Shown here: piece by piece, positions 1-64,000 of the stretch
Layout of the letters: each line of letters starts with the position of its first letter
Numbering within the stretch: position 1 is the stretch's first letter
DNA from: an uncultured Staphylococcaceae bacterium
GTDB lineage: Bacteria > Bacillota_I > Bacilli_A > RFN20 > CAG-826
Direction of reading: 5' to 3'
Assembly: GCA_964654155.1 (NCBI GenBank)
Contig: CAZZGL010000002.1
Coordinates: 35,902 to 99,901 of the forward strand
DNA: 64,000 nt
Program-made: the position numbers and the translations under genes
The notes under the pieces: generated by a model
Database searches by the model: none
What the model saw: the letters and a program-made list of their open reading frames with translations, nothing else
Told to the model about the DNA's origin: nothing

Positions 1-68
1 CATCCAGTTATCGTAAGACCTAATAATAAAGATGTCGCGACAACAAATAAACTTTTTTTAGATTTCAT
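1..68 (-). CDS. N-terminus of a lipoprotein, probably a sugar ABC transporter solute-binding protein; the gene runs leftward out of the window
   Basis: Reverse complement of 1-68 reads ATG AAA TCT AAA AAA ... = MKSKKSLFVVATSLLLGLTITG(C), a basic N-terminus, hydrophobic core and LTITGC lipobox. It lies downstream of the LacI-family regulator and GH30 genes. Confidence 0.4.
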   Translation of the reverse strand, partial: MKSKKSLFVVATSLLLGLTITG

Positions 69-129
69 ATTAATTTTTCCCTCCATTTATATGAAAAAAA
101 TCTTTTAAGTAGTTTCATTATAGCACCTT

Positions 130-143
130 TGAAACCGGTTTCA
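130..143. promoter_or_regulatory. LacI/CcpA-type operator: perfect 14-bp palindrome TGAAACCGGTTTCA, with a half-site copy at 163-176
   Basis: TGAAAC-CG-GTTTCA seen directly. It sits in the intergenic region between the LacI-family regulator gene (ends 245) and the lipoprotein gene start (68). The second partial site ACATCGGTTTCTA is 33 bp away. Confidence 0.5.
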
Positions 144-244
144 CAGTATTTATTAAATTAATTACATCGGTTTCTAAAGCTTAAAAATAAAAAAAGTCAA
201 ATAATCAAATTTCCTAATCGATATTTAACTTTCTTATTTTTATA

Positions 245-1246
245 TTATATTTGTTTTGTTGATTCTCCAATAATAATTGTTCCTTGTATTTCAATCAATT
301 GATGCGATTCTCTTTTTTCAATAACATCCAAAAGAGCTTGCGCTAGAGCAATTCCAATTTTAGAAGTGTTTTGTCTAGCGGTAGTCAATCTTGGAACAAA
401 ATAGCCAAATGTTCCTATACCATCAAATCCTGTAATTGAAATATCTCTAGGACATTCTATTCCATGTTTTTTAAGGATAGCAATTCCTCTAATTGCGGAA
501 TAATCATCTGGAAACATAATCGCGGTTGGTCTAACTTTTCTTTCAACCAATTCTAAGATGATTTGTTCAAGTCGAGCAAAATCAACATATTTTGATTTAA
601 TTAATTTTCGTTCTGAAACTTTTATACCATATTTATTTAAGCAATCAATAAACGCTCCTGTACGAATATCAGTTACTCGTGAATCTTCTCCTGTTATAAA
701 TACAATTTCTTTATGATTTAATTTAACCAAATGCTCTGTTAATTGAAACATTAATGAATAATTGTTAGAAAAAACACCAGTCATTAAATCTCCATAATAG
801 TCGAACCCTACACTAGGTATCTCGCTCATAATAACTTCTTTCATTTCCTTATGAGCCATATTTCCTAACATTAACACGCCATCAATATTTCTAGAAATAC
901 AATTTTTATAAAAAGTGCCATCTGCTTTTCCTACAGTTCTAGACACAAATAATAAATCATAACGATTTTTATTCATTTCTGATTGAAAAGAATCTAGTAT
1001 TTCATTAAACAATGAATGTTTAAATGGTGTTATTTTAGTTCCAAAACAAGACAATATACCAATAATATTGGATTTACCTTTAGACAAATAAGTTGCTGAA
1101 CTATTCGGAATATATTGTAATTCATCCATGGCTTTTAAAACTTTTTCTTTAGTTGAATTAGGAATTGAAGAATAATTATTAATTACTTTAGAAACAGTAG
1201 ATGGAGAAACTCCACAATACTTAGCAATATCATAAATTGTGATCAT
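245..1246 (-). CDS. LacI family transcriptional regulator
   Basis: N-terminal HTH MITIYDIAKYCGVSPSTVSKVINN followed by a periplasmic-binding-fold sugar-binding domain. Start trimmed to the MITIY Met, which abuts the upstream GH30 stop. Confidence 0.85.
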   Translation of the reverse strand: MITIYDIAKYCGVSPSTVSKVINNYSSIPNSTKEKVLKAMDELQYIPNSSATYLSKGKSNIIGILSCFGTKITPFKHSLFNEILDSFQSEMNKNRYDLLFVSRTVGKADGTFYKNCISRNIDGVLMLGNMAHKEMKEVIMSEIPSVGFDYYGDLMTGVFSNNYSLMFQLTEHLVKLNHKEIVFITGEDSRVTDIRTGAFIDCLNKYGIKVSERKLIKSKYVDFARLEQIILELVERKVRPTAIMFPDDYSAIRGIAILKKHGIECPRDISITGFDGIGTFGYFVPRLTTARQNTSKIGIALAQALLDVIEKRESHQLIEIQGTIIIGESTKQI

Positions 1247-1250
1247 AGAT

Positions 1251-2561
1251 TCACCTGCTCTCTTCATAAATAATTGTTGTAACTGATTTAGAAGGTAAAA
1301 AGATACTAAACTTTTCATCAATAAACTTAATATTCAAATCTATATCTTCGCCTTCATTTAACAATATGCATATATATTTATTATCTACTCTTTTATATGT
1401 TGTTGCAATAACAAAGCTAGTTAAAACACTAGTGTTAATTCGAATATCTCCTTTTGATAAGAATTTTGAAAAATGCGAAATAATATAAAAACTTGGATTA
1501 TATATCAGTCTTTTTTCCTTATGATTAAATATTATAGGGGCTTCGCAATAATTACCCACATAATTAGGTCCGCCACGTTCATCTAAAATCAGATTCCAAT
1601 CAATAAATCCTGAAGAAAAATTTTCTGAATCTAGAATATAGTTTTTGGCATATCTTAAACCATTTTCAAAATTCCCAATATTTTTACTAGGATCATTTTG
1701 ATCTAACAAAAGTAATTCAACGCATCCTTCAGTAAAAAGTAATATTTTATCATTATATAAATCATGAACCTTACTTAATTCTTGATTGCAATAATTATCG
1801 TACCAATGGTAAGCAATTCCATAAATAAAATCATTATTTTCTTCATCTATTGTATCTTTAACTCTAGAAACAATAATATCTTTATTATGATCCCATATAA
1901 ATAATTTCGTATTAAAATTATTGATTTTTATCAATGGATATAGAACTTTAACAAATTCTTTTTCATCTCCGCTATCAAATATGCAAGAGTCCCATATTTG
2001 AGTGGCTTGTGGCTCATTTTGAATTGACATATAATCAATATCAATTCCATTTTTTTGCATTTCTTTTATATAATTAGTTAGATATAGTGCATAATCTAAA
2101 TAATTTTCTTTTTTTAATTTTCCTCCATGTCTACGATCCCCATTAGTTTTAAATTTTGCTGGAGGGCTCCATGGAGAAGCAAAAACAAGCAAGTCTTTTC
2201 TATCCTTAATTTCTTTAACAAATGGAATAATTGTATTAACATCATGCTCTAAAGTAAAAGTATCTCCTTTTAAATAATCATAAATTGAGCAAGAAAAATC
2301 ACATGATCCTATCGTTAATCGAATCATATTATAGTTTAATCCTTTAGGAGAGAAAACCTTTTCAATAAATTCTTCTTTTTGTTCTTTATTAAGCAATGAA
2401 TAATTAAAATAAGCTGCTTCTGTAAAAGCGCCACCAAAGCCTAAGAGAGTTTGATAAGTTTTTTTATTATCAATAATAATATCGAAAGATTCATTTGTTA
2501 TTTCTTTTTTCTTCAAAGATACAAAATAATTATCTTTATTTGAACATAATATTTTAATCAT
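1251..2561 (-). CDS. Glycoside hydrolase family 30 (glucosylceramidase/xylanase-like)
   Basis: LLGFGGAFTEAA and ASPWSPPAKFK motifs are typical of GH30. No signal peptide. Confidence 0.7.
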   Translation of the reverse strand: MIKILCSNKDNYFVSLKKKEITNESFDIIIDNKKTYQTLLGFGGAFTEAAYFNYSLLNKEQKEEFIEKVFSPKGLNYNMIRLTIGSCDFSCSIYDYLKGDTFTLEHDVNTIIPFVKEIKDRKDLLVFASPWSPPAKFKTNGDRRHGGKLKKENYLDYALYLTNYIKEMQKNGIDIDYMSIQNEPQATQIWDSCIFDSGDEKEFVKVLYPLIKINNFNTKLFIWDHNKDIIVSRVKDTIDEENNDFIYGIAYHWYDNYCNQELSKVHDLYNDKILLFTEGCVELLLLDQNDPSKNIGNFENGLRYAKNYILDSENFSSGFIDWNLILDERGGPNYVGNYCEAPIIFNHKEKRLIYNPSFYIISHFSKFLSKGDIRINTSVLTSFVIATTYKRVDNKYICILLNEGEDIDLNIKFIDEKFSIFLPSKSVTTIIYEESR

Positions 2562-3337
2562 TTTTTAATACCTCTTCTAATTAATTCTGGATATGCTTTA
2601 TTAATCGTTATATCAAAAATAGAATTCGAATAAAGATTTATTATTAATAATGATATCGAAAAATATCCAAAAATATATACTAATAAACAAATAACATTTA
2701 ATACATCATTTCCAACAAATTCCATTATGATAAATGGCAAGGTTGTTATTATAAATATTAAAAGATTATTGAAAAATTTACCCACCAAAAATCTTACTCC
2801 ATTAATAAACAATTGCTTAAATGATGCCTTATATAAAATTGCTTGAGTCTGCATAAATAAACTTATGATAATAAATAAAGAATATAATAAGTAAGATAAA
2901 CCTGTAAAAATAGAAGGAAATAAACTACTCTCATCAAAAGTTTCAAACATAATTGTGGAATTTATTCTAATTAACCCATAAAATAAACCTAATAAAAAAT
3001 ATATCAATAAAAATTGTTTGTAATTTTTTCTAATTCCATAAAAAAAATCTTTTCTAACCGAAGCACCTTCTCCAAAAGTAAGACGTTTTATAAAATATAA
3101 AGCTCCCGCTACACCTAGTCCGAATATCATAAAAAATACAATTTTAATTCCATAAATAAAAATATAATTGATCAAATGTGGATCATCAACAATAAATGTA
3201 TCTTGTATAAAAATATTAAACATAATATTTGGGATTAAGAATAAGCCTAAACACAATGAGCAAACAAATAAATCTAAAAAACGATATCGAAGAAGTTCCT
3301 TAAATAATTCAAATCGATTATTAGCTAGATGATCCAT
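2558..3337 (-). CDS. DUF624/YesL-family integral membrane protein
   Basis: Multi-TM protein. The segment GLGVAGALYFIKRLTFGEGASVRKDFFYGIRKNYKQF resembles the DUF624 conserved core. It overlaps the GH30 start by 4 nt. Confidence 0.5.
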   Translation of the reverse strand: MDHLANNRFELFKELLRYRFLDLFVCSLCLGLFLIPNIMFNIFIQDTFIVDDPHLINYIFIYGIKIVFFMIFGLGVAGALYFIKRLTFGEGASVRKDFFYGIRKNYKQFLLIYFLLGLFYGLIRINSTIMFETFDESSLFPSIFTGLSYLLYSLFIIISLFMQTQAILYKASFKQLFINGVRFLVGKFFNNLLIFIITTLPFIIMEFVGNDVLNVICLLVYIFGYFSISLLIINLYSNSIFDITINKAYPELIRRGIKK

Positions 3338-3934
3338 TTATATCTCTCCTTTCAACAAATCGTTTAATATATTATAACCAATTGAAGATAATGTATCAAA
3401 ATGAGGTGATTTATTATTTATCAAAATATATGATGATGATTTGATTTCTCCATCAAAATTAAACCATTTATTCAAGTAACTAATTTCTTGATTATTTTCT
3501 TCATATATTTTTATTCCGTATGAATTATCTTCATATTTATACGTTTGGTAATTATCAGAGTATCCATTCATAGATAAGTAGTAATCTTGAATATAATTTT
3601 TCATTTCATCTAAATCTTTTTCATAAAGTATTATCAAATCACTTTTAACTCCAAAATTACTATAATAAGAAGAAATATTTTTATCTTCATAAGAATAATT
3701 ATAAACATTAACTTGTTCAATACCAAAATTTATATATTTTTCTTCAATTTTGTTTTTTAAAGAATTATCTTTTATTCCATAAGATGTCACAAAAATTGAA
3801 AATATCTCATTTCTGCTATACTCATTAACATACGATACTAAATAATATGATAACGCATAAGATAAAATAGATATTAGTAAAACTATATACCAAGAATATG
3901 TTAAATAGTCCTTTACTTGACTACTTTTTTTCAT
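3338..3934 (-). CDS. Hypothetical membrane-anchored protein with a Tyr/Asn-rich ectodomain
   Basis: N-terminal TM/signal anchor. No recognisable domain. Confidence 0.4.
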   Translation of the reverse strand: MKKSSQVKDYLTYSWYIVLLISILSYALSYYLVSYVNEYSRNEIFSIFVTSYGIKDNSLKNKIEEKYINFGIEQVNVYNYSYEDKNISSYYSNFGVKSDLIILYEKDLDEMKNYIQDYYLSMNGYSDNYQTYKYEDNSYGIKIYEENNQEISYLNKWFNFDGEIKSSSYILINNKSPHFDTLSSIGYNILNDLLKGEI

Positions 3935-4388
3935 AACAAATCACCACATTTCTCGATATTAAAAATACATAATGACAATTTATATCTAAAACATATTCTG
4001 TCGGAATTAATATCCGATATGTTTTATCATTTTCATCTTTAATTTTATATGCATGGAAAGAAACATGTGCAAAGGTTTCTGTTTGCATATCTTCAATAAC
4101 CTCAGCATTAATTTGTTTATTATTACTAATAATTACTTGATTATATAAACATATTTTATGATTGATTTTATTAATACATTCGAATATAAAATAATATAAA
4201 AGATTTAATAATAATGAAAAAACAACAAAAAAGGAAAAGATAAAGATTTGCTCAAATTCTCTTGTTGTCACTAAAAATAAGAAAATGATACTTAAGCAAA
4301 ACAAAAGTGCAGTAATAATAGCTATTATTACATATTTTTTTCTACTTTTGATAATACTTAAAATTACTTCTTCATTAATACAATTCAT
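3921..4388 (-). CDS. Hypothetical small membrane protein (2 TM)
   Basis: Two hydrophobic helices. It overlaps the downstream gene by 14 nt. Confidence 0.4.
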   Translation of the reverse strand: MNCINEEVILSIIKSRKKYVIIAIITALLFCLSIIFLFLVTTREFEQIFIFSFFVVFSLLLNLLYYFIFECINKINHKICLYNQVIISNNKQINAEVIEDMQTETFAHVSFHAYKIKDENDKTYRILIPTEYVLDINCHYVFLISRNVVICYEKK

Positions 4389-4413
4389 AATTACCTTTCT
4401 TATTCATACTTTT

Positions 4414-5058
4414 TTATTTTTTCTCTATTCTTTTTAAATACTCAAAATACGAATAACGACATCCGCAATATTGTTGCCGATAAAGTCCATATTTATTACT
4501 AATTTGTCTTCCTAACTCTGCTCCTTGTTTCTTTTTAAAATCAGAAAAGAAATACTTAACAGGAAAATACTTGTTTTGCAGTTCTTCTCCTATTTCATTT
4601 AATTTTACAGAATTTTTTTGACTTGAAACACTCATAACAGTAGTTATATAATCATAGCTATTTCTATAAGCATATTCATATGCTTCTTCTAATCTAAGTC
4701 GATAACATAAAAAGCATCTTTCTCCGCCTTCTCTAGCATCTTTAAACACCGATAATTTATGTGAATATTTTTCTTCATCATAAGTCGGAATAACATATTT
4801 AACATTCAGTCCTAAATCAATATTTAATTGTTCGACAAATCTTTTCATTTCTTCTAAACGTCGATAGTATTCATTACTTGGGTAAATATTTGAATTATTG
4901 TAATAAATTGTAATATCAAAATATGGACTTAAAAAAGTTAAAGGAAACGCTGAACAAGGTCCACAGCATACATGAAGCAATATTTTCGGTTTAACTTCTT
5001 TATTTTTAATTAAATCAATCTCTTTTAAAGAAAGATTGTAATAATATAACTTTTCCAT
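4414..5058 (-). CDS. queH: Epoxyqueuosine reductase QueH (DUF208)
   Basis: HVCCGPCS cysteine cluster and C-terminal CGCRYS. The ~214 aa length and its position downstream of queA/tgt fit QueH. Confidence 0.75.
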   Translation of the reverse strand: MEKLYYYNLSLKEIDLIKNKEVKPKILLHVCCGPCSAFPLTFLSPYFDITIYYNNSNIYPSNEYYRRLEEMKRFVEQLNIDLGLNVKYVIPTYDEEKYSHKLSVFKDAREGGERCFLCYRLRLEEAYEYAYRNSYDYITTVMSVSSQKNSVKLNEIGEELQNKYFPVKYFFSDFKKKQGAELGRQISNKYGLYRQQYCGCRYSYFEYLKRIEKK

Positions 5059-5080
5059 ATGATACCCCTATAATGACCAC

Positions 5081-6106
5081 TTAAAATATAAAACAAGCAT
5101 CGCCAAAAGAAAAGAAGCGATATTTTTCCTCAATCGCATGTTTGTAAGCATCTAATATAAATTCTCTTCCCGCAAAAGCGGATACAAGCATAATTAAAGT
5201 TGATTTTGGTAAATGAAAATTAGTAATTAATCCATTAATAGCTAAAAACTTATAACCTGGATAAATAAAAATATCTGTACTTCCTGCACAAGCTCTAAAT
5301 TCACCATATTTTTGCATGACTGATTCAACCACTCTTGTAGAAGTAGTTCCAACAGCAATGATTCTTCTATTTTCTTTTTTAGCTTTATTTAAAATTGCTG
5401 CTGTTTCAGCAGTCATTATATAACTTTCCGAATGCATATGATGATCTAAAATATTGTCCACTTTTACCGGTCTAAAAGTACCTAAACCGATATGTAATGT
5501 CACTTCAACAATCGTAACACCTTTTTCAATTAATTTTTGATTCAACTCTTCAGTGAAATGAAAACCCGCTGTTGGAGCGGCAGCACTTCCTTCATATTTA
5601 GCGTACACAGTTTGATAACGAGAATTATCTTCACATTGTGCTTTTATATATGGAGGTAAAGGCATTTTTCCAAGTTTATCTAATACTTCATAAAAAACGC
5701 CTTGATAATGCATACGGAAATGTCTTATTCCTTCATCTAATACTTTAATACATTCCGCAACTAATTCACCATTACCAAAAATAATATTCGTTCCTAATTT
5801 AATAGTTTTGGCATTACCTGTTAAACATTCCCATTCATCATTTTGTAATTGTTTTAATAACAAAACTTCCACTTTTGCTCCCGTATGTTCTTTAATTCCA
5901 TATAATCTTGCAGGAATTACTTTAGTGTTATTCCTTACCAAAACATCACCAGGTTTTAAGAAATCAATTATATTATAAAATTGATGGTCTTCATAACTTT
6001 TATTTTCACGATCTATCACTAAAAGTCGAGAATGATCTCTTTTTTCACTTGGAGATTGCGCGATTAGTTCTTCTGGTAAATCAAAATCAAAATCACAAAT
6101 ATCCAT
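5081..6106 (-). CDS. queA: S-adenosylmethionine:tRNA ribosyltransferase-isomerase QueA
   Basis: [33 protein letters not shown] is the canonical QueA N-terminus. Start trimmed to the MDIC Met, which abuts the tgt stop. Confidence 0.9.
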
Positions 6107-6107
6107 C

Positions 6108-7250
<1,143 letters not shown>

Positions 7251-7309
7251 TTAAAACAATGTCTATTATAACATAATAAAAAAGCCCTTTTACTTATTTA
7301 TTCGCTTTT

Positions 7310-8602
7310 TTAATTTTCACCGTTATTGCTTAATTCAGATATTCCATCTGTTAATGTTTTCTTGCTTATTTTATTATTAGCCATCATATATCCCACTAGA
7401 AGTAAAACAATCAACAATGTTGGATCTAAATATAAAGGTAATGTATCAGCATATTCTACAAAAACATTTTGTCCATAATTTAAGTTAACATATACATAGT
7501 AATGAATCATAAATGAAAGGATCAAATTCTTTTTTAAAGAGGAATCATTTGAATTTTTGTAATATTTATAAGTAGTCATGATTGCAACAATTGTCAATCC
7601 TACCAAAATTAGAAATGCTGGTATCCCATTTTGAAATAAAGCATCTAAATATATATTTCGAGTATTCATCGTTTCTTTTAATACTTCCTTAGGTTGATTG
7701 CCTAATGGATATTTAAAAACATTTTTTAAAACGTTAATACCAACTTCAACACGAGCAATACTCTTACCTTTCCAAACAACTAAAACTATAGCAAATAAAG
7801 CAAATAATCCTATTCCTAAAAAAATATTTTTTCTTTTCTTTTTATCTTTTGGAAAATTCATAATTAAGGCTGTAATTAACATTGATAAACCAGAAACAAA
7901 AATCCCTAAAAAATATGGAATCAAAATTAAACCCACAACGCCTAAAATTCCTGATGATAACGCTATTTTTTTTAATTTTAATTCACTATCATCAACTTTT
8001 TTATATTTCCATAGAACCATAAAGCCAGAAGATAATAAAGATAATGCATAACCAAAAAAAGTCATATAAACTCGCGATTCTTTTTGAAAAGGATTAGTAC
8101 CTAAAATCCACATTTTTGAAGAAAGCATTACAGAACCAATATTTTCTTCAAGCATATATAAAAGCCCATAACTAAACAAAGTTGCAAACAATGATATTAT
8201 TCCAAAGACAAATAATGTGCCATATATTGCAATTAAATATTTACCAATATTGCTTTCTTTATCGACTCCTAATGTATATCCAATCCAAGATGCACCTAAA
8301 AAACTTAAAACTGCAGGAATAATATCAATAATGCTTATGGCATCGTTTATTGTATAATGAATAATTAAATTAGGCAGTACAGAAACGCCATATAAAAGCG
8401 AAAACGCTAAAAAAATTATAGAAGTGGAATTCAATTTCCTTACATTGCTAAAATATAAAGCTAAGCTAATTAACATTAATACTATTTCAATTATTCGAAT
8501 AATTGTCCCATATGCAAAAAAACTGACATTTAAGGCAATTACAAATTCTAAAACAAATATCAAAAATAATGATTTCAAACTATTTTTATTAATATTATCC
8601 AT
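7310..8602 (-). CDS. Polytopic membrane protein, possibly an O-antigen ligase/polymerase-like or EpsG-like cell-envelope enzyme
   Basis: About 10-12 predicted TM helices. The start sits at MDNINKN behind an AAGGAGGA RBS. The functional call is weak. Confidence 0.35.
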   Translation of the reverse strand: MDNINKNSLKSLFLIFVLEFVIALNVSFFAYGTIIRIIEIVLMLISLALYFSNVRKLNSTSIIFLAFSLLYGVSVLPNLIIHYTINDAISIIDIIPAVLSFLGASWIGYTLGVDKESNIGKYLIAIYGTLFVFGIISLFATLFSYGLLYMLEENIGSVMLSSKMWILGTNPFQKESRVYMTFFGYALSLLSSGFMVLWKYKKVDDSELKLKKIALSSGILGVVGLILIPYFLGIFVSGLSMLITALIMNFPKDKKKRKNIFLGIGLFALFAIVLVVWKGKSIARVEVGINVLKNVFKYPLGNQPKEVLKETMNTRNIYLDALFQNGIPAFLILVGLTIVAIMTTYKYYKNSNDSSLKKNLILSFMIHYYVYVNLNYGQNVFVEYADTLPLYLDPTLLIVLLLVGYMMANNKISKKTLTDGISELSNNGEN

Positions 8603-8619
8603 GCAGAATTTCCTCCTTT

Positions 8620-9549
8620 TTACCAATAGCACCCTTTTTCGACTTTTTGATAACCTTTTGGCTTATTTGTAGGTCTAATCCAATACTCATTAATATATTT
8701 AGAAACATGATCTCGGTTTTCCCATCTTTTGCCAATTATACCAAACATTGTCTGCGTAGCACCACCGGTTTGAATGGCTTGCTTACCAATTTTAGCAATA
8801 TATGAGCATAATAAGCTTCCATAAGCTCCTGCACCAACAAGCGCTATATCAAAATCAATTCTATCAATCTGTTTTTTCATGTATTCTAATGCTTCTTCAA
8901 AGTTATGAAATCTTTCGTCTTCTTGATCCGCTATTGTTTGAACTGCTTCTATGGTTAAAAGTTCAAAATCTGGAACAACATTATCATAAAATAGCTTATC
9001 TTTTATTTTATATTGCATTTCAATATCCTTTGCAAACGGTGATATAACTAACACTTTCTTATGTTGTAATGATTGTATCCAATCACCTCTAAGAGGTTCA
9101 AAAGCTTCATATTGTATTATTTCTAATTGAGAACAATATTTTTTATAAAAATAATCTTCCATATGAATACCAGATATTCCTAAAATAGTGCTTGACGCAA
9201 AAGCCTTCAATGCATGTTGGCTATATAAAGTCAAAGTCTCTTTTGAAACCGGAAATACGCCTGCACCATTTTTAATACTATATCTTACACTTAGTTTATA
9301 ATCTTTTTTAAATCCTAAACATATTTTTTCATAATTATTAATGCAAGAAAGTTCAACTGCTCCAAATCTTATTGCAGAAAAAGGTTTTCCACTTTCAATC
9401 CACTTTTTTAATGCATTATTGCTATATTCTAAAGTAATATTTTTCTTACCTAAAAATTTATTTGTACTTTTTTTCTTTTTAAAAAAGCGCCACATTAAAA
9501 CAAACCAACTATTTTTTATAAAATATCTAAAATACGCTAGTTTTTTCAT
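8620..9549 (-). CDS. Putative GT-D/DUF1792-like glycosyltransferase
   Basis: The SAIRFGAVE and LVGAGAYGSLL...IQTGGA segments resemble the DUF1792 GT-D family. A GAAGGGG RBS supports the internal start MKKLAYF at 9549; the ORF track extends to 9603 with no SD. Confidence 0.35.
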   Translation of the reverse strand: MKKLAYFRYFIKNSWFVLMWRFFKKKKSTNKFLGKKNITLEYSNNALKKWIESGKPFSAIRFGAVELSCINNYEKICLGFKKDYKLSVRYSIKNGAGVFPVSKETLTLYSQHALKAFASSTILGISGIHMEDYFYKKYCSQLEIIQYEAFEPLRGDWIQSLQHKKVLVISPFAKDIEMQYKIKDKLFYDNVVPDFELLTIEAVQTIADQEDERFHNFEEALEYMKKQIDRIDFDIALVGAGAYGSLLCSYIAKIGKQAIQTGGATQTMFGIIGKRWENRDHVSKYINEYWIRPTNKPKGYQKVEKGCYW

Positions 9550-9635
9550 AAGCTTTACCCCTTCATTAATTATACTTTTTAATTCATTAGAATTAAAGCT
9601 CATATTTTATACTATAAATTTTAATATTTATTTGC

Positions 9636-10736
9636 CTATTTATATCGTAAATAACGAATAAACTGTTCATTTAAAGTATATTTTCTATTACTTTTAATTT
9701 CATAATGTTCAATACATCGTGATTTACATCCTCTAATATTTTTTCCAACATAATCATTTAATGTTTGAATACATACAAATCCCTCTTTATTTTTATCTAC
9801 AACAAATATTCCTTCATTGCGATGAAATAAATCTAAAATGTTATTATTATGCATCGACAAATATAATGTTGCTCCATGAGGATTAGTATTTTGATTAATA
9901 AACATTTTTAAAAAGTTTTTTACTACTTGTAAATTAATCGAAGAATCTATTTCATCAATAATTAAAATAGAACCATTTTTTAAAGCAAAATACGCTGTCA
10001 TAAAAAGTAATACACCTTTCAAGGTTCCAAAGGATATAATATTTATCATTTCCGATAATGAAAATTTATGTACTTTCCCATATATTTTTATGAAAAAGTG
10101 CATTTTATCCTCACTAAGCTTTATACCCTCAATTAAAGGTTCAAATATATTAAATATATTTAAAAATATATTTTTATCCATCCGTTCATATAATCTAATT
10201 ATTTTTAAGATAATTTCGCCAGAAGATAATTGCATAATATGAAAAACGGACTCCTTCTGCGTGATTAATTCTTTTTCTTTTTTTAGATGATAAAAATTCC
10301 CATTATATAATGTTGTTGGATGAAATTTTTTAATCTTTTTATACCTTAAATATTGTCTTTTTACTATACAATAAGTAACTTCAAAAGACGCTTCCTTAGA
10401 AGGATAAATATTACAACGATAATTATATAAATAATCGTTTTCTGCTACAAAGATTTCTAAATCAATATTATCCTTTGCAAAATCCAATCTGTTATAGCAA
10501 ATGCGTCTATTATTTAATAATTCATATGACATTAAAATCAATGATAAAACACTTGTTTTCCCTTGTCCATTTCCACCAATGATTGAATTGCATATATTGC
10601 TATAAGTGCCTTGAAAAACATTCAATAATTCACTATCTAGCATTGCTTTTCGTGGAACTTTATCAGAAATAAAATCAATACTAAAATTATCCTTTAATTT
10701 TCTAAATCCAGACACTATAATTTTTAAAATTCTCAC
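9636..10736 (-). CDS. AAA family ATPase (ABC/SMC/RecF-like head, OLD/AAA_21-type), solitary
   Basis: N-terminal ILKIIVSGFRKL, Walker A GGNGQGKTS and Walker B ILIIDEIDSSI. It apparently starts on GTG with no SD. No adjacent partner gene. Confidence 0.6.
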   Translation of the reverse strand: MRILKIIVSGFRKLKDNFSIDFISDKVPRKAMLDSELLNVFQGTYSNICNSIIGGNGQGKTSVLSLILMSYELLNNRRICYNRLDFAKDNIDLEIFVAENDYLYNYRCNIYPSKEASFEVTYCIVKRQYLRYKKIKKFHPTTLYNGNFYHLKKEKELITQKESVFHIMQLSSGEIILKIIRLYERMDKNIFLNIFNIFEPLIEGIKLSEDKMHFFIKIYGKVHKFSLSEMINIISFGTLKGVLLFMTAYFALKNGSILIIDEIDSSINLQVVKNFLKMFINQNTNPHGATLYLSMHNNNILDLFHRNEGIFVVDKNKEGFVCIQTLNDYVGKNIRGCKSRCIEHYEIKSNRKYTLNEQFIRYLRYK

Positions 10737-10804
10737 TATCTATAAAAGTTATATCATTCTTCAAATCGCTAAATTAATATAACATATTCAAAGTAAACTG
10801 TAAA

Positions 10805-12010
10805 CTAAATCAATGATTTTGAAATTGTTTTAATAACATTAATCATCTTCATAAAATCATTAATATCTAAATACTCTAGTGGACCATGAAAGTTTTCTCC
10901 CCCAGTTCCTAAATTAGGACATGGAATACCTTCAAAAGACAATCTTGCACCATCAGTGCCACCTCTTATTGGCATTTCAATTGGAGTAATATTATTTTCT
11001 TTCATCGCTGATTCAACAATAGAAACTAATTCCATTCTTTCAGCAATTTTTTCCTTCATATTGTAATAGCTATCCTCAATAGATACAGTAACGATTTCTT
11101 CTCCATATTTTTTATTTATAACTCTAGCAATATCGAACATTTTAGTTTTTCTTTGTTCAAAAACATTGCGATCATGATCGCGAATTATGTAACTTAAATT
11201 TGTCAAAGAAACATCTCCATTTATAGATGTTAAATGATAAAAACCCTCATACATTTCGGTGTGCTCCGGTCTCTCTTTTTCTGGTAACATTGATACGAAT
11301 TCTAAAGCCACTAATTGTGCATTAATCATTTTATTTTTAGCAGAACCTGGATGAATACTTTTTCCGTGTACTATTATTTTTGCTGAAGCAGCATTAAAAG
11401 TTTCATAGTTAATTTCACGAATATCTCCTCCATCAACTGTATATGTATAAGCATTATTCGTAGATTCTAAATACCATTTAAAATCGAAATGATCAGTTCC
11501 TGCACCTACTTCTTCATCAGGAGTAAAACATACAACAATATTTGGATGTTCAACTTCTGTATGCATAATATAGTCTACAAAACTCATAATAATTGCTATA
11601 CCAGCTTTATCATCCGCTCCTAAAAGAGTAGTACCATCTGTAACAACTAATTGATGTCCTTCCTTTCCAAGCAAATCTTCTTTTGCTAGTATCATACCAT
11701 TTCCTAAAATAATATCTTCACCATTAAAAGATACAATTTGAGGCTTAATATCTTTACCACTTGCATCGGGAGCTGTATCCATATGTGATATAAGTCCTAA
11801 TGTTTGATTAGAGCTACAATTACTAGGTATTTTTGCGTAAACATAACCATAATCATCTATTCTAGCATTTGTAACTCCTAATGATTTTAATTCATTAACT
11901 AAATATTTTCCTAACTCAAGTTGCTTTAGTGTGCTTGGAAATGTTGTTGACTCTTCTTTCGATTGTGTATCAAATGAAACATATTTTAAAAATCTTTCTA
12001 CCGGTTCCAT
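10805..12010 (-). CDS. pepT: Peptidase T (tripeptide aminopeptidase)
   Basis: MEPVERFLKYVSFDTQS...ISHMDTAPD matches PepT. An AGAGGTGA RBS precedes the MEPVERF Met. Confidence 0.9.
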   Translation of the reverse strand: MEPVERFLKYVSFDTQSKEESTTFPSTLKQLELGKYLVNELKSLGVTNARIDDYGYVYAKIPSNCSSNQTLGLISHMDTAPDASGKDIKPQIVSFNGEDIILGNGMILAKEDLLGKEGHQLVVTDGTTLLGADDKAGIAIIMSFVDYIMHTEVEHPNIVVCFTPDEEVGAGTDHFDFKWYLESTNNAYTYTVDGGDIREINYETFNAASAKIIVHGKSIHPGSAKNKMINAQLVALEFVSMLPEKERPEHTEMYEGFYHLTSINGDVSLTNLSYIIRDHDRNVFEQRKTKMFDIARVINKKYGEEIVTVSIEDSYYNMKEKIAERMELVSIVESAMKENNITPIEMPIRGGTDGARLSFEGIPCPNLGTGGENFHGPLEYLDINDFMKMINVIKTISKSLI

Positions 12011-12085
12011 ACGTTTATCACCTCTTAGATATGATATCATAATTACAACTAATTTTGATTTATTTCTAACTTTTATAAAAAATTA

Positions 12086-12114
12086 TTCAAAAAAACAATT
12101 GCAAGTGATATACT
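12086..12114 (+). promoter_or_regulatory. Putative sigma-A promoter for yebC with a TG-extended -10 (TTCAAA-17-TGaTATACT)
   Basis: TGATATACT at 12106-12114 lies about 34 nt upstream of the ATG. The -35 is weak. Confidence 0.3.
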
Positions 12115-12147
12115 TTTTAAGAAATAACTTTAAAGGAGTCGATTTTT

Positions 12148-12864
12148 ATGGGTAGAGCACATGAAGTACGTGCAGCATCAATGGCCGCGACAAATGCAAA
12201 AAAAACCGCTCTATATATGAGAGCGTCAAAAGAAATCTATATGGCTGCTAAATCAGGAGAACCTGATCCAAATAGCAATCTTGCATTACGTGCCACAATT
12301 GAAAAATTTAGAGGTCAAAACATTCCAAAAGATGTAATTCAACGCGCTATTGAAAAAGCAAAAGGCGGATCTGCTGAAAGCTATATTGCTGGTCGTTATG
12401 AAGGATATGGACCAGGAAATGTTGCTTTCATCATTGACACTTTAACCGATAACTCAAACAGAGCGTTTGTTGAAGTTAGAACTGTTGTCAATAAAAGAGG
12501 GGGCCATTTAGGAGCACCAGGCAGTGTTTCTTTCAACTTCGAGCAAGCAGGAGTTTTAGTTTTTGAATCAAGCATGAGCCGTGATGAAATTGAAGAATTG
12601 CTTATTATGGGCGATGTCGATGTCACAGATGTCACAAAAGATGATGATGGTTATGTTGAAATTCATGTTACACCAACAGCGTTAAACGATGCTAAAAATT
12701 GTTTAAATGAAAATGGAATTACTGAATTCGAAACCTGCGAATTGCAAATGTTGCCAAATGATTATGTTGATCCTAACGATGAGGATCGTGAAAAAATGCA
12801 ATCGATGCTCGATATGCTTGATGAATTAGAAGATGTACAAGCCGTTTGGCATAATATGAAGTAA
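12148..12864 (+). CDS. yebC: YebC/PmpR family DNA-binding transcriptional regulator
   Basis: MGRAHEVRAASMAATNAKKTALYMRASKEI...GGSAESY is the canonical YebC family sequence. Confidence 0.9.
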   Translation: MGRAHEVRAASMAATNAKKTALYMRASKEIYMAAKSGEPDPNSNLALRATIEKFRGQNIPKDVIQRAIEKAKGGSAESYIAGRYEGYGPGNVAFIIDTLTDNSNRAFVEVRTVVNKRGGHLGAPGSVSFNFEQAGVLVFESSMSRDEIEELLIMGDVDVTDVTKDDDGYVEIHVTPTALNDAKNCLNENGITEFETCELQMLPNDYVDPNDEDREKMQSMLDMLDELEDVQAVWHNMK

Positions 12865-12883
12865 AAATCAAACAAAAAACACT

Positions 12884-12911
12884 TGATAAAAGTATCATAA
12901 AATGATACTAT
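12884..12911 (+). promoter_or_regulatory. Promoter for rpmE: TTGATA, a 16-nt spacer, then TGaTACTAT, with the palindrome AGTATCAtaaaaTGATACT inside the spacer
   Basis: Near-consensus -35 and a TG-extended -10. A perfect 7-bp inverted repeat lies between them. Confidence 0.4.
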
Positions 12912-12971
12912 GTCTAAGCCAAACTTTCTTTAAGCACGCTTAGAGGCTTAAGGCGGAAGGAGATTTTGAAA

Positions 12972-13178
12972 ATGAAAAAAGACACACACCCAAAATATCA
13001 CAAATGCACAGTTACTTGTGTTTCTTGTGGTACAACATTTGAAACAGGATCAATCTTAAAGGAAATCCGTGTTGATACTTGTTCAAATTGTCATCCATTC
13101 TACACAGGTAAACAACGTTTTACCCAAGCAGATGGTCGTGTTGATAAGTTCAACAAAAAATACGGATTGGGAAAATAA
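12972..13178 (+). CDS. rpmE: 50S ribosomal protein L31 (zinc-ribbon C+ form)
   Basis: [11 protein letters not shown]...[12 protein letters not shown]...[22 protein letters not shown] precedes the start. Confidence 0.9.
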
Positions 13179-13198
13179 GAATCCATATTTACTATTAA

Positions 13199-13228
13199 AC
13201 CGCTATCTGAGGGATAGTGGTTTTTTTC
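13199..13228 (+). terminator. Rho-independent terminator of rpmE
   Basis: ACCGCTATC-TGAGG-GATAGTGGT followed by TTTTTTT. Confidence 0.6.
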
Positions 13229-13253
13229 TTTGACAAAGGAGGAGAAAATTAAT

Positions 13254-14840
13254 ATGAAAAATAAATTCTACATAACAACGCCTATTTATTATCCAAGTGC
13301 TAATTTGCATATTGGACACGCTTATTGTACAGTTATGTGCGATGTTTACGCGCGATATAGAAGAATGAGAAGTCAAGAAGTATTTTTCTTAACCGGTTCT
13401 GATGAACACGGTGAAAAGATTCAAAAAAATGCTATTTTAGCAAATAAAAGCGAACAAGAATTTGTCGATGAAATAGTAAAAGGATTTAAAGAGCTTTGGA
13501 GTGCATTAGAAATCAGCAATGATGATTATATTAGAACAACTGAAAAAAGACATACCAAAGTCGTTCAAGATGTTTTTTCTAAACTTTTAGAACAAGGTGA
13601 CATTTATTTAGGTGATTACGAAGGTTGGTACTGTACTCCTTGTGAATCATTCTGGACCGACACCCAAGTTGGAGAAGAAAAAATTTGTCCTGATTGCGGA
13701 AGACCTGTTTATAAAGCAAAAGAACAAGCTTATTTCTTAAGAGTAGGAAAATATGTTGATAGATTATTAAAGTTCTACGATGAACATCCTGAATTCATTA
13801 CTCCTGAATCAAGAAAAAATGAAATGATAAATACCTTTATTAAGCCAGGATTAGAAGATTTATGCATTACAAGAACCACTTTTTCATGGGGTGTTCCTGT
13901 AAAAGAAGATCCTCGTCATGTAGTTTATGTTTGGATTGATGCATTATTAAATTATATTTCTGCATTAGGCTATGATAGCGATGACTTATCTTTATTTAAT
14001 AAATTTTGGAATGAAGATACTGAAATTATTCATGTTATTGGTAATGATATTACTCGTTTCCACACCATTTATTGGCCTATCATCTTAATGGCGCTTAACA
14101 TTCATCTTCCAGACAAAGTATTTGTCCATGGATTATTAATGATGAAAGATGGAAAAATGTCTAAATCAAAAGGAAATGTTGTTAGCCCATATCCTTTAAT
14201 TGATCGTTATGGTTTAGATGCAGTTCGTTATTATTTAGTTAGAGAAACTATTTTTGGTAGTGATGGAAGATTCACCCCTGAAGATTTTGTCACTCGTATT
14301 AATACCGATTTAGCCAATGATTTTGGAAATCTTTTAAATCGCACAGTTGGAATGATGATTAAATATTTTGATGGTCATATTCCTGCTTATCAAGGTGATG
14401 TTAATCCTCAAGATAAAGAACTTAGAAGCTTAGCTATGTTCACAATCGATCAATATGAAAAAGCCTTCGATGATGTTAAAATCACTGATGCCTTTATTGC
14501 TGTAATGAATCTTATTTCAAGAGCAAACAAATATATTGATGAAACTACACCTTGGGCATTAGCAAAAGATGAAACAAAAACAAAAGAGCTTCAAAGCGTC
14601 ATGTCACATCTTGTAAATGTTTTATATATTGCTGGTGTATTATTACAACCTGTCTTAACTCACGCACCAAAATCTTTATTTGAACAACTTGGGGTAAAAG
14701 AAGAATATCAAAACTACGATAGTATCCATAATTTTGGAATTATTGGTGATGTTGATGTTACTAAAGGAAATCCATTATTTCCTCGTTTAGATGCAAAAGA
14801 AGAAATTGAATTTATCGCTTCTTTAATGCAAAAAAAATAA
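13254..14840 (+). CDS. metG: Methionyl-tRNA synthetase (short form)
   Basis: HIGHAY (HIGH motif), KMSKS and zinc knuckle CTPCESF...CPDCGRP. An AAAGGAGGAG RBS supports the MKNKFYITTPIYY start. Confidence 0.9.
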   Translation: MKNKFYITTPIYYPSANLHIGHAYCTVMCDVYARYRRMRSQEVFFLTGSDEHGEKIQKNAILANKSEQEFVDEIVKGFKELWSALEISNDDYIRTTEKRHTKVVQDVFSKLLEQGDIYLGDYEGWYCTPCESFWTDTQVGEEKICPDCGRPVYKAKEQAYFLRVGKYVDRLLKFYDEHPEFITPESRKNEMINTFIKPGLEDLCITRTTFSWGVPVKEDPRHVVYVWIDALLNYISALGYDSDDLSLFNKFWNEDTEIIHVIGNDITRFHTIYWPIILMALNIHLPDKVFVHGLLMMKDGKMSKSKGNVVSPYPLIDRYGLDAVRYYLVRETIFGSDGRFTPEDFVTRINTDLANDFGNLLNRTVGMMIKYFDGHIPAYQGDVNPQDKELRSLAMFTIDQYEKAFDDVKITDAFIAVMNLISRANKYIDETTPWALAKDETKTKELQSVMSHLVNVLYIAGVLLQPVLTHAPKSLFEQLGVKEEYQNYDSIHNFGIIGDVDVTKGNPLFPRLDAKEEIEFIASLMQKK

Positions 14841-14852
14841 ATTTATAAGATT

Positions 14853-14876
14853 AGTCCCTTTTATAGGGACTTTTTA
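14853..14876 (+). terminator. Rho-independent terminator of metG
   Basis: AGTCCCT-TTTAT-AGGGACT followed by TTTTT. Confidence 0.6.
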
Positions 14877-14887
14877 GGAGATAAAAA

Positions 14888-16255
14888 ATGGCAAAAAAAA
14901 GAGATTTAAATTTAGGAGAATTTGAAGCTATATGTGAAGATATATCTTTTGATGGTAAAGGAGTAACTCATTATCAAGGAAAGGTTGTTTTTGTTCCAGG
15001 CTTTTTTCTTAATGAAAAAGCGATTATTCGCTTGGTATATGAAAGAAGCGAATTTTATGCTGGGAAAATTATTAAAATAATCGAAAAATCTCCATACAGA
15101 ATAGAACCAAAATGCAAAATATGTTCTAGTTGTGGTGGCTGTTGCTATCAACAATTAGAATATGCCTCGCAATTAGAATATAAAACTAAAAAGGTTAAAG
15201 ACGCTTTCTTTAAATTTGCCAAAATGAATGTTAATGTTGAACCTTGTATAGGAATGACAGAACCATATTTTTATCGTAATAAAATTCAAATGCCTATCGG
15301 TATATCTCAAAAAGGAAGGATTATTACTGGGTTTTATAAAGAAAAAACCCATGAAATTGTTCCTGTAGATAAATGCTATATTGAAAACGAACAAGCGGAA
15401 GAAGTTTTAAATATAATTAAAGATTTAATGAAAAAATATAAAATATTGCCTTATAACGAGGACACAAGAAAAGGCATTATTCGTCATATCTTGATAAGAA
15501 CTTCATTCCATAAAAAACAAATTATGGTTGTATTAGTAACAAATCAAGATGAATTCGGCGGAAGAAGAGAATTTGTAAAAGCTCTTCATTTAACTTGCTC
15601 ATCGATTACAACAATTGTACAAAACATTAATACCCGTGATACAAATGTCATATTAGGTGAAAAAGAACGTGTTCTGTATGGAAAAGGGTATATTGAAGAT
15701 TCATTATGTGATGTTTGGTTTCAAATATCCGCGAAATCATTTTATCAAATTAATCCTATTCAAACAGAAATTTTATATAATACCGCAATTAAGCTTGCTA
15801 ATTTAAGTGGAAATGAAACTGTTTTAGATTGTTACTGTGGAATTGGAACAATAGGTTTAATTGCTTCTAAATATGCAAAAAAAGTTATCGGTATTGAAAT
15901 TGTTAAAGAAGCCGTTTCTGACGCAATTAAAAATGCAAAAAGAAATAATATTAGCAACGAAACTTTTGTTGTCGGTGACGCAAGTGAGTATATGGTTGAA
16001 TACGCTAAATCAAAAGGAAAAGTTGATGTTTTGTTTATGGATCCACCAAGAAAAGGTTCTGATCAAAAATTTTTAAGTTCTGTATTAACTTTACTTCCTA
16101 AAAAAATCATCTATATTTCTTGTGATCCAACTACTTTAGCAAGAGACATTAAGATTCTTTCTTCTAAATATAAAATAACTAGAATTCAACCTGTGGATAT
16201 GTTTCCAATGACTTATCATGTAGAGACAATCTGTGCTTTAACATTAAATAAGTAA
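14888..16255 (+). CDS. rlmD: 23S rRNA (uracil-C5)-methyltransferase RlmD/RumA family (TRAM + Fe-S + SAM MTase)
   Basis: N-terminal TRAM domain, a CKICSSCGGCCYQQ Fe-S cluster and a C-terminal class I MTase (DCYCGIGT, MDPPRKG). Confidence 0.85.
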   Translation: MAKKRDLNLGEFEAICEDISFDGKGVTHYQGKVVFVPGFFLNEKAIIRLVYERSEFYAGKIIKIIEKSPYRIEPKCKICSSCGGCCYQQLEYASQLEYKTKKVKDAFFKFAKMNVNVEPCIGMTEPYFYRNKIQMPIGISQKGRIITGFYKEKTHEIVPVDKCYIENEQAEEVLNIIKDLMKKYKILPYNEDTRKGIIRHILIRTSFHKKQIMVVLVTNQDEFGGRREFVKALHLTCSSITTIVQNINTRDTNVILGEKERVLYGKGYIEDSLCDVWFQISAKSFYQINPIQTEILYNTAIKLANLSGNETVLDCYCGIGTIGLIASKYAKKVIGIEIVKEAVSDAIKNAKRNNISNETFVVGDASEYMVEYAKSKGKVDVLFMDPPRKGSDQKFLSSVLTLLPKKIIYISCDPTTLARDIKILSSKYKITRIQPVDMFPMTYHVETICALTLNK

Positions 16256-16444
16256 TATCGAATACGCGTTAAAATATATTTAAATTAATTATGTTTCCAA
16301 TCATAAATGATATATTTAAAAATAATAAAAATTTTATTATTTATGTTAGTTTTATAATGTAGGGGAAAAATTAGTAAGATTATAACAATCCCTTCGTTAA
16401 AGCCTTCATTCATTTTTTATGCGATTACCCTAAATAAACAATAT

Positions 16445-16501
16445 TTATTGTATTTTTTTAATTAAGCAAATGATATAATATTCACAGAAAGGCAATATTG
16501 C
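16445..16501 (+). promoter_or_regulatory. Promoter region of the defense operon: TG-extended -10 TGATATAAT (16471-16479), with the 10-bp palindrome GCAATATTGC (16492-16501) just downstream
   Basis: Seen directly. The poor -35 is offset by the extended -10. The palindrome sits at the predicted +1 to +20 region. Confidence 0.3.
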
Positions 16502-16571
16502 ATTATGGCATTTACAAATAAGAATTAATTAGCAAAAAACAAAAAAGAAATTAGTAATAAGAGGGAAAAAC

Positions 16572-17807
16572 ATGGCATTTTACACAAGAGAAGAAGCAAA
16601 GGTTAAAATAGAGACAATTTTGAAAGAACAACATCCACTTAAAACAGGCCAAACATTACCAATCAGAAGTGGAACAAAGTTTAATGTCTATTCAATTCCA
16701 GTAGAATATTTAGCCCCCAATGTTTTAAATGATAGAATAGCTTGGAGAATCAGAGAATTTGAAGCTTCAAATGGTAGAAAACTATCATTCGACTCACCAG
16801 AAGATGTTGAATATGTATACGAATTATTAGAAAAAGAATCTCCAAAAGAAAACGAAAAAACATTAAAAGATTTAGCAGAAAAAGGGCAACAAGTTGATGG
16901 CATCATAACCAAAGATGGAATTATAATTGATGGTAATAGAAGAGCTACTTTACTAAGAAAATTATTTAAAGGAGCTGCTTCAAAGTTCAATAAAAATCTA
17001 GAAGATTTTAGATTTTTTAACGCTATTGTTTTATCAGAAGACATTGATGATAAAGAAATTATGGCATTAGAAACTAGAATTCAAATTGGTGAAGACAAAA
17101 AATTAGATTATAACCCTATTTGTATGTATATTAAAGTTGATAATTTATCCGCAGCTGGATATAATGATCAACAAATTGCCAATTATATGAATATTACAGA
17201 AAGTGATGTAAAAGAAAAAAAAGAGATTTTTAGGTTGATGAATGAATATCTTGAGGCAATTGGGAAGCCTAATCATTATACATTATTAGAAGGGTTAGAA
17301 GATCAATTCATAAATACTAAAACTGTATTTAAAAGAATGGACAACAGAACATATCAAACATATGATTGGGATTACACAGCTGAAGATGTTGCAAATTTTA
17401 AACAAGTTTGCTATGACTATTTAAGAGCGAAATTTGAAGGAAAAAAATATAGGGATGTATTAATTGGAAAGTCTTTTAAAACAAATGGCGTATTTATTAA
17501 AAAAAGTGTTTGGGAAGAATTTTTTGAAAACCACGAAAAAGTAATTAATGATAATAATCCGCAAAATGAAAAAGACTGGGAAGCTCTAGGCAAAAAACAA
17601 TTTGTACAAATTTTAAAAAATGCATCTTTAAAGTTAGAAGAAGTATTAAATGAGAAAAATGTATCATCATTAGTCATAACAATTCAATCAAAAATCAGAA
17701 ATCTTATGGATTGTTTAAATGAAAATAATGAACTAACACAAGAAGACTACAAAATTTTAAAAAAAGCTAACAGTCTATTATGGGATATATTGAAGGAATA
17801 TAAATAA
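16572..17807 (+). CDS. ParB/Srx-superfamily (DUF262/GmrS-like) NTPase-domain protein, first gene of the defense operon
   Basis: The GIITKDGIIIDGNRRATLLRKL motif matches the ParB box II (GxRR) and the DUF262 (DGQQRxT) signature. No HNH/DUF1524 C-terminal domain. The stop overlaps the next gene's ATG (TAAATG). Confidence 0.55.
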   Translation: MAFYTREEAKVKIETILKEQHPLKTGQTLPIRSGTKFNVYSIPVEYLAPNVLNDRIAWRIREFEASNGRKLSFDSPEDVEYVYELLEKESPKENEKTLKDLAEKGQQVDGIITKDGIIIDGNRRATLLRKLFKGAASKFNKNLEDFRFFNAIVLSEDIDDKEIMALETRIQIGEDKKLDYNPICMYIKVDNLSAAGYNDQQIANYMNITESDVKEKKEIFRLMNEYLEAIGKPNHYTLLEGLEDQFINTKTVFKRMDNRTYQTYDWDYTAEDVANFKQVCYDYLRAKFEGKKYRDVLIGKSFKTNGVFIKKSVWEEFFENHEKVINDNNPQNEKDWEALGKKQFVQILKNASLKLEEVLNEKNVSSLVITIQSKIRNLMDCLNENNELTQEDYKILKKANSLLWDILKEYK

Positions 17808-19796
17808 ATGAACGAAGCTATTTGCAAGTTTAAAGATAATATTTTGCTTATTGCCGGTTTACCATTAGATAATCAAAGAAAAATTATGAAAATTAAGCTT
17901 TTTTTAAATCCCTATCAATTGCTTTCATATAGATTTATAGATAACACATTAGAAATAAAATTTATTATTGATGATGCAAACATTATTGTTAAAGAGATAA
18001 ATGAAATCATAAAATTTATTGAAAATGTTTTTAATATAAGTATTTTACTTGACGATAATATTAAAAAAAGTATAGATATACAAACAACCAAAGTTTTAAC
18101 TTTTAATGAAACCATAAAAAAATTAAAATCATTAAAAAATGGCTGCTTAGAAAAATCCGACGAATTTATCAAATACTGTGAATTTTCTGATCGTACTTTA
18201 AAATGTAAATTAAGGTCTTATCAGTATACTGCTTCATATTTTTTAACGATTGGTCAAGGCGGCTTTGATTTTTCTGTCCCTGGCTCCGGAAAAACCATTA
18301 TAACTTATGCTTCATATAATTATTTGAGATATAATAAAATTTGTGATTGCATTTTAATAATCGGACCTATAAATTCATTTAATGCATGGTTTGATGAATA
18401 TGAAACCTGTTTTAATAATCAACCTGATTTTATTTCTTTATCCTCTTACACAAAAAAAGATGCAGAAATATATCTACTATCATCCAAAAATTATCATAAA
18501 GAAATAACCTTTATAAACATTGATAAAGTATGGAGAATGAGAAAAGAATTAATCAATTTTATTAAGAATAAAAATATATTGCTCATAGTAGATGAAGCTC
18601 ATAAAGAAAAAAATCCAAACGCACAAATTACGAAAGCTGTTCTAGAAATAACAAAATATGCAAAATATAGAATTATTCTCACTGGTACACCTATGCCTAA
18701 TGGATACGAAGATTTATTTTCTTTAATGAAAATTTATGAGCCTTATGAAAGAATATTACCGTACAATTACAGTGAATTGGTAAAATTAACAAAAATTGGT
18801 GCAAATAAAGACCAACAAAGTAAAATTATGCAGGCTATCAAACCAATCTATTCTAGGGTATCTAAAGCATATCTATTAAATACCGGAGAATTACTTCCAC
18901 CTAATTACAGATTTATTAAATGCAAATTATCAAATGAACAAAAAGAAATTTATAATTTTTTAAACAAAATGGCATTTCAAATTGAAGACGACTTTAATTC
19001 TATTTTAAATTTGAATTTAATGAAAGCTATATTAATTAGAAAAATGCAAGTTTCTGCAAACCCTGGATTATTATCAAAAAGCATAATCAATTCAATTGAA
19101 GAATATTATGAAGAATATTATGAAGATTTCAATAAAGAAAATTCAGATAATGAAGCTTTATTAAAAGCTGATAATGATATAAAAAAAGCAATCGCAGCAT
19201 CACCAATTGCTAATTTAATATATAAATTTGAATCAGGTTATTACCAATCACAGAAAAATATAATTGCAGTAAATCTTGCCTTAGAATTAGTTTCAAAAGG
19301 GGAAAAAGTTATTATTTGGGATGTTTTTGTTCAAAATATGTATTCTATAAAAAAATTATTAAATTCTAAATCAGACATAGAAATTGAAATAATTAATGGC
19401 ACAATTAGTGGTCAAGATAGGCAAAATGCAATAAATAGATTTAAATTAGGAAACAGCATGATTTTAATTGCAAATCCAGCAACCTTAGCTGAATCAATTT
19501 CATTACATAAAGCATGTCATAACGCTATCTATGTTAATAGAAATTTTAATGCAGCACAATTTATTCAATCAAAAGATAGAATCCATAGAATAAATATGCC
19601 AAAAGAAATAACAGCAAATTATTATTTTATAATTAATGAAGATACCATTGATGAAACTATTCAAGATAGACTTGAATTAAAAGAAAATAGAATGATTAAA
19701 ATTTTAGACTCTGATGAACTTGAAATAGGTGGATCCGAGTTTGAAAATAATTCATTTATGTCTTTGGATGACATTATTTCATCCTTCAAAAAGTAG
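17808..19796 (+). CDS. SNF2-family DEAD/DEAH-box helicase/ATPase
   Basis: Motif I VPGSGKT, motif II LLIVDEAH, motif III ILTGTPMPNG and C-terminal motif VI QSKDRIHRI. Translationally coupled to the upstream ParB-like gene. Confidence 0.8.
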   Translation: MNEAICKFKDNILLIAGLPLDNQRKIMKIKLFLNPYQLLSYRFIDNTLEIKFIIDDANIIVKEINEIIKFIENVFNISILLDDNIKKSIDIQTTKVLTFNETIKKLKSLKNGCLEKSDEFIKYCEFSDRTLKCKLRSYQYTASYFLTIGQGGFDFSVPGSGKTIITYASYNYLRYNKICDCILIIGPINSFNAWFDEYETCFNNQPDFISLSSYTKKDAEIYLLSSKNYHKEITFINIDKVWRMRKELINFIKNKNILLIVDEAHKEKNPNAQITKAVLEITKYAKYRIILTGTPMPNGYEDLFSLMKIYEPYERILPYNYSELVKLTKIGANKDQQSKIMQAIKPIYSRVSKAYLLNTGELLPPNYRFIKCKLSNEQKEIYNFLNKMAFQIEDDFNSILNLNLMKAILIRKMQVSANPGLLSKSIINSIEEYYEEYYEDFNKENSDNEALLKADNDIKKAIAASPIANLIYKFESGYYQSQKNIIAVNLALELVSKGEKVIIWDVFVQNMYSIKKLLNSKSDIEIEIINGTISGQDRQNAINRFKLGNSMILIANPATLAESISLHKACHNAIYVNRNFNAAQFIQSKDRIHRINMPKEITANYYFIINEDTIDETIQDRLELKENRMIKILDSDELEIGGSEFENNSFMSLDDIISSFKK

Positions 19797-19804
19797 GTGT
19801 AACA

Positions 19805-20509
19805 ATGGAAATTAATCAAATAATTCTTTTAAACAACTTATTAAATGAAGAAATTAAAAAATACGAACTCTTTTCTACGAACGAATTAAAGGAAATGCTC
19901 GGTATTGATAAAAACTCCAAAAATCTTAATAGAGTTATTTTTAATAAAATTATTGAATCATCTATCAATAGAGATATACTATTGACATTACTCAAACAAT
20001 GCTCTTGTATTATAAAAACTGTAAATTTAGAATGGAATAATTCATTGAAAGAATCGATGTCATTAAACGTTTTTAAATATTTTGACATATGTAATGAAAT
20101 TTGGGAAAATTCTAAATTATATAAATATTTTATAGAAAATACTTTTGTTTTTGTTGTTTTTAAAAAAGATTTTAAAGGTAGCAAACTGGAAAAAATTAAA
20201 GTTTGGAAAATGCCTAAAAGTATATTAAACTCTGGAGTTAGAGAAACTTGGAGTATAACACAATCTTTAATTAAATCTGGAAAAATTATAAACTACATAG
20301 ATAAAAGAAATCGCTTTATAACATTTTTTCCAACTAGTAGCGAAACTAAATATATTCATGTTAGACCTCATGCACAAAATAGAAATGACACTCTTGAATT
20401 ACCTGTCCCTGATAAACTAACTGGTAAAACAAGATTTATGAAACATAGTTTCTGGCTAAATAGTAACTTTGTAAAGAAAATAATTGTAGAGGACAAATAT
20501 TATGAATAA
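19805..20509 (+). CDS. MutH/Sau3AI-family endonuclease, putative type II REase of a GATC-type R-M
   Basis: The C-terminal YIHVRPHAQNRNDTLELPVPDKLTGKTRFMKHSFWLNSNFV aligns with the E. coli MutH C-terminal arm ([38 protein letters not shown]). NSGVRETWS matches the MutH NSGVTWETS segment. It has a D-x6-E-x2-K candidate catalytic triad. Confidence 0.6.
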   Translation: MEINQIILLNNLLNEEIKKYELFSTNELKEMLGIDKNSKNLNRVIFNKIIESSINRDILLTLLKQCSCIIKTVNLEWNNSLKESMSLNVFKYFDICNEIWENSKLYKYFIENTFVFVVFKKDFKGSKLEKIKVWKMPKSILNSGVRETWSITQSLIKSGKIINYIDKRNRFITFFPTSSETKYIHVRPHAQNRNDTLELPVPDKLTGKTRFMKHSFWLNSNFVKKIIVEDKYYE

Positions 20510-21287
20510 TTTAAATAGACAAGAATTAACAATTATTTTAGCATATTATTTTTTTGATAGCAGAAAAACAACTATTAATACAATGAACTCTTTTAACACT
20601 AGATTTAATTTAACTTTTAAAAAAGATTTTAATACTCAAACACTAATATATTATTGCTCTTTATTTAAAAATATCGATCCTTCATTTAATGCCAAACCAA
20701 TAAATAATGAAGATTTAAGAATTAATGAACTATGGAATTATTATATTGTGCAAGATAGAATAAGTGATTTAAAAAAAATATATAATAGTTTTAAGCAAGG
20801 TCTACTAAAAAAAAGAATAATATCTATTAAAAATGAGGCTGCCGATGATATAAATGAATACATATCTAAAGAAATAAAAAATTTACATTTTACTTTTTTA
20901 GGAGATGAAGCTAAAAATTTATATAATTTGTCATCATTTTCAAGTCAATCACTTCGTGATTTAAACGTTTCCTTTAATGCTTTAAACTTAGCTAAGTTTA
21001 AATGTGAAGTAGACAATAGCCATAAAACTTTTATAAGAAAAAATATTGATATTCCATATACTGAAGGACATCATATAATACCATTGCAATACCAATATCT
21101 ATTTAAATCTAATCTTGATGTAGAGGCTAATGTCGTATCTTTATGCAGTAATTGTCATAATAATCTGCATTATGGAAAAGATTTTGAAGAATTATTAACA
21201 ATAATTTTTACAGATGAAAGAAAAAAAAGATTAGAAAAATGTGGAATAAAAATAACATTAGAAGAACTAATTTCTTTTTATAAATAA
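20502..21287 (+). CDS. HNH endonuclease-domain protein
   Basis: C-terminal EGHHIIPL...NVVSLCSNCHNNLHYG is the canonical HNH/His-Me finger with a zinc-ligand Cys pair. It overlaps the MutH-like gene by 8 nt. Confidence 0.7.
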   Translation: MNNLNRQELTIILAYYFFDSRKTTINTMNSFNTRFNLTFKKDFNTQTLIYYCSLFKNIDPSFNAKPINNEDLRINELWNYYIVQDRISDLKKIYNSFKQGLLKKRIISIKNEAADDINEYISKEIKNLHFTFLGDEAKNLYNLSSFSSQSLRDLNVSFNALNLAKFKCEVDNSHKTFIRKNIDIPYTEGHHIIPLQYQYLFKSNLDVEANVVSLCSNCHNNLHYGKDFEELLTIIFTDERKKRLEKCGIKITLEELISFYK

Positions 21288-21302
21288 AGAAAGGATTATC
21301 CA

Positions 21303-22550
21303 ATGAAAAAAACAGTAGTAGAACTATTCGCCGGTGTAGGCGGATTTAGAGTAGGATTAAATAAAATTAAAAAAATTGATAACAATGGTCAGGCTATTGA
21401 AAATAAAAAATTTAAAATTATTTGGGCAAATCAATGGGAACCATCAACTAAAGCACAACATGCCTATGAATGCTACAAACTAAGGTTTAATTGTTCAGAA
21501 GAAGAATGTTCTAATGTAGATATATCCTTAATTGATAAAAGTTCAATTCCTTCTCACACATTATTATGTGGCGGATTTCCATGTCAAGATTACTCTGTCG
21601 CAAGATCATTAAAAAACGAGAAAGGAATTGAAGGAAAAAAAGGCGTTTTATGGTGGCAAATTTATGAGGTTTTAACTATTAAAGAACCTCCGTTTGTTCT
21701 TTTAGAAAATGTTGATAGATTATTAAAATCACCTTCTAAACAAAGGGGGCAAGCTTTCGGAATTATGTTAAGATGTTTTTATGAATTGGGATATTCCGTA
21801 GAATGGCGAGTCATAAACGCCGCACAATATGGTCACCCTCAAAGAAGAAGAAGAATATTTATTTTTGCATATAAAAATACAACAAAATATAGTAAAAAAA
21901 TGGGAATGTTATCTCTACACGAAATAATAACTTCTAAGGGAATTTTTGCTAAAAAATTTCCTGTTTCAAATTTAAAATATAAAATTAAAGAAATAGATAT
22001 CAAAGATTATAAAAGCTTAATAGATGTTTCTGAAAATTTTAAATTTATTTTTGAAAATTCTGGATATATGAATAATGGCATAATATATACTTTCAATACT
22101 ATTGCAAAAGAAAATAAGCCATTCGTCTTGCGCCAAATTCTTGAGAAGAGTGTTGATGAAAATCTATTTTTATCCCATTATAAAATTAAAAAATTTTCTT
22201 ATTTAAGAAATTCTAAAAAAATATTAAGAACTAGAAAAGAGGATGGCGGGACTTATTATTATTCCGAAGGAGCAATGGCGCCATATGATTCTTTAGATTT
22301 ACCTGGTAGAACTATGCTTACGAGTGAAGGAACAGTTAATAGGAGTTCTCATATAATAAAAGATCCTAATGAAAACAAACTAAGATTTTTATCTCCTATC
22401 GAATGTGAAAGATTGAATCAATTTCCCGATAATTGGACATCAACCATGTGCAATAGGAAAAGATATTTTATGATGGGAAACGCTCTTGTTTGTGGAATTG
22501 TATCAAAACTAGGTAATGAAATTTACAATATTATTAGAGAAGAAGATTAA
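21303..22550 (+). CDS. DNA (cytosine-5)-methyltransferase
   Basis: Motif I ELFAGVGGF, motif IV GGFPCQDYS, motif VI LLENV, motif VIII QRRRRIFIFAY and motif X MGNALV. Confidence 0.9.
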   Translation: MKKTVVELFAGVGGFRVGLNKIKKIDNNGQAIENKKFKIIWANQWEPSTKAQHAYECYKLRFNCSEEECSNVDISLIDKSSIPSHTLLCGGFPCQDYSVARSLKNEKGIEGKKGVLWWQIYEVLTIKEPPFVLLENVDRLLKSPSKQRGQAFGIMLRCFYELGYSVEWRVINAAQYGHPQRRRRIFIFAYKNTTKYSKKMGMLSLHEIITSKGIFAKKFPVSNLKYKIKEIDIKDYKSLIDVSENFKFIFENSGYMNNGIIYTFNTIAKENKPFVLRQILEKSVDENLFLSHYKIKKFSYLRNSKKILRTRKEDGGTYYYSEGAMAPYDSLDLPGRTMLTSEGTVNRSSHIIKDPNENKLRFLSPIECERLNQFPDNWTSTMCNRKRYFMMGNALVCGIVSKLGNEIYNIIREED

Positions 22551-22613
22551 TGTAAAAACAAATTAAATGCTCAATTAAATAATTAAACAAAAAACTAATT
22601 ACCACATTATATT

Positions 22614-22637
22614 AGGCGCTTTAAGCGCTCTTTTTTA
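22614..22637 (+). terminator. Rho-independent terminator after the MTase gene
   Basis: GGCGCT-TTA-AGCGCT stem followed by CTTTTTT. Confidence 0.5.
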
Positions 22638-22731
22638 TACTAAAATATTTGCTTTTCCAAAATTCACTAAAATATATCCCGATTTACAATAGCTTTTCTT
22701 TTTTTCTTAATTATTCTGAGAAACTATCGCT

Positions 22732-22786
22732 GTAATCTGTAAATCCTAAATATTTAGATTACATTCTTTTATTCAAATGATATAAT
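22732..22786 (+). promoter_or_regulatory. Nested palindromic operator GTAATCTgtaaatcCTAAATATTTAGATTACat overlapping the -35 of a TGATATAAT promoter for the PLD-nuclease gene
   Basis: Outer arms GTAATCT/AGATTAC and inner 12-bp perfect palindrome CTAAATATTTAG. The TG-extended -10 is at 22778-22786, 25 nt before the ATG and an AAGGAGAG RBS. Confidence 0.45.
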
Positions 22787-22810
22787 CAAAAACATAAGGA
22801 GAGTTAACTT

Positions 22811-23596
22811 ATGATTAAAACAATTAAAACACCATCCGATAATACTTTTTATACACTTATAAAAGAAGCAAAAAATAGTATATATTTATGTGCTCCTTAT
22901 ATCAAAAAAGATATTGTAGATAAAATTTTATTTCATAAAAAGCAAGGTATCGAAATGATAGTTATAACATCATCAAATATATCAAATTTTATAAATGGCT
23001 CATTAGATGCTTCTGCAATAAAAGAACTGATAAAAAATGATGTTGTTGTTAGAAATTATCAAAAACTACATGCAAAAATTTATATTTTTGATAAAAAGAA
23101 AGCACTTATTACTTCTGCAAATCTAACAAATAACGGATTGTATAATAATTTTGAATATGGAGTGTTAATTGATGATGATACAATAACAGATAAAGTATAT
23201 GAAGATTATATTCAAATGATTAACGACGATCAATGTGGCACTTTTAATGATGCTTTATTAAATAGAGTTTCTAAGATTAAAATTAAGAAAAAGCCCATTA
23301 TTAATATAGATAATGATCACGACGCTATTATTATTGAAAATATTAATAATCTAATTAAAACTATGACTTCTTGGCAAAAAGATGTCTTTTTAATCTTAAA
23401 TCAAATGGCAAATGAATACTTCACAACTTCGGATATCTATTCATACTCTAATGAATTAAAAGCAAAACATCCTCATAACAATCATATAATAGAAAAAATA
23501 AGACAAATATTACAACAATTACGAGATATGGGATTTATTAAATTTCTTGATCGAGGAACTTATAAAAAATTGTGGATTGATAAAAACAAATTTTAA
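22811..23596 (+). CDS. Phospholipase-D-family (HKD) nuclease with a C-terminal winged-helix-like domain
   Basis: Single HKD motif LHAKIYIFDKKKALITSANLTNNG, as in Nuc/BfiI/NgoFVII-type nucleases that dimerise. The C-terminal ~90 aa are predicted helical and wHTH-like. Confidence 0.7.
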   Translation: MIKTIKTPSDNTFYTLIKEAKNSIYLCAPYIKKDIVDKILFHKKQGIEMIVITSSNISNFINGSLDASAIKELIKNDVVVRNYQKLHAKIYIFDKKKALITSANLTNNGLYNNFEYGVLIDDDTITDKVYEDYIQMINDDQCGTFNDALLNRVSKIKIKKKPIINIDNDHDAIIIENINNLIKTMTSWQKDVFLILNQMANEYFTTSDIYSYSNELKAKHPHNNHIIEKIRQILQQLRDMGFIKFLDRGTYKKLWIDKNKF

Positions 23597-23644
23597 TTAT
23601 TTCTCCCTATCTGTAATTAAATAAACAACAATACTTAAATTACA

Positions 23645-23692
23645 AAGAGTTATTAACATGAAATTTAATTCATTTAATTAACTCTTTTTTTA
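23645..23692 (+). terminator. Rho-independent terminator of the PLD-nuclease gene
   Basis: AAGAGTTATTAA...TTAATTAACTCTT long imperfect stem followed by TTTTTTT. Confidence 0.5.
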
Positions 23693-23955
23693 TTTGATAG
23701 CTATGACGATATAAAATTGAATTGCACTTCATATAACTAAATTATTTATCAATAATAATTCTAAGTTTATTAATATTATAATTCATAATTTATGAACTAT
23801 TTTTTATTAAAAATCAGTTATTAAATTATTATTTAATATATATTTATATATATTAATTTTAAAAAAAATTATGAACAAAAAAATTCATGACATTGCTAAT
23901 TTTTATTACAAATAATACGATTTATAATTTTGTTGTAATCAAGGAGTGATGAAAG

Positions 23956-25278
23956 ATGAATAAAACAAAAATAGACTTAGATTCAATTTATGGATATGCC
24001 TGTGAAAAAGAAAAGCTAAAAAAAATCATTGATGAATTAAATAAAATTAAAACAGATAATACAAAGACAACTATTTATAAATCTGTTATTTTTTGTGGTC
24101 CAAAAGGTAATGGAAAGCACTTATTCGCGCAAGTGTTAGAGAATGAAACCAATTGTCCTCTTTATGAATTATCTCTTAATGATAATTGTGATGAAGATTT
24201 TATCACAAATGTTTTTTCTGAGGCAGCGGATAATAAACCATCAATTATAGTTATTGACGGAATTGATAATCTTATCAAAAGTAATCTCTTAGATAATAAA
24301 AAACATAAAGCGTTATTTACATTAACTAATTTATTATTATATAAAAATAACAATGGTATCATGACCATTTTAAACACAGATAATTTAGATTCTCTACCAA
24401 AAATTTACCTTGGTAATAATAAAAATAAACCCGTTATCAATTTAAATAACCCTTCTTTAAAATCAAGATATAATATAATATCAAAATATATTGCTCAAAC
24501 TACTTTTAGTTTTGAACCTAAGGTTAGTTTTATGGCGAAAGCCACAAAAGATTTTTCTGTTGAAGAAATATTAGTCTTACTTGATACTTGTATGACATTT
24601 TCTTCAAAAGATAACATCGTTTCTATAAAAGTATTTATTGAACAACTTAACAATATAAAATCATTTAATTTTATTATTGAAAGTGACTATAAAAAAGATT
24701 ACGCAATTGCAATTCAAGAACTAGGCAAATTATTTGTAGCGCGCCACTTTAAAAAGGGAATATACGAAATAAACATCGATAGAAACGAACCTTCTTCAGG
24801 AAGCATTTTTAATAATGATATTTTAAATGAAATAGGACCTTGTAAAGATGAATATGATGATTATTATGAAACTCGCCTTAATTCCGTTTTATTCTTTTCA
24901 AGAGATGATTTTGAGAAAATAATAATGGCTAATATAGGTAAAGAAATAGCTTCTGATTTAATATTGAATAACAATTATTCAAACCTTTATTATGACCATT
25001 TAGATCTTTATAGCAAAATTAAATATGCAGTAACTAATGGATTGTATGGAATTAAATTCGCAAATGATTATAGCTACGATTTTAATACCTTAAGAGGAAG
25101 AAAAACTGAAGAAAAAATAGATCAAGTAATTAATGATTTATATGAAAGAACTGAAAAAATTGTAAAAGAATATCTCCCCTTAATAACCACACTTGCCAAT
25201 TTATTAGTTAAAAAAAGACAAATGGATGATAAGGAAATAGAACCAATTATCATTGATTGGTTTAAAAATAATCAATAG
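23956..25278 (+). CDS. AAA+ ATPase with an unknown C-terminal domain
   Basis: Walker A VIFCGPKGNGKH and Walker B PSIIVIDGIDNL. The N-terminal IYGYACEKEKLKKI resembles AAA substrate-recognition lids. The C-terminal ~200 aa have no recognised motif. Confidence 0.65.
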   Translation: MNKTKIDLDSIYGYACEKEKLKKIIDELNKIKTDNTKTTIYKSVIFCGPKGNGKHLFAQVLENETNCPLYELSLNDNCDEDFITNVFSEAADNKPSIIVIDGIDNLIKSNLLDNKKHKALFTLTNLLLYKNNNGIMTILNTDNLDSLPKIYLGNNKNKPVINLNNPSLKSRYNIISKYIAQTTFSFEPKVSFMAKATKDFSVEEILVLLDTCMTFSSKDNIVSIKVFIEQLNNIKSFNFIIESDYKKDYAIAIQELGKLFVARHFKKGIYEINIDRNEPSSGSIFNNDILNEIGPCKDEYDDYYETRLNSVLFFSRDDFEKIIMANIGKEIASDLILNNNYSNLYYDHLDLYSKIKYAVTNGLYGIKFANDYSYDFNTLRGRKTEEKIDQVINDLYERTEKIVKEYLPLITTLANLLVKKRQMDDKEIEPIIIDWFKNNQ

Positions 25279-25290
25279 GAGGTATATAAC

Positions 25291-25488
25291 ATGGATTTAG
25301 AAAACTTATCAATATTGCTACACTATGCCTTTATTTTAAGTTGTGCGATACTTGCTTTATATTTAACTATTAAAATATTTACACAAAAAAGAGTTTCAAT
25401 AGGTTTTTGTCTATTTTTTCTATTTGTTGGTGCATTCTCATTTTTTGGCGAATCCGAACTAAATAGTGTAACAAATAATCATGATTAA
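25291..25488 (+). CDS. Small two-TM membrane protein; the ORF ends at an in-frame TAA and an in-frame open frame continues after it
   Basis: GGAGG RBS and two hydrophobic helices. See the pseudogene entry 25489-25760. Confidence 0.4.
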   Translation: MDLENLSILLHYAFILSCAILALYLTIKIFTQKRVSIGFCLFFLFVGAFSFFGESELNSVTNNHD

Positions 25489-25760
25489 AATGTAGTTACT
25501 AAAAAGAAAGCCCCTACTTTAGTTAGTACAGAACAAACTGAATTAGGAACTGGAGTTAATGTAAAAATAAAATGTAATGATAATTATGAATATGTTATTA
25601 TAAGGCTTAAAGTTTATAAAGATGATACTTTTGTAAACAAATATGAAAAGCAATTAGATGACTTAATTAATAATAAAACCTATACTGTACTATTTTCCTT
25701 TTCCATAAGTGATATGACTGTAATTAATAAATATAGTTGTGAAATTGCTGAATATAAATA
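25489..25760 (+). pseudogene. In-frame 90-codon continuation after the TAA, with no start codon: a likely nonsense-interrupted 156-aa membrane-anchored protein
   Basis: Same frame as 25291-25488. The first in-frame ATG lies in the last ~20 codons. No RBS is present. Confidence 0.25.
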
Positions 25761-25873
25761 AACATTATCTCCACAACCTCATTTATTAAAACTACTTTAA
25801 TAATAATGATTCTCGCTTCTCTATTTAATAAAATCGATATGCTATCATTAAACCAAATAGAGAGGAGATCATT

Positions 25874-27664
25874 ATGAAATCTTTATTAACTTTAACAGCA
25901 TTATTGCTAGGTTTTGGCATTCAATCTTTGCCTCAAACAATTAAAAATGAAACTATCAAAGACACATACCAAGCTAATAATAATTTAATTAATTTTCCAA
26001 CTGTAGTTACAAATATAAAAACCGCCGAACATTTAAATTCTCTTTTATTAACAGATACTATGCCTTCTAATGCAATACTACATGTTAATAATGATTTGAA
26101 TGTTGTTGATGAAAACAATAATTCTCTTGGCTCTTTAAGCCATGTTATTAATGATATATTACAGGATTACATCATTCCTATTGTTTATCTTGAAAATGAA
26201 ATCCAAGCTTCTAAATATGTTGAATTCATAAATGAAGAATTAATTATTGATATGGCTATAATGGCAAATAATCCATCATTGATTAAAATGGTTAAAGATA
26301 CCCACTATGTTATTAGAGGAATATATCATGTTAAAGAAATATCGAAAGATACAAAACTATGTGACTTAGTATATACTGCGAATAAAAACTACGCTAATGT
26401 GATTGCATTAGATGATGAAATTGCAACAAGAGAAAATGTCACATATTTACAAGCAAGATTTAAAACTGTATGGATTAATCAAACTAATGAAAATGATTTT
26501 AATCTTTATTCTTCAATTAATACAGGTTGCTATGGAATGATTGTTGATGACTATGAAAATTTATATAATCTGTATCTTAATTATGATAAAGGAACTTTAA
26601 TTCGAAACCCATTTAATGTTGCACACAGAGGATTACCAATTTTCTATAATGAAAACTCTGTTTATGGAACTCAAAAAGCTATTGAATTAGGAGCAACCCA
26701 TGTTGAACTAGATGCCTATTTAACCACTGATGATGAAATCGTATTTATGCATGATAGCAATATTGAAAGAACTAGTGATGGAACTGGAAATATAGAAAGT
26801 TATTCGCTTGAACAACTACAAAATTTTTCTTTAGATTTAAAATCACCATCAGAACCGATTCCATCAATAGAAGATATAACCGTCCCTATTATAAATTCGG
26901 ATGCAATCTTAGTTTTAGAAATAAAATCTAGTAATACAAAAATAGTTGAAATACTACGTGAAAAATTGACAGAACTTGATTTGTTTTCTAAAACTGTTGT
27001 AATTTCGTTTAATACCAATATCCTCGCGGCAATGAAAGAAATTATTCCTGAGATACCAACCGCAAATTTAAATGATGTTTTTGTTTATAACTTCGCTTCT
27101 GTATTAAATTGGATGGGATTATATAATACTGTAATTGATACTCAATATAGTAGAATCACTAAAGAGAATAACGAACTTTATTTAAAAGATAGAGGAATAA
27201 TGGGTTGGTTTTGGACATATAATTCTCTTACTGATATAGATACTAGCATTAGTTCTGGCGTTATTGGAATGACCAACAACTGTTGTAATTTTTTTACTAA
27301 TCAAATTAGATATATTGATGGTAAAGAGTTTACTTTAAAAAAAGGTCAAAAAATTAATAATGCAAATTTCACTCTTCTTAGTTCGGCTTATGGTGGAAAT
27401 CAAGATGAAATAGAAGGAAAACTTTTTAAATATGAAGAAAAAGATGAATACTACGAGGTTATATGTTCATTTGAAACTAAATTTGGTGATTATAATAAAG
27501 TAACTTTTTATACTGAATCATTTAAAGTATATAAACACCCTGATGATGTTGGTAATGATACCGTAAACAAGGGTTGTGTAAAATCATCAACAAATATTCT
27601 ATTTACTTTGTCATTAATTGGACTACTATCACTTGCTTTAAAAAAGAGAAATAATATTTTTTAA
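25874..27664 (+). CDS. Exported glycerophosphodiester phosphodiesterase (GDPD)-domain protein with a C-terminal TM anchor
   Basis: Signal peptide MKSLLTLTALLLGFG. GDPD motifs HRG...ELGATHVELDAYLTTDDEIVFMHDSNIERTSDGTG. C-terminal hydrophobic segment LSLIGLLSLALKKRNN. Confidence 0.7.
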   Translation: MKSLLTLTALLLGFGIQSLPQTIKNETIKDTYQANNNLINFPTVVTNIKTAEHLNSLLLTDTMPSNAILHVNNDLNVVDENNNSLGSLSHVINDILQDYIIPIVYLENEIQASKYVEFINEELIIDMAIMANNPSLIKMVKDTHYVIRGIYHVKEISKDTKLCDLVYTANKNYANVIALDDEIATRENVTYLQARFKTVWINQTNENDFNLYSSINTGCYGMIVDDYENLYNLYLNYDKGTLIRNPFNVAHRGLPIFYNENSVYGTQKAIELGATHVELDAYLTTDDEIVFMHDSNIERTSDGTGNIESYSLEQLQNFSLDLKSPSEPIPSIEDITVPIINSDAILVLEIKSSNTKIVEILREKLTELDLFSKTVVISFNTNILAAMKEIIPEIPTANLNDVFVYNFASVLNWMGLYNTVIDTQYSRITKENNELYLKDRGIMGWFWTYNSLTDIDTSISSGVIGMTNNCCNFFTNQIRYIDGKEFTLKKGQKINNANFTLLSSAYGGNQDEIEGKLFKYEEKDEYYEVICSFETKFGDYNKVTFYTESFKVYKHPDDVGNDTVNKGCVKSSTNILFTLSLIGLLSLALKKRNNIF

Positions 27665-27691
27665 ATATAATTAATAATTAGAGAAACAAAT

Positions 27692-30127
27692 ATGAACAAT
27701 TTTGATAAATGCAATCCCTTCACAAACAAAAATAACATTTTATATTTCCGTAACTGGCGGATTTCTATTTTAAAAGAAGGAATAATAAGATTAGAACAAA
27801 ACAACAACGAATTTAATGATTATCCTACTCAAATAGTTATAAATAGATATTTTGATGATATTGATTATAAAATTGAACATGAAAAGAACTATATTAAAAT
27901 TTTTATTAAAGACTATATTCTATTCTTTAATGGAAATATTGAAGAATCATACATTTTATATAAAAAACAAAAATTATTACTTAATAACGATTATAATCTA
28001 GGTGGAACTTATTCTACCGTCGATGGAATGGACGGAGAAAAATATATTTTTAACGATGATAAAAAATCAATAAGAGATATTGGTATAGGTGTCTGCTCTA
28101 AAAATGGAGTTGCGGTAATTGATGATTCTAATTCCTATTGTTTTGATCAAGATTGGAAATTTTCTTTTATCAACAAGGATATAATAAATGTTTATATATT
28201 CTTTTATCCAAATGATTATCGAACCGCAATAAAAGATTATTTTGAAATATCTGGTTATCCTCCAAAACTTCCTAAATATGTTTTTGGTAATTGGTGGAGT
28301 CGTTATTATTGTTATTCTGCACAAGATTATCTACGACTTATGGATAATTTTATTGATGAAAATATTCCCTTTACTGTAGCAACAATCGATATGGATTGGC
28401 ATTATTCAACTTCAATTAAAAGAGATATTTTTGATGACTTAAAAATTGATAAAAGTGAATTTATATCAAATGGGCAATATATTTGCTCTGGTTGGAATGA
28501 TAATTCACCTTTATCACATGGCTGGACTGGATTTACATGGAATAAAGAATTATTTCCTGATTATAAATCTTTTTTAAATGAACTTAAAAAAAGAAATCTT
28601 GCAATTACCTTAAATATCCATCCTAATGATGGGGTCGCATTTTATGAAGAAGAACTATATAATTCTCTTGCAGACGCTTTAAATATTGACACATCAAATA
28701 AAAATAATATTCCATTTGATTTTACTAATGATCATAACAGAAAAGCCTATTTTGATAATATATTCAATAAATATGAAAAAGATGGAGTTGATTTTTGGTG
28801 GATTGATTGGCAACAAGGAGAAATATCTAATCTTAAAGGTTTAAAACCGATATGGTTATGTAATCACTATTTCTATTTAGAAAACATGAAAACAAATAAT
28901 AGACCGTTAATATTATCGAGATATTGTGGAATAGGTGGACAAAGATATCCATTAGGTTTTTCTGGCGATAGCGTTCAAAGCTATGATTCTTTAAAATATT
29001 TAGTTAAAACCACCCCTATGGCAAGTAATGTTGGCTTCACTTACTGGAGTCACGATGTCGGTGGGCATATGATGGGATATAAAGATGGGGAACAACTTTT
29101 AAAATTTGTTCAATTTGCTACCTTCTCACCTATTTTACGAATGCATTGTTCTTGTGAAGATGTATATGATAAAAATCCTTCTTTATTTTTATCAGGATAT
29201 GGTGAATTAATAAAAAAATACTTACGATTAAGACATCGTTTAATACCATTTATTTACAGTTATACGCTCATATCTAATAATCAAGGATTAGCTTTATTAG
29301 AACCTCTTTATTATCAAAATAGCAATGATGAAAATGCTTATAAATATAGTGAAAGCGAGTATTATTTTGCTTCATCTCTTTTAGTCGCGCCTTATATTAA
29401 TAAAGCTGATGAAGATAAATATTCAAAAAAGGAAGTATATTTTCCAAATTGTACCTTTTATGATTATAAATATGGCTATAAATATAAACCTAATAATATC
29501 TTAGTAATTAATCGTGAAATTGATGATATTCCTGTTTTTATCAAAGAAGGAGCGTTTTTATTGTTAGATCATAATAAAATCGGTAATGATCTTTCAAACC
29601 ATCACATTATTGATGTTATCACTACATATGGTAATGGAAATTATGAATTTTATGAAGAAGATAATAATGATAAGCAAATTATTACTTCATTTGAAAATAT
29701 TATTAAAGGTGACAAAGGATACATAAAAATAAAGATTACTGGAGATAAAAACTTATATCAGAAAGACCGAATTTTTAAATTTATCTTATTAAATGTTTTT
29801 AATATCGAATACATTAACATTGATAATGCAGAAATATCCAACATTTATAAAGGTGATTGTTTAGAATTTGATATCACTAACATTCCATTTAATCAAGAAA
29901 TAATAATTAATTATAAAACACAAAAACTTAATGATGTTTCTTTAGCAAAAAAATATGTTATTAAAAGATTAAAATATTTAGATGATAGCAATTTAATAAG
30001 AAATGATATTTTCTATCAAATAAATAATTGCGATAACATTAACCAATTAATAAAAATAATTAATGAGAGTAATTTAAAACAAATAAATAAAACCTGCTTA
30101 TTGGAAGTAATTAATTTTGCGATTTAA
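27692..30127 (+). CDS. Glycoside hydrolase family 31-like (alpha-xylosidase/alpha-glucosidase type), cytoplasmic
   Basis: GVDFWWIDWQQGE matches the GH31 nucleophile region (YicI GVDCFKTDFGE). FSGDSV and HDVGGHMMG align with the GH31 WGGD and HDIGGF motifs. Confidence 0.6.
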   Translation: MNNFDKCNPFTNKNNILYFRNWRISILKEGIIRLEQNNNEFNDYPTQIVINRYFDDIDYKIEHEKNYIKIFIKDYILFFNGNIEESYILYKKQKLLLNNDYNLGGTYSTVDGMDGEKYIFNDDKKSIRDIGIGVCSKNGVAVIDDSNSYCFDQDWKFSFINKDIINVYIFFYPNDYRTAIKDYFEISGYPPKLPKYVFGNWWSRYYCYSAQDYLRLMDNFIDENIPFTVATIDMDWHYSTSIKRDIFDDLKIDKSEFISNGQYICSGWNDNSPLSHGWTGFTWNKELFPDYKSFLNELKKRNLAITLNIHPNDGVAFYEEELYNSLADALNIDTSNKNNIPFDFTNDHNRKAYFDNIFNKYEKDGVDFWWIDWQQGEISNLKGLKPIWLCNHYFYLENMKTNNRPLILSRYCGIGGQRYPLGFSGDSVQSYDSLKYLVKTTPMASNVGFTYWSHDVGGHMMGYKDGEQLLKFVQFATFSPILRMHCSCEDVYDKNPSLFLSGYGELIKKYLRLRHRLIPFIYSYTLISNNQGLALLEPLYYQNSNDENAYKYSESEYYFASSLLVAPYINKADEDKYSKKEVYFPNCTFYDYKYGYKYKPNNILVINREIDDIPVFIKEGAFLLLDHNKIGNDLSNHHIIDVITTYGNGNYEFYEEDNNDKQIITSFENIIKGDKGYIKIKITGDKNLYQKDRIFKFILLNVFNIEYINIDNAEISNIYKGDCLEFDITNIPFNQEIIINYKTQKLNDVSLAKKYVIKRLKYLDDSNLIRNDIFYQINNCDNINQLIKIINESNLKQINKTCLLEVINFAI

Positions 30128-30187
30128 TGAACCAAACTATGAAAAAAGGGAGTAACACCTAATTTGGCGCTATTCCCATTTTTTACT

Positions 30188-30211
30188 GGCTCTTTAAAAT
30201 CTGGGGTGGTT
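30188..30211. repeat. IS left terminal inverted repeat
   Basis: GGCTCTTTAAAATCTGGGGTGGTT. Confidence 0.8.
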
Positions 30212-30318
30212 GGCGAAATTAAGCAAACCACTCTAAATTTTATAGATTTCGAACTTCAAAAAGAAAAGACCTCTTATAATTTATGTGTCAAATCCAATTA
30301 TTAAGGAGGTCTTTTCAT

Positions 30319-31593
30319 ATGGATTTTAACACATTACTTATAAGATTTGGTTTCGATAGTTCCAATTTTACAAATAAAATTATTAATACTATTGAGCATA
30401 ATGATGGAATTATATATGAAGTTGAAGAAATGTGCTCAAAAAATATATGTCCAAATTGTAATCATAGATATTTGGTCGTTCATAGCCATAAATGGATAAA
30501 TATTAAATTATCATCGATGCTTAAACTAAAAGAATGTTTAAGAATAAGACGAGTTAGATACAAATGTCCTAAATGTAACAAAACTTTTACTTTCAGCTTA
30601 AAGGGAATAGAAAAGAATAATTCAATTAGTAATTTTGTTATTACAGCAATAAAAAATGAATTTTATACTATTCAATCTTTTTCTACTATTGCAAAAAGAT
30701 ATGAATTGTCTACTCAAACTGTATTAAATATTTTTGATGATTATACAAAGATAATGCCACGAAGACCACTTCCACAATATTTATGCATAGATGAAAAACA
30801 TTTTGAAGGTGATACTGATGGTAAATATTGTGTTATTATATCTGATTTCTTTTCTAGTGAAGTTATAGATGTTTTAGAAAATAGACAAATGCCTTATTTA
30901 GATGCTTATTTTTCTAAAATATCTCAAAAAGAATGTGAAAATGTTAAAGTTTTTATATCTGATATGTATGATGCATATTCAACAATAAAAAACAAATACT
31001 TTCCGCACGCTTTATTTGTTGCTGATTTATTTCATGTCGTTAAATTATTAACAACCTCTCTTAATAAAATTAGAATCAGAACTTATAATCAGTATGCTAT
31101 AGAAGGCTCGATTGAAAAACACTTCATGAAAACAAACTGGAAATCGTTTTTAATAGATCTTTTTAAAATTCAAAAAAATGAATATTATAGTAGAAAATTT
31201 GATACATACATAAGTTATAGTGAAATTATTCTTAGATGCTTAAAGTTAAATATAACATTTTGGGATGGATATACCATACTTCAAGAATTACTCCATTATG
31301 ATAAATATGAAACATATTCCGAAGCGGAAAGATTTTTAACTAGAATCATTAATAAATTAGATGCATCAGACGATGAATTATTAAATAAAGTTGCAGCTTC
31401 TTATAAAAAATGGAAAGTCGGTATTGTTAATGGATTAGCTAAAAATCAAACTGGAAAAAGATTTAGCAATGCAATCGCAGAAGGTAACAATTCACACATT
31501 CAAAAGATCATTAATGTTTCTTATGGATATAGAAATTTTAAAAGATTTCGAGCAAGAATTATGTTGATTTTAACATACAAAATAAAAGGATGA
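30319..31593 (+). CDS. ISL3-family transposase
   Basis: N-terminal zinc finger CPNCN...CPKCN (zf-ISL3) followed by the DDE domain (CIDEKHF...ISDMYDAY...ADLFHVVK). An AAGGAGG RBS supports the MDFNTLL start. Confidence 0.85.
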   Translation: MDFNTLLIRFGFDSSNFTNKIINTIEHNDGIIYEVEEMCSKNICPNCNHRYLVVHSHKWINIKLSSMLKLKECLRIRRVRYKCPKCNKTFTFSLKGIEKNNSISNFVITAIKNEFYTIQSFSTIAKRYELSTQTVLNIFDDYTKIMPRRPLPQYLCIDEKHFEGDTDGKYCVIISDFFSSEVIDVLENRQMPYLDAYFSKISQKECENVKVFISDMYDAYSTIKNKYFPHALFVADLFHVVKLLTTSLNKIRIRTYNQYAIEGSIEKHFMKTNWKSFLIDLFKIQKNEYYSRKFDTYISYSEIILRCLKLNITFWDGYTILQELLHYDKYETYSEAERFLTRIINKLDASDDELLNKVAASYKKWKVGIVNGLAKNQTGKRFSNAIAEGNNSHIQKIINVSYGYRNFKRFRARIMLILTYKIKG

Positions 31594-31660
31594 TGTACTA
31601 CAATAATACACCACCCTAGATTTTATAGTTTTTGGGGTTTTAAACTTTGCAACCACCCTA

Positions 31661-31684
31661 AACCACCCCAGATTTTAAAGAGCC
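31661..31684. repeat. IS right terminal inverted repeat
   Basis: AACCACCCCAGATTTTAAAGAGCC, the reverse complement of the IRL. Confidence 0.8.
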
Positions 31685-31699
31685 CTTATAAAATTATAA

Positions 31700-34600
31700 C
31701 TACGCTCTTGTGATTGTGACAACGATATTACCTGTAACTTCTAATGGAGTTTCTTCTATAAAGAATACTTCATCACCAGAACCTTCAAAAATAGTTTCGC
31801 CACTCATTGTAACTGTCACTTTTAAATTAGCATAATAAGAAGAAAGATAACTTTCCATGCCTATTGTCGATCCTTCAGAAAGAATTGTAGATGTTGATCC
31901 ACCTAAGCTACAATAATACTCACCATTAATGTATAGATAGACTGAGACATAATAAGAAGGTAAATCATTGCTGCACTCAACTTTAAATGTATATCCAACT
32001 TTCTTTACTACTTTAATCGTTATATCCCCATTAATAATATAATTTCCATAATAATCTTGTTGAACTTCATTTTCAGCATCATTTGTATATGATACTTCAA
32101 ATGCATAATAATAGCCATTTCCAGCATCATCACTTGTGGAAATACTTAAATAATCTCCTTTATATAAAGCATTCACTAATGATTCGACTTCAGCTTCATT
32201 AATTTTATATGAAATATCAATACCATATTCATTTTCAATAGTAACTGTTAATGGTATAAGTTTTTCTATATTAATTGTTATTTCAACATTAGATCCTATT
32301 CCAGAATAACTATCAAATGAATATTGAATTGATTCTCCAGAATTATATCCATATGTAGAATCTAAAGTTTCTGTTTTGTCACCATCTTTAATAATAATTG
32401 TTGCTACATATCCAACCTTGGTTGTAACAGAGAAGCTAATTGTTTCTCCCTTAATAAAGGTTTCTGTTCCCGCAGAAGTAATTGAAACACATGATTTATA
32501 ACCATTTACATAAAATGATTTTATTCCTTCTTGTGCATCAGAACTTAATTCATTAACCTTAACGCTTGATGTTTCGGCATTTTTAAATGTTGCAGTTAAC
32601 GTTACATCATAAGCCGGCATGACAAATGTAGCATTTCTAAGGGACTCAGATATTACAACATTAATATCATCATGTCCGACAACAGAGATTGTATCAATTT
32701 CATAGAATCCGCTTGTTGGAGATATACCAACAGTAACAGTTTGACCCTCACCAAAGGAAGTTCCTGAATTTAATGTAATTCTACCTTTTGTGGTGTCCAT
32801 AGAAGAATCAATTTCAACTTTATATGTTACTCCATAATTAAATGAAATATTTACATCACTACCATCGCTTGGCATTGTAATAGAAACTCGATTTTCATAA
32901 CTAGACCATGATGTAGTAATATTGGCGGTTGAATCTTCACCGTTAATCTTGATTCCTTTAACATAGAATCCTTCTTTGACATTAAATAATAAATAGAAGC
33001 TCTTACCCGGTGCTGCGCCTGTTATTGCTGTTGAAGAATTATTATCAGTCAAACTAACTTTTGAACTATCAATAGCCTCACAATCTTCAACAGTTATTTT
33101 CCCACATGTACCAACTTCAAAAATAATGATAATATCATTACTTGGCATTGTAAAGCTAATATAATCAGCTGAAGGGATCAATTCACTTGTTCCTTCAATG
33201 CCATAAACTTTAATTGATTTAATATAATCTCCACTATCTTTAGCGGTAACTTTCATTGAAATACTTGTTCCTGGTATTGCAGATTCAATAATTGTGTTTC
33301 CACTACTAGTATAAGAAGAAATATTAACTAAATCTAAATTACCATAGTTGATACGCTTTTCTCCAACCATTTCACCTTCAATTTTATATGTACGATTCTT
33401 TTCAAAACTAGAAACGCTTAATGATGCAACATCATTATTGAAAGAAAAACTATCTTCTTTCCAGTTGCTTTCGATATCTTCTAATCCTTCTTCCAAATAT
33501 TTAATAGAAGAAACAACATAACCATGTTTAACAAATACTTTTGGAGAAACATAGGTATACTTCTTATCTGCTTCATAGCCATAAACACTAACATATTCAT
33601 CATTTTCAAAACTAATCGTATGTCCATCTTCACTTTCAGTATTAGATGAATATACAATGGCAATATCTAAATCAGAATCTGGAACTTCAAATTCAACAGT
33701 TGTTTCTGTATTATCAGATTCATTAAGTACAGGACGATAAACTTTGTCATTTATATGAACATATAAACCATTGTTATTGTATGATAATGACCATTGGGAA
33801 GAAATAACTAATTTTTCTGTAGCTCCTTTATATAGCTCATCACCTTCGTTTAATGAGAAAGTTAATGATTTGGTATTACTATCTGTTTTAATAGAAGAAA
33901 CCTTTACAGAAGCAGTGAATTTTGGAGTTAAAGTAACATTATTTTCTGGCATAATGAAACTATATGAATTATTTTCTTCAACTTCTTTAATTTCAAGATC
34001 TTCATCATCTGCGGTAATACCATCAAATCTATAACCCTTTTCAGTTACAACATCAATGGTAACTAAATCACCTAAGATTGTCTTAGTGGTTGAAACAAAT
34101 AAATATCCACCTTCTACTTTTTCAGTTTTAACTTCAAAAGTTTTAGAAGTAAATGAAGCATCAATAACTACATTTGATGCAGGCATTGTGAATGAATATG
34201 TATTTTCTTCACCTTCAGTTAATGATAAATTATCAATATTTGTGGTAATTCCATCAAATCTATAACCAGAATTTGCAGCATATGTAACGGTAATTTTATC
34301 ACCAACATGTGCGGTTGCTGGAGAAACTGTAACTGATCCTCCTTGAATAGAAGAGGCAACAATTACATCATAACTAATCTTTTCAAATGTAGCATCAATA
34401 ACTACATCTCTTCCTGGCATATTAAATTTATATTTACTACCAACAGTAATAGGTGAAATAACAACACCTTCAACCTCACTGCCGATGGTTTTTAATTCAT
34501 ATCCCTTATTTGCGGTAACATCAACAATAATTGATGTTCCCATAACTGCTTTATCAACTGAGAAATTAATACTTCCGTTTGCAATACTTGAAGCAGAAAT

Positions 34601-35212
34601 ACCATAACTATTAAGAGTAAATTCTGCATTGACAGTTATATTACAAGCAGGCATAACGAATGTATATGCAAGTTTATCAGAATCTTTAACTTCACTAAAT
34701 GTAACACTAGAAACATCAGATTCTAGTTTAACAAATCCATATCCTTCATTTGCAGATGGATAAACTGTAATTGTAGCTCCTGCACTTGCTTCTTCTAAAG
34801 AGAAGGAAAGTGATCCACCAACAATTGCTTTATTAGCGGAAATGGAATACTTATTAGGAGTAAATTCCGCATTAACAGTAATATCACTAGCAGGCATAAC
34901 GAATGTATACTCGATTTTTTCAGTTGTGTCTACTTGTGAAAATGTAACACTATCGACATTTGAAGAGAAAGATACAAAACTGTAGCCTTCATTCGCGGTA
35001 GCGTAAACAGAAATTGTGGTGCCTGCAACTGCTTCTGCTGAAGAGAAAGAAATTGAACCACCAACAATGTCGGATGCAGCAGAGACATGATATGACGTTG
35101 GAACAGCTGTCGTAGTAGGAGCTGTTGTTGATCCACTTGTCGTAGGATTCTCATTTTGTACGCATCCTACCAATACTAATGTAAAAAGTAATGGCAAAAA
35201 TTGTTTTTTCAT
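31700..35212 (-). CDS. Giant surface lipoprotein with about 8 divergent InlB B-repeat (Listeria-Bacteroides repeat) modules
   Basis: Lipobox LVGC. About 81-aa modules each end in F(V/T)MP(A/S)xDVxxxAxF. The start is trimmed to the ATG after a GGAGA RBS. Confidence 0.7.
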   Translation of the reverse strand: MKKQFLPLLFTLVLVGCVQNENPTTSGSTTAPTTTAVPTSYHVSAASDIVGGSISFSSAEAVAGTTISVYATANEGYSFVSFSSNVDSVTFSQVDTTEKIEYTFVMPASDITVNAEFTPNKYSISANKAIVGGSLSFSLEEASAGATITVYPSANEGYGFVKLESDVSSVTFSEVKDSDKLAYTFVMPACNITVNAEFTLNSYGISASSIANGSINFSVDKAVMGTSIIVDVTANKGYELKTIGSEVEGVVISPITVGSKYKFNMPGRDVVIDATFEKISYDVIVASSIQGGSVTVSPATAHVGDKITVTYAANSGYRFDGITTNIDNLSLTEGEENTYSFTMPASNVVIDASFTSKTFEVKTEKVEGGYLFVSTTKTILGDLVTIDVVTEKGYRFDGITADDEDLEIKEVEENNSYSFIMPENNVTLTPKFTASVKVSSIKTDSNTKSLTFSLNEGDELYKGATEKLVISSQWSLSYNNNGLYVHINDKVYRPVLNESDNTETTVEFEVPDSDLDIAIVYSSNTESEDGHTISFENDEYVSVYGYEADKKYTYVSPKVFVKHGYVVSSIKYLEEGLEDIESNWKEDSFSFNNDVASLSVSSFEKNRTYKIEGEMVGEKRINYGNLDLVNISSYTSSGNTIIESAIPGTSISMKVTAKDSGDYIKSIKVYGIEGTSELIPSADYISFTMPSNDIIIIFEVGTCGKITVEDCEAIDSSKVSLTDNNSSTAITGAAPGKSFYLLFNVKEGFYVKGIKINGEDSTANITTSWSSYENRVSITMPSDGSDVNISFNYGVTYKVEIDSSMDTTKGRITLNSGTSFGEGQTVTVGISPTSGFYEIDTISVVGHDDINVVISESLRNATFVMPAYDVTLTATFKNAETSSVKVNELSSDAQEGIKSFYVNGYKSCVSITSAGTETFIKGETISFSVTTKVGYVATIIIKDGDKTETLDSTYGYNSGESIQYSFDSYSGIGSNVEITINIEKLIPLTVTIENEYGIDISYKINEAEVESLVNALYKGDYLSISTSDDAGNGYYYAFEVSYTNDAENEVQQDYYGNYIINGDITIKVVKKVGYTFKVECSNDLPSYYVSVYLYINGEYYCSLGGSTSTILSEGSTIGMESYLSSYYANLKVTVTMSGETIFEGSGDEVFFIEETPLEVTGNIVVTITRA

Positions 35213-35348
35213 AGACAATTGTCTCCTTTCCTAAACACATTTATGTGTTTTTTTATTTTTTAATAATAAATAAAACATTTTTCTTTGTAAAGTGATTTTA
35301 TTAAAAAAATTATCAAAATTTATATTTTTTTCAATTTAAGAAGCAAAA

Positions 35349-35392
35349 AACGGCAATTATTGACACTAATTGTATCAAACTGCCGTTTAACA
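35349..35392 (-). terminator. Rho-independent terminator of the 5-gene lipoprotein operon
   Basis: On the minus strand, AAACGGCAG-(24 nt)-TGCCGTTT followed by TTTTTGC. Confidence 0.5.
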
Positions 35393-35397
35393 TGTAA

Positions 35398-38274
35398 TTA
35401 TAGATTAAAACTTAAAACAGATCTAATTTCGTTAATTACATAAACAACTTTTATACATGATGGTGAAGTTGTTTGGATATAATCCATTGATCTAATTTCT
35501 GTAATTGCTGAATTTGACGATACCATATTACTAATATTGATTGTGGTACTATTTTCAGTAATCACTACTGAATAATCAATAGTAACTTTTGCAAAAACTG
35601 AAGAATTTGAATTTTGAGTGAAAATAATTTCTGCTTTATTATTTAAGAAAGAAATGGTTATAGTACACATTCCAGCTCCATTAACAAATGAACTAGTTGT
35701 AAGTGTTTTGCCATCTAAGAAATCGCTTAAATTACCAATTTCTTTTTTCTCTGTAAATTTATACTTACTAAAGAAATCAACCATATTTCCTTGCGAGTCT
35801 TCATAAGATTCATCGGCAGTCATTTGTAAATAGAAATTAATAGTCGACAAATCTTTACTATATGGACATTTATTTCCTAAGATTTTGCTGAAATAGAAAG
35901 CAGAACTCTTAAAATTTTGAGTTTCTGGAATTAATATTCTACCATCCTCTATTTGATAATTAATAGTCTCCTCTATTTTTTCTTCATATAAAGTTTGTGT
36001 AAATGTTAATAATGTTTCACTTGTAAATTCAATTTCAAAACTTAATGTTAATCCTGATGAATATGTATAAACCTTTTTAGGAGTTACTAATTTTTCAATT
36101 AAATACTCTTTTGTATAAGGTTCTTCAACAGTGATTGTATAATATTGTTCAGTTTTTATAGATTCATCTTCTTTAACATAGAATTTAAATTTATAACTTC
36201 CAACAATTTTACCCTCAATTGAATAACTATACCCTGGATTATCATCAAGATTATTTTTAACATGATGATACAAAGCAAGGCCATTATCATTGCCTTCTAT
36301 AATTTCTATACCAAATGTGTATATGTCTTCATCTGGATTCGTATTTAAGAAGAAGTAATCACTATAATCTCCTTTAAATATTTCACCAAAATCATTACTA
36401 TCATCAATATGTGTAGCAATTAGTCCTTTTAAATTAGTTTTTTTGAATTCAACCATAATGCTATAACTATATCCTGATGTGGAAGTAAAAGTAAATGTTG
36501 ATTGACCTGGTAAAGCATTATTATCATCATCTTTTTTAGCATTGATTGTAACAATTCCCGCAGATGTAATTGAAATATTTGGAATTGAATCCGGATCAGA
36601 ACTTGATGAAGTTATTTGATCTATTAATGTTGTTGCGGTCGATGGAGAGCCTTCTCCAATTTTAAATACTAAAGCCTTATCATATGTTGCGGTATATTTC
36701 TTAATTCCATTAACTATTTCTACTGAATCCGCTCCATATTTAGATGTATTTGTATAATCATAGGAAACGCCTACATCATTTTTCTTTCCAGAAAGATCTA
36801 CAAGATTAAATGATTTATAATAATATTGATTTAAATCCACTAATGAATCATAAGCGGAATCAGAAACTTTCTTACCAAACACAAAATTACTTGCTTTTTC
36901 ACTATATGTAATTGTTTCAGATATTTCATTTTCTTTATCATCTACATAAGTGATAGTTAAAGTTTCTTCAAATGTATATCCTTTAATTACATTGGTCTTA
37001 TCTAAATCAATTGTTAATTTAACATCATAAGGAATATCTGTATTATCATCAATATATTTAGATGAAATAATATATTGGTCTTCATTTAATTCATATTTTG
37101 CATATGCATAACATGTTGTATTTCCAAAAGTAATAACATTTTCTGATATTGTCGATACTGAACTTAAATAATTATTTAAAATTCCATTGTGACCATAAAC
37201 AGGAACATTACTCATTACATCAAAATATAAAGAGGCTTCATTTACTAATTCACTATTTGCTAAAGCAGCTTCATTTTTATATATTTCTGTTATTTGTTGA
37301 TTTTCATCATACAAGAACGCATAATATTTATTCTTATTAACGCCATGATACAAATTTGTTTTTACTTTATCAGAATCGGTTTTATATACATAAGAGGAAT
37401 TTGAATAAGACTTATGCGATATTTCTTCTTTATATGTTGAAGGAGTTCCTTTATTAATAACTGATTTTCTTTCTTTTACAACTGTAGAAGATAAAAGCGA
37501 AGATGTTTCAACTTCCTTAAATTCAGCAATTTTAGAAATAACTTTAGCGTTATTTTCTGTATTAGGATCATAGACATTAAATACTCTTGATCCTTTTTTT
37601 GCTGCCTCAAAATAATCATCATACCGGGCACTAGCGACAATTTCCACGCCTTCCATAATGTCATAGAAAACGACTTTTGCACGGTTGTCTTCTTGAATTT
37701 CTAAACTATATGAATTTGTCTCTGCAGCAGCATTTCCGTCCACCAAGACTTCATAACTTATTGAAGAAGGAGTTCTTCCATAAGATGGCGTTAATTCATA
37801 ATTCACATAGAATACTTGTCCTAATGGGACTTTATAAAACTTAGTTTCAGAATCTTCAATTACATTATCATTACCTTCAACAAACACAGATATTGCAGTA
37901 ATTTTTGGAACAGTAACTGATACATTATGGGTTGCAGATAAAGTTGGATATTTAACCGATGTCGCGGTAATAGTAACTTCACCTTCTTTAATTCCAGTTA
38001 CAATTCCTTTTTCATTAACAGAAGCAATCGTAGAATCACTGCTTGTCCATGTCACATCATCATAACTACTTGTTACAACATCTGCGACTAAAGGTATAGT
38101 TTTTGTTATTTCAACAAAACTTGGACCAACAATAACAACTTTTGTTGGATTCTCTTCAACAAGTTGTGTGGTTGTTGGATTTGTAGAAGTTGTTGGATTC
38201 TCTTCTTTACCATTACACGAAACAACACAACCTAGAAAAGATAAAACTGTTAACAATTTAACAACCTTTTTCAT
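35398..38274 (-). CDS. Surface lipoprotein with a bacterial Ig-like (Big_2) domain
   Basis: Lipobox FLGC. Big_2-like segment VTWTSSDSTIASVNEKGIVTGIKEGEVTITATS. Confidence 0.6.
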   Translation of the reverse strand: MKKVVKLLTVLSFLGCVVSCNGKEENPTTSTNPTTTQLVEENPTKVVIVGPSFVEITKTIPLVADVVTSSYDDVTWTSSDSTIASVNEKGIVTGIKEGEVTITATSVKYPTLSATHNVSVTVPKITAISVFVEGNDNVIEDSETKFYKVPLGQVFYVNYELTPSYGRTPSSISYEVLVDGNAAAETNSYSLEIQEDNRAKVVFYDIMEGVEIVASARYDDYFEAAKKGSRVFNVYDPNTENNAKVISKIAEFKEVETSSLLSSTVVKERKSVINKGTPSTYKEEISHKSYSNSSYVYKTDSDKVKTNLYHGVNKNKYYAFLYDENQQITEIYKNEAALANSELVNEASLYFDVMSNVPVYGHNGILNNYLSSVSTISENVITFGNTTCYAYAKYELNEDQYIISSKYIDDNTDIPYDVKLTIDLDKTNVIKGYTFEETLTITYVDDKENEISETITYSEKASNFVFGKKVSDSAYDSLVDLNQYYYKSFNLVDLSGKKNDVGVSYDYTNTSKYGADSVEIVNGIKKYTATYDKALVFKIGEGSPSTATTLIDQITSSSSDPDSIPNISITSAGIVTINAKKDDDNNALPGQSTFTFTSTSGYSYSIMVEFKKTNLKGLIATHIDDSNDFGEIFKGDYSDYFFLNTNPDEDIYTFGIEIIEGNDNGLALYHHVKNNLDDNPGYSYSIEGKIVGSYKFKFYVKEDESIKTEQYYTITVEEPYTKEYLIEKLVTPKKVYTYSSGLTLSFEIEFTSETLLTFTQTLYEEKIEETINYQIEDGRILIPETQNFKSSAFYFSKILGNKCPYSKDLSTINFYLQMTADESYEDSQGNMVDFFSKYKFTEKKEIGNLSDFLDGKTLTTSSFVNGAGMCTITISFLNNKAEIIFTQNSNSSVFAKVTIDYSVVITENSTTINISNMVSSNSAITEIRSMDYIQTTSPSCIKVVYVINEIRSVLSFNL

Positions 38275-38286
38275 ATAATTTCCTCC

Positions 38287-48159: not shown

Positions 48160-49545
48160 TTATAAAGTGATACCAAATGGTAAAGTGGTTGTTCCAATAT
48201 TTGAAAATTCTAAAGTATAATTACCGGCATAAACATCCCAGCCATTATTGTAACTATAAACAATATAAATAGTTTTTAAATTATTATTATCATCTAAAGT
48301 AATATCGAATTGACTTGTATAACCATTTAATTCTGTTGTAGATGAAATTGGTGGTACAAAGCATTCAGAAGCAATATATGGTAATAATTCACTAGTAGCG
48401 CTATAGACTTTAGTGTCTTCATTATAATCGAATACTTCTGGAGCAACATCACTAATTATTGGACGGAAATAATCAACAGAAGCACCGATTACTTGGGAGA
48501 ATCCGTTGCTAATTGCTGCCGCAGCAGTCCATTTATCATTCACATCATCATATCCCCATGGAGTAACAGTTCTTGTGGTTTCATCCACTCTTAAAATCAT
48601 ATCATTGCTTTGGCTTGGTTCATCTGGTGCAGTTAAATCATCTTGAGTACTGGATCTAACTTGCCAATAAATATCACTATCAGCAAAATAGAAAGTATGA
48701 ACAATAGTTGTGGTATCTGTTCCATAATCATTAGAATCCCATTTAACTTTTAAAGTATAGTTGTTTTCAATATTCTCAAAAGCGGTTTTTAATGGAGCAT
48801 GATAACTCTTAGTTTTTCTTAATTCAGGAACTGCAATTTTAGCGGAACCAACATCGGAGAATCTAATTCTTACCTCTGTTTCAAGTTCATAATATTGATT
48901 TTGTTGTCCAACGGTTGCGTAATCTTGAATTACAACTGGTTCAATTTTAGCGGACTTTAAGGTTCCGTTTTCAATGGTAAATTCTGCTTTTTCACATGTT
49001 TCATAGAAAACATTGTCTATTTGACCAAAAAGCATATAAGAAAGCCAAAATGCTTTTGATTTATCTAACTCATATACATTTCCTGATTTTTTAGTAAAAT
49101 CACTCGCTGAAATATGGGTAAATGGATTGTCAAAATAATAAGAATAGTTAATGCTATTTCCTAATGAATCAACCGCTGCAACTGCTTCTAATTTATTTTT
49201 ATAACCTAATTCATAGAAATAAGCACAGCCATCGTTTCCTTTGATGAAGGTATCATCTAGTTTTGTAACTTCTGAACCATTTGAAACATAAGTGACTTTT
49301 TGACTAACGCCAACAATGTCAGAATTTTGATAATTATAAGAAATAGTATAAATATTTTCACTGCTTTCTCCAGTTCTTTCACCTTCAGAAGCAGTTAACC
49401 AATATGCTGTTTGAGAAATAGTTCCTTCAACAACAAATCCTTTGCAAAGATCCTTAACAATTGAATTAAGTTCATCGCCTCCACAACTTGTAAGTGGAAT
49501 TATTGCTGCGGCGCTTAAAACCGCACATAAAATTTTCTTGTTCAT
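48160..49545 (-). CDS. Lipoprotein, hypothetical
   Basis: Signal peptide and lipobox LTSC. Confidence 0.5.
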   Translation of the reverse strand: MNKKILCAVLSAAAIIPLTSCGGDELNSIVKDLCKGFVVEGTISQTAYWLTASEGERTGESSENIYTISYNYQNSDIVGVSQKVTYVSNGSEVTKLDDTFIKGNDGCAYFYELGYKNKLEAVAAVDSLGNSINYSYYFDNPFTHISASDFTKKSGNVYELDKSKAFWLSYMLFGQIDNVFYETCEKAEFTIENGTLKSAKIEPVVIQDYATVGQQNQYYELETEVRIRFSDVGSAKIAVPELRKTKSYHAPLKTAFENIENNYTLKVKWDSNDYGTDTTTIVHTFYFADSDIYWQVRSSTQDDLTAPDEPSQSNDMILRVDETTRTVTPWGYDDVNDKWTAAAAISNGFSQVIGASVDYFRPIISDVAPEVFDYNEDTKVYSATSELLPYIASECFVPPISSTTELNGYTSQFDITLDDNNNLKTIYIVYSYNNGWDVYAGNYTLEFSNIGTTTLPFGITL

Positions 49546-49560
49546 TTTTTGTTCTCCTTT

Positions 49561-50943
49561 TTATTTAGTTAATGTTTCTAAGAAATTTTCAATATATGTT
49601 GCATAATCGCTATTAGATGCTTGACCAAAAGATGATATCGTTTTTGTTGTTTGTTTTCCTAATGGTTCTTTTGTTGTAACATCATAATAATCCGCAACCA
49701 TCGTTATTGTTGAATATGGTTCCATATTACCTTCACGTAAATTATAAGAAATGTATATCTTTCCAATATATTCTTTTTGCTTATCAATGGTATTATCAAT
49801 GCAATCTTCATATTCTTCTAATAAAGTTGCATCACTGCAAGTATAGACTTCATCAGCAAATGTACAAATATCGAATATATTTGAAGGTATGACGTAATCT
49901 AAATCATAGATTGCTTTATAGTTTGTCTTTTTGCCTAATTTAACATTGCCTGTTGAAGAATCAACTGTATATTCATAAATTCCATCTTCTATTGTCTTAT
50001 TACCGGAAATCGAAACGAATCCTTTTACAATCTCGATTTCATTTATTTCATCCCAAACTGATATTTGAACATAATTAGATGTTACTATATAGTTGGTATT
50101 TTCATCAATTGAAACTGTGTAATCTTTATTATCTAAAAGTGTTTTTAGTTTATCTTCATCCGAATCTAAAACTTCTTCACTAGGACCTTTTCCTTCTTTA
50201 AGATATTCTTCAATATAAGGAATTGTTGTAGTTCCAATATCTTTAACTTCTAAAGTATAAGTACCAAGATCTATTCCAAAGCAAGTAGCTTTATACTGAA
50301 TTATTAATCCATCACCACTTAATCCTAATCTTGCTTGTACTTCTTGATAACGAAGAGTATCTTGTATTCCAATTGCAGGAATAACATCAATTACTTTTTT
50401 ATAATCAATATTATACATTCCTGGAACTGCAGGTGATTCAGTAAGACCTTCTAAACTATTAATATCAAATAACTTAAATGAATAGGCTATTTTTTCCATT
50501 CTAACTGAAGAACTATTTTTATTAATTTCTGCGGTATAAATATCATGAAGATTATTTTTATCGTCATCTTTTAAATAATTAGATTTTAAAACCAAACTAT
50601 CTTCTTCAATTTTAAACATAAAAATGCCAATCTCATTTTCAGCATACCCTCTTGTATCAATGTCATCAAAATATCCTGGCGCATTATAATAGGTAGCATT
50701 AGGTAAAATTCGACTTTTCCACTCACCATCACTATCGTTGATAACCATTGTATAGTTTTGATTTGTTTGTAAATCAACAATTAAATCTTTTATTTTTTCT
50801 AAATTAGTTCTGGTGTCAACAACTGTTGATGTAGGTGGTTCTAAGGAAGGTTCTGTAGTTGAAGAAGCATTACCTTGACCTTCATTACAGCCCGCTAGAG
50901 CAACCATAAGAAGTAAAGATAAAAATAAAATTTTCTTTTTCAT
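49561..50943 (-). CDS. Lipoprotein, hypothetical
   Basis: Signal peptide and lipobox LAGC. Confidence 0.5.
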   Translation of the reverse strand: MKKKILFLSLLLMVALAGCNEGQGNASSTTEPSLEPPTSTVVDTRTNLEKIKDLIVDLQTNQNYTMVINDSDGEWKSRILPNATYYNAPGYFDDIDTRGYAENEIGIFMFKIEEDSLVLKSNYLKDDDKNNLHDIYTAEINKNSSSVRMEKIAYSFKLFDINSLEGLTESPAVPGMYNIDYKKVIDVIPAIGIQDTLRYQEVQARLGLSGDGLIIQYKATCFGIDLGTYTLEVKDIGTTTIPYIEEYLKEGKGPSEEVLDSDEDKLKTLLDNKDYTVSIDENTNYIVTSNYVQISVWDEINEIEIVKGFVSISGNKTIEDGIYEYTVDSSTGNVKLGKKTNYKAIYDLDYVIPSNIFDICTFADEVYTCSDATLLEEYEDCIDNTIDKQKEYIGKIYISYNLREGNMEPYSTITMVADYYDVTTKEPLGKQTTKTISSFGQASNSDYATYIENFLETLTK

Positions 50944-50975
50944 AAATTTTCTCCTTTCTTGTTTCTATATATTAT

Positions 50976-51050
50976 GTACACATGTGCGTAACGCACGCGC
51001 GTGTATGAATATTTAAAAGATATATTTAAAACTTAAAATTGTCAAGTAAA
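50976..51050 (-). promoter_or_regulatory. Promoter (TTGACA-17-TATATC, minus strand) and GC-rich triple palindrome in the leader of the 3-gene lipoprotein operon
   Basis: CACATGTG, GTGCGTAACGCAC and ACGCGCGT are overlapping palindromes at 50976-51006. They lie immediately downstream of the predicted -10. Confidence 0.35.
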
Positions 51051-51076
51051 TTCTTTTCTTAAAAAACTACTAAACG

Positions 51077-51106
51077 CCAAAAAAGCTTTGCTAAAATCAG
51101 CAAAGC
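51077..51106 (-). terminator. Rho-independent terminator of the CotH-like lipoprotein gene
   Basis: GCTTTGCT-aaaatc-AGCAAAGC, a perfect 8-bp stem, followed on the minus strand by TTTTTTGG. Confidence 0.6.
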
Positions 51107-51144
51107 AATTAAGTTTTATTTAAATTATCTAGTTTCTGTGATTA

Positions 51145-52830
51145 TTAATATTTTGATAAAGCTTCTTTAAAAAAATCTAAATATATTCTTGAACGATGAT
51201 TAATAAAATCACGAGTGCTTCTAATACTTTTCTCCCAATCTTTATAAAAACTATCTGGTTGTCCCCATCTAATTCCCGCTTCTTTTTTATAATCAACAAC
51301 AGAATCGACCATTTCAACTAAAATCTCATTTGCAATTTTTGAAGTTAAAACAGTTTCCATCAATTCTTCAGCACGAGCGTATAATCTATCTCTAAAATCC
51401 TCAACTTTTAATAACTTATTAAGCAATGTGAATCGTGAATACGAAAAACTTTGTGTAGGTAATAAATAATTATTATAATCAGTAAATGCAAAATCAAGAT
51501 CATGCAGACAGAATCTCCATTTTCCATCTGTATATTCATTACCTTTTTCCTCGTCAATAGCGCGCCACATTTTCATATTATTATAATTACCAACCGAATC
51601 CCAGTTACCTGCATAATGGTTTGCAATTATAAAATCAATAAAACTATCAATATCTATATACTTATCTAATAATTTTTCATACTGACTTGGTTTTGTTAAA
51701 TCACAAGAATTAATATATTGATTAAAATCTTCAAAACATTCTTTTCCTAATTCTTCATTGCCATCATCAAATGTTAAGACACCTTTATATTCATAAATAA
51801 CTACATTATCTTTATCAACATTATAATTGTTTTCAAAATAAACATCGCTATAATGCTCACGAATATAATAAATACCCCAATACTCTCCGTTTAAAAAGGC
51901 AATACATGGTCTACAAGCAGAAGTTGCGACATTTGTATCCGCGAACAAATTATGAATTAACGCATCATTAAATCCAGTCCAGCTTTCAAAGCAATTTCCT
52001 CCATTGTGGAGTCTGAATCTAGTTAATCCTGTAAGAGGTTCATCTTTAAAGCCTCTTTTCGTTCTTCCATCAAAAATATCAACATTAATCGGTTTATTTT
52101 TATTTCCATTTTGATCTTTATTAAAATTAAGATTAAGTGTTCTTTGAGGATAACCTTTTGAGTAATTACCTCCTAATTTAATTTTACTATTAACATAAAA
52201 TGTTTCATTTAAAACCGGATCAAAATATTCTAAATTAACTCTTTTAGAGGTATCATTTAAAATATCGTTATACATTCCTTTGCTTCCAAACCAATCTTTA
52301 AATGGCATTGATAAAGATACAATAGGTATTGTCAAATATTTACTTTCCTTATCGATTATATATGTCAAGCTTCTATTTAAAATTTCTGTCTCATTAACTT
52401 CATCTTTAACAGAAATAGTAATTACATTACATCTATCTAATGTTGGATATTTTTTCGGTACTTGAATGTTATTAATATAATTAGTGCTTGAAACTTTTTG
52501 ATCTGTGGTATTAGCTAAAATACCATCAACATGAGTGGTCAACGGATAATCATCAATATCATTTGTCGGAAGAATATCTATTTCAATAGGATTAATAAAA
52601 GGGATATCAGGTTCAGTATAATCTAATGAATAATAAACTGCATAATTTTCATTTTTTACTTTAACTTCAATATCTAGTGCCGAATCATAAATACCTGGCA
52701 AGTAATTTACATAAACATCTTCACACAATTGATGAAATCCTTTAAATTCATCATTAATTTCTATGTTTGTTCCACTACATCCACTAAGCAATAATGCAAT
52801 CGCAGAAATAAAAATATATTTTTTTTGCAT
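51145..52830 (-). CDS. CotH-family (kinase-like) lipoprotein
   Basis: Lipobox LSGC. The C-terminal segment NYNNMKMWRAIDEEKGNEYTDGKWRFCLHDLDFAF resembles the CotH conserved core. Confidence 0.45.
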   Translation of the reverse strand: MQKKYIFISAIALLLSGCSGTNIEINDEFKGFHQLCEDVYVNYLPGIYDSALDIEVKVKNENYAVYYSLDYTEPDIPFINPIEIDILPTNDIDDYPLTTHVDGILANTTDQKVSSTNYINNIQVPKKYPTLDRCNVITISVKDEVNETEILNRSLTYIIDKESKYLTIPIVSLSMPFKDWFGSKGMYNDILNDTSKRVNLEYFDPVLNETFYVNSKIKLGGNYSKGYPQRTLNLNFNKDQNGNKNKPINVDIFDGRTKRGFKDEPLTGLTRFRLHNGGNCFESWTGFNDALIHNLFADTNVATSACRPCIAFLNGEYWGIYYIREHYSDVYFENNYNVDKDNVVIYEYKGVLTFDDGNEELGKECFEDFNQYINSCDLTKPSQYEKLLDKYIDIDSFIDFIIANHYAGNWDSVGNYNNMKMWRAIDEEKGNEYTDGKWRFCLHDLDFAFTDYNNYLLPTQSFSYSRFTLLNKLLKVEDFRDRLYARAEELMETVLTSKIANEILVEMVDSVVDYKKEAGIRWGQPDSFYKDWEKSIRSTRDFINHRSRIYLDFFKEALSKY

Positions 52831-52928
52831 TTTTTTGTTTCCTCATTACATTTAAATTATAAATAATATATTTATCCATTACTACAAACAAACAATAATA
52901 AAATTAATGTAAATTATAAATTAGCTTT

Positions 52929-53678
52929 TTATTTTAATTCAATAAAAACTTCTGTAGTTTTGCCTTTTGAAACAACAAATTTAGAATCTTTGCTCATAGT
53001 AAAAAAATCTTGGGCTCGTCTAACTTTATATTTATTAAAATTAAATTGAGGAAACTTCTGATAGATTTTTTGCATTAATTTACTTAATAAATATTGTCCT
53101 GGATTATTTTCTAATACTTTAATAGCAAAATTTTCCACTTCTTCTTTTAAAAGATCTTTGTCTTTTTTCATAGACTCGGATTTAGAAACTTTCTTTCTCT
53201 TCTTTTTATCTTTTGTTTCCTTTTCAATTGTCACTTCTTTATCAGATAATTCATCTAAATAGAAAAAACGATCGCAAGCCTTAACAAACGATGGGGCGGT
53301 CTTCTTTTCACCCGCGCCGATAACGAATATATTAGATTCTTTTAATCTTTTAACAAGACCTGTATAATCGCTATCGCTAGACATAAGACAAAAAGCATCA
53401 ACATTTTCCGAATATAAAATATCCATCGCGTCTATAATTAAACGCGAATCTGAGGCATTTTTCCCTTTTGTGTATCGATATTGTTGAACTGGTGTAATTG
53501 CGTAATCATTCGCTAATATTTTCCAGTTTTTTGAAGATGATAAAGTAAAATCTCCATACATTCTTAAATATGTGATTTTACCAAGAACATTAAGTTCTTC
53601 TTTTAATGCTTCTAAGTACTTGCTTGATACATTTTCTGTATCAATTAATAATGCAATTGTATAGTTGTTATTTTCCAT
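52929..53678 (-). CDS. NYN-domain (LabA-like) protein with a C-terminal OST-HTH/LOTUS-like domain
   Basis: The IALLIDTENV...DSRLIIDAMD...SSDSDY acidic residues fit the NYN/PIN fold. A C-terminal ~70 aa helical RNA-binding-like module. It overlaps the upstream ABC gene by 11 nt. Confidence 0.6.
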   Translation of the reverse strand: MENNNYTIALLIDTENVSSKYLEALKEELNVLGKITYLRMYGDFTLSSSKNWKILANDYAITPVQQYRYTKGKNASDSRLIIDAMDILYSENVDAFCLMSSDSDYTGLVKRLKESNIFVIGAGEKKTAPSFVKACDRFFYLDELSDKEVTIEKETKDKKKRKKVSKSESMKKDKDLLKEEVENFAIKVLENNPGQYLLSKLMQKIYQKFPQFNFNKYKVRRAQDFFTMSKDSKFVVSKGKTTEVFIELK

Positions 53679-55470
53679 ATTTCTCCTTTTCTTTATTTTC
53701 AAATTGAAGGCGGTAAAGATTATAATAATAACCTTTCTTTTTTAATAATGATTGATGATTTCCTGTTTCAATTATTTCTCCATTTTGAAGAACTATAATT
53801 TGGTCAGCGTGTTGAATTGTGCTTAATCTATGAGCTACAATTAACATAGTACCTAGATTCATCATTTTTTCTAAAGATTTTTGAATTAATACTTCTGTTT
53901 CTGTATCAATATTCGCAGTTGCTTCATCTAATATCATTAATGATGGTTTATGTAAAACTGTTCTTGTAAATGATAAAAGTTGTCTTTCTCCGGCAGAAAA
54001 ATTATTTCCTTTTTCTAAAACTTGTTCATGATAACCATTTGATAATTTTGAAATAAATGTATCAGAACCAGTAAATTCACTTGATTCCTTCACTTGTTCA
54101 AGTGAATAAGATTCATCTCTTAATGTTAAATTAGAATAAACTGTTCCACTAAAAAGGAATACATCCTGCAACATTTGACCAATATTTTTTCTTAATGATT
54201 TAATTTTAATTTTTCTAATATTAATACCATCGATATAAATATTTCCTTTTTGAATATCATAATTTCTAACAATTAAAGATAGGATTGTTGTTTTTCCACT
54301 TCCAGTTGCACCTACAAAAGCAACAACTTCTTTAGGATTAACTTTAAAAGAAACATCTTTTAAAATCCATTTTTCTTCTTCATAAGCAAACCAAACATGA
54401 TCAAAAATAATTTCTCCTTTTATATCATTTAATTCTATTGCTCCTTCTTCATCTTTTAAATCCGGCTCAAGATTTAAAAGCAAAAACAATCTCTCACTAG
54501 CCGCGAATGCTTGTTGTAGACCATTAATTTGATCCGCTAGAGATTGAATTGGTTCAAAGAATCTACCTACATATTCATAAAAAGCCCACAATATTTTTAA
54601 ACCATCTTCATCTTTTCCTAAATCAAATACTTTTAAAGATAGATACACTAATGCGGCAATTGATGACATATAAATAAAAGAAACTATTGGTCTAAAAATC
54701 GTAAAAACGATATTTTGTTTAGATCTTGCTTTAACTAATTTTCCATTAACTTTATTAAATTCATCAACTTTTCTTTCTTCTTGATTAAAAATTTGTGTTA
54801 TTTTCATTCCAGATAAGTTTTCATTTAAAAAAGCATTCATTGCCGAAATTTCATGTCTAACATTTCGATACGCTCTTTTTGATAAATAACGGAACAAATA
54901 AGAAAAGAAAGCAACAAGAGGAACTGCAATTATCATATATAAAGCTAATTTTACATGAAGAACAAACATCATTCCTATAACACCAAATAAAGATAATATA
55001 TTCTTCAATGAATTAATTAATATGTTTGTATATAATTCATTAACTGCATTTGTATCACTCGTTACTCTAGAAACTAGTTTTCCAATTGGCACTTCATTTA
55101 ATTGAGCAACCGCTAATGATTCAATATGTTCAAAAACATCTTGTCTTAATTGATAGACAATTTTTTGACCTGTTTTTTGTAAAAACATGCTTTCTAAATA
55201 CATAAAAATTGAACTGGTTAATACACAAGATAAATATCCTATTGATAAAGCAACAATACTTAGGTATTTATAATTTTCAAAATTATAAAGTCTAGATACG
55301 ATTGTACTAGATATGTATGGTCCAATAAGTTCAAGAGCAATAACTATTAACATAAAAATTATTGCAATGATAAATTTTTTTGCATGTGGTTTGATATAAG
55401 AAAAAGAACGCTTTAGTATTTCTTTATCAGACATTACTCTTGTATCATTATGTAAATTTATCTTATTCAT
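53668..55470 (-). CDS. ABC exporter, fused permease/ATPase, subunit B of a heterodimer
   Basis: Six-TM domain plus NBD: Walker A GATGSGKTT, signature LSAGERQ and Walker B ILDEAT. The start at MNKINLH behind a GGAGGG RBS overlaps the upstream stop. Confidence 0.85.
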   Translation of the reverse strand: MNKINLHNDTRVMSDKEILKRSFSYIKPHAKKFIIAIIFMLIVIALELIGPYISSTIVSRLYNFENYKYLSIVALSIGYLSCVLTSSIFMYLESMFLQKTGQKIVYQLRQDVFEHIESLAVAQLNEVPIGKLVSRVTSDTNAVNELYTNILINSLKNILSLFGVIGMMFVLHVKLALYMIIAVPLVAFFSYLFRYLSKRAYRNVRHEISAMNAFLNENLSGMKITQIFNQEERKVDEFNKVNGKLVKARSKQNIVFTIFRPIVSFIYMSSIAALVYLSLKVFDLGKDEDGLKILWAFYEYVGRFFEPIQSLADQINGLQQAFAASERLFLLLNLEPDLKDEEGAIELNDIKGEIIFDHVWFAYEEEKWILKDVSFKVNPKEVVAFVGATGSGKTTILSLIVRNYDIQKGNIYIDGINIRKIKIKSLRKNIGQMLQDVFLFSGTVYSNLTLRDESYSLEQVKESSEFTGSDTFISKLSNGYHEQVLEKGNNFSAGERQLLSFTRTVLHKPSLMILDEATANIDTETEVLIQKSLEKMMNLGTMLIVAHRLSTIQHADQIIVLQNGEIIETGNHQSLLKKKGYYYNLYRLQFENKEKEKYGK

Positions 55471-57220
55471 GATATCCCTCCACTTCTTTTTCAAGTTCTT
55501 GAAGTTCAACCATTTTTCGATATGTTGGAGATATTTTTAATAATTTATCATGCTTATCAAAAGCTTCTATTTCGCCATTATTAAAAACAATAATTCGGTC
55601 AGCTTTTTTAACTGTAGAAACTCTTGATGCCACTATAAGAGTGGTCTTTCCTTTTCTTACTCTTTCTAAATTAGTTAAAATTTTTTCTTCTGTCTTAATA
55701 TCAACTGCAGATACAACATCATCTAAAATAAGAATTGCGGGATCTTTTAATATTGCTCTTGCTAGTGATATTCTTTGTTTTTGCCCTCCAGAAAGTGTTA
55801 CCCCTCTTTCTCCAACAAAAGTTTCATATTGTAAAGTAAATTCTTCGATATTATCTTTAATATCCGCTAAAGCACACGCCTCTTTTATCTCTTCAATTGT
55901 GGCATCTTGTTTTGCAAAGGCTACATTATTAGCGATAGTATCAGAAAATAAAAAATGATCTTGAGGAACATAACCAACACTTTTTCTTAATTTTTTAATA
56001 GATATATCCATGATATCTACATTATCAATATAAAGATTACCTTTTGGAAGATTGTATAAATGTAAGAAAAGGTTAACAAATGTTGTTTTCCCCGATCCTA
56101 TTTTTCCAACAATTCCAATCGTTTCTCCTTTATTAATCTTTAAAGTAATATTTTTTAATGATGGATTTAATGAATTAGGATAAGTAAAAGACAGATTTTT
56201 AATTTCAATATTTCCAAAAATATTCTCTAACTTTATTATTTCACCATCTTTTATTTCTACTTCTTCATCTAGTAATGAAGAAATCCTTTTTAAACTAGCG
56301 TTTCCTCTACTTCTTAAATTAATTATTTGAGCAATTGCTAACATTGGCCAAACAATCGTATTAAAATACCCTACGAATTCAGTAACATTTCCCGCAGTAA
56401 ATTTATGTTCTGAATTAAAAACAAAATACCCTCCGATAATAAAAATTAAAACTATAATTGAATACACTAAAATGTTAATGACAATATCTAATAAAACACT
56501 TAATCGCACTACTTCAATATTAGCTTTTTGGTTCTTTTTATTGATCTTAGCAAATTCTCTTAACTCTTGAGTTTCTTTAACAAATGCTTTAATTACTGAT
56601 AAACCAGTAAAATTTTCTTGTGAAAAGTCGCTCATTTGTTCATAAGCTTCTTGTCTTTCTTTTTGTTTATAATTCATTGCTCTTCCAATAATTCCTCCAC
56701 ATGCAACTAAAAGAATTAATGGAACACAGGCGATTATTCCTAATTGCCAATTAAGAATAATCATTTTAATTAATGCTAATCCACCTAAAAATATAGCATC
56801 TACCATGAAAATAGTTCCACTTGATACAACTTCTTGAACTGTTTCTAAATCGTTGGTGAAGATTGCCATTAGAGCACCAACTTTCTTTTCTTGGTAAAAT
56901 CGAGTTGACAATTTTGTAGCGTGCAAATACATTTCTTTTCTTAAATCCGCCTCCACTAGAAAACCCGCACGTAAAATCGTTATTCTCCAAAGAACCCGCC
57001 CGACAAAAATAGCAACGCCTATTAAGAAAATAGATAAAACAACCTCAGTTAAGCCTTGATTGTCAATTGCGCCATTGTTTTTCATATAATCTATAAGATC
57101 ACCTAGTATTTTTGGTAAACGCAATTGAGCATAATCTACCAAGAGAAGCGCCAAAACACCTAATATTAATAAATACCAGTATTTGCGATAATATTTGTTT
57201 ATAATTCTTCCAAATATCAT
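55463..57220 (-). CDS. ABC exporter, fused permease/ATPase, subunit A of a heterodimer
   Basis: TMD plus NBD: Walker A GKIGSGKTT, signature LSGGQKQR and Walker B ILDD. Confidence 0.85.
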   Translation of the reverse strand: MIFGRIINKYYRKYWYLLILGVLALLLVDYAQLRLPKILGDLIDYMKNNGAIDNQGLTEVVLSIFLIGVAIFVGRVLWRITILRAGFLVEADLRKEMYLHATKLSTRFYQEKKVGALMAIFTNDLETVQEVVSSGTIFMVDAIFLGGLALIKMIILNWQLGIIACVPLILLVACGGIIGRAMNYKQKERQEAYEQMSDFSQENFTGLSVIKAFVKETQELREFAKINKKNQKANIEVVRLSVLLDIVINILVYSIIVLIFIIGGYFVFNSEHKFTAGNVTEFVGYFNTIVWPMLAIAQIINLRSRGNASLKRISSLLDEEVEIKDGEIIKLENIFGNIEIKNLSFTYPNSLNPSLKNITLKINKGETIGIVGKIGSGKTTFVNLFLHLYNLPKGNLYIDNVDIMDISIKKLRKSVGYVPQDHFLFSDTIANNVAFAKQDATIEEIKEACALADIKDNIEEFTLQYETFVGERGVTLSGGQKQRISLARAILKDPAILILDDVVSAVDIKTEEKILTNLERVRKGKTTLIVASRVSTVKKADRIIVFNNGEIEAFDKHDKLLKISPTYRKMVELQELEKEVEGYHE

Positions 57221-57465
57221 TTTTATCTCCTTCCAAGAAACTCATGAAATATTATAACAAATTATATCTAAAACATTAAGATAATAAAACGGCGTTACTA
57301 TATTAAAAATAGAGCTACTTTATAAATTAATTTTAGTAAAAAACATTGCCACAATAATTGTCATATATATTTACAACACAAGAATTCTTCTGGCGATGGA
57401 CCTTTTGTTATCAAGTATTGCCTTTAAATTATCTATGTTTTACAATTATTCTGGAGTTGATGAAT

Positions 57466-58608
57466 ATGAATAAATCTTTTATTAATACTATTTTATATGT
57501 TCTTATCGGGTTATTTGCGTTTTTTATACTCGAAAATCTAAGTTTATACTTAATCCCTTTTATTTTATTTGAAATAATTTTTATTATTAATGTTCTAAAT
57601 TTAGCTTTTAAAAAGCAAAAAAATATTTCTTCTGTAATCATTTCTTCTATCGGAAACCTTATAATCTTACTCTTTTTTGTTTTTTCTTCAAAATATGAAG
57701 ATTATCGAGAAAATATCGTATATATGATAGGTTTAACTTGCTGTATTGTTGGAATACTTAATGCTTTTAAATATTTTAAAGAAACTAAAACTCAACTTTC
57801 AAATATAAAAGCTAATTCACAATTAAATAAACAAAGAAATTCAAAAAAATCATTCTCAATTGGCATCATTTCTAGAAAATGGCATCGAATTAATCTTATA
57901 TATATTGTTACAATAATTACAACAACATCTTTAGTTATCGCTTTTTTCATCCTTACAAAAAACATTTTAATTATGCTTTTAGGATTCTTATTAATCGTCT
58001 TATCATTTTTTATTTTTGTAATATTTAAAACAATCGCGGATCAAAAACCTTTGACAAAATACGCAAATACTTTAAACTACCAAGAATTAGAAAAAGAAAT
58101 AAATGAAATTAATGATAATCCTCGTGTCCACTTTGAAACAAAAAACTATTATTTAATGCTACTTTGTGCTTATTCTCTTGCTGTCGATTATCAAAAATAT
58201 AATAATTATTTCGAATTAATTAAAAAGCCAACTTTTAAGGCTTATGAATTAACTTATGATGGTTTATTCTTACATTGCTTTTTAGATAAAGAAGACTTTG
58301 TTAATGTTTATAACTCTTTATGTGACAAATATAAAAATAACAGAAACGCTTTAAAAGTAATTAATAATTTCTATAAACGATGGAAAATAGTAATATTAAA
58401 CCAACTAGATGATAATATAAATATAATTTGTCCTCTTAATAATAAATTACCATTAATATCCGCTACAAACACTTATATACAAGCACTGTATTATTTGAAC
58501 AATAATGATACAGAAAATGGTCTAAAACTTGCTAATCTATTTTTAAGCAATTATTCCTCTTTAAAAGAATTTGCTAATAAATTAAGTGAAAAAATTAATC
58601 AATTATAA
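57466..58608 (+). CDS. Membrane protein, hypothetical (N-terminal multi-TM, C-terminal soluble helical domain)
   Basis: Hydrophobic N-terminal ~200 aa. The start is placed at the ATG 9 nt after GGAG. Confidence 0.4.
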   Translation: MNKSFINTILYVLIGLFAFFILENLSLYLIPFILFEIIFIINVLNLAFKKQKNISSVIISSIGNLIILLFFVFSSKYEDYRENIVYMIGLTCCIVGILNAFKYFKETKTQLSNIKANSQLNKQRNSKKSFSIGIISRKWHRINLIYIVTIITTTSLVIAFFILTKNILIMLLGFLLIVLSFFIFVIFKTIADQKPLTKYANTLNYQELEKEINEINDNPRVHFETKNYYLMLLCAYSLAVDYQKYNNYFELIKKPTFKAYELTYDGLFLHCFLDKEDFVNVYNSLCDKYKNNRNALKVINNFYKRWKIVILNQLDDNINIICPLNNKLPLISATNTYIQALYYLNNNDTENGLKLANLFLSNYSSLKEFANKLSEKINQL

Positions 58609-58624
58609 TAAATCGAAATTCATC

Positions 58625-64000: not shown

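Follow-up and report, generated by a model that had tools for sequence, protein, structure and literature searches.

Eight consecutive plus-strand genes downstream of rlmD encode nuclease, ATPase, and methyltransferase domains in the stretch of DNA analyzed here (the window, 64,000 nt). Do they together form one restriction-like system, as the original prediction proposed, and does that system belong to a type already named? The analysis presented below points to a smaller unit of five genes, a conserved, mobile, and apparently undescribed cassette resembling a restriction-modification (R-M) system, whose mode of action we propose from the properties of its components and of their relatives.

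Extent and setting of the operon

The eight predicted open reading frames are all present (16572-25488), and their placement between rlmD and sugar genes also holds, with genes for a GDPD phosphodiesterase and a GH31 glycosidase lying downstream (Table 1). The tight packing claimed for all eight applies to the first five, in which P1 directly abuts P2 (0 nt), P2 and P3 are 8 nt apart, P3 and P4 overlap by 8 nt, and P4 and P5 are 15 nt apart, but not to the PLD and AAA genes, which are set off from the gene before them by 260 nt and 359 nt, respectively. The idea of a multi-gene restriction-like unit is thus retained, but its size is reduced from eight genes to five: the true unit is the operon P1–P5 (16572-22550), and P6, P7, and P8 are separate neighbors, located in the variable hotspot that follows rlmD. 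A terminator-like hairpin closes the operon. Only two terminator-like sites occur in 16200-26000 and shuffled sequences give as many, so the argument rests on the position of the hairpin and not on its occurrence.

The window contains no tRNA or integrase gene, in keeping with the statement that none borders the island, whereas the accompanying claim that direct repeats are lacking must be revised, since an imperfect direct pair of 18-nt repeats (16/18 identical) brackets exactly the five-gene block. The left copy is a putative promoter, judging from its sequence. In a related strain (L127), which is 94.7% identical over window positions 22768-30215, homology begins at 22768, i.e. at the right copy, and the unrelated upstream sequence does not contain the cassette. 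Two serine recombinases adjoin close relatives of the cassette.

The neighboring P6 carries the predicted PLD/HKD nuclease domain (PLDc_2 8.7e-21; HKD motif HAKIYIFD, residues 87-94), but also a DpnI C-terminal reader domain that had been missed (DpnI_C 5e-25; PDB DpnI 4esj, 3e-9). Homology links this winged-helix domain to the part of DpnI that binds Gm6ATC, whereas the catalytic fold is PLD/HKD of the NgoFVII/BfiI type and not PD-(D/E)xK as in DpnI; P6 is predicted to be a methyl-directed (Gm6ATC) single-protein nuclease. Its architecture recurs in a family of 344 matches, with other contexts found, and P6 is absent from all 100+ loci related to the cassette, while it occurs without the cassette in L127 and L044-L046. 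P7 is indeed an AAA protein (6.3e-12), and its motifs are degenerate (GPKGNGKH; Walker B IIVIDGID; QELGK where HEXXH would be expected). The strain contigs L127-L130 keep it alongside P6, GDPD, and GH31. P8, correctly described as a small transmembrane protein, is a truncated version of a protein that has 156 aa in related strains.

Table 1. Features of the locus in window coordinates.
Feature	Position	Strand	Length	Description
rlmD	14888-16255			NCBIfam RlmD 4e-134
Left repeat copy	16462..16479	+	18 nt	promoter-like TTAAGCAAATGATATAAT, TG-extended -10; repeat family D13
P1	16572..17807	+	411 aa	ParB/KorB-fold protein (fold supported by structure comparison)
P2	17808..19796	+	662 aa	SNF2-family ATPase
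P3	19805..20509	+	234 aa	stand-alone homologue of Sau3AI C-terminal effector domain
P4	20502..21287	+	261 aa	HNH nuclease; overlaps P3 by 8 nt
P5	21303..22550	+	415 aa	C5 cytosine DNA methyltransferase, Sau3AI-type
Hairpin	22615-22629	+		terminator-like, with T-run; 3' of five-gene operon
Right repeat copy	22769..22786	+	18 nt	promoter-like element of PLD gene; repeat family D13
P6	22811..23596	+	261 aa	one PLD/HKD nuclease domain and DpnI C-terminal winged-helix reader
P7	23956..25278	+	440 aa	FtsH-like AAA and M41 remnant
P8	25291..25488	+	65 aa	membrane protein

Components of the cassette

P1, the most conserved component, carries DGNRRA as an invariant motif at residues 120-125; its middle part is HTH-like and its C-terminal part helical. 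The protein had been described as ParB- and DUF262-like. A Pfam search gave no DUF262 match, and the ParB profile match is sub-threshold (ddrB-ParB, E 0.035), but structure comparison, in which P1 resembles the DNA-binding regulators and clamps KorB and Spo0J, backs a ParB/Srx fold. P1 matched none of the models of Pfam, NCBIfam, PADLOC v2, or PHROGs, in keeping with the earlier impression that no named system has this composition, and full-text literature searches found no description of the protein. P2 is an SNF2 ATPase, as predicted (Pfam SNF2-rel_dom 4e-24, Helicase_C 1e-9), with intact motifs (GSGKT 159-163, DEAH 262-265, TGTP 292-295, QSKDRIHRI 587-595). Its N-terminal ~150 residues have no assigned domain, and its top PADLOC matches extend over no more than the helicase part of ZorD and DpdE.

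P3 had been labelled a MutH-like nuclease, but corresponds to the non-catalytic half of Sau3AI. It aligns with positions 241-474 of the 475 in the NCBIfam model restrict_Sau3AI (130 bits, cutoff 300) and matches the Sau3AI structures 4pxg, 2reu, and 7xm0 in the PDB (E about 1e-17). When aligned with the N- and C-halves of full-length homologues, in which the N-halves carry D-x6-E-L-K, P3 shows L...CIIKT; it keeps the C-domain signature although the catalytic D and E of D-x6-E-x-K are lost. In Sau3AI itself, the C-domain has no catalytic role and acts as an effector that senses GATC (bioRxiv 10.64898/2026.04.21.719898), and P3 is predicted to be a GATC reader. One of the two small nucleases originally proposed is therefore better seen as a catalytically dead, putative DNA reader. 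The other, P4, does have the expected HNH domain (Pfam HNH 6.8e-6); in this protein, a five-helix N-terminal domain specific to this system precedes a McrA-type nuclease with an intact catalytic motif (EGHHIIP 188-194, CSNCHNNLH 215-223) and invariant residues. The AF2 model of P4 has a pLDDT of 79.5, and Foldseek retrieves EcoKMcrA (6ghc, 3e-4) and also ScoMcrA. The HNH half is common to proteins with SRA or McrB-N readers, at 50-60% identity.

The C5 methyltransferase (MTase) assignment of P5 is firm (Pfam 1.3e-62; PADLOC type II MTase 1e-163), and motifs I, IV, VI, VIII, and X are intact. Orthologues of P5 adjoin bona fide Sau3AI-family restriction endonucleases in L001, L014, L016-L020, and L034, and P5 is 45-57% identical overall, and 33-44% in the variable target-recognition region, to MTases paired with Sau3AI-family proteins. 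Its target is probably GATC (GATm5C), a specificity that for P5 and P3 alike is suggested by homology and neighborhood. The window has fewer GATC sites than expected (observed/expected 0.57), but GGCC, ACGT, and CATG are depleted too, and the depletion is therefore weak evidence.

Conservation and wider family

A check of related genomes bears out the conservation of gene order for these five genes, which are found full length and in the same order, with different flanking genes, in L003-L014 and L047. The hosts are gut Bacillota and Bacteroidota (Bacilli/Enterosoma-like genomes, Prevotella, Scatosoma, and Clostridia), and in L005-L010 a controller-like HTH gene (65 aa) lies ahead of the cassette. 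This co-occurrence is far beyond chance, and across 10 distinct cassettes the pairwise identities co-vary, with r values of 0.86-0.96 among P1–P4 and 0.78-0.84 with the MTase.

The cassette is itself a member of a much larger modular family, with a constant core of ParB-like protein, SNF2 ATPase, and C5 MTase, and an exchangeable reader/effector. Pooled over 103 distinct P1 relatives, the gene following P1 encodes an SNF2 protein in 84/85 loci with enough sequence, and a C5 MTase is encoded at most a few genes away in 38/40 loci with enough flank. The reader/effector can be a Sau3AI half or full-length protein, a BanI-like fold, HNH, NOV_C, or TIR, the partner sets being a BanI-like fold with a NOV_C nuclease (17), Sau3AI-C with HNH (10), a long MTase with NOV_C (9), and Sau3AI only (2). 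The type of reader tracks that of the MTase: Sau3AI-type MTases accompany Sau3AI-derived proteins, whether these are the C-half, the stand-alone N-domain only (L042), or full-length proteins above the NCBIfam Sau3AI cutoff. More distant loci on E. faecalis plasmids and a Listeria-associated contig combine a nuclease with P1-like and SNF2 genes and have no visible MTase, which counts against the reading proposed below; one of these loci is IS-interrupted and the other is only 5 kb long.

Proposed mechanism and relation to known systems

We consider it reasonably likely that 16572-22550 is one operon encoding a five-component, NTP-dependent, GATC-specific R-M system. In such a system, P5 would, as its orthology suggests, methylate the cytosine of GATC in host DNA, and P3, in which the loss of the nuclease residues is observed directly, would bind unmethylated GATC. 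P3 would then hand the site to a motor made up of P2, with its intact motifs, and P1, whose fold is supported and which may use NTP. By translocating, or by clamping and sliding, along the DNA, this motor would license the McrA-type HNH nuclease P4 to cut, and unmarked DNA would probably be cut by P1–P4 acting together. P3 and P4 may thus stand in for the one-chain Sau3AI, the PD-(D/E)xK half having been exchanged for an HNH protein.

The most probable alternative, which we nevertheless regard as unlikely, is that two independent systems adjoin: an ATP-free split Sau3AI-like type II R-M system (P3, P4, and P5), and a ParB-like/SNF2 module that travels with C5-MTase R-M systems as an accessory or stand-alone defence, boosting restriction or acting on escaped DNA, with P1 as a ParB-type nickase. 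Indeed, in L018, L019, and L034 the pair lies beside a complete and in principle self-sufficient Sau3AI R-M pair, with P3 and P4 absent, and may therefore be an accessory module and not an obligate subunit; both nuclease kinds are present in L001, L014, L016, and L017, a study of Listeria noted unexplained helicase genes with Sau3AI-like and NgoPII-like R-M systems on their flanks (PMC10059834), and defence genes cluster without a functional link. However, P1/SNF2 almost never occurs without a C5 MTase and a nuclease, and P3 and P4 co-diverge no less tightly with the pair than with one another. In the form found in streptococcal prophages, P1/SNF2 sits between the reader-like gene and the nuclease gene, and the ORFs overlap. 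Moreover, P4 and the NOV_C proteins lack a DNA reader of their own, just as P3 lacks a nuclease site.

It is quite improbable that the pair instead serves modification, as an ATP-driven helper or regulator of the C5 MTase (access to DNA, spreading of methylation, or KorB-like control of expression), leaving restriction to P3 and P4. No partner of the pair is more constant than the MTase, one family has an MTase with an extra ~200 aa C-terminal domain directly upstream of P1, P1 is similar to KorB and Spo0J, and eukaryotic SNF2-DNMT partnerships exist (PMC10538959). Against this, type II C5 MTases of bacteria are not known to need a remodeller, the pair always comes with a nuclease or TIR effector, the regulator, where present, is a separate small HTH gene, and the SNF2 ATPases found in conflict systems of prokaryotes generally have links to restriction (PMC3417536). 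Still less probable is a mainly selfish or mobile-element module, not one of host defence, acting in post-segregational addiction or in establishment/anti-restriction, whose methylase shields the DNA of the element and whose ParB-like and SNF2 proteins act as in the polyvalent proteins of phages and conjugative elements. Relatives are indeed located at prophage ends, next to serine recombinases or T4SS genes, and on plasmids that are conjugative or mobilizable, and polyvalent proteins have ParB-like, SNF2, and MTase domains among their hubs (PMC5512222). The polyvalent versions, however, are injected as fusion proteins that contain N6 methylases and ParB domains of the DdrB type, to which P1 has only its sub-threshold match, while a sequence reader with a nuclease and cognate MTase follows R-M logic, and an R-M system may serve addiction and defence at once.

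That the whole of 16.4-25.5 kb is a DISARM variant with DrmA and DrmB replaced, as originally suggested, is hardly credible despite domain matches of P2 to DrmD (1e-8), P5 to DrmMII (3e-36), and P6 to DrmC (8e-18), because a search of the eight proteins gave no DUF1998/DrmB match and no real DrmA match (E 0.031), generic families score higher (ZorD-type SNF2, 8e-26; type II MTase, 1e-163), and the count of three DISARM functions out of five hinges on P6, a DpnI_C-bearing separate transcription unit. Nothing beyond generic SNF2, MTase, and PLD domains ties the locus to DISARM.

Returning to the five-component R-M system, membership checks placed the cassette in none of DISARM, Dpd, BREX, Zorya, and GmrSD. 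Enzymes of the GmrSD, BrxU, and SspE type, which are mentioned in PMC12839542, use a ParB-like DUF262 NTPase and an HNH-type DUF1524 nuclease in DNA restriction. They thus share with the cassette a ParB/Srx-superfamily NTP-binding module and a His-Me finger nuclease, but are single-chain, modification-dependent (type IV) enzymes without MTase or SNF2, whereas P1 and P4 are parted by two genes and, in Pfam searches, P4 no more matched DUF1524 than P1 did DUF262. DISARM classes 1 and 2 and ARMADA II are likewise multi-gene, methylase-linked defence systems with an SNF2 ATPase (DrmD, ArmA), class 2 also having a C5 MTase, but the cassette lacks their DrmA/DrmB core (YprA helicase and DUF1998), and they lack a ParB-like protein and a reader derived from a restriction endonuclease. 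Type III and type ISP systems couple an SF2 motor to a nuclease and a methylase-defined target, and the family branch in which a long MTase directly precedes P1-SNF2-NOV_C resembles type III in its arrangement, but these systems have N6/N4 methylases and a helicase-nuclease fusion (Res), and neither a ParB-like subunit nor a C5 MTase.

The best functional analogy is with CglI and NgoAVII (R + H/N + M), in which the recognition-nuclease and a helicase-like ATPase are separate polypeptides beside an MTase (PMC4267653, PMC5737866), and cleavage needs NTP hydrolysis, with communication taking place along the DNA (PMC4267653, PMC5737866, PMC5861437); the cassette would share their ATP-dependent, multi-subunit, C5-type R-M logic. 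By homology, the cassette is close to Sau3AI-family type II R-M systems (GATC; protected by GATm5C), which have homologues of P3 and P5 and whose full-length endonuclease genes adjoin many cassette relatives, but the catalytic MutH-like N-domain is absent here, cleavage being assigned to a separate HNH protein, and the two additional proteins, the invariably linked SNF2 ATPase and ParB-like protein, have no counterpart there. We infer that the cassette is an ATP-dependent multi-subunit R-M system not described under known system names. If this is true, GATC restriction-modification would here be split among five proteins, with P5 as the MTase, P3 as a dead Sau3AI reader, P4 as the HNH nuclease, and P2 and P1 as the SNF2 and ParB-like parts of a motor.

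Gene layout and borders of the cassette

Between rlmD and genes for a GDPD phosphodiesterase and a GH31 glycosidase lie eight consecutive plus-strand open reading frames, here called P1-P8. P1-P5 are nearly contiguous, with junctions of 0, +8, −8 and +15 nt, a hairpin with a T-run follows P5, and gaps of 260 and 359 nt precede P6 and P7, respectively; by layout alone, the region therefore comprises one five-gene operon (P1-P5, hereafter the cassette) and two or three further units. The original prediction had treated all eight genes as a single system with no tRNA at its borders. The run of eight plus-strand frames is indeed present, and a tRNA search of the window found none, but the single eight-gene system does not hold up, since P6, P7 and P8 are absent from all related cassette loci compared.

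Features of the P1-P8 region and its borders, in window coordinates
Feature	Position	Strand	Product length	Description
rlmD	14888-16255			upstream neighbour of P1-P8
rlmD last 25 nt	16198-16222			TATGTTTCCAATGAC...
Partial repeat of rlmD 3' end	16290-16314			76% identity
D13, left copy	16462-16479			18-nt imperfect direct repeat; just 5' of P1
P1	16572-17807	+	411 aa	ParB-like protein
P2	17808-19796	+	662 aa	SNF2 ATPase
P3	19805-20509	+	234 aa	Sau3AI C-domain homologue
P4	20502-21287	+	261 aa	HNH protein
P5	21303-22550	+	415 aa	C5 methyltransferase
Hairpin and T-run	22615-22629			3' of P5
D13, right copy (TTATTCAAATGATATAAT)	22769-22786			18-nt imperfect direct repeat
P6	22811-23596	+	261 aa	PLD and DpnI_C domains
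P7	23956-25278	+	440 aa	FtsH-like AAA protein
P8	25291-25488	+	65 aa	small membrane protein

A contig from a related strain (L127) matches the window at 94.7% identity across 22768-30215, which spans P6, P7, P8 and the GDPD and GH31 genes, and its genes upstream of P6 are unrelated to those of the window. Because this breakpoint of homology falls at the right copy of the direct repeat D13, the left copy of which lies just ahead of P1, the five-gene cassette is a separately exchangeable block at a variable site downstream of rlmD. D13 is the sole repeat between 15.8 and 26.5 kb backed by an independent breakpoint; most of the other short repeats there, including D1, which covers almost all of the island, resemble AT-rich chance matches. 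The end of rlmD is partly repeated 92 nt downstream, which could be the scar of an integration there. The G+C content is ~25% throughout, with no compositional step at the island, and at this composition a promoter scan (104 matches versus 80 expected) is uninformative. The sign of the GC skew flips at ~12 kb, ~31 kb, near 45-48 kb and at 61 kb, where it appears to follow blocks of co-oriented genes.

Components of the cassette and its neighbours

The product of the first gene had been predicted to be DUF262-like, a proposal contradicted by the absence of any DUF262 (PF03235) match for P1 in Pfam at E<=0.1. P1 belongs to no family in Pfam, NCBIfam, PADLOC or PHROGs, and a sequence search against solved structures in the PDB gave no match; likewise, the PADLOC models matched none of the P1-like proteins, and PHROGs matched neither P1, P3 nor the prophage relatives. 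Its fold is of the ParB type: P1 combines the N-domain fold of the ParB/Srx superfamily with an arginine-rich motif at a strand-helix junction, its invariant DGNRRA occupying the position of the ParB arginine-rich box. This superfamily includes ParB, KorB and PadC-like NTP-binding DNA clamps, which bind and hydrolyse CTP or NTP and close on DNA. A word index yielded 492 homologues, none with a Pfam domain, and a profile search of 1.84 billion representative proteins found 1347 P1 clusters at E<=1e-3, 144 of them at E<=1e-30. An apparent fusion of methyltransferase and P1 (P0411) resembles a gene-call artefact and was left out.

The motor, nuclease and methyltransferase of the cassette have intact motifs. 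In P2, an SNF2 ATPase (4e-24), these are Walker A, DEAH, TGTP and motif VI; P5 is a C5 methyltransferase (1.3e-62; PADLOC type II methyltransferase, 1e-163) with the C5 motifs present. P4 carries a C-terminal HNH domain (PF01844, 6.8e-6) with an invariant EGHH..N..C..CH..H signature; in its predicted structure (pLDDT 79.5) this part resembles the HNH domains of EcoKMcrA and ScoMcrA, and the N-terminal five-helix domain of the model has no match. Proteins with SRA or McrB-N readers have the same HNH half, at 50-60% identity; it is a portable nuclease module.

P3, originally taken for a MutH-like nuclease, turned out to be a homologue of the C-terminal half of Sau3AI. It aligns to positions 241-474 of 475 in the NCBIfam Sau3AI model, scoring 130 bits against a cutoff of 300, and to the C-terminal domain of the Sau3AI structures 4pxg, 2reu and 7xm0 (E ~1e-17). 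Restriction enzymes of the Sau3AI family are single chains of ~470-490 aa, in which a catalytic MutH-like N-domain (D-x6-E-x-K) is joined to a non-catalytic C-domain, whereas P3 lacks this architecture. In an alignment of P3 with seven full-length Sau3AI homologues of related loci, divided into N- and C-halves, D-x6-E-L-K is present in the N-halves. P3 and its orthologues resemble the C-halves: they lack both acidic residues (L...CIIKT in the window) and retain the C-half signature KESMS, HVRPHA and SFWLN. The C-domain of Sau3AI has been reported to have no catalytic role and to act as an effector, sensing a GATC site and relieving autoinhibition (bioRxiv 10.64898/2026.04.21.719898).

Because orthologues of P5 adjoin Sau3AI-family proteins, and in view of the homology of P3, the target of P5 and P3 is most likely GATC (GATm5C). 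Three of these neighbours, the full-length Sau3AI genes of loci L001, L018 and L034, were scored at 534-572 bits, above the NCBIfam equivalog cutoff. P5 shares 45-57% identity overall with these orthologues, and 33-44% with no change of length in the target-recognition region of the methyltransferases beside Sau3AI-family proteins. The window contains 109 GATC sites where 191 are expected (ratio 0.57), and GGCC (0.28), ACGT (0.45) and CATG (0.59) are likewise depleted across the 64 kb, which suggests several restriction pressures in the lineage.

Downstream of the cassette, P6 combines one HKD motif (HAKIYIFD) with a DpnI C-terminal winged-helix domain (Pfam 5e-25; DpnI structure 4esj, 3e-9). 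DpnI pairs a PD-(D/E)xK catalytic domain with its winged-helix reader of Gm6ATC; P6 shares the reader but has a PLD/HKD catalytic domain instead. At least 344 proteins, annotated at source as PLD-like or NgoFVII-family, have this architecture; members have been seen within other defence islands and, accompanied solely by an HTH gene, beside an integrase. To our knowledge, all are uncharacterised. P6 matches DrmC models (8e-18) through its generic PLD domain. Having a DpnI_C domain and its own promoter-like element and terminator, and occurring alone elsewhere but not in related cassettes, it is not the DrmC-like part of a larger system that had been proposed. P6 is probably an independent single-protein methyl-directed (Gm6ATC) nuclease and looks like a BfiI-style methyl-directed restriction enzyme; beside a probable GATC-m5C system, it might extend coverage to both unmethylated and Dam-methylated GATC DNA. 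P7 is an FtsH-like AAA protein without transmembrane segments and with an M41 remnant, in which the Walker A motif contains GKH, DG replaces the DE of Walker B, and QELGK replaces HEXXH. P8 is cut to 65 aa by a stop codon and measures 156 aa in related strains; the P7-P8 pair is conserved together with the downstream GDPD and GH31 genes.

Co-inheritance within a wider family

Conservation was assessed from the contexts of P1 homologues and from a scan of 185,579 species genomes, which returned 10 species. Three layouts were found. In the first, P1, SNF2, P3, HNH and methyltransferase genes occur full length and in the same order, in Enterosoma-like Bacilli, Prevotella, Scatosoma and Clostridia. 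The second, seen in Ruminococcaceae, Lachnospiraceae, Erysipelotrichaceae and, in L014, Clostridia, adds a full-length Sau3AI gene to the same genes, whose order varies. The third, from Muribaculaceae and Erysipelotrichaceae, lacks P3 and P4 and has P1-SNF2 beside a divergent methyltransferase and a full-length Sau3AI gene. The flanking genes vary from locus to locus; L005-L010 again place the cassette downstream of an rlmD-like gene, with a 65-aa HTH gene ahead of it and two serine recombinases behind. When 103 distinct P1 proteins were pooled, SNF2 was the next gene in 84 of the 85 loci with room for it, the single exception being an orphan copy on an odd 3.9 Mb contig, and a C5 methyltransferase lay within a few genes in 38 of the 40 loci with ample flanks. 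The cassette proteins also diverge together: among 10 distinct cassettes, pairwise identities correlate with r of 0.86-0.96 among P1-P4 and 0.78-0.84 with the methyltransferase. Conservation is highest in P1 (mean 64%) and lowest in P4 (42%).

The cassette is rated as a putative ATP-dependent multi-subunit restriction-modification (R-M) system. The main rival explanation is that P1 and SNF2 constitute an accessory module that travels with complete R-M systems. Loci that carry full-length Sau3AI leave room for this explanation; both the interleaving of reader, P1, SNF2 and nuclease genes and the co-divergence of the cassette proteins argue against it.

Individual loci hold further variants. L042 (234-7031) has a stand-alone catalytic Sau3AI N-half of 253 aa adjoining P1-like, SNF2 and methyltransferase genes, and L020 (5029-13242) encodes the HNH protein ahead of P1 and has full-length Sau3AI, a separate C-half being absent. 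AspBHI-like (RE_AspBHI_N plus Mrr_cat) 5mC-dependent type IV enzymes directly adjoin cassettes in L014 (17966-19156), L019 (16022-17266) and L020 (6394-7599), and genes for Vsr mismatch endonucleases are found in L001, L014 and L016.

More distant P1 relatives, with 26-40% identity, come from phage, plasmid, viral-contig and metagenome collections. Streptococcal (Javan-type) prophages encode a BanI/DpnII-fold protein, a P1-like protein, SNF2, a NOV_C PD-(D/E)xK nuclease and a C5 methyltransferase. A second branch begins with a 535-566-aa C5 methyltransferase and continues with P1-SNF2-NOV_C; the extra C-terminal domain of these long methyltransferases showed no BLAST relation to the readers. 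In L055 (4411-11305), a C5 methyltransferase (555 aa), a 109-aa protein, a P1-like protein and SNF2 are followed by a ThsB-like TIR protein (PADLOC 1.7e-39). Here, the TIR domain appears to take the place of the nuclease effector, which hints that some members of the family act by NAD+ depletion or abortive infection. A distant branch has a shorter SNF2 protein of 620 aa, with no methyltransferase within the sequence available. It includes a Listeria-associated contig (L131, 195-4471) with overlapping frames for a VRR-NUC/RE_endonuc protein, a P1-like protein and SNF2, as well as conjugative and mobilizable enterococcal plasmids (L022, 4363-10038, on the Enterococcus faecalis plasmid pQZ076-2, and ~50 others) encoding an 864-aa HTH protein, a P1-like protein and SNF2, followed by IS elements. 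A study of Listeria has reported helicase genes, left unexplained, between Sau3AI-like and NgoPII-like systems (PMC10059834).

Relation to known systems and proposed mechanism

DISARM, ARMADA, Dpd, BREX, Zorya, GmrSD, type III and CglI systems each share a theme with the cassette but differ from it in their defining components. The nearest functional precedent is CglI/NgoAVII, in which a recognition-nuclease and a separate helicase-like ATPase stand beside a methyltransferase, and cleavage requires NTP hydrolysis and long-range movement (PMC4267653, PMC5737866, PMC5861437). SNF2 ATPases have, in general terms, diversified within R-M-like systems (PMC3417536). Full-text searches of the open-access literature yielded this general point and the Listeria report but no description of a system combining ParB-like, SNF2 and C5 methyltransferase proteins; an earlier account may exist elsewhere.

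For DISARM, Dpd, BREX, Zorya and GmrSD, the matches were to generic domains only. The DISARM-like island of the original prediction fell on its core components in the Pfam and PADLOC searches: DrmB/DUF1998 had no match in any of the eight proteins (Pfam E<=0.1, PADLOC), the sole match to DrmA, a YprA-type DExH helicase, was the helicase C-domain of the SNF2-type P2 (E 0.031), and P6 lies outside the cassette. The best PADLOC matches of P2 are ZorD models, over the SNF2 part only (463-892 of 908); type I Zorya is built on a ZorA/ZorB membrane complex and a ZorD fusion of SNF2 and Mrr-like nuclease, whereas the cassette has none of these, with no match to ZorA, ZorB or ZorC and no nuclease domain in P2. 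GmrSD-type IV enzymes are defined by DUF262 (ParB-like NTPase) and DUF1524 (HNH-like), and neither P1 nor P4 matched PF03235 or PF07510 at E<=0.1, the HNH domain of P4 being PF01844. For Dpd, P2 matches the DpdE helicase domain (4e-15) and P6 weakly DpdK (0.004), with no match to DpdA (transglycosylase), DpdB or DpdC among the eight proteins. Apart from a match of the P2 helicase domain to BrxHII (2e-7), PADLOC and Pfam returned none to BREX PglZ, BrxC or PglX. ARMADA II has a different composition (SNF2, N6 methyltransferase, YprA/DUF1998 and UvrD).

We propose that P5 would methylate GATC and P3 would recognise the unmethylated site. P1, together with P2, would then use NTP hydrolysis either to translocate or to clamp and slide, and P4 would cut the DNA. 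A broader proposal, which we regard as possible but unlikely, is that P1, as an NTP-gated DNA clamp or loader, forms with the SNF2 motor a general patrol module for self/non-self discrimination by C5 methylation, into which readers derived from dead or halved type II enzymes and HNH, NOV_C, Sau3AI and TIR effectors plug. If true, this would be a new class of platform for restriction-modification and abortive infection and would bring ParB-type clamp chemistry into restriction for the first time.

The cassette family is large, modular and experimentally tractable, and ranges over gut commensals, streptococcal prophages, enterococcal plasmids and Listeria-associated DNA. If our reading of it as an R-M system is right, type II restriction enzymes have been divided into a reader half and a nuclease half and reassembled around an ATP motor, which would provide a natural programmable reader-motor-effector architecture and a bacterial precedent for an obligate partnership between SNF2 and C5 methyltransferase. 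It would also account for the unexplained helicase genes beside Sau3AI-like systems in Listeria, and would mean that a sizeable methylase-linked defence family, with ~1350 clusters at 50% identity for P1 alone, is invisible to current annotation.

Follow-up and report, generated by a model that had tools for sequence, protein, structure and literature searches.

A ParB-like protein and an SNF2-family ATPase head a five-gene, restriction-modification-like operon in an uncultured Staphylococcaceae bacterium

The window analysed here is a 64,000-nucleotide stretch of DNA from an uncultured Staphylococcaceae bacterium, and all positions given below refer to it. Between positions 16572 and 22550 it carries a tight operon of five genes on the forward strand, designated A to E. 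The first two encode a ParB/Noc/KorB-like protein (A, 16572-17807, 411 aa) and an SNF2-family dsDNA translocase ATPase (B, 17808-19796, 662 aa), with coordinates as given in an earlier note on this DNA. They are followed by a protein resembling the C-terminal domain of Sau3AI (C, 19805-20509, 234 aa), an HNH endonuclease that the same note had correctly placed two genes downstream (D, 20502-21287, 261 aa), and an M.Sau3AI-like C5 cytosine DNA methyltransferase (E, 21303-22550, 415 aa). Genes A and B abut, B and C are separated by 8 nt, C and D overlap by 8 nt, and D and E lie 15 nt apart. A hairpin with a T-run at 22615-22639 (forward strand) closes the operon and is the sole terminator-like site between positions 16200 and 24000; the gene after the operon is served by a promoter-like site of its own (22758-22786). 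The junction between A and B (17792-17810, forward strand) comprises a Shine-Dalgarno-like hexamer, GAAGGA, within the end of A (17792-17797), the TAA stop codon of A (17805-17807) and the ATG start codon of B (17808-17810). The string TAAATG had been described as overlapping stop and start codons; it is present at 17805-17810, but the two codons abut and have no base in common.

The AlphaFold model of A (pLDDT 88.7) resembled ParB, Noc, KorB, Spo0J and sulfiredoxin structures when a structure comparison was carried out. It contains the alpha/beta ParB/Srx N-terminal fold, a putative NTP-binding domain at approximately residues 25-155, followed as in partition ParB proteins by a helix-turn-helix (HTH) DNA-binding domain at approximately residues 180-230, and then by an all-helical C-terminal region. 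Residues 116-131 of A read GIIIDGNRRATLLRKL, and within them the codons for D120-G-N-R-R-A125 (16929-16946, forward strand) correspond to ParB box II (GERRxRA, of GxxRxxA type), whose arginines contact phosphate in the nucleotide pocket. In an alignment of 43 sequences with 22-50% identity to A, residues G121, N122, R123 and R124 of this motif show no variation, as do N50, N53, R55, E167 and Q171, and conservation of D120 is 90% or higher. Using hhalign, the invariant residues were found to be collinear with PNPYQPR, GERRFRA and ENLQRE of Spo0J, in that order and ahead of the HTH, DGNRRA aligning to GERRFRA with weak statistics (E = 0.098). The tie to ParB at the sequence level is also weak: A has no Pfam match at E ≤ 0.01 and does not reach a ParBc-type gathering score, its only match of this kind being to ddrB-ParB (E = 0.035; 14.7 bits, with the cut-off at 27.6), and that profile is weakly matched by 22 of the 43 family members (best E value 7.6e-5). 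The earlier note had read the arginine motif both as ParB box II and as the DGQQR signature of DUF262. The first reading stands and the model has a ParB fold rather than that of DUF262/GmrSD, but the second is unsupported by any profile, as the DUF262 profile (PF03235) gave no match to A even at E ≤ 10. As that note had also stated, A lacks a fused DUF1524 or HNH domain, no nuclease domain being found in it by Pfam, and none of the PADLOC v2 models matched it. On the basis of its modelled fold and conserved motif, A is a ParB/Noc/KorB-type protein. ParB proteins are known for their role in chromosome segregation, whereas KorB and Noc are known to silence genes and tether DNA-bound complexes to the membrane. 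A survey of the ParB/Srx fold (bioRxiv 10.1101/2025.10.10.680097) describes binders of CTP, ATP or GTP and gives no rule by which the sequence would predict the nucleotide.

Gene B encodes a complete SNF2 ATPase, as had been proposed, with Pfam matches to SNF2-rel_dom (4e-24), Helicase_C (1.2e-9) and ResIII. Walker A residues G159, G161, K162 and T163, the DEAH box (D262, E263, H265) and motif VI (Q587, R591, R594) are invariant in 46 homologues, and the AF2 model (pLDDT 87.4) gave Foldseek matches to ISW1, Chd1, INO80, Mot1, SsoRad54 and ZorD with E values of approximately 1e-20 to 1e-22. The N-terminal domain of approximately 130 aa is uncharacterised, and Pfam detected neither NOV_C nor any other nuclease domain in the protein. 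B scores far below the NCBIfam equivalog cut-offs for ZorD (43.6 bits versus 1500), DpdE (15.9 versus 500) and DISARM_DrmD (34 versus 610); its PADLOC matches to ZorD and DpdE span the shared ATPase core only, and HmaA is absent from its PADLOC model matches.

Of the remaining three genes, C and E resemble parts of a Sau3AI-type restriction-modification (R-M) unit. Protein C matches the NCBIfam profile restrict_Sau3AI (1e-37), covering only profile positions 241-474 of 475, and matches residues 259-505 of Sau3AI (PDB 4pxg) and the isolated C-terminal domain (2reu) with E values of approximately 1e-17. It aligns to the C-terminal halves of full-length Sau3AI homologues. The catalytic PDF..(V/I)E(L/I)K motif (D..ExK) found in the N-terminal halves of these homologues is absent from C, which has I-I-K in place of (V/I)E(L/I)K and lacks the PDF aspartate, so C is predicted to be a catalytically dead, Sau3AI C-domain-like protein that would read GATC. 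Protein D has an uncharacterised N-terminal region of 170 aa and an HNH motif at residues 183-224, and matches Pfam HNH (PF01844, 6.8e-6), HNH_2 (7.9e-5) and the PADLOC model mREase_IV (3e-10). The order of C and D is the same in L001 and L003-L011, which are related loci of the C+D type. A DUF1524 His-Me nuclease was found neither fused nor adjacent to A; D, two genes away, matches only HNH and HNH_2 in Pfam, and is an ordinary PF01844 protein rather than the DUF1524 partner of DUF262 implied by the split GmrSD arrangement suggested earlier. Methylase E matches Pfam DNA_methylase (PF00145, 1.3e-62) and PADLOC MTase_II (PDLC03329, 1e-163), and in L001 and L008-L014 the methylases that adjoin full-length homologues of Sau3AI are 45-64% identical to it. 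From this similarity its specificity is predicted to be GATC, giving GAT-5mC. The window contains 109 GATC sites versus 183 ± 14 expected (O/E 0.56), a depletion that fits this prediction but is not unique to GATC, as GGCC, ACGT and CATG are depleted equally or more.

A census was carried out on 64 evaluable non-redundant loci, taken from clusters of A relatives at 90% identity. An SNF2 gene lies directly after A, on the same strand and with a gap of at most 30 nt, in 62 of these loci (the exceptions being L002 and L125), a pairing far beyond chance, and a C5 methylase is found within a few genes of A in 56. The gene after B varies, and encodes a NOV_C/DUF3883 nuclease (the commonest case), a Sau3AI-C protein followed by HNH, or a TIR protein; where enough downstream sequence was available, 32 of 50 loci had NOV_C and seven had C+D. 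The TIR effector of L027 carries an N-terminal adaptor of approximately 170 aa that is common to the NOV_C effectors (hhalign 97.7%, E = 1.8e-12; hmmsearch 1e-22). The cassette of A-B-C-D plus methylase is also present in Prevotella, Clostridia, Lachnospiraceae, Erysipelotrichaceae and RF39-type Bacilli. Distant members in the Bacillus cereus group, E. faecalis and Cochleicola consist of a C5 methylase, A, SNF2 and NOV_C, and no classical restriction enzyme was found in the cassettes examined from these three groups; others occur in Flavobacteria and on prophage contigs. Most commonly, the methylase gene lies immediately before A and overlaps it, and its product carries an uncharacterised C-terminal extension of approximately 190 aa. 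The family comprises approximately 1,000 clusters at 50% identity. The earlier proposal of a new defence core pair was supported as regards the conserved coupling, the defence context and the lack of a PADLOC v2 model for A, but the pair is not free-standing and forms the core of a cassette of four to five genes. No description of this cassette was found in the searchable literature, and it is widespread and apparently undescribed.

We consider it probable that a methylation-marked, NTP-driven, R-M-like defence cassette has A and B as its conserved core, and that the five-gene version found here would act against unmethylated GATC. Methylase E would mark host GATC as GAT-5mC, as suggested by its homology and by the pairing of such methylases with Sau3AI-type enzymes elsewhere, and C, homologous to the Sau3AI C-domain but lacking the catalytic motif, would read GATC that is unmethylated. 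From the site read by C, the motor B could translocate on dsDNA or loop it. The fold and conserved motif of A are consistent with an NTP-gated DNA clamp or switch, which might license the complex on foreign DNA or provide sliding, long-range communication between sites, and might also tether the methylase. Since the window lacks the catalytic Sau3AI N-domain, cleavage would be delegated to the HNH protein D. Type IV logic had been implied in the earlier note, which missed both the methylase and the Sau3AI-C-like protein; because the operon holds both, its logic appears to be modification-blocked (R-M-like) and not modification-dependent. GAT-5mC reportedly blocks Sau3AI (PMC5608340), and together with the operon's own methylase this suggests that unmodified DNA is targeted.

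In the family at large, A-B and a C5 methylase are constant while the effector is exchanged among a NOV_C/DUF3883 nuclease, TIR, Sau3AI-C plus HNH, and an adjacent full-length Sau3AI. Effector swapping is typical of defence systems. More tentatively, and with a little less than even confidence, we suggest that a ParB/Noc/KorB-type NTP-gated clamp and an SNF2 translocase together constitute an undescribed sensor/motor core of a broad 5-methylcytosine-marked immune family, in which the clamp may provide site-to-site communication or licensing between the methylase or reader and NOV_C, HNH plus Sau3AI-C, or TIR. In L012 and L013, A-B adjoin a methylase and a full-length Sau3AI and lack C and D, which fits the conserved cassette, but the lack of any dedicated effector there counts against the preferred explanation. 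Also against it are the weak sequence-level tie of A to ParB, the depletion of other tetranucleotides besides GATC, the unpaired loci L002 and L125, and the examples of DpdB and ParB176, ParB-fold proteins that serve a modification enzyme and not the nuclease. Many loci have A-B next to a full classical type II R-M pair (BanI/DpnII-like or Sau3AI-type), so A-B could be accessory to such a pair or independent of it.

It is possible, but in our judgement unlikely, that A-B instead acts on the modification side, with A, helped by the SNF2 motor, loading, activating or regulating the C5 methylase on dsDNA while the nucleases form a separate arm. The constant partner of A-B (56 of 64 loci) is specifically a C5 methylase, the extended methylase of the commonest architecture directly precedes and overlaps A, and the complete R-M pairs adjoining A-B need no cutting helper. 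In P0166 the methylase, its extension and A are fused, but this is a single cluster with a truncated N-terminus, and a frameshift between overlapping genes could have produced the fusion as an artefact. There are precedents on the modification side: the ParB-fold ATPase DpdB is required for base exchange by DpdA (PMC10164549), ParB176 is required by its 5mYOX phage dioxygenase on dsDNA (PMC13229309), and phosphorothioation is regulated by DndB. However, ordinary C5 methylases need no motor, and in the window the methylase is the last gene of the operon, three genes from A. The effector nearly always lies straight after B, and the dedicated N-terminal adaptor is common to its NOV_C and TIR versions, which ties A-B to the killing arm.

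Less probable still is that two unrelated neighbours, a GATC R-M unit (C+D+E, or Sau3AI with its methylase) and an independent A-B module, merely have a defence-island address in common. Defence genes do generally cluster in islands, and A-B adjoins R-M units of differing kinds (Sau3AI type and BanI/DpnII type). Against this, the genes of the operon overlap or are separated by zero to 15 nt, with a single terminator after the methylase; the C5 methylase stays within a few genes of A across phyla; A-B alone contains no effector domain; and the Bacillus, Enterococcus and Cochleicola loci combine methylase, A, B and NOV_C without a classical restriction enzyme.

We give very little weight to the idea that A-B is a tool of a mobile element, either a partition module or an anti-restriction, "polyvalent protein"-like weapon of a phage or conjugative element. 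Its weak Pfam match is to the ParB domain of phage P1 DdrB type, the hub domains combined in polyvalent proteins include those of ParB, SNF2 and methylases (PMC5512222), 32 IMG/VR viral contigs hold a family member, and L001 adjoins conjugation genes. The operon in the window nevertheless lies between the housekeeping genes metG and rlmD, upstream, and other defence genes. The nuclease or TIR effectors of the family, often accompanied by a cognate restriction enzyme, fit defence cargo of prophages rather than offence. A partition module, which the earlier note had named as grounds for refutation, was looked for: no parA adjoins the operon, the parS consensus TGTTNCACGTGAAACA is not found at up to two mismatches (matches with three mismatches lie far from the operon), and no convincing palindrome was found upstream of A. 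With metG and rlmD upstream of A, SNF2 downstream and no parA, a ParABS partition ParB was rejected. A split GmrSD-like type IV enzyme, in which a DUF262 NTPase and a separate HNH protein cut modified DNA with the aid of a helicase, is scarcely credible, since for all the superficial likeness of DGNRR to DGQQR, the nearby HNH gene and the mREase_IV match of D, DUF262 is undetectable in A, the structural neighbours of A are ParB, Noc and KorB with their HTH and not BrxU, SspE or GmrSD, the methylase and Sau3AI-C-like reader imply an unmodified target, and most relatives have NOV_C in place of HNH.

The cassette was compared with several known systems. The Hma system (HmaA, SNF2+NOV_C; HmaB, methylase; HmaC, DUF499 ATPase), reportedly described by Payne in 2021, likewise has an SNF2 motor, a NOV_C/DUF3883 PD-(D/E)XK nuclease, a methylase and a further NTPase, and among the proteins of related cassettes only the separate NOV_C effectors resemble the HmaA C-terminus, with a weak match of 1.1e-5. 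In HmaA, NOV_C is an experimentally shown nickase effector fused to SNF2 (PMC11232893), whereas motor and nuclease are separate proteins here and NOV_C is wholly absent from the window variant. The methylases also differ (DUF1156 in HmaB, Dcm-type PF00145 here), as do the additional NTPases (DUF499 in HmaC, ParB fold here). Membership of Hma was rejected, as B has no NOV_C or HmaA match and the methylase belongs to PF00145. Class 1 DISARM (DrmD SNF2, DrmMI, DrmA/B, DrmC) and the related ARMADA are likewise multi-gene, R-M-like systems with an SNF2 ATPase and a self-marking methylase, but DISARM has no ParB-like protein; it was rejected since DrmA and DrmB (DUF1998) are lacking and B falls far short of the DrmD cut-off. 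The PLD gene beside the operon (22811-23596) differs from DISARM in forming a transcription unit of its own and in lacking conservation in related loci. The Dpd 7-deazaguanine R-M system (PMC10164549) is the only one compared that has a ParB-fold NTPase (DpdB) and an SNF2-like helicase (DpdE) in one cluster, and B matches PADLOC DpdE models at up to 3.8e-15. However, DpdB is a DGQQR (DUF262-like) protein serving the transglycosylase DpdA and is neither adjacent to nor coupled with DpdE, and the Dpd cluster, of approximately 11 genes, modifies with deazaguanine rather than 5mC.

The type II Sau3AI system has a C5 methylase of the same kind as E, and C is homologous to its allosteric, GATC-binding C-terminal domain; in sister loci the full-length enzyme replaces or accompanies C+D. 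The window lacks the catalytic MutH-like N-domain, and the cassette adds two predicted NTP-dependent proteins (ParB-like and SNF2) that are absent from classical type II enzymes. Type I, ISP and III systems, which are NTP-dependent and communicate over long range, likewise combine a self-marking methylase, an NTP-hydrolysing SF2 motor or switch and a separate nuclease module, and type III enzymes switch to a sliding state, as a ParB-type clamp does. Their motor is of HsdR/Res type rather than SNF2, and in NTP-dependent restriction enzymes the nuclease is a PD-(D/E)XK domain within Res, or PLD, rather than HNH or NOV_C. The NTP-dependent, helicase-assisted C5-methylase systems of CglI/NgoAVII/BceSIV type follow a comparable logic, and we know of no ParB-fold protein in these or in type I, ISP or III systems. 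A ParB/Srx-superfamily NTPase domain also occurs in other DNA-targeting defence proteins, namely GmrSD, BrxU and SspE (DUF262 + DUF1524) and DndB. In contrast to these, A has canonical ParB, Noc and KorB as fold neighbours and the cassette has a cognate methylase, so that its logic would be opposite to that of the GmrSD type, with unmodified DNA as the target. Membership of GmrSD type IV was rejected, both DUF262 and DUF1524 being absent and a C5 methylase present in the same operon.

If the proposed function is correct, a common cassette of gut, rumen and soil bacteria now annotated as "hypothetical protein" would be a new class of R-M-like immunity, with hosts that include Bacillus cereus-group strains and Enterococcus faecalis. 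The ParB fold would have a new job, in which a clamp-type fold and a chromatin-remodeller-type motor tell self from foreign DNA, and a canonical-type ParB clamp (NTPase domain plus HTH) would, as far as we are aware, be without precedent in a restriction machine. The prokaryotic partnership of SNF2 and C5 methylase would be reminiscent of eukaryotic DNMT5 and HELLS, and would offer a bacterial context for how SNF2 motors joined C5 methyltransferases. A constant core with exchanged readers and effectors could explain transformation barriers in hard-to-engineer gut Firmicutes and Bacteroidota, and such a modular platform could be mined for programmable, methylation-sensitive DNA cutters. The surroundings of the operon agree with a defence role, since its neighbours include the defence genes for a PLD-DpnI_C protein and an AbiLi-like ATPase, while other loci have Mrr or Vsr nearby.

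The gene pair lies exactly where the earlier note had placed it, with gene A (encoding a ParB-like protein of 411 aa) at 16572-17807 (+) and gene B (encoding an SNF2 ATPase of 662 aa) at 17808-19796 (+). The hexamer TAAATG is present at 17805-17810 as described, but the stop codon (17805-17807) and the start codon (17808-17810) abut rather than overlap. A ribosome-binding-like site, GAAGGA, is located 10 nt upstream, within A. Three further genes complete an operon extending from 16572 to 22550: C (19805-20509), which starts 8 nt after B; D (20502-21287), which overlaps C by 8 nt; and E (21303-22550), which begins 15 nt after D. A terminator-like hairpin at 22615-22629, the sole one in the region 16200-24000, lies 3' of E, and the gene downstream of it has its own promoter-like site. 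The A-E operon has a GC content of 24-27%, slightly more AT-rich than the flanking housekeeping genes at 30-34%.

Protein B is a complete SNF2 ATPase, as had been claimed, matching Pfam SNF2-rel_dom (4e-24) and Helicase_C (1.2e-9), and 46 homologues show no variation in the Walker A, DEAH and motif VI residues. Its AlphaFold model (pLDDT 87.4) gave Foldseek matches to ISW1, Chd1, INO80, Mot1, SsoRad54 and ZorD with E values of about 1e-20 to 1e-22, and no nuclease domain was found in the protein; its first ~130 residues could be assigned to no domain. Protein A returned nothing significant in Pfam, NCBIfam, PADLOC or PDB sequence searches, and a profile of the A family had no match among PDB sequences. 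The sole profile hint was to ddrB-ParB (Pfam, E 0.035), which recurs in 22 of 43 diverse relatives of A (best 7.6e-5), with HTH_ParB in 3 of the 43. As sequence searches failed, it was structure prediction alone that settled the fold: the first 30 Foldseek matches of the AlphaFold model (pLDDT 88.7, pTM 0.77) come exclusively from Noc, KorB and ParB, with the CDP- and CTPγS-bound clamps among them, in agreement with the ParB fold previously proposed. Residues N50, N53, R55, G116, G121-N-R-R124, E167, Q171, Y180, Y226 and R294 are invariant in relatives of A at 22-50% identity, and the peptide GIIIDGNRRATLLRKL, which had been read as matching both ParB and DUF262, is found at residues 116-131. 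A statistically weak hhalign alignment with B. subtilis Spo0J (E 0.098) is collinear in order, pairing PNVLNDR with PNPYQPR, DGNRRA with GERRFRA, and ALETRIQ..YNPI with LLENLQREDLSPLEE, with an HTH next in both proteins. Based on the Foldseek matches, the invariant residues and the Spo0J collinearity, A is a protein of the ParB/Noc/KorB type and not of the DUF262 type, made up of a predicted NTP-binding domain in which the arginine motif is intact, an HTH and a C-terminal region of helices. A survey of the ParB fold describes CTP, ATP and GTP binders and no rule predicting the nucleotide (bioRxiv 10.1101/2025.10.10.680097); the nucleotide that A would bind is not predictable from its sequence.

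The logic of the system is defined by the methylase E and the Sau3AI-C-like reader C, both of which the earlier note missed. Profile searches identify E as a C5 cytosine methylase (Pfam 1.3e-62; PADLOC MTase_II 1e-163) and D as an HNH endonuclease (Pfam 6.8e-6). The similarity of C to Sau3AI is confined to the C-terminal half of the enzyme (NCBIfam 1e-37, profile positions 241-474 of 475), and the PDB matches of C are residues 259-505 of 4pxg and the isolated C-domain 2reu, with E values of about 1e-17. Related loci supplied ten full-length Sau3AI homologues, whose N- and C-halves were aligned with C. All ten N-halves contain the D..ExK catalytic motif of the MutH type, in the form PDF..(V/I)E(L/I)K, and both acidic residues are missing in the C-halves and in all C proteins, that of the window (CSCIIKTV) included. 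By its sequence, C is therefore predicted to be a reader module of the Sau3AI type that has no catalytic centre, which leaves the HNH protein D as the likely cutter of the operon.

Close relatives of A number in the hundreds and share 55-87% identity. All are approximately 411 aa in length and annotated as 'hypothetical', and their sources are Candidatus Enterosoma, Ruminococcaceae and a large number of metagenomes from gut and rumen. Searched exhaustively with HMMER, 1.84 billion cluster representatives yielded 1,048 clusters at E<=1e-3, of which 500 reached E<=1e-10; distant members are 420-480 aa long with 30-40% identity, and some are named 'ParB/Sulfiredoxin domain-containing protein' in UniRef. 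A four-gene form of the cassette, encoding a C5 methylase (535-570 aa), an A-like protein, an SNF2 protein and a NOV_C/DUF3883 (PD-(D/E)XK) protein (290-320 aa), occurs in Enterococcus faecalis, Cochleicola and the Bacillus cereus group; the index of the collection lists the last of these in 381 blocks. For a census of gene order, ORFs were called in 80 metagenome and 32 viral-contig loci and labelled by BLASTP against the cassette proteins; 131 A-bearing loci formed 76 clusters at 90% identity, 64 of which were evaluable. An SNF2 gene directly follows A in the same orientation, no more than 30 nt away, in 62 of the 64 (97%), and a C5 methylase is located within a few genes of A in 56 of them. 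This co-occurrence strongly reinforces the proposal that A and B are coupled and form a new core pair, and both parts of it hold. Pairing exceptions are L002 (10001-11236), where an A protein identical to P0040 stands alone amid unrelated genes on a 3.9-Mb contig and may be a mis-assembly or relic, and L125 (around 8001), where a longer A-like protein of 579 aa is followed by a 970-aa protein that is not SNF2. The IMG/VR contigs L126-L130 form a small, divergent viral clade with 29-31% identity to A. Immediately upstream of A-B they encode a type III Res-like helicase of approximately 991 aa that has an endonuclease domain at its C-terminus; no C5 methylase was labelled by BLASTP among the ORFs listed around A in these contigs.

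The position after B is variable. Among 50 loci with enough downstream sequence it is occupied by NOV_C in 32, by C and D in 7, by a reverse-strand methylase followed by a Sau3AI-type gene in 3 (L012, L013 and L122), and by other genes in 8. In the metagenomic relative L027, a TIR-domain protein (10961-11992) takes the place of the effector after the SNF2 gene, and its first ~170 residues share homology with the N-terminal part of the NOV_C effectors (hhalign 97.7%, E 1.8e-12; hmmsearch 1e-22). Judged from this homology, the common N-terminus is a putative adaptor joined to a swappable effector, a pattern typical of defence systems, and the TIR effector would imply an NAD-depleting or signalling variant of the system. 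No N-terminal adaptor common to D (or C) and the NOV_C effectors was detected (hhalign probability below 1%); an adaptor spanning all effectors was rejected, as it is common only to the NOV_C and TIR effectors. Directly upstream of A, many loci have a gene of approximately 300-330 aa, and two representatives were profile-scanned: one matches BanI (7e-9) and DpnII (3e-7), and the other only DpnII (2.6e-4). In many loci this gene probably encodes a classical type II restriction enzyme.

The A-B-C-D cassette with a methylase recurs in ten GTDB genomes and several contigs, from hosts including Prevotella, Muribaculaceae, Clostridia, Lachnospiraceae, Erysipelotrichaceae, Peptostreptococcaceae and uncultured Bacilli. 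In L012 and L013, A-B is followed by the opposite-strand methylase and a full-length Sau3AI of approximately 460 aa, without C or D, and in L001, L008, L010 and L011 full Sau3AI and C plus D occur together with a single methylase in common. These variants tie the A clade to GATC and GAT-5mC; Sau3AI is reportedly blocked by cytosine methylation of GATC (PMC5608340). A Vsr gene and an SLFN/DUF2075-type helicase gene adjoin Sau3AI in L001 (5008-8579), and in L013 a DUF2075-like helicase gene lies upstream of the cassette (8137-10011) and a 414-aa ORF, Mrr-like by eye, downstream (16022-17266). The extra defence genes around the cassette in these two loci confirm a defence-island setting.

The order and close packing of the genes, the folds of A and of B, the intact NTPase motifs in both, the catalytically dead Sau3AI-C-like protein, the HNH motif, the C5 methylase, and the conservation of A-B and methylase with variable effectors argue for an R-M-like defence that is marked by methylation and built around A-B, which we consider on balance the probable reading; any particular role for A is held with much less confidence. 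E would mark self GATC, C would locate unmethylated GATC, B would translocate or loop DNA using ATP, A would serve as an NTP-gated clamp or switch, and D would cut the DNA. A may license the nuclease, may give communication from site to site by sliding, much as type III enzymes do in their sliding state, or may join the methylase to the motor.

The strongest rival, though clearly less probable, has A-B acting for the methylase instead of the nuclease. The ParB-fold ATPase DpdB is needed by the DNA transglycosylase DpdA (PMC10164549), a phage ParB activates its own thymine dioxygenase on dsDNA (PMC13229309), and in the commonest architecture the methylase and A genes are adjacent or overlapping. 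C5 methylases directly before A in four-gene cassettes (L015, 7395-9011; L020, 424-2130) carry an approximately 190-aa C-terminal extension with no Pfam match, and in one cluster (P0166) the methylase end, the extension and an A-like protein form one 749-aa polypeptide. This fusion is weak evidence, because it is a single cluster with a truncated N-terminus and the methylase and A genes overlap in relatives; it could be a frameshift artefact. That two systems are merely juxtaposed, in genes packed as closely as these and with the A-B pair so widely accompanied by a methylase, we regard as improbable. A partition or anti-restriction tool of a mobile element is very unlikely: no parA gene adjoins the operon, no canonical parS with <=2 mismatches was found, and the eight 3-mismatch parS-like matches, more than the 1.5 expected from shuffles, are in coding regions far from the operon; on these grounds a partition role for A-B was rejected. 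The intergenic region 5' of A contains only AT-rich low-complexity repeats and one short palindrome, AAGGCAATATTGCATT (16489-16504). This palindrome, flanked by the AT-rich promoter region and the ribosome-binding site of A, is a possible operator. Least probable is the split-GmrSD type IV model suggested earlier from the separate HNH gene, since A matches ParB/Noc/KorB and the DUF262-type structures BrxU, SspE and GmrSD are absent among the Foldseek matches listed for its model; of that interpretation the ParB fold, the coupling and the new core pair stand, but the DUF262/GmrSD framing was wrong.

Several known systems are near in logic to the R-M-like defence favoured here. Hma combines an SNF2-NOV_C fusion with a methylase and a DUF499 ATPase, and its NOV_C has been shown to be a nickase (PMC11232893); DISARM class 1 and ARMADA combine SNF2, a methylase and a DUF1998 helicase; the Dpd cluster has both a ParB-fold ATPase and an SNF2-like helicase, in different roles; and helicase-assisted type II, type I and type III enzymes are also close. 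The operon has the defining components of none of these. B scores far under the DrmD, ZorD and DpdE equivalog cut-offs (NCBIfam), and DUF1998, DUF499 and DUF1156 are absent from the operon. PADLOC v2 defence models gave no match for A or its Bacillus homologue other than a marginal '2TM effector' match for the window A (E 1.3e-4). The literature retrieved comprised DISARM, ARMADA, Hma, Dpd, BREX and Dnd reviews and the ParB-fold survey, and no cassette of ParB-like, SNF2 and C5-methylase genes is described in the full texts searched, a scope outside which REBASE, the current DefenseFinder models and subscription-only papers lie, so that the cassette may already bear a name there. We read the cassette as a multi-gene, NTP-dependent R-M-like defence; its family, whose function we infer, is large and cross-phylum, has members in familiar bacteria and, unexpectedly, includes a putative ParB clamp.

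Downstream of the terminator, a gene at 22811-23596 (+) encodes a 261-aa PLD/HKD nuclease (PLDc_2 8.7e-21) fused to a DpnI C-terminal winged-helix domain (DpnI_C 5.3e-25). In DpnI, this domain binds Gm6ATC. The protein looks like a methyl-directed enzyme in which PLD replaces the DpnI catalytic domain, and because its gene comes right after a predicted unmethylated-GATC system, the island may cover both adenine-methylated and unmethylated GATC. The next gene (23956-25278, +) encodes a 440-aa stand-alone AAA ATPase, FtsH/proteasome-ATPase-like with weak IetA matches, in which no protease domain scored above threshold. This gene may also serve in defence, and is followed by a 65-aa membrane-like ORF (25291-25488). 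The PLD-DpnI_C gene, with a promoter-like site of its own, and the AAA gene were rejected as members of the system, as they are absent from all related loci and are separated from the operon by the terminator. Approximately 6 kb upstream, a 366-aa AAA_21/AbiEii-type ATPase (9636-10736, -) matches PADLOC AbiLi (2.7e-27) and adjoins a 327-aa ORF with no clear match (8620-9603), so that a second, AbiL-like system may exist there.

GATC is under-represented in the window, with 109 occurrences against 183 +/- 14 in shuffles (O/E 0.56). This depletion is real but non-specific and is supporting evidence only, since other 4-bp palindromes are depleted to a comparable or greater degree (GGCC 0.28, ACGT 0.45, CATG 0.59). 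The depletion of palindromes suggests past exposure of this 28% GC lineage to several restriction specificities.

Follow-up and report, generated by a model that had tools for sequence, protein, structure and literature searches.

The open reading frame (ORF) at 22811-23596 of the window (the whole 64-kb stretch of DNA that was analysed) encodes a two-domain protein, in which an N-terminal single-HKD PLD nuclease domain is joined to a C-terminal winged helix (wH) of the DpnI type. Overall, the best explanation is that the gene encodes a stand-alone restriction endonuclease of the PLD-wH kind, modification-dependent (type IV), and that the palindrome in front of the gene is inert; we regard this explanation as probable. 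The protein is an ordinary additional member of a known, biochemically uncharacterised family. It will be of little surprise to a specialist, as PLD-wH fusions have been known since 2024. The features of the locus are listed in Table 1.

Table 1. Features of the PLD-wH gene and its flanks, with positions in the window (L008, L010 and L012 are sister contigs)
Feature	Position	Strand	Remarks
Upstream intrinsic terminator	22615..22637	+	stem 22615-22629 GGCGCT-TTA-AGCGCT then CTTTTTT; dG -7.7 kcal/mol, z -2.0
8-bp arms TGTAATCT / AGATTACA	22731-38 / 22756-63	.	second overlapping inverted repeat
12-bp perfect palindrome CTAAATATTTAG	22746-22757	.	one of two overlapping inverted repeats
PLD-wH promoter	22758..22786	+	10/12 matches, TG present
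Weak -35-like ATTACA	22758-22763	+	17-nt spacer to -10; position not conserved in L008/L010
Extended -10 TGATATAAT (TGnTATAAT)	22778-22786	+	TG present; invariant in window, L012, L008, L010
RBS AGGAGA	22797-22802	+	8 nt before ATG; invariant in four aligned haplotype sequences
PLD-wH fusion endonuclease gene (predicted)	22811..23596	+	261 aa plus stop; AlphaFold model pLDDT 92.6
PLD nuclease domain	aa 15-133, 22853..23209	+	Pfam PLDc_2 8.7e-21; RE_NgoFVII 9e-09
Catalytic H87-x-K89-x4-D94	23069-23092	+	one HKD motif in chain
DpnI-type winged-helix domain	aa 187-253, 23369..23569	+	Pfam DpnI_C 5.3e-25
Recognition-helix residues E228, K229, R231, Q232, Q235	23492-23515	+	all five identical to DpnI
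PLD-wH intrinsic terminator	23644..23694	+	hairpin 23644-23687, AU-rich 18-bp interrupted stem + T-run; dG -11.8, z -3.7

A PLD nuclease domain joined to a DpnI-type winged helix

The original prediction, a single-HKD PLD nuclease that ends in a winged-helix DNA-binding domain, was borne out by the Pfam domains PLDc_2 and DpnI_C and by fold matches, and the identities of the two domains were established directly, together with the conservation of their catalytic and pocket residues. Both HAKIYIFD (residues 87-94) and the later TSANLTNNG are present, and H87, K89, S102, N104, N113 and E115 are invariant among 51 homologues. The Pfam RE_NgoFVII model scores 35.3 bits (cut-off 23.8), and the top fold matches of the PLD domain are NucT, Nuc (target TM 0.80), SauUSI, BfiI (2c1l), Zucchini and NgoAVII (4rct). 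A cardiolipin or phosphatidylserine synthase was considered as well and rejected: the chain has one HKD motif instead of two, the score of TIGR04265 is 38.7 against a cut-off of 290, and the best folds are those of nucleases.

For the C-terminal domain, DpnI was the sole significant sequence match in the PDB (phmmer 3.4e-09; profile search 2.8e-20), with the alignment restricted to residues 186-254. Prediction of the structure of this domain (pLDDT 91) confirmed a winged helix; over 67 residues the model lies 0.6 Å from DpnI 4esj, with 42% identity, and the next-best structural match other than DpnI had E = 7e-3 or worse. The PADLOC model mREase_II (type II methyl-directed restriction enzyme) matched the C-terminus alone (aa 184-254, 5.5e-17). 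The pocket of DpnI is made of E228, K229, R231, Q232 and Q235 (Siwek 2012, PMC3424567), and these residues carry the same numbers in the protein studied here. K229, R231 and Q232 occur in 50 of the 51 homologues and Q235 in all of them; E228 is variable (E in 8 of 51), which counts against the best explanation. That the winged helix is specifically the m6A-GATC reader of DpnI had been missed in the original prediction. With this reader, the protein belongs to the published PLD-wH family, whose members are predicted to be modification-dependent (type IV).

Such fusions, with Aba4572I and CbaI as examples, were predicted to be m6A-dependent type IV restriction enzymes by Helbrecht et al. (Front Microbiol 2024, PMC11037411). 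The likeness, which is one of domains and description, extends to the order of the two domains (N-terminal PLD, C-terminal DpnI-like wH), to the m6A/GATC recognition motif and to the genomic setting, a stand-alone gene among defence genes, commonly close to type I R-M systems or to C5 methyltransferases. The catalytic motif of our protein is the canonical HxKx4D, whereas two others have the variants HxDx4K and HxEx4K (PMC11037411). Counted directly, 344 homologue clusters have the same two domains, as compared with the 27 members reported (PMC11037411); the family is therefore at least ten times larger than had been thought. All the homologue contexts that we examined proved to be defence islands (with type I R-M, GmrSD, SIR2-HerA, TIR or AbiEii), and most relatives are the last gene of some other defence operon, separated from the preceding gene by 0-25 nt. 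A plasmid search with the protein matched its PLD half alone and gave no full-length plasmid homologue. No PLD-wH enzyme has been purified or shown to cut DNA (PMC11037411). As it has all five pocket residues, is short and comes from an AT-rich genome with the standard code, the present protein would be a sensible choice for characterising a member of the family biochemically for the first time.

Among enzymes of known properties, R.DpnI (type IIM, PDB 4ESJ/4KYW) shares the homologous C-terminal wH with identical pocket residues, but its catalytic domain is of the PD-(D/E)XK type with a Zn site, in place of which our protein has a PLD fold. The catalytic domain of R.DpnI recognises the site on its own and cleaves within GATC; with the metal-independent PLD fold that takes its place here, the cut should fall outside the site. 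The single-HKD PLD nuclease fold is held in common with BfiI, NgoAVII/NgoFVII and Nuc/NucT, and a dimer with one active site is expected as in these enzymes. Like BfiI and NgoAVII/NgoFVII, the protein links its nuclease domain to a DNA-recognition domain that is separate from it, and to this extent the BfiI/NgoFVII-like layout that had been proposed for it stands as an analogy. In BfiI and NgoAVII, however, the C-terminal domain is B3-like, unmodified sites are cut and cognate methyltransferases protect, whereas here the wH is of the kind that reads methyl-adenine and there is no cognate methyltransferase. SauUSI (a PLD-helicase-SRA-like type IV enzyme) also places a PLD domain in a modification-dependent enzyme, but it is ~950 aa long, ATP-dependent and a reader of 5mC/5hmC, in contrast to 261 aa, no ATPase and an m6A-type reader in our case.

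Proposed mode of action and target

From the domains and their homologues we infer nuclease activity, m6A-GATC specificity and dimerisation of the protein, and a host without Dam, and propose the following mechanism. The DpnI-type wH would insert its recognition helix into the DNA major groove and would bind fully methylated G(m6A)TC, or relaxed S(m6A)TS, by means of the five-residue pocket. The single-HKD PLD domain would, as in Nuc and BfiI, build one active site together with that of a second subunit, and the dimer may then cut DNA near the bound site, independently of metal, via a covalent phospho-histidine intermediate. Phage or plasmid DNA with Dam-type methylation would be cut in this way; the host is presumed to be without such methylation, and hence its own DNA should not be a substrate. 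The motif [DNS]PP[YFW] of N6-adenine methyltransferases was found in none of the ORFs of at least 100 aa in the 64-kb window. Transcription of the gene would be constitutive, from its own extended -10 promoter, with insulation by the flanking terminators.

It is conceivable, if on balance improbable, that the PLD-wH gene and the neighbouring cassette make up a two-sided defence centred on GATC. The cassette would give the host's own DNA the mark GATm5C and would attack GATC that lacks modification, while the PLD-wH enzyme would attack phage DNA that evades the cassette through Dam-type Gm6ATC methylation. This wider reading is supported by plasmid homologues of the cassette methyltransferase, which adjoin enzymes of the BglII/BstYI family or of the MutH/Sau3AI family, and depletion of GATC in the window (observed/expected 0.57) can be counted as support too. 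If it is true, 'DpnII-like' and 'DpnI-like' logic coexist on one chromosome. In pneumococcus the two are mutually exclusive; here the mark of self would be on cytosine and not on adenine, which would allow them to coexist.

The target, or the mode of action, might also be a different one: another modification or sequence context could be recognised, or the protein could act by tight binding and a block of replication, or as an abortive-infection toxin. Of the wH fusions, only ~10% have the GATC/m6A motif, and the effect observed in vivo could be one of binding instead of cutting (PMC11037411). One of the two PLD-wH enzymes tested, Aba4572I, behaves anomalously; it is toxic even in Dam- cells and adjoins a predicted CGATCG amino-methyltransferase (PMC11037411). 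Relatives found in our searches adjoin adenine methyltransferases as well, and in at least one of them (L013) the gene is directly followed or preceded by an AlwI-family REase that comes with two D12-class adenine methyltransferases. Were Gm6ATC the specificity, such neighbours of L013 and Aba4572I would be conflicts. We still consider a different target or mode unlikely for our protein, in which all five pocket and recognition residues of DpnI are present and the HKD catalytic set is intact and invariant in the family.

The transcription unit and the palindrome at its promoter

As originally predicted, the gene forms its own transcription unit, with an extended -10 (TGATATAAT) and with a hairpin and T-run located on either side. 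The upstream terminator closes an operon of SNF2, Sau3AI-C-like, HNH and C5-methyltransferase genes and is also found in the sister contig L012, which has the same cassette. The downstream terminator is kept in L008, L009 and L010, where one C>T change preserves a G-U pair; a simple terminator scan overlooks it because its stem has fewer than three G-C pairs. Protein identity to the window is at least 90% for L012 and about 99% for L008, and both contigs keep the -10 and the RBS. Rfam at the gathering threshold gave no RNA family anywhere in the 64-kb window.

A 32-bp nested palindrome over the -35 (22732-22763), serving as an operator, had been described. Inverted repeats do exist at 22731-22763 and overlap the -35-like hexamer. 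Their symmetry centres, 22747 and 22751.5, are 4.5 bp apart, and the structure therefore consists of two overlapping, non-concentric inverted repeats and is not nested. It is also of a kind expected by chance in DNA of 28% GC: the window contains 41 perfect 12-bp palindromes as against 44±8 in dinucleotide shuffles, and such a palindrome is overlapped by an inverted repeat with 8-bp arms in 5 cases as against ~2.7 (range 0-7) in shuffles. The local hairpin, by comparison with shuffles of the same 46 nt, reaches z -4.2. A search for further copies of the exact palindrome sequence returned its single occurrence in the window, so it is not a dispersed repeat there; both the hairpin and the uniqueness would suit a repressor site.

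Comparison with the sister contigs is against a conserved function. In L012 a deletion of 7 bp has taken away the left arm, and there is a G>A change in the right one; in L008 and L010 the palindrome is absent, their homology to the window beginning only around 22764. Conservation of the promoter and terminator, and non-conservation of the palindrome, can be read directly from these contigs: the repeats degrade or disappear, and what stays is the -10, RBS and coding sequence. The palindrome region belongs to the sequence that flanks the variable upstream cassette on its 3' side. On these grounds the proposed operator is not supported, and the palindrome looks like a chance inverted repeat of AT-rich DNA with no regulatory role. 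More generally, where DNA has <30% GC, a palindrome over a promoter should be tested against background and compared among sister strains before an operator is called.

Silencing of a toxic autonomous nuclease by a trans-acting repressor bound over the -35 is accordingly very unlikely, and the surroundings of the gene point the same way. The flanks 22551-22810 and 23597-23955 contain no HTH gene and no small ORF, in agreement with the earlier remark that no regulator gene is nearby, and no operator for controller-type regulation is conserved among the sister contigs. One distant relative (L006) does have a 61-aa HTH_3 controller-like gene directly upstream, and tight control of expression is named by Helbrecht et al. 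as one escape from self-conflict (PMC11037411), but the idea of a toxic nuclease in need of tight repression fits poorly with a family in which most members end another defence operon and have no promoter of their own. A modification-dependent enzyme, as preferred here, should attack foreign Gm6ATC DNA only, which would make tight repression unnecessary.

Autoregulation, with the wH domain of the protein itself binding to the palindrome, was considered and rejected because the palindrome contains no GATC. As a side observation, the outer inverted repeat and the T-rich stretch after it could be a weak second terminator that stops transcripts reading through from the methyltransferase operon; this repeat is AU-rich and lost in L012.

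The defence island and partners proposed for the gene

The PLD-wH gene forms the right edge of a variable defence island, which lies downstream of rlmD. The sister contig L008 has the same downstream genes as the window and unrelated genes upstream; as L008 retains the gene without the upstream cassette, we conclude that the PLD-wH gene is independent of its neighbours. L008 has a 234-aa ORF upstream of the gene, which was compared with the 234-aa Sau3AI-C-like ORF of the window and is not the same, and an undescribed ORF after rlmD, tested as common to the window and L013, is not shared.

This independence bears on the reading that assigns the PLD protein, as restriction subunit, to the adjacent C5-methyltransferase cassette, the two being a classical R-M pair that cuts unmethylated DNA. 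The C5-methyltransferase gene is on the same strand, 260 bp upstream, but the two genes are separated by a terminator and a separate promoter. On the Psychrobacillus plasmid pPB01 a homologue of the methyltransferase adjoins a PLD-family (NgoFVII-like) protein; that protein, however, has no wH domain, and what the wH domain reads is methylated adenine and not unmodified DNA. Given also that L008 has the gene and not the cassette, and that the cassette is already equipped with HNH and Sau3AI-like proteins, an R-M pair is highly improbable.

That the protein is a DISARM DrmC (likewise a small PLD-family protein in a defence locus) acting with the nearby SNF2 helicase and C5 methyltransferase is hardly credible: weak PADLOC/NCBIfam matches link the PLD domain to DrmC, the SNF2 protein to DrmD and the methyltransferase to DrmMII, but neither DrmA (helicase) nor DrmB (DUF1998) is encoded among the ORFs from 12148 to 25278, NCBIfam DrmC_I scores 57.8 bits against a cut-off of 133 with the match limited to residues 82-133, the SNF2 protein fits ZorD better, the methyltransferase fits a type II model at 1e-163, the wH domain is extra, and the gene persists in L008 without the cassette. 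The DrmC-like part of the layout first proposed is dropped for this reason, and the stand-alone PLD-wH endonuclease is retained.

Beyond the contigs described, scans of metagenomes with invariant 29-33-mers found no further sister strains, and a scan of genome contigs returned one distant Clostridium locus only, 35% identical.

Domain architecture and predicted activity

The PLD-wH gene joins an N-terminal PLD nuclease domain to a C-terminal DpnI-type winged helix (wH). The N-terminus is matched in Pfam by PLDc_2 (aa 15-133, 8.7e-21) and by an NgoFVII-type PLD domain (9e-09), and in PADLOC by DrmC-type PLD models. The protein carries the catalytic motif H87-A-K89-IYIF-D94, with TSAN after it. 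Across 51 homologues, H87, K89, S102, N104, N113 and E115 never vary; 48 of these sequences also have D94. The full-length AlphaFold model (pLDDT 92.6) has the single-HKD nucleases NucT and Nuc as top fold matches (target TM up to 0.80); SauUSI, BfiI, Zucchini and NgoAVII come next. The motif, the PLDc_2 match and the fold matches support the single-HKD nuclease of the original prediction. Its stated counter-case, grouping with cardiolipin synthases, was not observed, because the protein falls below the cut-off of that family (38.7 versus 290 bits).

The C-terminal part, previously called winged-helix-like, matches Pfam DpnI_C (‘Dam-replacing HTH domain’; aa 187-253, 5.3e-25) and the PADLOC model for type II methyl-directed restriction enzymes. 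DpnI is the sole significant sequence match among solved structures (3.4e-09 for the protein, 2.8e-20 for the domain profile). Structure prediction, suggested earlier as a check, gives the DpnI wH: aa 183-261, modelled separately (pLDDT 91), superimpose on DpnI 4esj (67 residues at 0.6 Å; 42% identity), and all non-DpnI structure matches of this model have E-values of 7e-3 or worse. In the recognition helix of the DpnI wH, both Gm6ATC N6-methyl groups are buried in pockets of E228, K229, R231 and Q232, Q235 is close to these pockets, and the same residues also read bases (PMC3424567). In the alignment, the residues of the window protein at DpnI positions 228, 229, 231, 232 and 235 are the same five: E, K, R, Q and Q. 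Of 51 family sequences, 50 retain K229, R231 and Q232 and all have Q235; E228 is variable. On viral contigs (L025-L033), DpnI-type wH domains are mostly joined to other partners; of these nine loci, L029 alone gives a match over both the PLD and wH parts.

Helbrecht et al. reported the PLD-wH architecture in 2024; they found 27 such fusions and cloned two, Aba4572I and CbaI, treated as N6-methyladenine-dependent type IV systems (PMC11037411). Like other wH fusions, CbaI was toxic in Dam+ and non-toxic in Dam- cells; the behaviour of Aba4572I was anomalous, and neither enzyme could be over-expressed or purified (PMC11037411). Fusions with the DpnI motif, these authors argue, very likely read m6A in GATC (PMC11037411). 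The window protein has every sequence-level feature of these fusions and is, judged by its sequence, a further member of a family known since 2024. A homologue search returned 344 clusters at E ≤ 1e-3, nearly all of which share this pair of Pfam domains, and the family is therefore much larger than the reported 27.

A mechanism can be proposed from the Nuc, BfiI and DpnI families and the published fusions (PMC11037411). A PLD-wH homodimer would have two wH readers and a single composite HKD active site. Through the readers it would bind Gm6ATC, or the relaxed Sm6ATS, in fully methylated form on incoming DNA, and the PLD site would cut nearby, metal-independently, via a phospho-histidine intermediate; host DNA, without the mark, would be ignored. 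The 64-kb window, a fraction of the host genome, contains no ORF with the N6-adenine methyltransferase motif [DNS]PP[YFW]. We consider it likely that the gene encodes an m6A-dependent type IV nuclease. To our knowledge, no PLD-wH enzyme has so far been shown to cleave DNA. A point against m6A dependence is that some relatives adjoin adenine methyltransferases (L013, a related metagenome locus; also PMC11037411).

Transcription unit and palindrome

The gene has its own promoter elements, and it does form its own transcription unit, as had been proposed, because hairpin/T-run terminators flank it (Table) and the downstream one is conserved in sister contigs, where a single C>T change preserves a G-U pair. 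The GC content of the window is 27.9%.

Table. Coordinates of the PLD-wH gene, its control elements and its neighbours in the window
Feature	Position	Strand	Remarks
rlmD orthologue	14888-16255		directly 5' of defence island
Cassette	17808-22550	+	four genes directly upstream of PLD-wH gene
C5 methyltransferase	21303-22550	+	last cassette gene
Upstream terminator	22615-22629 (hairpin)		G+C-rich hairpin then T-run; dG -7.7; ends preceding operon
Outer inverted repeat	22731-38 and 22756-63		TGTAATCT pairs with AGATTACA; centre 22747
Perfect 12-mer palindrome	22746-22757		CTAAATATTTAG; centre 22751.5
Weak -35-like hexamer	22758-22763	+	ATTACA; 17-nt spacer to -10
Extended -10 element	22778-22786	+	TGATATAAT; promoter of PLD-wH gene
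Ribosome-binding site (RBS)	22797-22802	+	AGGAGA; 5' of PLD-wH ORF
PLD-wH gene	22811-23596	+	261-aa ORF
Downstream terminator	23644-23687 (hairpin)		AU-rich hairpin then T-run; dG -11.8, z-score -3.7
FtsH-like AAA ATPase	23956-25278	+	440 aa; 3' of PLD-wH gene
ISL3-family transposase	30283-31593	+	6.7 kb downstream

The original prediction also placed a nested palindromic operator at 22732-22763. The palindromic sequence is present; the nested layout is not, since the two symmetries have different centres and the repeats merely overlap. The window contains 41 perfect 12-bp palindromes, versus 44±8 in dinucleotide-preserving shuffles, and 16 perfect 14-bp palindromes; a 12-bp palindrome with an overlapping inverted repeat of 8-bp arms occurs five times, versus ~2.7 in shuffles (range 0-7). 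The palindrome at 22731-22763 is no more than chance in the window. A search for further copies, as had been suggested, yielded none in the window; the sequence is unique there and hence no dispersed repeat, and a single occurrence is equally predicted by a chance origin.

The 90% cluster of the PLD-wH protein includes variants from other assemblies, and the comparison covered three haplotypes. In the sister contig L012, which shares the upstream cassette, a 7-bp deletion eliminates one unit of a CTGTAAT/CTGTAAA tandem, and with it the left outer arm, and a G>A change strikes the right arm and the final base of the 12-mer. In L008, L009 and L010 the PLD-wH protein has two substitutions only, and the downstream genes (AAA ATPase, GDPD, GH31) are shared with the window. 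Their upstream genes are wholly different and unrelated to those of the window, and these contigs are without the palindrome region, since homology starts only at ~22764. No compared haplotype differs from the window in the extended -10 element, the RBS, the spacer between them or the start codon. Because this region is unchanged while the palindrome is degraded or absent, the extended -10 promoter is the conserved regulatory unit; constitutive expression from it would be harmless, as host DNA is presumed to lack Gm6ATC. The palindrome is part of the 3' flank of the variable cassette, with no visible constraint on it. Given its chance frequency, its state in the sister contigs and the lack of an HTH or other small ORF in either intergenic region flanking the gene, the operator interpretation is unsupported, while the gene-level observation is confirmed and sharpened.

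The upstream cassette

The cassette encodes a 662-aa SNF2 helicase, a 234-aa protein that matches the C-terminal (effector) half only of Sau3AI (1.1e-37), a 261-aa HNH nuclease and a C5 cytosine methyltransferase of 415 aa. Plasmid homologues of the methyltransferase (50-53% identity; L021, L022, L024) have either BglII/BstYI-family REases or a MutH/Sau3AI-family endonuclease and an SNF2 protein as neighbours; Priestia megaterium plasmid p1 has a similar grouping of dcm, MutH/Sau3AI-family endonuclease and SNF2 protein. GATC occurs 109 times in the window versus 191 expected, a ratio of 0.57; GGCC (0.28), ACGT (0.45) and CATG (0.59) are likewise depleted. From the neighbours of the methyltransferase homologues, the Sau3AI C-domain-like protein and the GATC depletion, the cassette is probably centred on GATC, with self marked by m5C. 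It may be an ATP-dependent, GATC-directed R-M variant. Such a cassette is compatible with a neighbouring Gm6ATC-dependent enzyme; the two-sided GATC defence that would result is speculative, and we think it improbable. In L012 (1091-2341) the C5 methyltransferase is broken into 190-aa and 216-aa ORFs, by a frameshift/stop or an assembly error; the HNH and PLD-wH genes are both intact.

The PLD-wH protein might itself be taken for the REase of the adjacent cassette. We reject this assignment: the cassette has its own candidate nucleases (HNH and the Sau3AI C-half-like protein), a terminator intervenes, and in L008 the PLD-wH gene is present without the cassette. The proposed likeness to DISARM DrmC did not stand, with an equivalog score of 57.8 against a cut-off of 133 and neither DrmA nor DrmB (DUF1998) in the ORFs from 12148 to 25278.

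Genomic context of relatives

In every locus examined the PLD-wH gene lies among defence genes. It follows a type I R-M system and an AAA_13 ATPase (L002), GmrSD (L007), an AAA_11/AAA_12 helicase near AbiEii (L016) or a 61-aa HTH_3 gene (L006); it lies between DUF4238 and TIR proteins in L019, and in L013 it abuts an AlwI-family REase with two D12 methyltransferases, SIR2-HerA then following. No conserved partner gene was found among the examined family loci, consistent with a type IV enzyme encoded by one gene. In most of these loci only 0-25 nt separate the PLD-wH gene from the gene upstream, an arrangement that means co-transcription without a dedicated promoter or operator; such contexts argue against a general need for the tight repression of a toxic nuclease that had been envisaged.

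In L013 (2513-6792) the PLD-wH gene begins one base after the AlwI-family REase gene, itself preceded by the two D12-class (Dam-like) adenine methyltransferases. If GGATC-specific, this system would make the Gm6ATC mark that the wH should read, a potential self-conflict; it may instead be of GAGTC type. In L006, which carries a distant member (58% identical) adjoined by a phage-type integrase, the HTH_3 gene (1120-1305; controller/antitoxin-like) ends 2 nt before the PLD-wH start, and some members may be under C-protein-style control.

An orthologue of rlmD (23S rRNA U1939 methyltransferase) stands directly 5' of the defence island in both the window and L013 (1-84; PLD-wH 53% identical), with similar RlmD C-termini; the first ORFs after rlmD in these two loci have no homology. 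In this lineage, defence islands may have a conserved hotspot in the 3' flank of rlmD. The FtsH-like AAA ATPase, which has no protease or membrane domain, is kept beside the PLD-wH gene in L008 and was not found beside other family members. The region around the gene looks recombinationally active. Besides the ISL3-family transposase of the window, L008 has upstream a Cys-rich 185-aa ORF (31-588), transposase-like by eye and without a Pfam match, and an 82-aa ORF resembling, by eye, an ATPase gene remnant.

What the first reader, a model, noticed from the sequence alone, without database searches (positions are those of the whole stretch)
31700..52830. 21-kb cluster of eleven same-strand lipoprotein genes in four transcription units
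Every minus-strand gene from 31.7 to 52.8 kb begins with a basic N-terminus, a hydrophobic core and an L-x-(G/S)-C lipobox. Genes are joined by 10-15-nt gaps or by overlaps (TAATG at 43461-43465; an 11-nt overlap at 41901-41911). Only two promoter regions are visible: 35219-35348 for the single-gene 1172-aa unit and 50944-51076 for the 3-gene unit. The region upstream of 45196 (45197-45374) is divergent from the ADH gene and shows no discernible promoter motif. Terminators lie at 35349-35392, 46585-46627 and 51077-51106. Domain content is adhesin-like: InlB B-repeats, Big_2, a BspA LRR, a CotH-like domain and M6-like zincins. This resembles surface-antigen loci of Mollicutes/Erysipelotrichia, and it lies next to an IS element.
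Basis: partly seen in the sequence, partly recalled or inferred. Interest (0 to 1): 0.55.

Follow-up and report, generated by a model that had tools for sequence, protein, structure and literature searches.

The report
Conserved surface-lipoprotein protease operon plus neighbours
This stretch holds ten (not eleven) membrane-anchored surface-protein genes from an uncultured gut bacterium, and its core is not a variable antigen locus but a fixed five-gene operon, found in every relative examined, that probably builds a cell-surface protein-cutting complex of unknown target.

Summary
There are ten, not eleven, consecutive minus-strand genes with lipoprotein signal peptides (9/10 by a strict lipobox pattern, against 0/39 other ORFs in the window). 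They lie in four plausible transcription units, and the stated overlaps, terminators, domains and adjacent ISL3 element are all present.

The interpretation needs revision. The 21 kb is not one system. Its core, g6-g5-g4-g3-g2 (35398-45178), is a translationally coupled operon. It is kept in identical order in all 11 related loci recovered, all from uncultured Bacilli in genome or metagenome assemblies, down to about 38% identity, and with different flanks. The Flg_new_2 repeat lipoprotein g1 usually sits beside it.

The operon encodes:
- two anciently duplicated M6/thuringilysin-like metzincins. g5 always keeps HExxHxxGxxD. g6 has lost zinc ligands in this clade but remains under purifying selection;
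- two paralogous lipoproteins built of tandem roughly 200-aa LolA-like beta-barrel domains. This family has no Pfam model and only 77 representatives among 1.84 billion proteins;
- a large all-beta Big_2 lipoprotein.

The LRR unit g9-g8-g7 and the CotH gene g10 are linked to the core only at strain level. No phase-variation machinery is present.

Best reading: a lipid-anchored surface proteolytic complex whose substrate is unknown. Moderately interesting; a new variant of a known kind.

The parts
30178..31694 (+). ISL3-family insertion sequence (transposase ORF 30283-31593). It is strain-specific and lies just downstream of the g1 stop codon (31700-31702). It is not part of the lipoprotein system.
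   Evidence: Pfam DDE_Tnp_ISL3, E 8e-42. 34-nt inverted repeats, 91% complementary. Window 30188-31983 has no counterpart in the 97% strain L011, where g1 abuts the GH31 gene.
31700..35212 (-). g1: repeat-rich lipoprotein of about 1170 aa with 6 Flg_new_2 (divergent InlB B-repeat) domains. It is the monocistronic companion of the cassette.
   Evidence: Pfam PF18998, 194 bits, 6 stretches. Lipobox LVGC. A g1-like gene lies next to the cassette in 9 of 11 related loci, on either side. Length varies (1172 aa against 1076 and 1087 aa). It has the highest dN/dS, 0.31. Internal 231-243-nt repeats.
35263..35291 (-). Candidate sigma-70-type promoter of g1 (TTTACA-17-TATTAT).
Evidence: Consensus scan. 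It is a match to a consensus only.
35349..35392 (-). Intrinsic terminator that ends the five-gene operon.
   Evidence: Hairpin of -19.2 kcal/mol, z -4.9, followed by U6.
35398..38274 (-). g2: 958-aa lipoprotein with an N-terminal Big_2 domain and about 830 aa of all-beta sequence with no family. It is the last gene of the cassette.
   Evidence: Pfam Big_2 at residues 54-107; 15 of 16 orthologues hit Big_2 and nothing else of note. The AF2 model is poor (pLDDT 53) but all-beta, and its Foldseek matches are chains of Ig-like domains and S-layer proteins. Orthologue present in all 11 loci.
38287..40260 (-). g3: 657-aa lipoprotein made of three tandem roughly 200-aa LolA-like open beta-barrel domains. 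It is the founding member of an undescribed family, here called TLL.
   Evidence: No Pfam or NCBIfam hit. AF2 pLDDT 89.5, pTM 0.74, with the secondary-structure pattern repeated three times. Foldseek hits to LolA, BFA1 and kievitone hydratase, prob 0.9-0.99 but TM 0.2-0.4. Only 77 representatives among 1.84e9 proteins. Lowest dN/dS, 0.045.
40271..41911 (-). g4: 546-aa lipoprotein, a paralogue of g3 (TLL family).
   Evidence: hhalign against the g3 profile: 95% probability, E 3.7e-8. The domain-2 HMM hits g4 residues 50-243, E 4.4e-8. Orthologue with a lipobox in all loci.
41901..43463 (-). g5: 520-aa lipoprotein, an M6/thuringilysin-like metzincin predicted to be catalytically competent.
   Evidence: Pfam Peptidase_M6, 33.2 bits against a cutoff of 22; TIGR03296, 94.9 bits, below its cutoff of 110.8. 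HE[TM]GHFLGLxDYY and a downstream [ML]MD (MMD in 11 of 12) are conserved in all 12 g5 sequences. dN/dS 0.077.
43463..45178 (-). g6: roughly 571-aa lipoprotein, an ancient paralogue of g5 whose zinc site is degenerate here (KEACH). It is the first gene of the cassette. The ORF extends to TTG at 45196, but ATG 45178 is the likely start.
   Evidence: 34% identity to g5 over the full length. Pfam M6, 23.4 bits. The motif is HE[TH]GH in 6 of the 11 related loci, [KR]E[AT]CH in the window clade and HEQGR in L003. dN/dS 0.097. Conserved GGAGG-7-ATG.
45179..45374 (-). Leader and promoter region of the cassette, divergent from the ADH gene. It contains a weak extended -10 candidate (45264-45237) and a 16-nt x2 tandem repeat (45198-45230).
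   Evidence: The candidate is conserved in L011 but not clearly in L012.
45318..46580 (+). Iron-type alcohol dehydrogenase gene on the opposite strand. It separates the cassette from the g9-g7 unit and is not a member of the system.
   Evidence: Pfam Fe-ADH and ADH_Fe_C. It is kept next to g6 only in the close relatives L011 and L012.
46585..46627 (-). Bidirectional terminator between g7 and the convergent ADH gene.
   Evidence: Hairpin of -14.4 kcal/mol, z -4.9, followed by U6; inverted repeat I3.
46632..48146 (-). g7: 504-aa BspA-type leucine-rich-repeat lipoprotein, third gene of the g9-g8-g7 unit.
   Evidence: Pfam LRR_5, 208 bits. Lipobox LMGC. 80% identity to the L011 orthologue.
48160..49545 (-). 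g8: 461-aa lipoprotein with no family. It is a probable distant TLL member, on the evidence of a C-terminal motif only.
   Evidence: No Pfam hit. hhalign gives only 33% probability. It shares the 'YTLE..IGTTT[IL]P' motif with g9; the two copies are 83% identical over 41 nt (repeat D13).
49561..50943 (-). g9: 460-aa lipoprotein, a TLL family member and first gene of the three-gene unit.
   Evidence: hhalign against the g3 profile: 96.9% probability, E 1.4e-10. It is hit by the g3 profile in the exhaustive search (P0102, E 2.8e-6). The domain-2 HMM gives E 4.4e-9.
51017..51045 (-). Candidate sigma-70-type promoter of g9-g8-g7 (TTGACA-17-TATCTT).
   Evidence: Consensus scan; sequence.
51085..51106 (-). 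Intrinsic terminator after g10.
   Evidence: Found by the scan (9 pairs, followed by a T run). Fold of -12.9 kcal/mol, z -2.1.
51145..52830 (-). g10: 561-aa CotH-domain lipoprotein, monocistronic.
   Evidence: Pfam CotH, 138.6 bits. Lipobox LSGC. Not found near the cassette within the 10-kb flanks of the related loci.

Best explanation
The 21-kb stretch is a juxtaposition of three independent lipoprotein units, seen together only at strain level.

THE CORE. The core is a five-gene, translationally coupled operon, g6-g5-g4-g3-g2 (35398-45178, minus strand), with a usual companion, g1. It is a fixed cassette of an uncultured, low-GC gut Bacilli lineage.

PROPOSED MECHANISM.
1. Each product is exported and lipid-modified at its conserved lipobox cysteine. 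This tethers it to the outer face of the cytoplasmic membrane.
2. The products assemble there into a hetero-oligomeric proteolytic complex.
3. g5 is the active thuringilysin-like (M6) metzincin.
4. g6 is its anciently duplicated partner. It is catalytically competent in most lineages. In this clade it is a dead but conserved pseudo-protease, which points to a structural, heterodimeric role.
5. g4 and g3 are a second paralogous pair, built of two to three tandem LolA-like beta-barrel domains. They would bind substrate or another ligand, or scaffold or regulate the proteases.
6. g2 (all-beta; possibly a chain of Ig-like domains) and g1 (a repeat array), which carry S/T/P-rich tethers, would project outward.
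7. The most likely role is degradation of host or dietary protein at the cell surface. The substrate is unknown.

THE OTHER UNITS. g9-g8-g7 (two TLL-type lipoproteins plus a BspA-type LRR lipoprotein) and g10 (a CotH lipoprotein) are separate surface units that happen to be adjacent in this strain.

SHOWN: gene content, lipoboxes, domain families, conservation of order, motif conservation or loss, purifying selection, and the g3 fold.

INFERRED: lipidation, complex formation, protease activity, and biological role.
For: - Lipoboxes in 10 of 10 genes here and in all orthologues.
- The same order g6-g5-g4-g3-g2 in all 11 related loci, at 38-97% identity for g3, with unrelated flanks.
- Overlapping or tightly spaced junctions both here and in relatives, for example 4-nt overlaps in L001.
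- A single strong terminator after g2.
- g5 keeps HExxHxxGxxD and a downstream [ML]MD in all 12 sequences. That is the metzincin motif with an Asp third ligand, as in thuringilysins (PMC12237041).
- 19 of 22 g5/g6 orthologues hit Pfam M6.
- g6 has lost zinc ligands in two lineages, yet its dN/dS is 0.097.
- The g5/g6 duplication predates the divergence of the lineages (identities in A5). g3 and g4 are likewise paralogues present in every locus.
- The g3 model is confident and has three repeated LolA-like barrels.
- TLL genes sit beside Big_2 lipoprotein genes in two further, differently arranged operons, L013 and L015.
- A LolA-like lipoprotein that activates a hydrolase has a precedent in GerS and its amidase (bioRxiv 10.1101/2025.01.13.632879, seen).
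Against: - No experiment or transcript data support any step.
- g5 falls below the NCBIfam TIGR03296 cutoff, and neither g5 nor the g5/g6 profile finds any solved structure by sequence.
- The LolA-like assignment rests on weak Foldseek scores, with TM 0.2-0.4.
- The g2 fold could not be obtained: pLDDT 53.
- No transporter is consistently linked to the cassette, which weakens the nutrient-acquisition reading.
- Complex formation is inferred only from co-conservation and translational coupling.
- lgt and lspA are not in the window.
- Promoter matches are not above background.
Confidence: 0.5

Rival explanations
1. Variable surface-antigen or adhesin locus. The genes encode immunodominant, rapidly diversifying surface lipoproteins whose content changes between strains, as in Mollicutes vsp/vlp-type loci.
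For: - The domains are adhesin-like: LRR_5, Big_2, Flg_new_2.
- g1 changes repeat number between strains and has the highest dN/dS, 0.31.
- g7 and g9 are 80% and 68% identical to L011 where g3 is 97%.
- g7-g9 are absent from that position in the 78% relative L012.
- A strain-specific ISL3 lies next door.
Against: - The five-gene core is invariant in order across 11 loci.
- Every gene has dN/dS below 0.35, and the core genes are at 0.045-0.11.
- There are no conserved 5' cassettes, simple-sequence tracts, invertible DNA or site-specific recombinases.
- Only g5/g6 and g3/g4/g9 are paralogous, and those duplications are ancient.
Confidence: 0.18
2. System for scavenging lipids or other hydrophobic ligands. 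The tandem LolA-like barrels of g3 and g4 (and g8, g9) would extract or shuttle lipids, or other hydrophobic cargo, to the membrane of a reduced-genome bacterium. The proteases would strip the protein carriers.
For: - The best fold matches of g3 are hydrophobic-ligand barrels: LolA with bound lipoprotein (7z6w), BFA1, kievitone hydratase and nitrobindin.
- The lineage is a low-GC gut Bacilli represented only by MAGs.
- Related orders have minimal metabolism (PMC10868615).
Against: - The fold scores are weak.
- No cavity analysis was possible.
- The lipid auxotrophy of this organism is unknown.
- LolA-like folds also serve as protein-protein regulators, as GerS does.
Confidence: 0.12
3. Immune-evasion protease system functionally analogous to Mycoplasma MIB-MIP or to the Thomasclavelia ramosa IgAse. 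Binding lipoproteins would capture host immunoglobulin and the metzincins would cleave it.
For: - Binding-type and protease-type surface proteins are encoded together in a host-associated Bacilli lineage.
- Gut metzincins with an Asp third zinc ligand that cleave IgA exist (PMC12237041).
- MIB-MIP is widespread in mycoplasmas (for example PMC8593674).
Against: - There is no sequence relationship to MIB, MIP (DUF31) or M64. Pfam finds only M6.
- Nothing ties the proteins to immunoglobulin.
Confidence: 0.07
4. Sporulation- or spore-surface-related lipoproteins. By recall, CotH is a spore-coat kinase, InhA-type M6 proteases occur in the Bacillus exosporium, and GerS is a LolA-like germination lipoprotein.
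For: - A CotH domain in g10, M6 domains in g5 and g6, and a LolA-like fold in g3.
- GerS is a precedent.
Against: - CotH is linked to the cassette only in this strain.
- The candidate promoters are sigma-A-like.
- There is no sequence homology to GerS or to any known spore lipoprotein.
Confidence: 0.04

Closest known systems
Immune inhibitor A / thuringilysins (MEROPS M6; Bacillus InhA1)
   Same: g5 and g6 hit the Pfam Peptidase_M6 catalytic domain. g5 carries the metzincin motif HExxHxxGxxD, with Asp as third zinc ligand, and a conserved downstream [ML]MD (PMC12237041).
   Different: - They are lipid-anchored rather than secreted.
- They occur as an ancient paralogous pair, one member of which is dead in some lineages.
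- They are fixed in an operon with three other lipoproteins.
- They score below the TIGR03296 cutoff and find no solved structure by sequence.
LolA-like fold lipoproteins (LolA/LolB, LppX/LprG; GerS of C. difficile)
   Same: Each roughly 200-aa domain of g3 is a helix-plugged open beta-barrel. Its best PDB matches include LolA from several species. GerS shows that such a lipoprotein can act as the partner or activator of a hydrolase in Firmicutes.
   Different: - Three (g3) or about two (g4, g9) barrels are fused in tandem.
- There is no sequence similarity to any Pfam LolA-type family.
- The family is restricted to 77 representatives.
- The Foldseek TM scores are low.
Mycoplasma MIB-MIP immunoglobulin binding/protease system
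   Same: It is a functional analogy only: adjacent genes for a surface binding protein and a surface protease in host-associated, reduced Bacilli relatives.
   Different: There is no homology. By recall, MIP is a DUF31 serine protease, whereas these are metzincins. The cassette is a single five-gene unit and not a set of repeated gene pairs.
Phase-variable lipoprotein multigene loci of Mollicutes (vsp, vlp, vsa, vlhA)
   Same: They are clusters of same-strand surface-lipoprotein genes, some of them repeat-rich.
   Different: There are no conserved 5' ends, no simple-sequence or invertible switches and no recombinase, and the core is invariant in order across species.
Sus-like surface lipoprotein complexes of Bacteroidota (polysaccharide utilisation loci)
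   Same: It is a conceptual analogy: an operon encoding lipid-anchored enzymes together with multi-domain beta-rich binding lipoproteins that act together at the cell surface. This comparison rests on my own knowledge.
   Different: There is no SusC/SusD-type transporter or any linked transporter, the enzyme class is a protease rather than a glycosidase, the phylum differs, and there is no homology.

Membership tests
Bacterial lipoproteins (Lgt/Lsp substrates) | An N-terminal signal peptide with basic n-region, hydrophobic h-region and a lipobox [LVI][ASTVI][GAS]C within about 35 residues. | tested here: met
   9 of 10 genes match a strict G+LPPv2-type pattern, against 0 of 39 other ORFs. g5 has the variant L-C-V-S-C, but its orthologues are canonical.
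Bacterial lipoproteins (Lgt/Lsp substrates) | Actual diacylglyceryl modification and cleavage by signal peptidase II, and lgt/lspA present in the genome. | not testable with these tools
   lgt and lspA are not in the 64-kb window, and there are no biochemical data.
Peptidase family M6 (thuringilysin / InhA) | A match to the curated family models above their thresholds. | tested here: inconclusive
   Pfam PF05547 is above its gathering score for g5 (33.2 against 22) and barely above it for g6 (23.4 against 22). NCBIfam TIGR03296 is below its cutoff for both (94.9 and 50.3 against 110.8). 19 of 22 orthologues hit PF05547.
Peptidase family M6 (thuringilysin / InhA) | The zinc motif HExxHxxGxxD, with Asp as third ligand. 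| tested here: met
   g5 has HETGHFLGLND, conserved in all 12 g5 sequences. The window g6 has KEACHLLGLED, so the feature is not met for g6 here, although it is met in 6 other lineages (motif definition from PMC12237041).
Peptidase family M6 (thuringilysin / InhA) | A Met-turn and the metzincin catalytic-domain fold. | not tested
   A conserved MMD lies about 20 residues after the motif and is a candidate Met-turn.
LolA-like fold superfamily | An unclosed antiparallel beta-barrel with a helical plug, recognisable by structure comparison. | tested here: inconclusive
   The AF2 model of g3 is confident: pLDDT 89.5. The Foldseek hits to LolA structures 1ua8, 9gtx, 7z6w and 4mxt have prob 0.90-0.98, but E is about 5e-3 to 1e-2 and TM is 0.29-0.39. 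The search used the whole chain, so no per-domain comparison was made.
LolA-like fold superfamily | Sequence membership of a described LolA/LolB/LppX/DUF family. | tested here: not met
   g3, g4, g8 and g9 have no Pfam or NCBIfam hit, and the g3 profile finds nothing in the PDB by sequence.
Phase-variable surface lipoprotein loci (Mollicutes type) | Several paralogous genes with near-identical 5' regions or signal peptides. | tested here: not met
   The only nucleotide-level repeats are inside g1, at the M6 active site, at one TLL motif and at one RBS region. Paralogue pairs are 34% identical or less.
Phase-variable surface lipoprotein loci (Mollicutes type) | A switching device: a homopolymer or simple-sequence tract in a promoter or coding sequence, an invertible segment, or a site-specific recombinase. 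| tested here: not met
   TRF finds only a 16-nt x2.1 repeat. There are no flanking inverted repeats apart from those of the IS. The only mobile-DNA enzyme is an ISL3 transposase.
Phase-variable surface lipoprotein loci (Mollicutes type) | Variation in content or copy number between strains. | tested here: inconclusive
   The core is invariant in 11 loci. The periphery varies: g1 length, loss of g7-g9 in L012, and the IS insertion.
MIB-MIP system | Homology to MIB and to the DUF31-type protease MIP. | tested here: not met
   Pfam scans of all ten proteins return no such family.
CotH kinase family (g10) | A full-length match to Pfam CotH above its threshold. | tested here: met
   PF08757, 138.6 bits against a cutoff of 23.8, covering profile positions 5-321 of 322. 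Kinase activity was not tested.
BspA-type LRR proteins (g7) | A match to Pfam LRR_5 repeats above its threshold. | tested here: met
   PF13306, 208.3 bits against a cutoff of 27.7, in 3 stretches.

The most novel reading that the evidence does not exclude
The cassette may be an undescribed kind of surface machine in reduced-genome gut Bacilli. In this reading a heterodimer of metzincins (one active and one regulatory) works with a heterodimer of tandem LolA-like barrel lipoproteins and an all-beta Big_2 stalk protein. Together they would capture a specific host macromolecule and process it. The macromolecule might be a lipid-carrying protein or a secretory immunoglobulin. The hydrophobic or peptide cargo would then pass to the membrane. 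This would be functionally parallel to mycoplasma lipid-extraction systems such as P116 (by recall) or to the antibody-cleavage system MIB-MIP, but built from unrelated parts.
Probability: 0.12. Interest if true: 0.75.

Novelty: new variant of a known kind. Interest (0 to 1): 0.4.

Why it matters
The uncultured, low-GC Bacilli lineages of animal guts are known only from assembled genomes, and almost nothing is known about what they display on their surface.

This locus defines a fixed five- to six-gene surface module for one such lineage. It contains a previously unrecognised lipoprotein family: tandem LolA-like barrels, with 77 representatives among 1.84 billion proteins. It also contains a metzincin pair in which one copy has repeatedly become a conserved pseudo-enzyme.

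If the products form a proteolytic complex, the module is a concrete, clonable handle on how these organisms feed on or interact with the host. It would also be a natural case of a protease/pseudo-protease pair.

For annotation, it shows that a run of lipoprotein genes with adhesin-like domains should not be read as a variable-antigen locus without comparative data.

Tried and rejected
- Homologue searches for g2, both with the single sequence and with a 16-sequence alignment, were swamped by multi-Big_2 proteins. They returned only six full-length homologues of at least 59% identity.
- The g2 model from 7 sequences is poor, with pLDDT 53 and pTM 0.27. Its Foldseek matches to chains of Ig-like domains and to S-layer proteins are only a hint.
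- PDB sequence searches with g5, g2, the g3 profile and the g5/g6 profile found nothing significant apart from the Big_2 segment.
- Rfam found no RNA family, and ARAGORN found no tRNA, in the window.
- Promoter-like matches are no more frequent than in shuffled sequence, so promoter assignments remain candidates.
- The GC-rich palindrome in the g9 leader folds no better than shuffles, z -1.7.
- Placing the lineage in a GTDB order failed. The record titles say only uncultured Bacilli, Bacillales, Staphylococcaceae or bacterium, and a supplement look-up for one assembly found nothing. Whether the organism is wall-less is therefore unknown.
- The first genome contigs attempt, with the 38-sequence alignment, had no stretch conserved enough to search with.
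- g8 could not be shown to belong to the TLL family beyond one shared motif.
- Reading the whole 21 kb as one functional cluster was rejected, because g7-g10 are absent from the flanks of every locus except the 97% strain.

Full report
1. WHAT IS IN THE SEQUENCE

The window is AT-rich, about 23-34% GC over 2-kb windows. It reads as ordinary bacterial chromosome under genetic code 11. It carries housekeeping genes (MetRS, TGT, QueA, YebC), glycoside hydrolases and ABC transporters.

Between 31700 and 52830 the minus strand carries ten long ORFs, not eleven. I call them g1 to g10, from low to high coordinates. One plus-strand iron-type alcohol dehydrogenase gene (45318-46580) interrupts the run. 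The gaps between genes are all under 200 nt, so an eleventh gene cannot be hidden.

Every one of the ten proteins starts with lysine or arginine residues, then a hydrophobic stretch, then a cysteine in a lipobox. A strict G+LPPv2-type pattern hits nine of the ten and none of the 39 other ORFs of at least 100 aa in the window. The exception is g5 (…LCVSC…), whose orthologues elsewhere have canonical boxes.

- g1: six Flg_new_2 repeats.
- g2: Big_2.
- g5 and g6: Peptidase_M6.
- g7: LRR_5.
- g10: CotH.
- g3, g4, g8 and g9: no family in Pfam or NCBIfam.

2. TRANSCRIPTION UNITS

g6/g5 overlap by 1 nt (TAATG) and g5/g4 by 11 nt. The other junctions are gaps of 10-15 nt.

Three terminator hairpins, each followed by a U-run, fold well:
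- after g2: -19.2 kcal/mol, z -4.9;
- after g7: -14.4 kcal/mol, z -4.9, shared with the convergent ADH gene;
- after g10: -12.9 kcal/mol, z -2.1 (inverted repeat I3).

Weaker candidates precede g6 (45264-45237, with an extended -10 TG) and g10 (52942-52913). Such matches are no more frequent than in shuffled sequence, so they remain candidates.

Four units therefore seem right: g10 | g9-g8-g7 | g6-g5-g4-g3-g2 | g1.

Two start codons should be moved. g6 starts at ATG 45178 behind a GGAGG that is conserved in two relatives. g1 probably starts at ATG 35212.

3. COMPARATIVE EVIDENCE: THE CORE IS A FIXED CASSETTE

g3 has only 39 homologous clusters among 5.8 billion proteins. None has a Pfam domain, and the only named ones are 'Bacilli bacterium' MAG proteins. 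An exhaustive profile search of 1.84 billion representatives found 77 hits.

I recovered 11 distinct related loci:
- L001 (L002 is essentially the same locus) and L003, from assemblies.
- L004-L010, from GTDB species representatives. All are titled uncultured Bacilli, Bacillales, Staphylococcaceae or bacterium, and several come from bins labelled SI/CO or from ruminant-gut projects.
- L011, a strain with a 97%-identical g3.
- L012, a relative with a 78%-identical g3.

In every one of these loci, tblastn finds g6, g5, g4, g3 and g2 in the same order and orientation. g3 identity goes down to 38%. The flanking genes differ from locus to locus:
- L001: GH3, GT2 and a metallophosphatase on one side; PRK, BacA and TGT on the other.
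- L003: an NMN transporter and GH127 on one side; thioredoxin-like genes on the other.
- L012: ADH and DUF2804 on one side; LytTR on the other.

The tight coupling is kept too, for example the 4-nt overlaps in L001. All orthologues keep a lipobox.

A g1-like Flg_new_2 lipoprotein lies downstream of the cassette in L001, L004, L008, L009, L011 and L012. It lies upstream in L005, L006 and L010. It is absent within the flanks in L003 and L007.

By contrast, g7-g9 accompany the cassette only in the 97% strain L011. In L012 other genes occupy that position. The g10 cluster has a member on the same 30,332-bp contig as L011, and no related locus shows a g10 match.

The ISL3 element has inverted repeats at 30178-30211 and 31661-31694. 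It is missing from L011, where g1 directly abuts the GH31 gene.

4. SELECTION

Against L011, all genes are under purifying selection (Nei-Gojobori).

| Gene | dN/dS |
|---|---|
| g3 | 0.045 |
| g5 | 0.077 |
| g6 | 0.097 |
| g2 | 0.109 |
| g4 | 0.114 |
| g8 | 0.143 |
| g7 | 0.159 |
| g9 | 0.226 |
| g1 | 0.313 |

Synonymous divergence is higher for ADH, g7 and g9 (0.74-1.0) than for the cassette (0.32-0.46). This suggests a recombination mosaic.

No conserved 5' cassettes, simple-sequence tracts, invertible segments or recombinases were found. Phase-variable antigen loci need at least one of these devices.

5. THE PARTS OF THE CASSETTE

(a) The protease pair, g5 and g6.
- They are 34% identical over their full length.
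- In an alignment of 22 orthologues, g5 is 49-87% identical to the other g5 sequences and 36-41% identical to the g6 sequences. The duplication therefore predates the lineages.
- 19 of the 22 hit Pfam M6.
- All twelve g5 sequences keep HE[TM]GHFLGLxDYY and a downstream [ML]MD (MMD in eleven of the twelve). HExxHxxGxxD is the metzincin motif with an aspartate third ligand, as in thuringilysins (M6) and snapalysins (PMC12237041).
- g6 keeps HE[TH]GH in six of the related loci. It reads [KR]E[AT]CH in the window clade (window, L011, L004, L012) and HEQGR in L003. That is two independent losses of zinc ligands, in a gene that stays under purifying selection.
- This pattern is what one expects if g6 has a structural role next to g5.
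- Neither protein nor their joint profile finds a solved structure by sequence. g5 is below the TIGR03296 cutoff. They are therefore distant M6 relatives.

(b) The tandem-barrel pair, g3 and g4.
- The AF2 model of g3 is confident (pLDDT 89.5, pTM 0.74). It repeats the same secondary-structure pattern three times: helix, six strands, helix, three long strands, helix. The three units span residues 42-233, 244-436 and 447-656.
- Profile searches detect the internal repeats.
- They also detect homology of g3 to g4 (95% probability, E 3.7e-8) and to g9 (96.9% probability, E 1.4e-10). g9 was also hit in the exhaustive search as P0102.
- g8 shares only a motif.
- Whole-chain Foldseek gives weak but consistent matches to open or closed beta-barrels that hold hydrophobic ligands: BFA1, kievitone hydratase, several LolA structures and nitrobindin. 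Probabilities are 0.9-0.99, but TM is only 0.2-0.4.
- I therefore call the domains LolA-like and treat that as provisional.

(c) g2.
- It has a Big_2 domain followed by about 830 residues of all-beta sequence with no family.
- The model from a 7-sequence alignment is poor, with pLDDT 53.
- Its matches to strings of Ig-like domains and to S-layer proteins are only a hint that g2 is a multi-Ig rod.

(d) A recurring partnership.
- In L013 (GCA_022780025.1) four lipobox genes run in the order TLL(434 aa), Big_2(804 aa), 555 aa, TLL(441 aa).
- In L015 the called genes run Big_2(852 aa), TLL(828 aa), 418 aa.
- Here g9 and g8 precede an LRR lipoprotein.
- TLL proteins thus repeatedly sit in operons with large beta-repeat lipoproteins.

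(e) Tethers. g1, g2, g7 and g9 carry S/T/P-rich, NPTT-type linkers after the lipid cysteine. This fits proteins that reach away from the membrane.

6. MECHANISM

The best-supported reading is as follows. The cassette products are exported and anchored by an N-terminal lipid. They then assemble on the outer face of the membrane into a proteolytic complex:
- g5 as the active metzincin;
- g6 as its partner, active in most lineages and a pseudo-protease here;
- g3/g4 as ligand-binding, scaffolding or regulatory tandem barrels;
- g2 and g1 as projecting beta-rich arms.

A LolA-like lipoprotein that activates a hydrolase has a precedent in GerS and its amidase (bioRxiv 10.1101/2025.01.13.632879).

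The following are shown: gene content, lipoboxes, conserved order and coupling, the fate of the motifs, purifying selection, and the g3 fold.

The following are inferred: lipidation, complex formation, activity and role.

The lack of any consistently linked transporter weakens a simple nutrient-uptake story.

7. RIVALS

- The variable-antigen reading fits only the periphery: g1, g7-g9 and the IS.
- Lipid scavenging fits the barrel fold but nothing else yet.
- An immunoglobulin-cleaving role, functionally like MIB-MIP or the T. ramosa IgAse, is possible but has no homology behind it.
- A sporulation link, through the known roles of CotH, InhA and GerS relatives, is unlikely. CotH is linked only in this strain, and the candidate promoters are sigma-A-like.

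8. NOVELTY AND VERDICT

Lipoprotein operons and M6-like proteases are known kinds. The new elements are:
- the fixed five-gene combination;
- the tandem-barrel family, which has no Pfam or NCBIfam model and which my limited searches did not find described;
- the recurrent protease-to-pseudo-protease transition.

I found no paper describing this cassette in the few targeted full-text searches I ran.

The taxonomic order of the host, and whether it lacks a cell wall, could not be established.

I rate it as a new variant of a known kind, with interest 0.4.

Noticed in passing
window 30178-31694: A complete ISL3-family insertion sequence with 34-nt inverted repeats. Its right end lies 5 nt from the g1 stop codon. 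It is absent from the 97% strain L011, so it is a recent insertion that has probably displaced the native g1 terminator: no hairpin follows g1 here (z -0.15).
   Followed up: yes
window 16572-25278: A defence island. It holds a SNF2/ZorD-like helicase, a Type II restriction endonuclease, an HNH Type IV-like nuclease, a C5 cytosine methyltransferase, a PLD-family nuclease with a DpnI C-terminal (methyl-directed) domain, and an AAA ATPase.
   Followed up: partly
window 9636-10736 (-): An AAA_21 ATPase that matches the PADLOC AbiLi model (E 2.7e-27). It lies next to two ORFs with little or no family assignment (7310-8632 none; 8620-9603 a GT-D-like domain only) and may be an abortive-infection module.
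   Followed up: no
window 43463-45178 (g6) and loci L003, L004, L011, L012: The g6 metzincin paralogue has lost zinc-binding residues independently in two lineages ([KR]E[AT]CH and HEQGR). Its dN/dS stays near 0.1, so it is a conserved pseudo-protease.
   Followed up: yes
window 45318-50943 compared with L011: Synonymous divergence from the 97% strain is two to three times higher for ADH, g7 and g9 (dS 0.74-1.0) than for the cassette and GH31 (0.29-0.46). This suggests that the segment was exchanged by recombination.
   Followed up: partly
window 50975-51005 (-), leader of g9: An unusually GC-rich imperfect palindrome (ACACGCGCGTGCGTTACGCACATGTGT) between the candidate promoter and the RBS. 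It is unique in the window. Its RNA fold is not significant (z -1.7). It may be an operator.
   Followed up: partly
window 45198-45230: A 16-nt unit (AAATTTAAATGTATTT) repeated 2.1 times in the leader of the five-gene operon. The same stretch is largely conserved in L011.
   Followed up: no
window 4414-7241 and L001 20598-21935: The queuosine genes (TGT, QueA, QueH) lie about 30 kb from the cassette here and immediately beside it in L001, where TGT is 85% identical. This may be a remnant of older synteny.
   Followed up: no
L013 3617-10334 (GCA_022780025.1) and L015 400-6727: Other operons that combine TLL-family genes with Big_2 lipoprotein genes but no M6 protease. This suggests that TLL plus a beta-repeat protein is the recurring unit, and that the proteases are an addition specific to this cassette.
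   Followed up: partly
window 52929-53702 (-): A NYN-domain (predicted RNase) gene lies directly upstream of g10, with no terminator detected between the two. Further upstream is an overlapping pair of ABC exporter genes (53668-57220).
   Followed up: no
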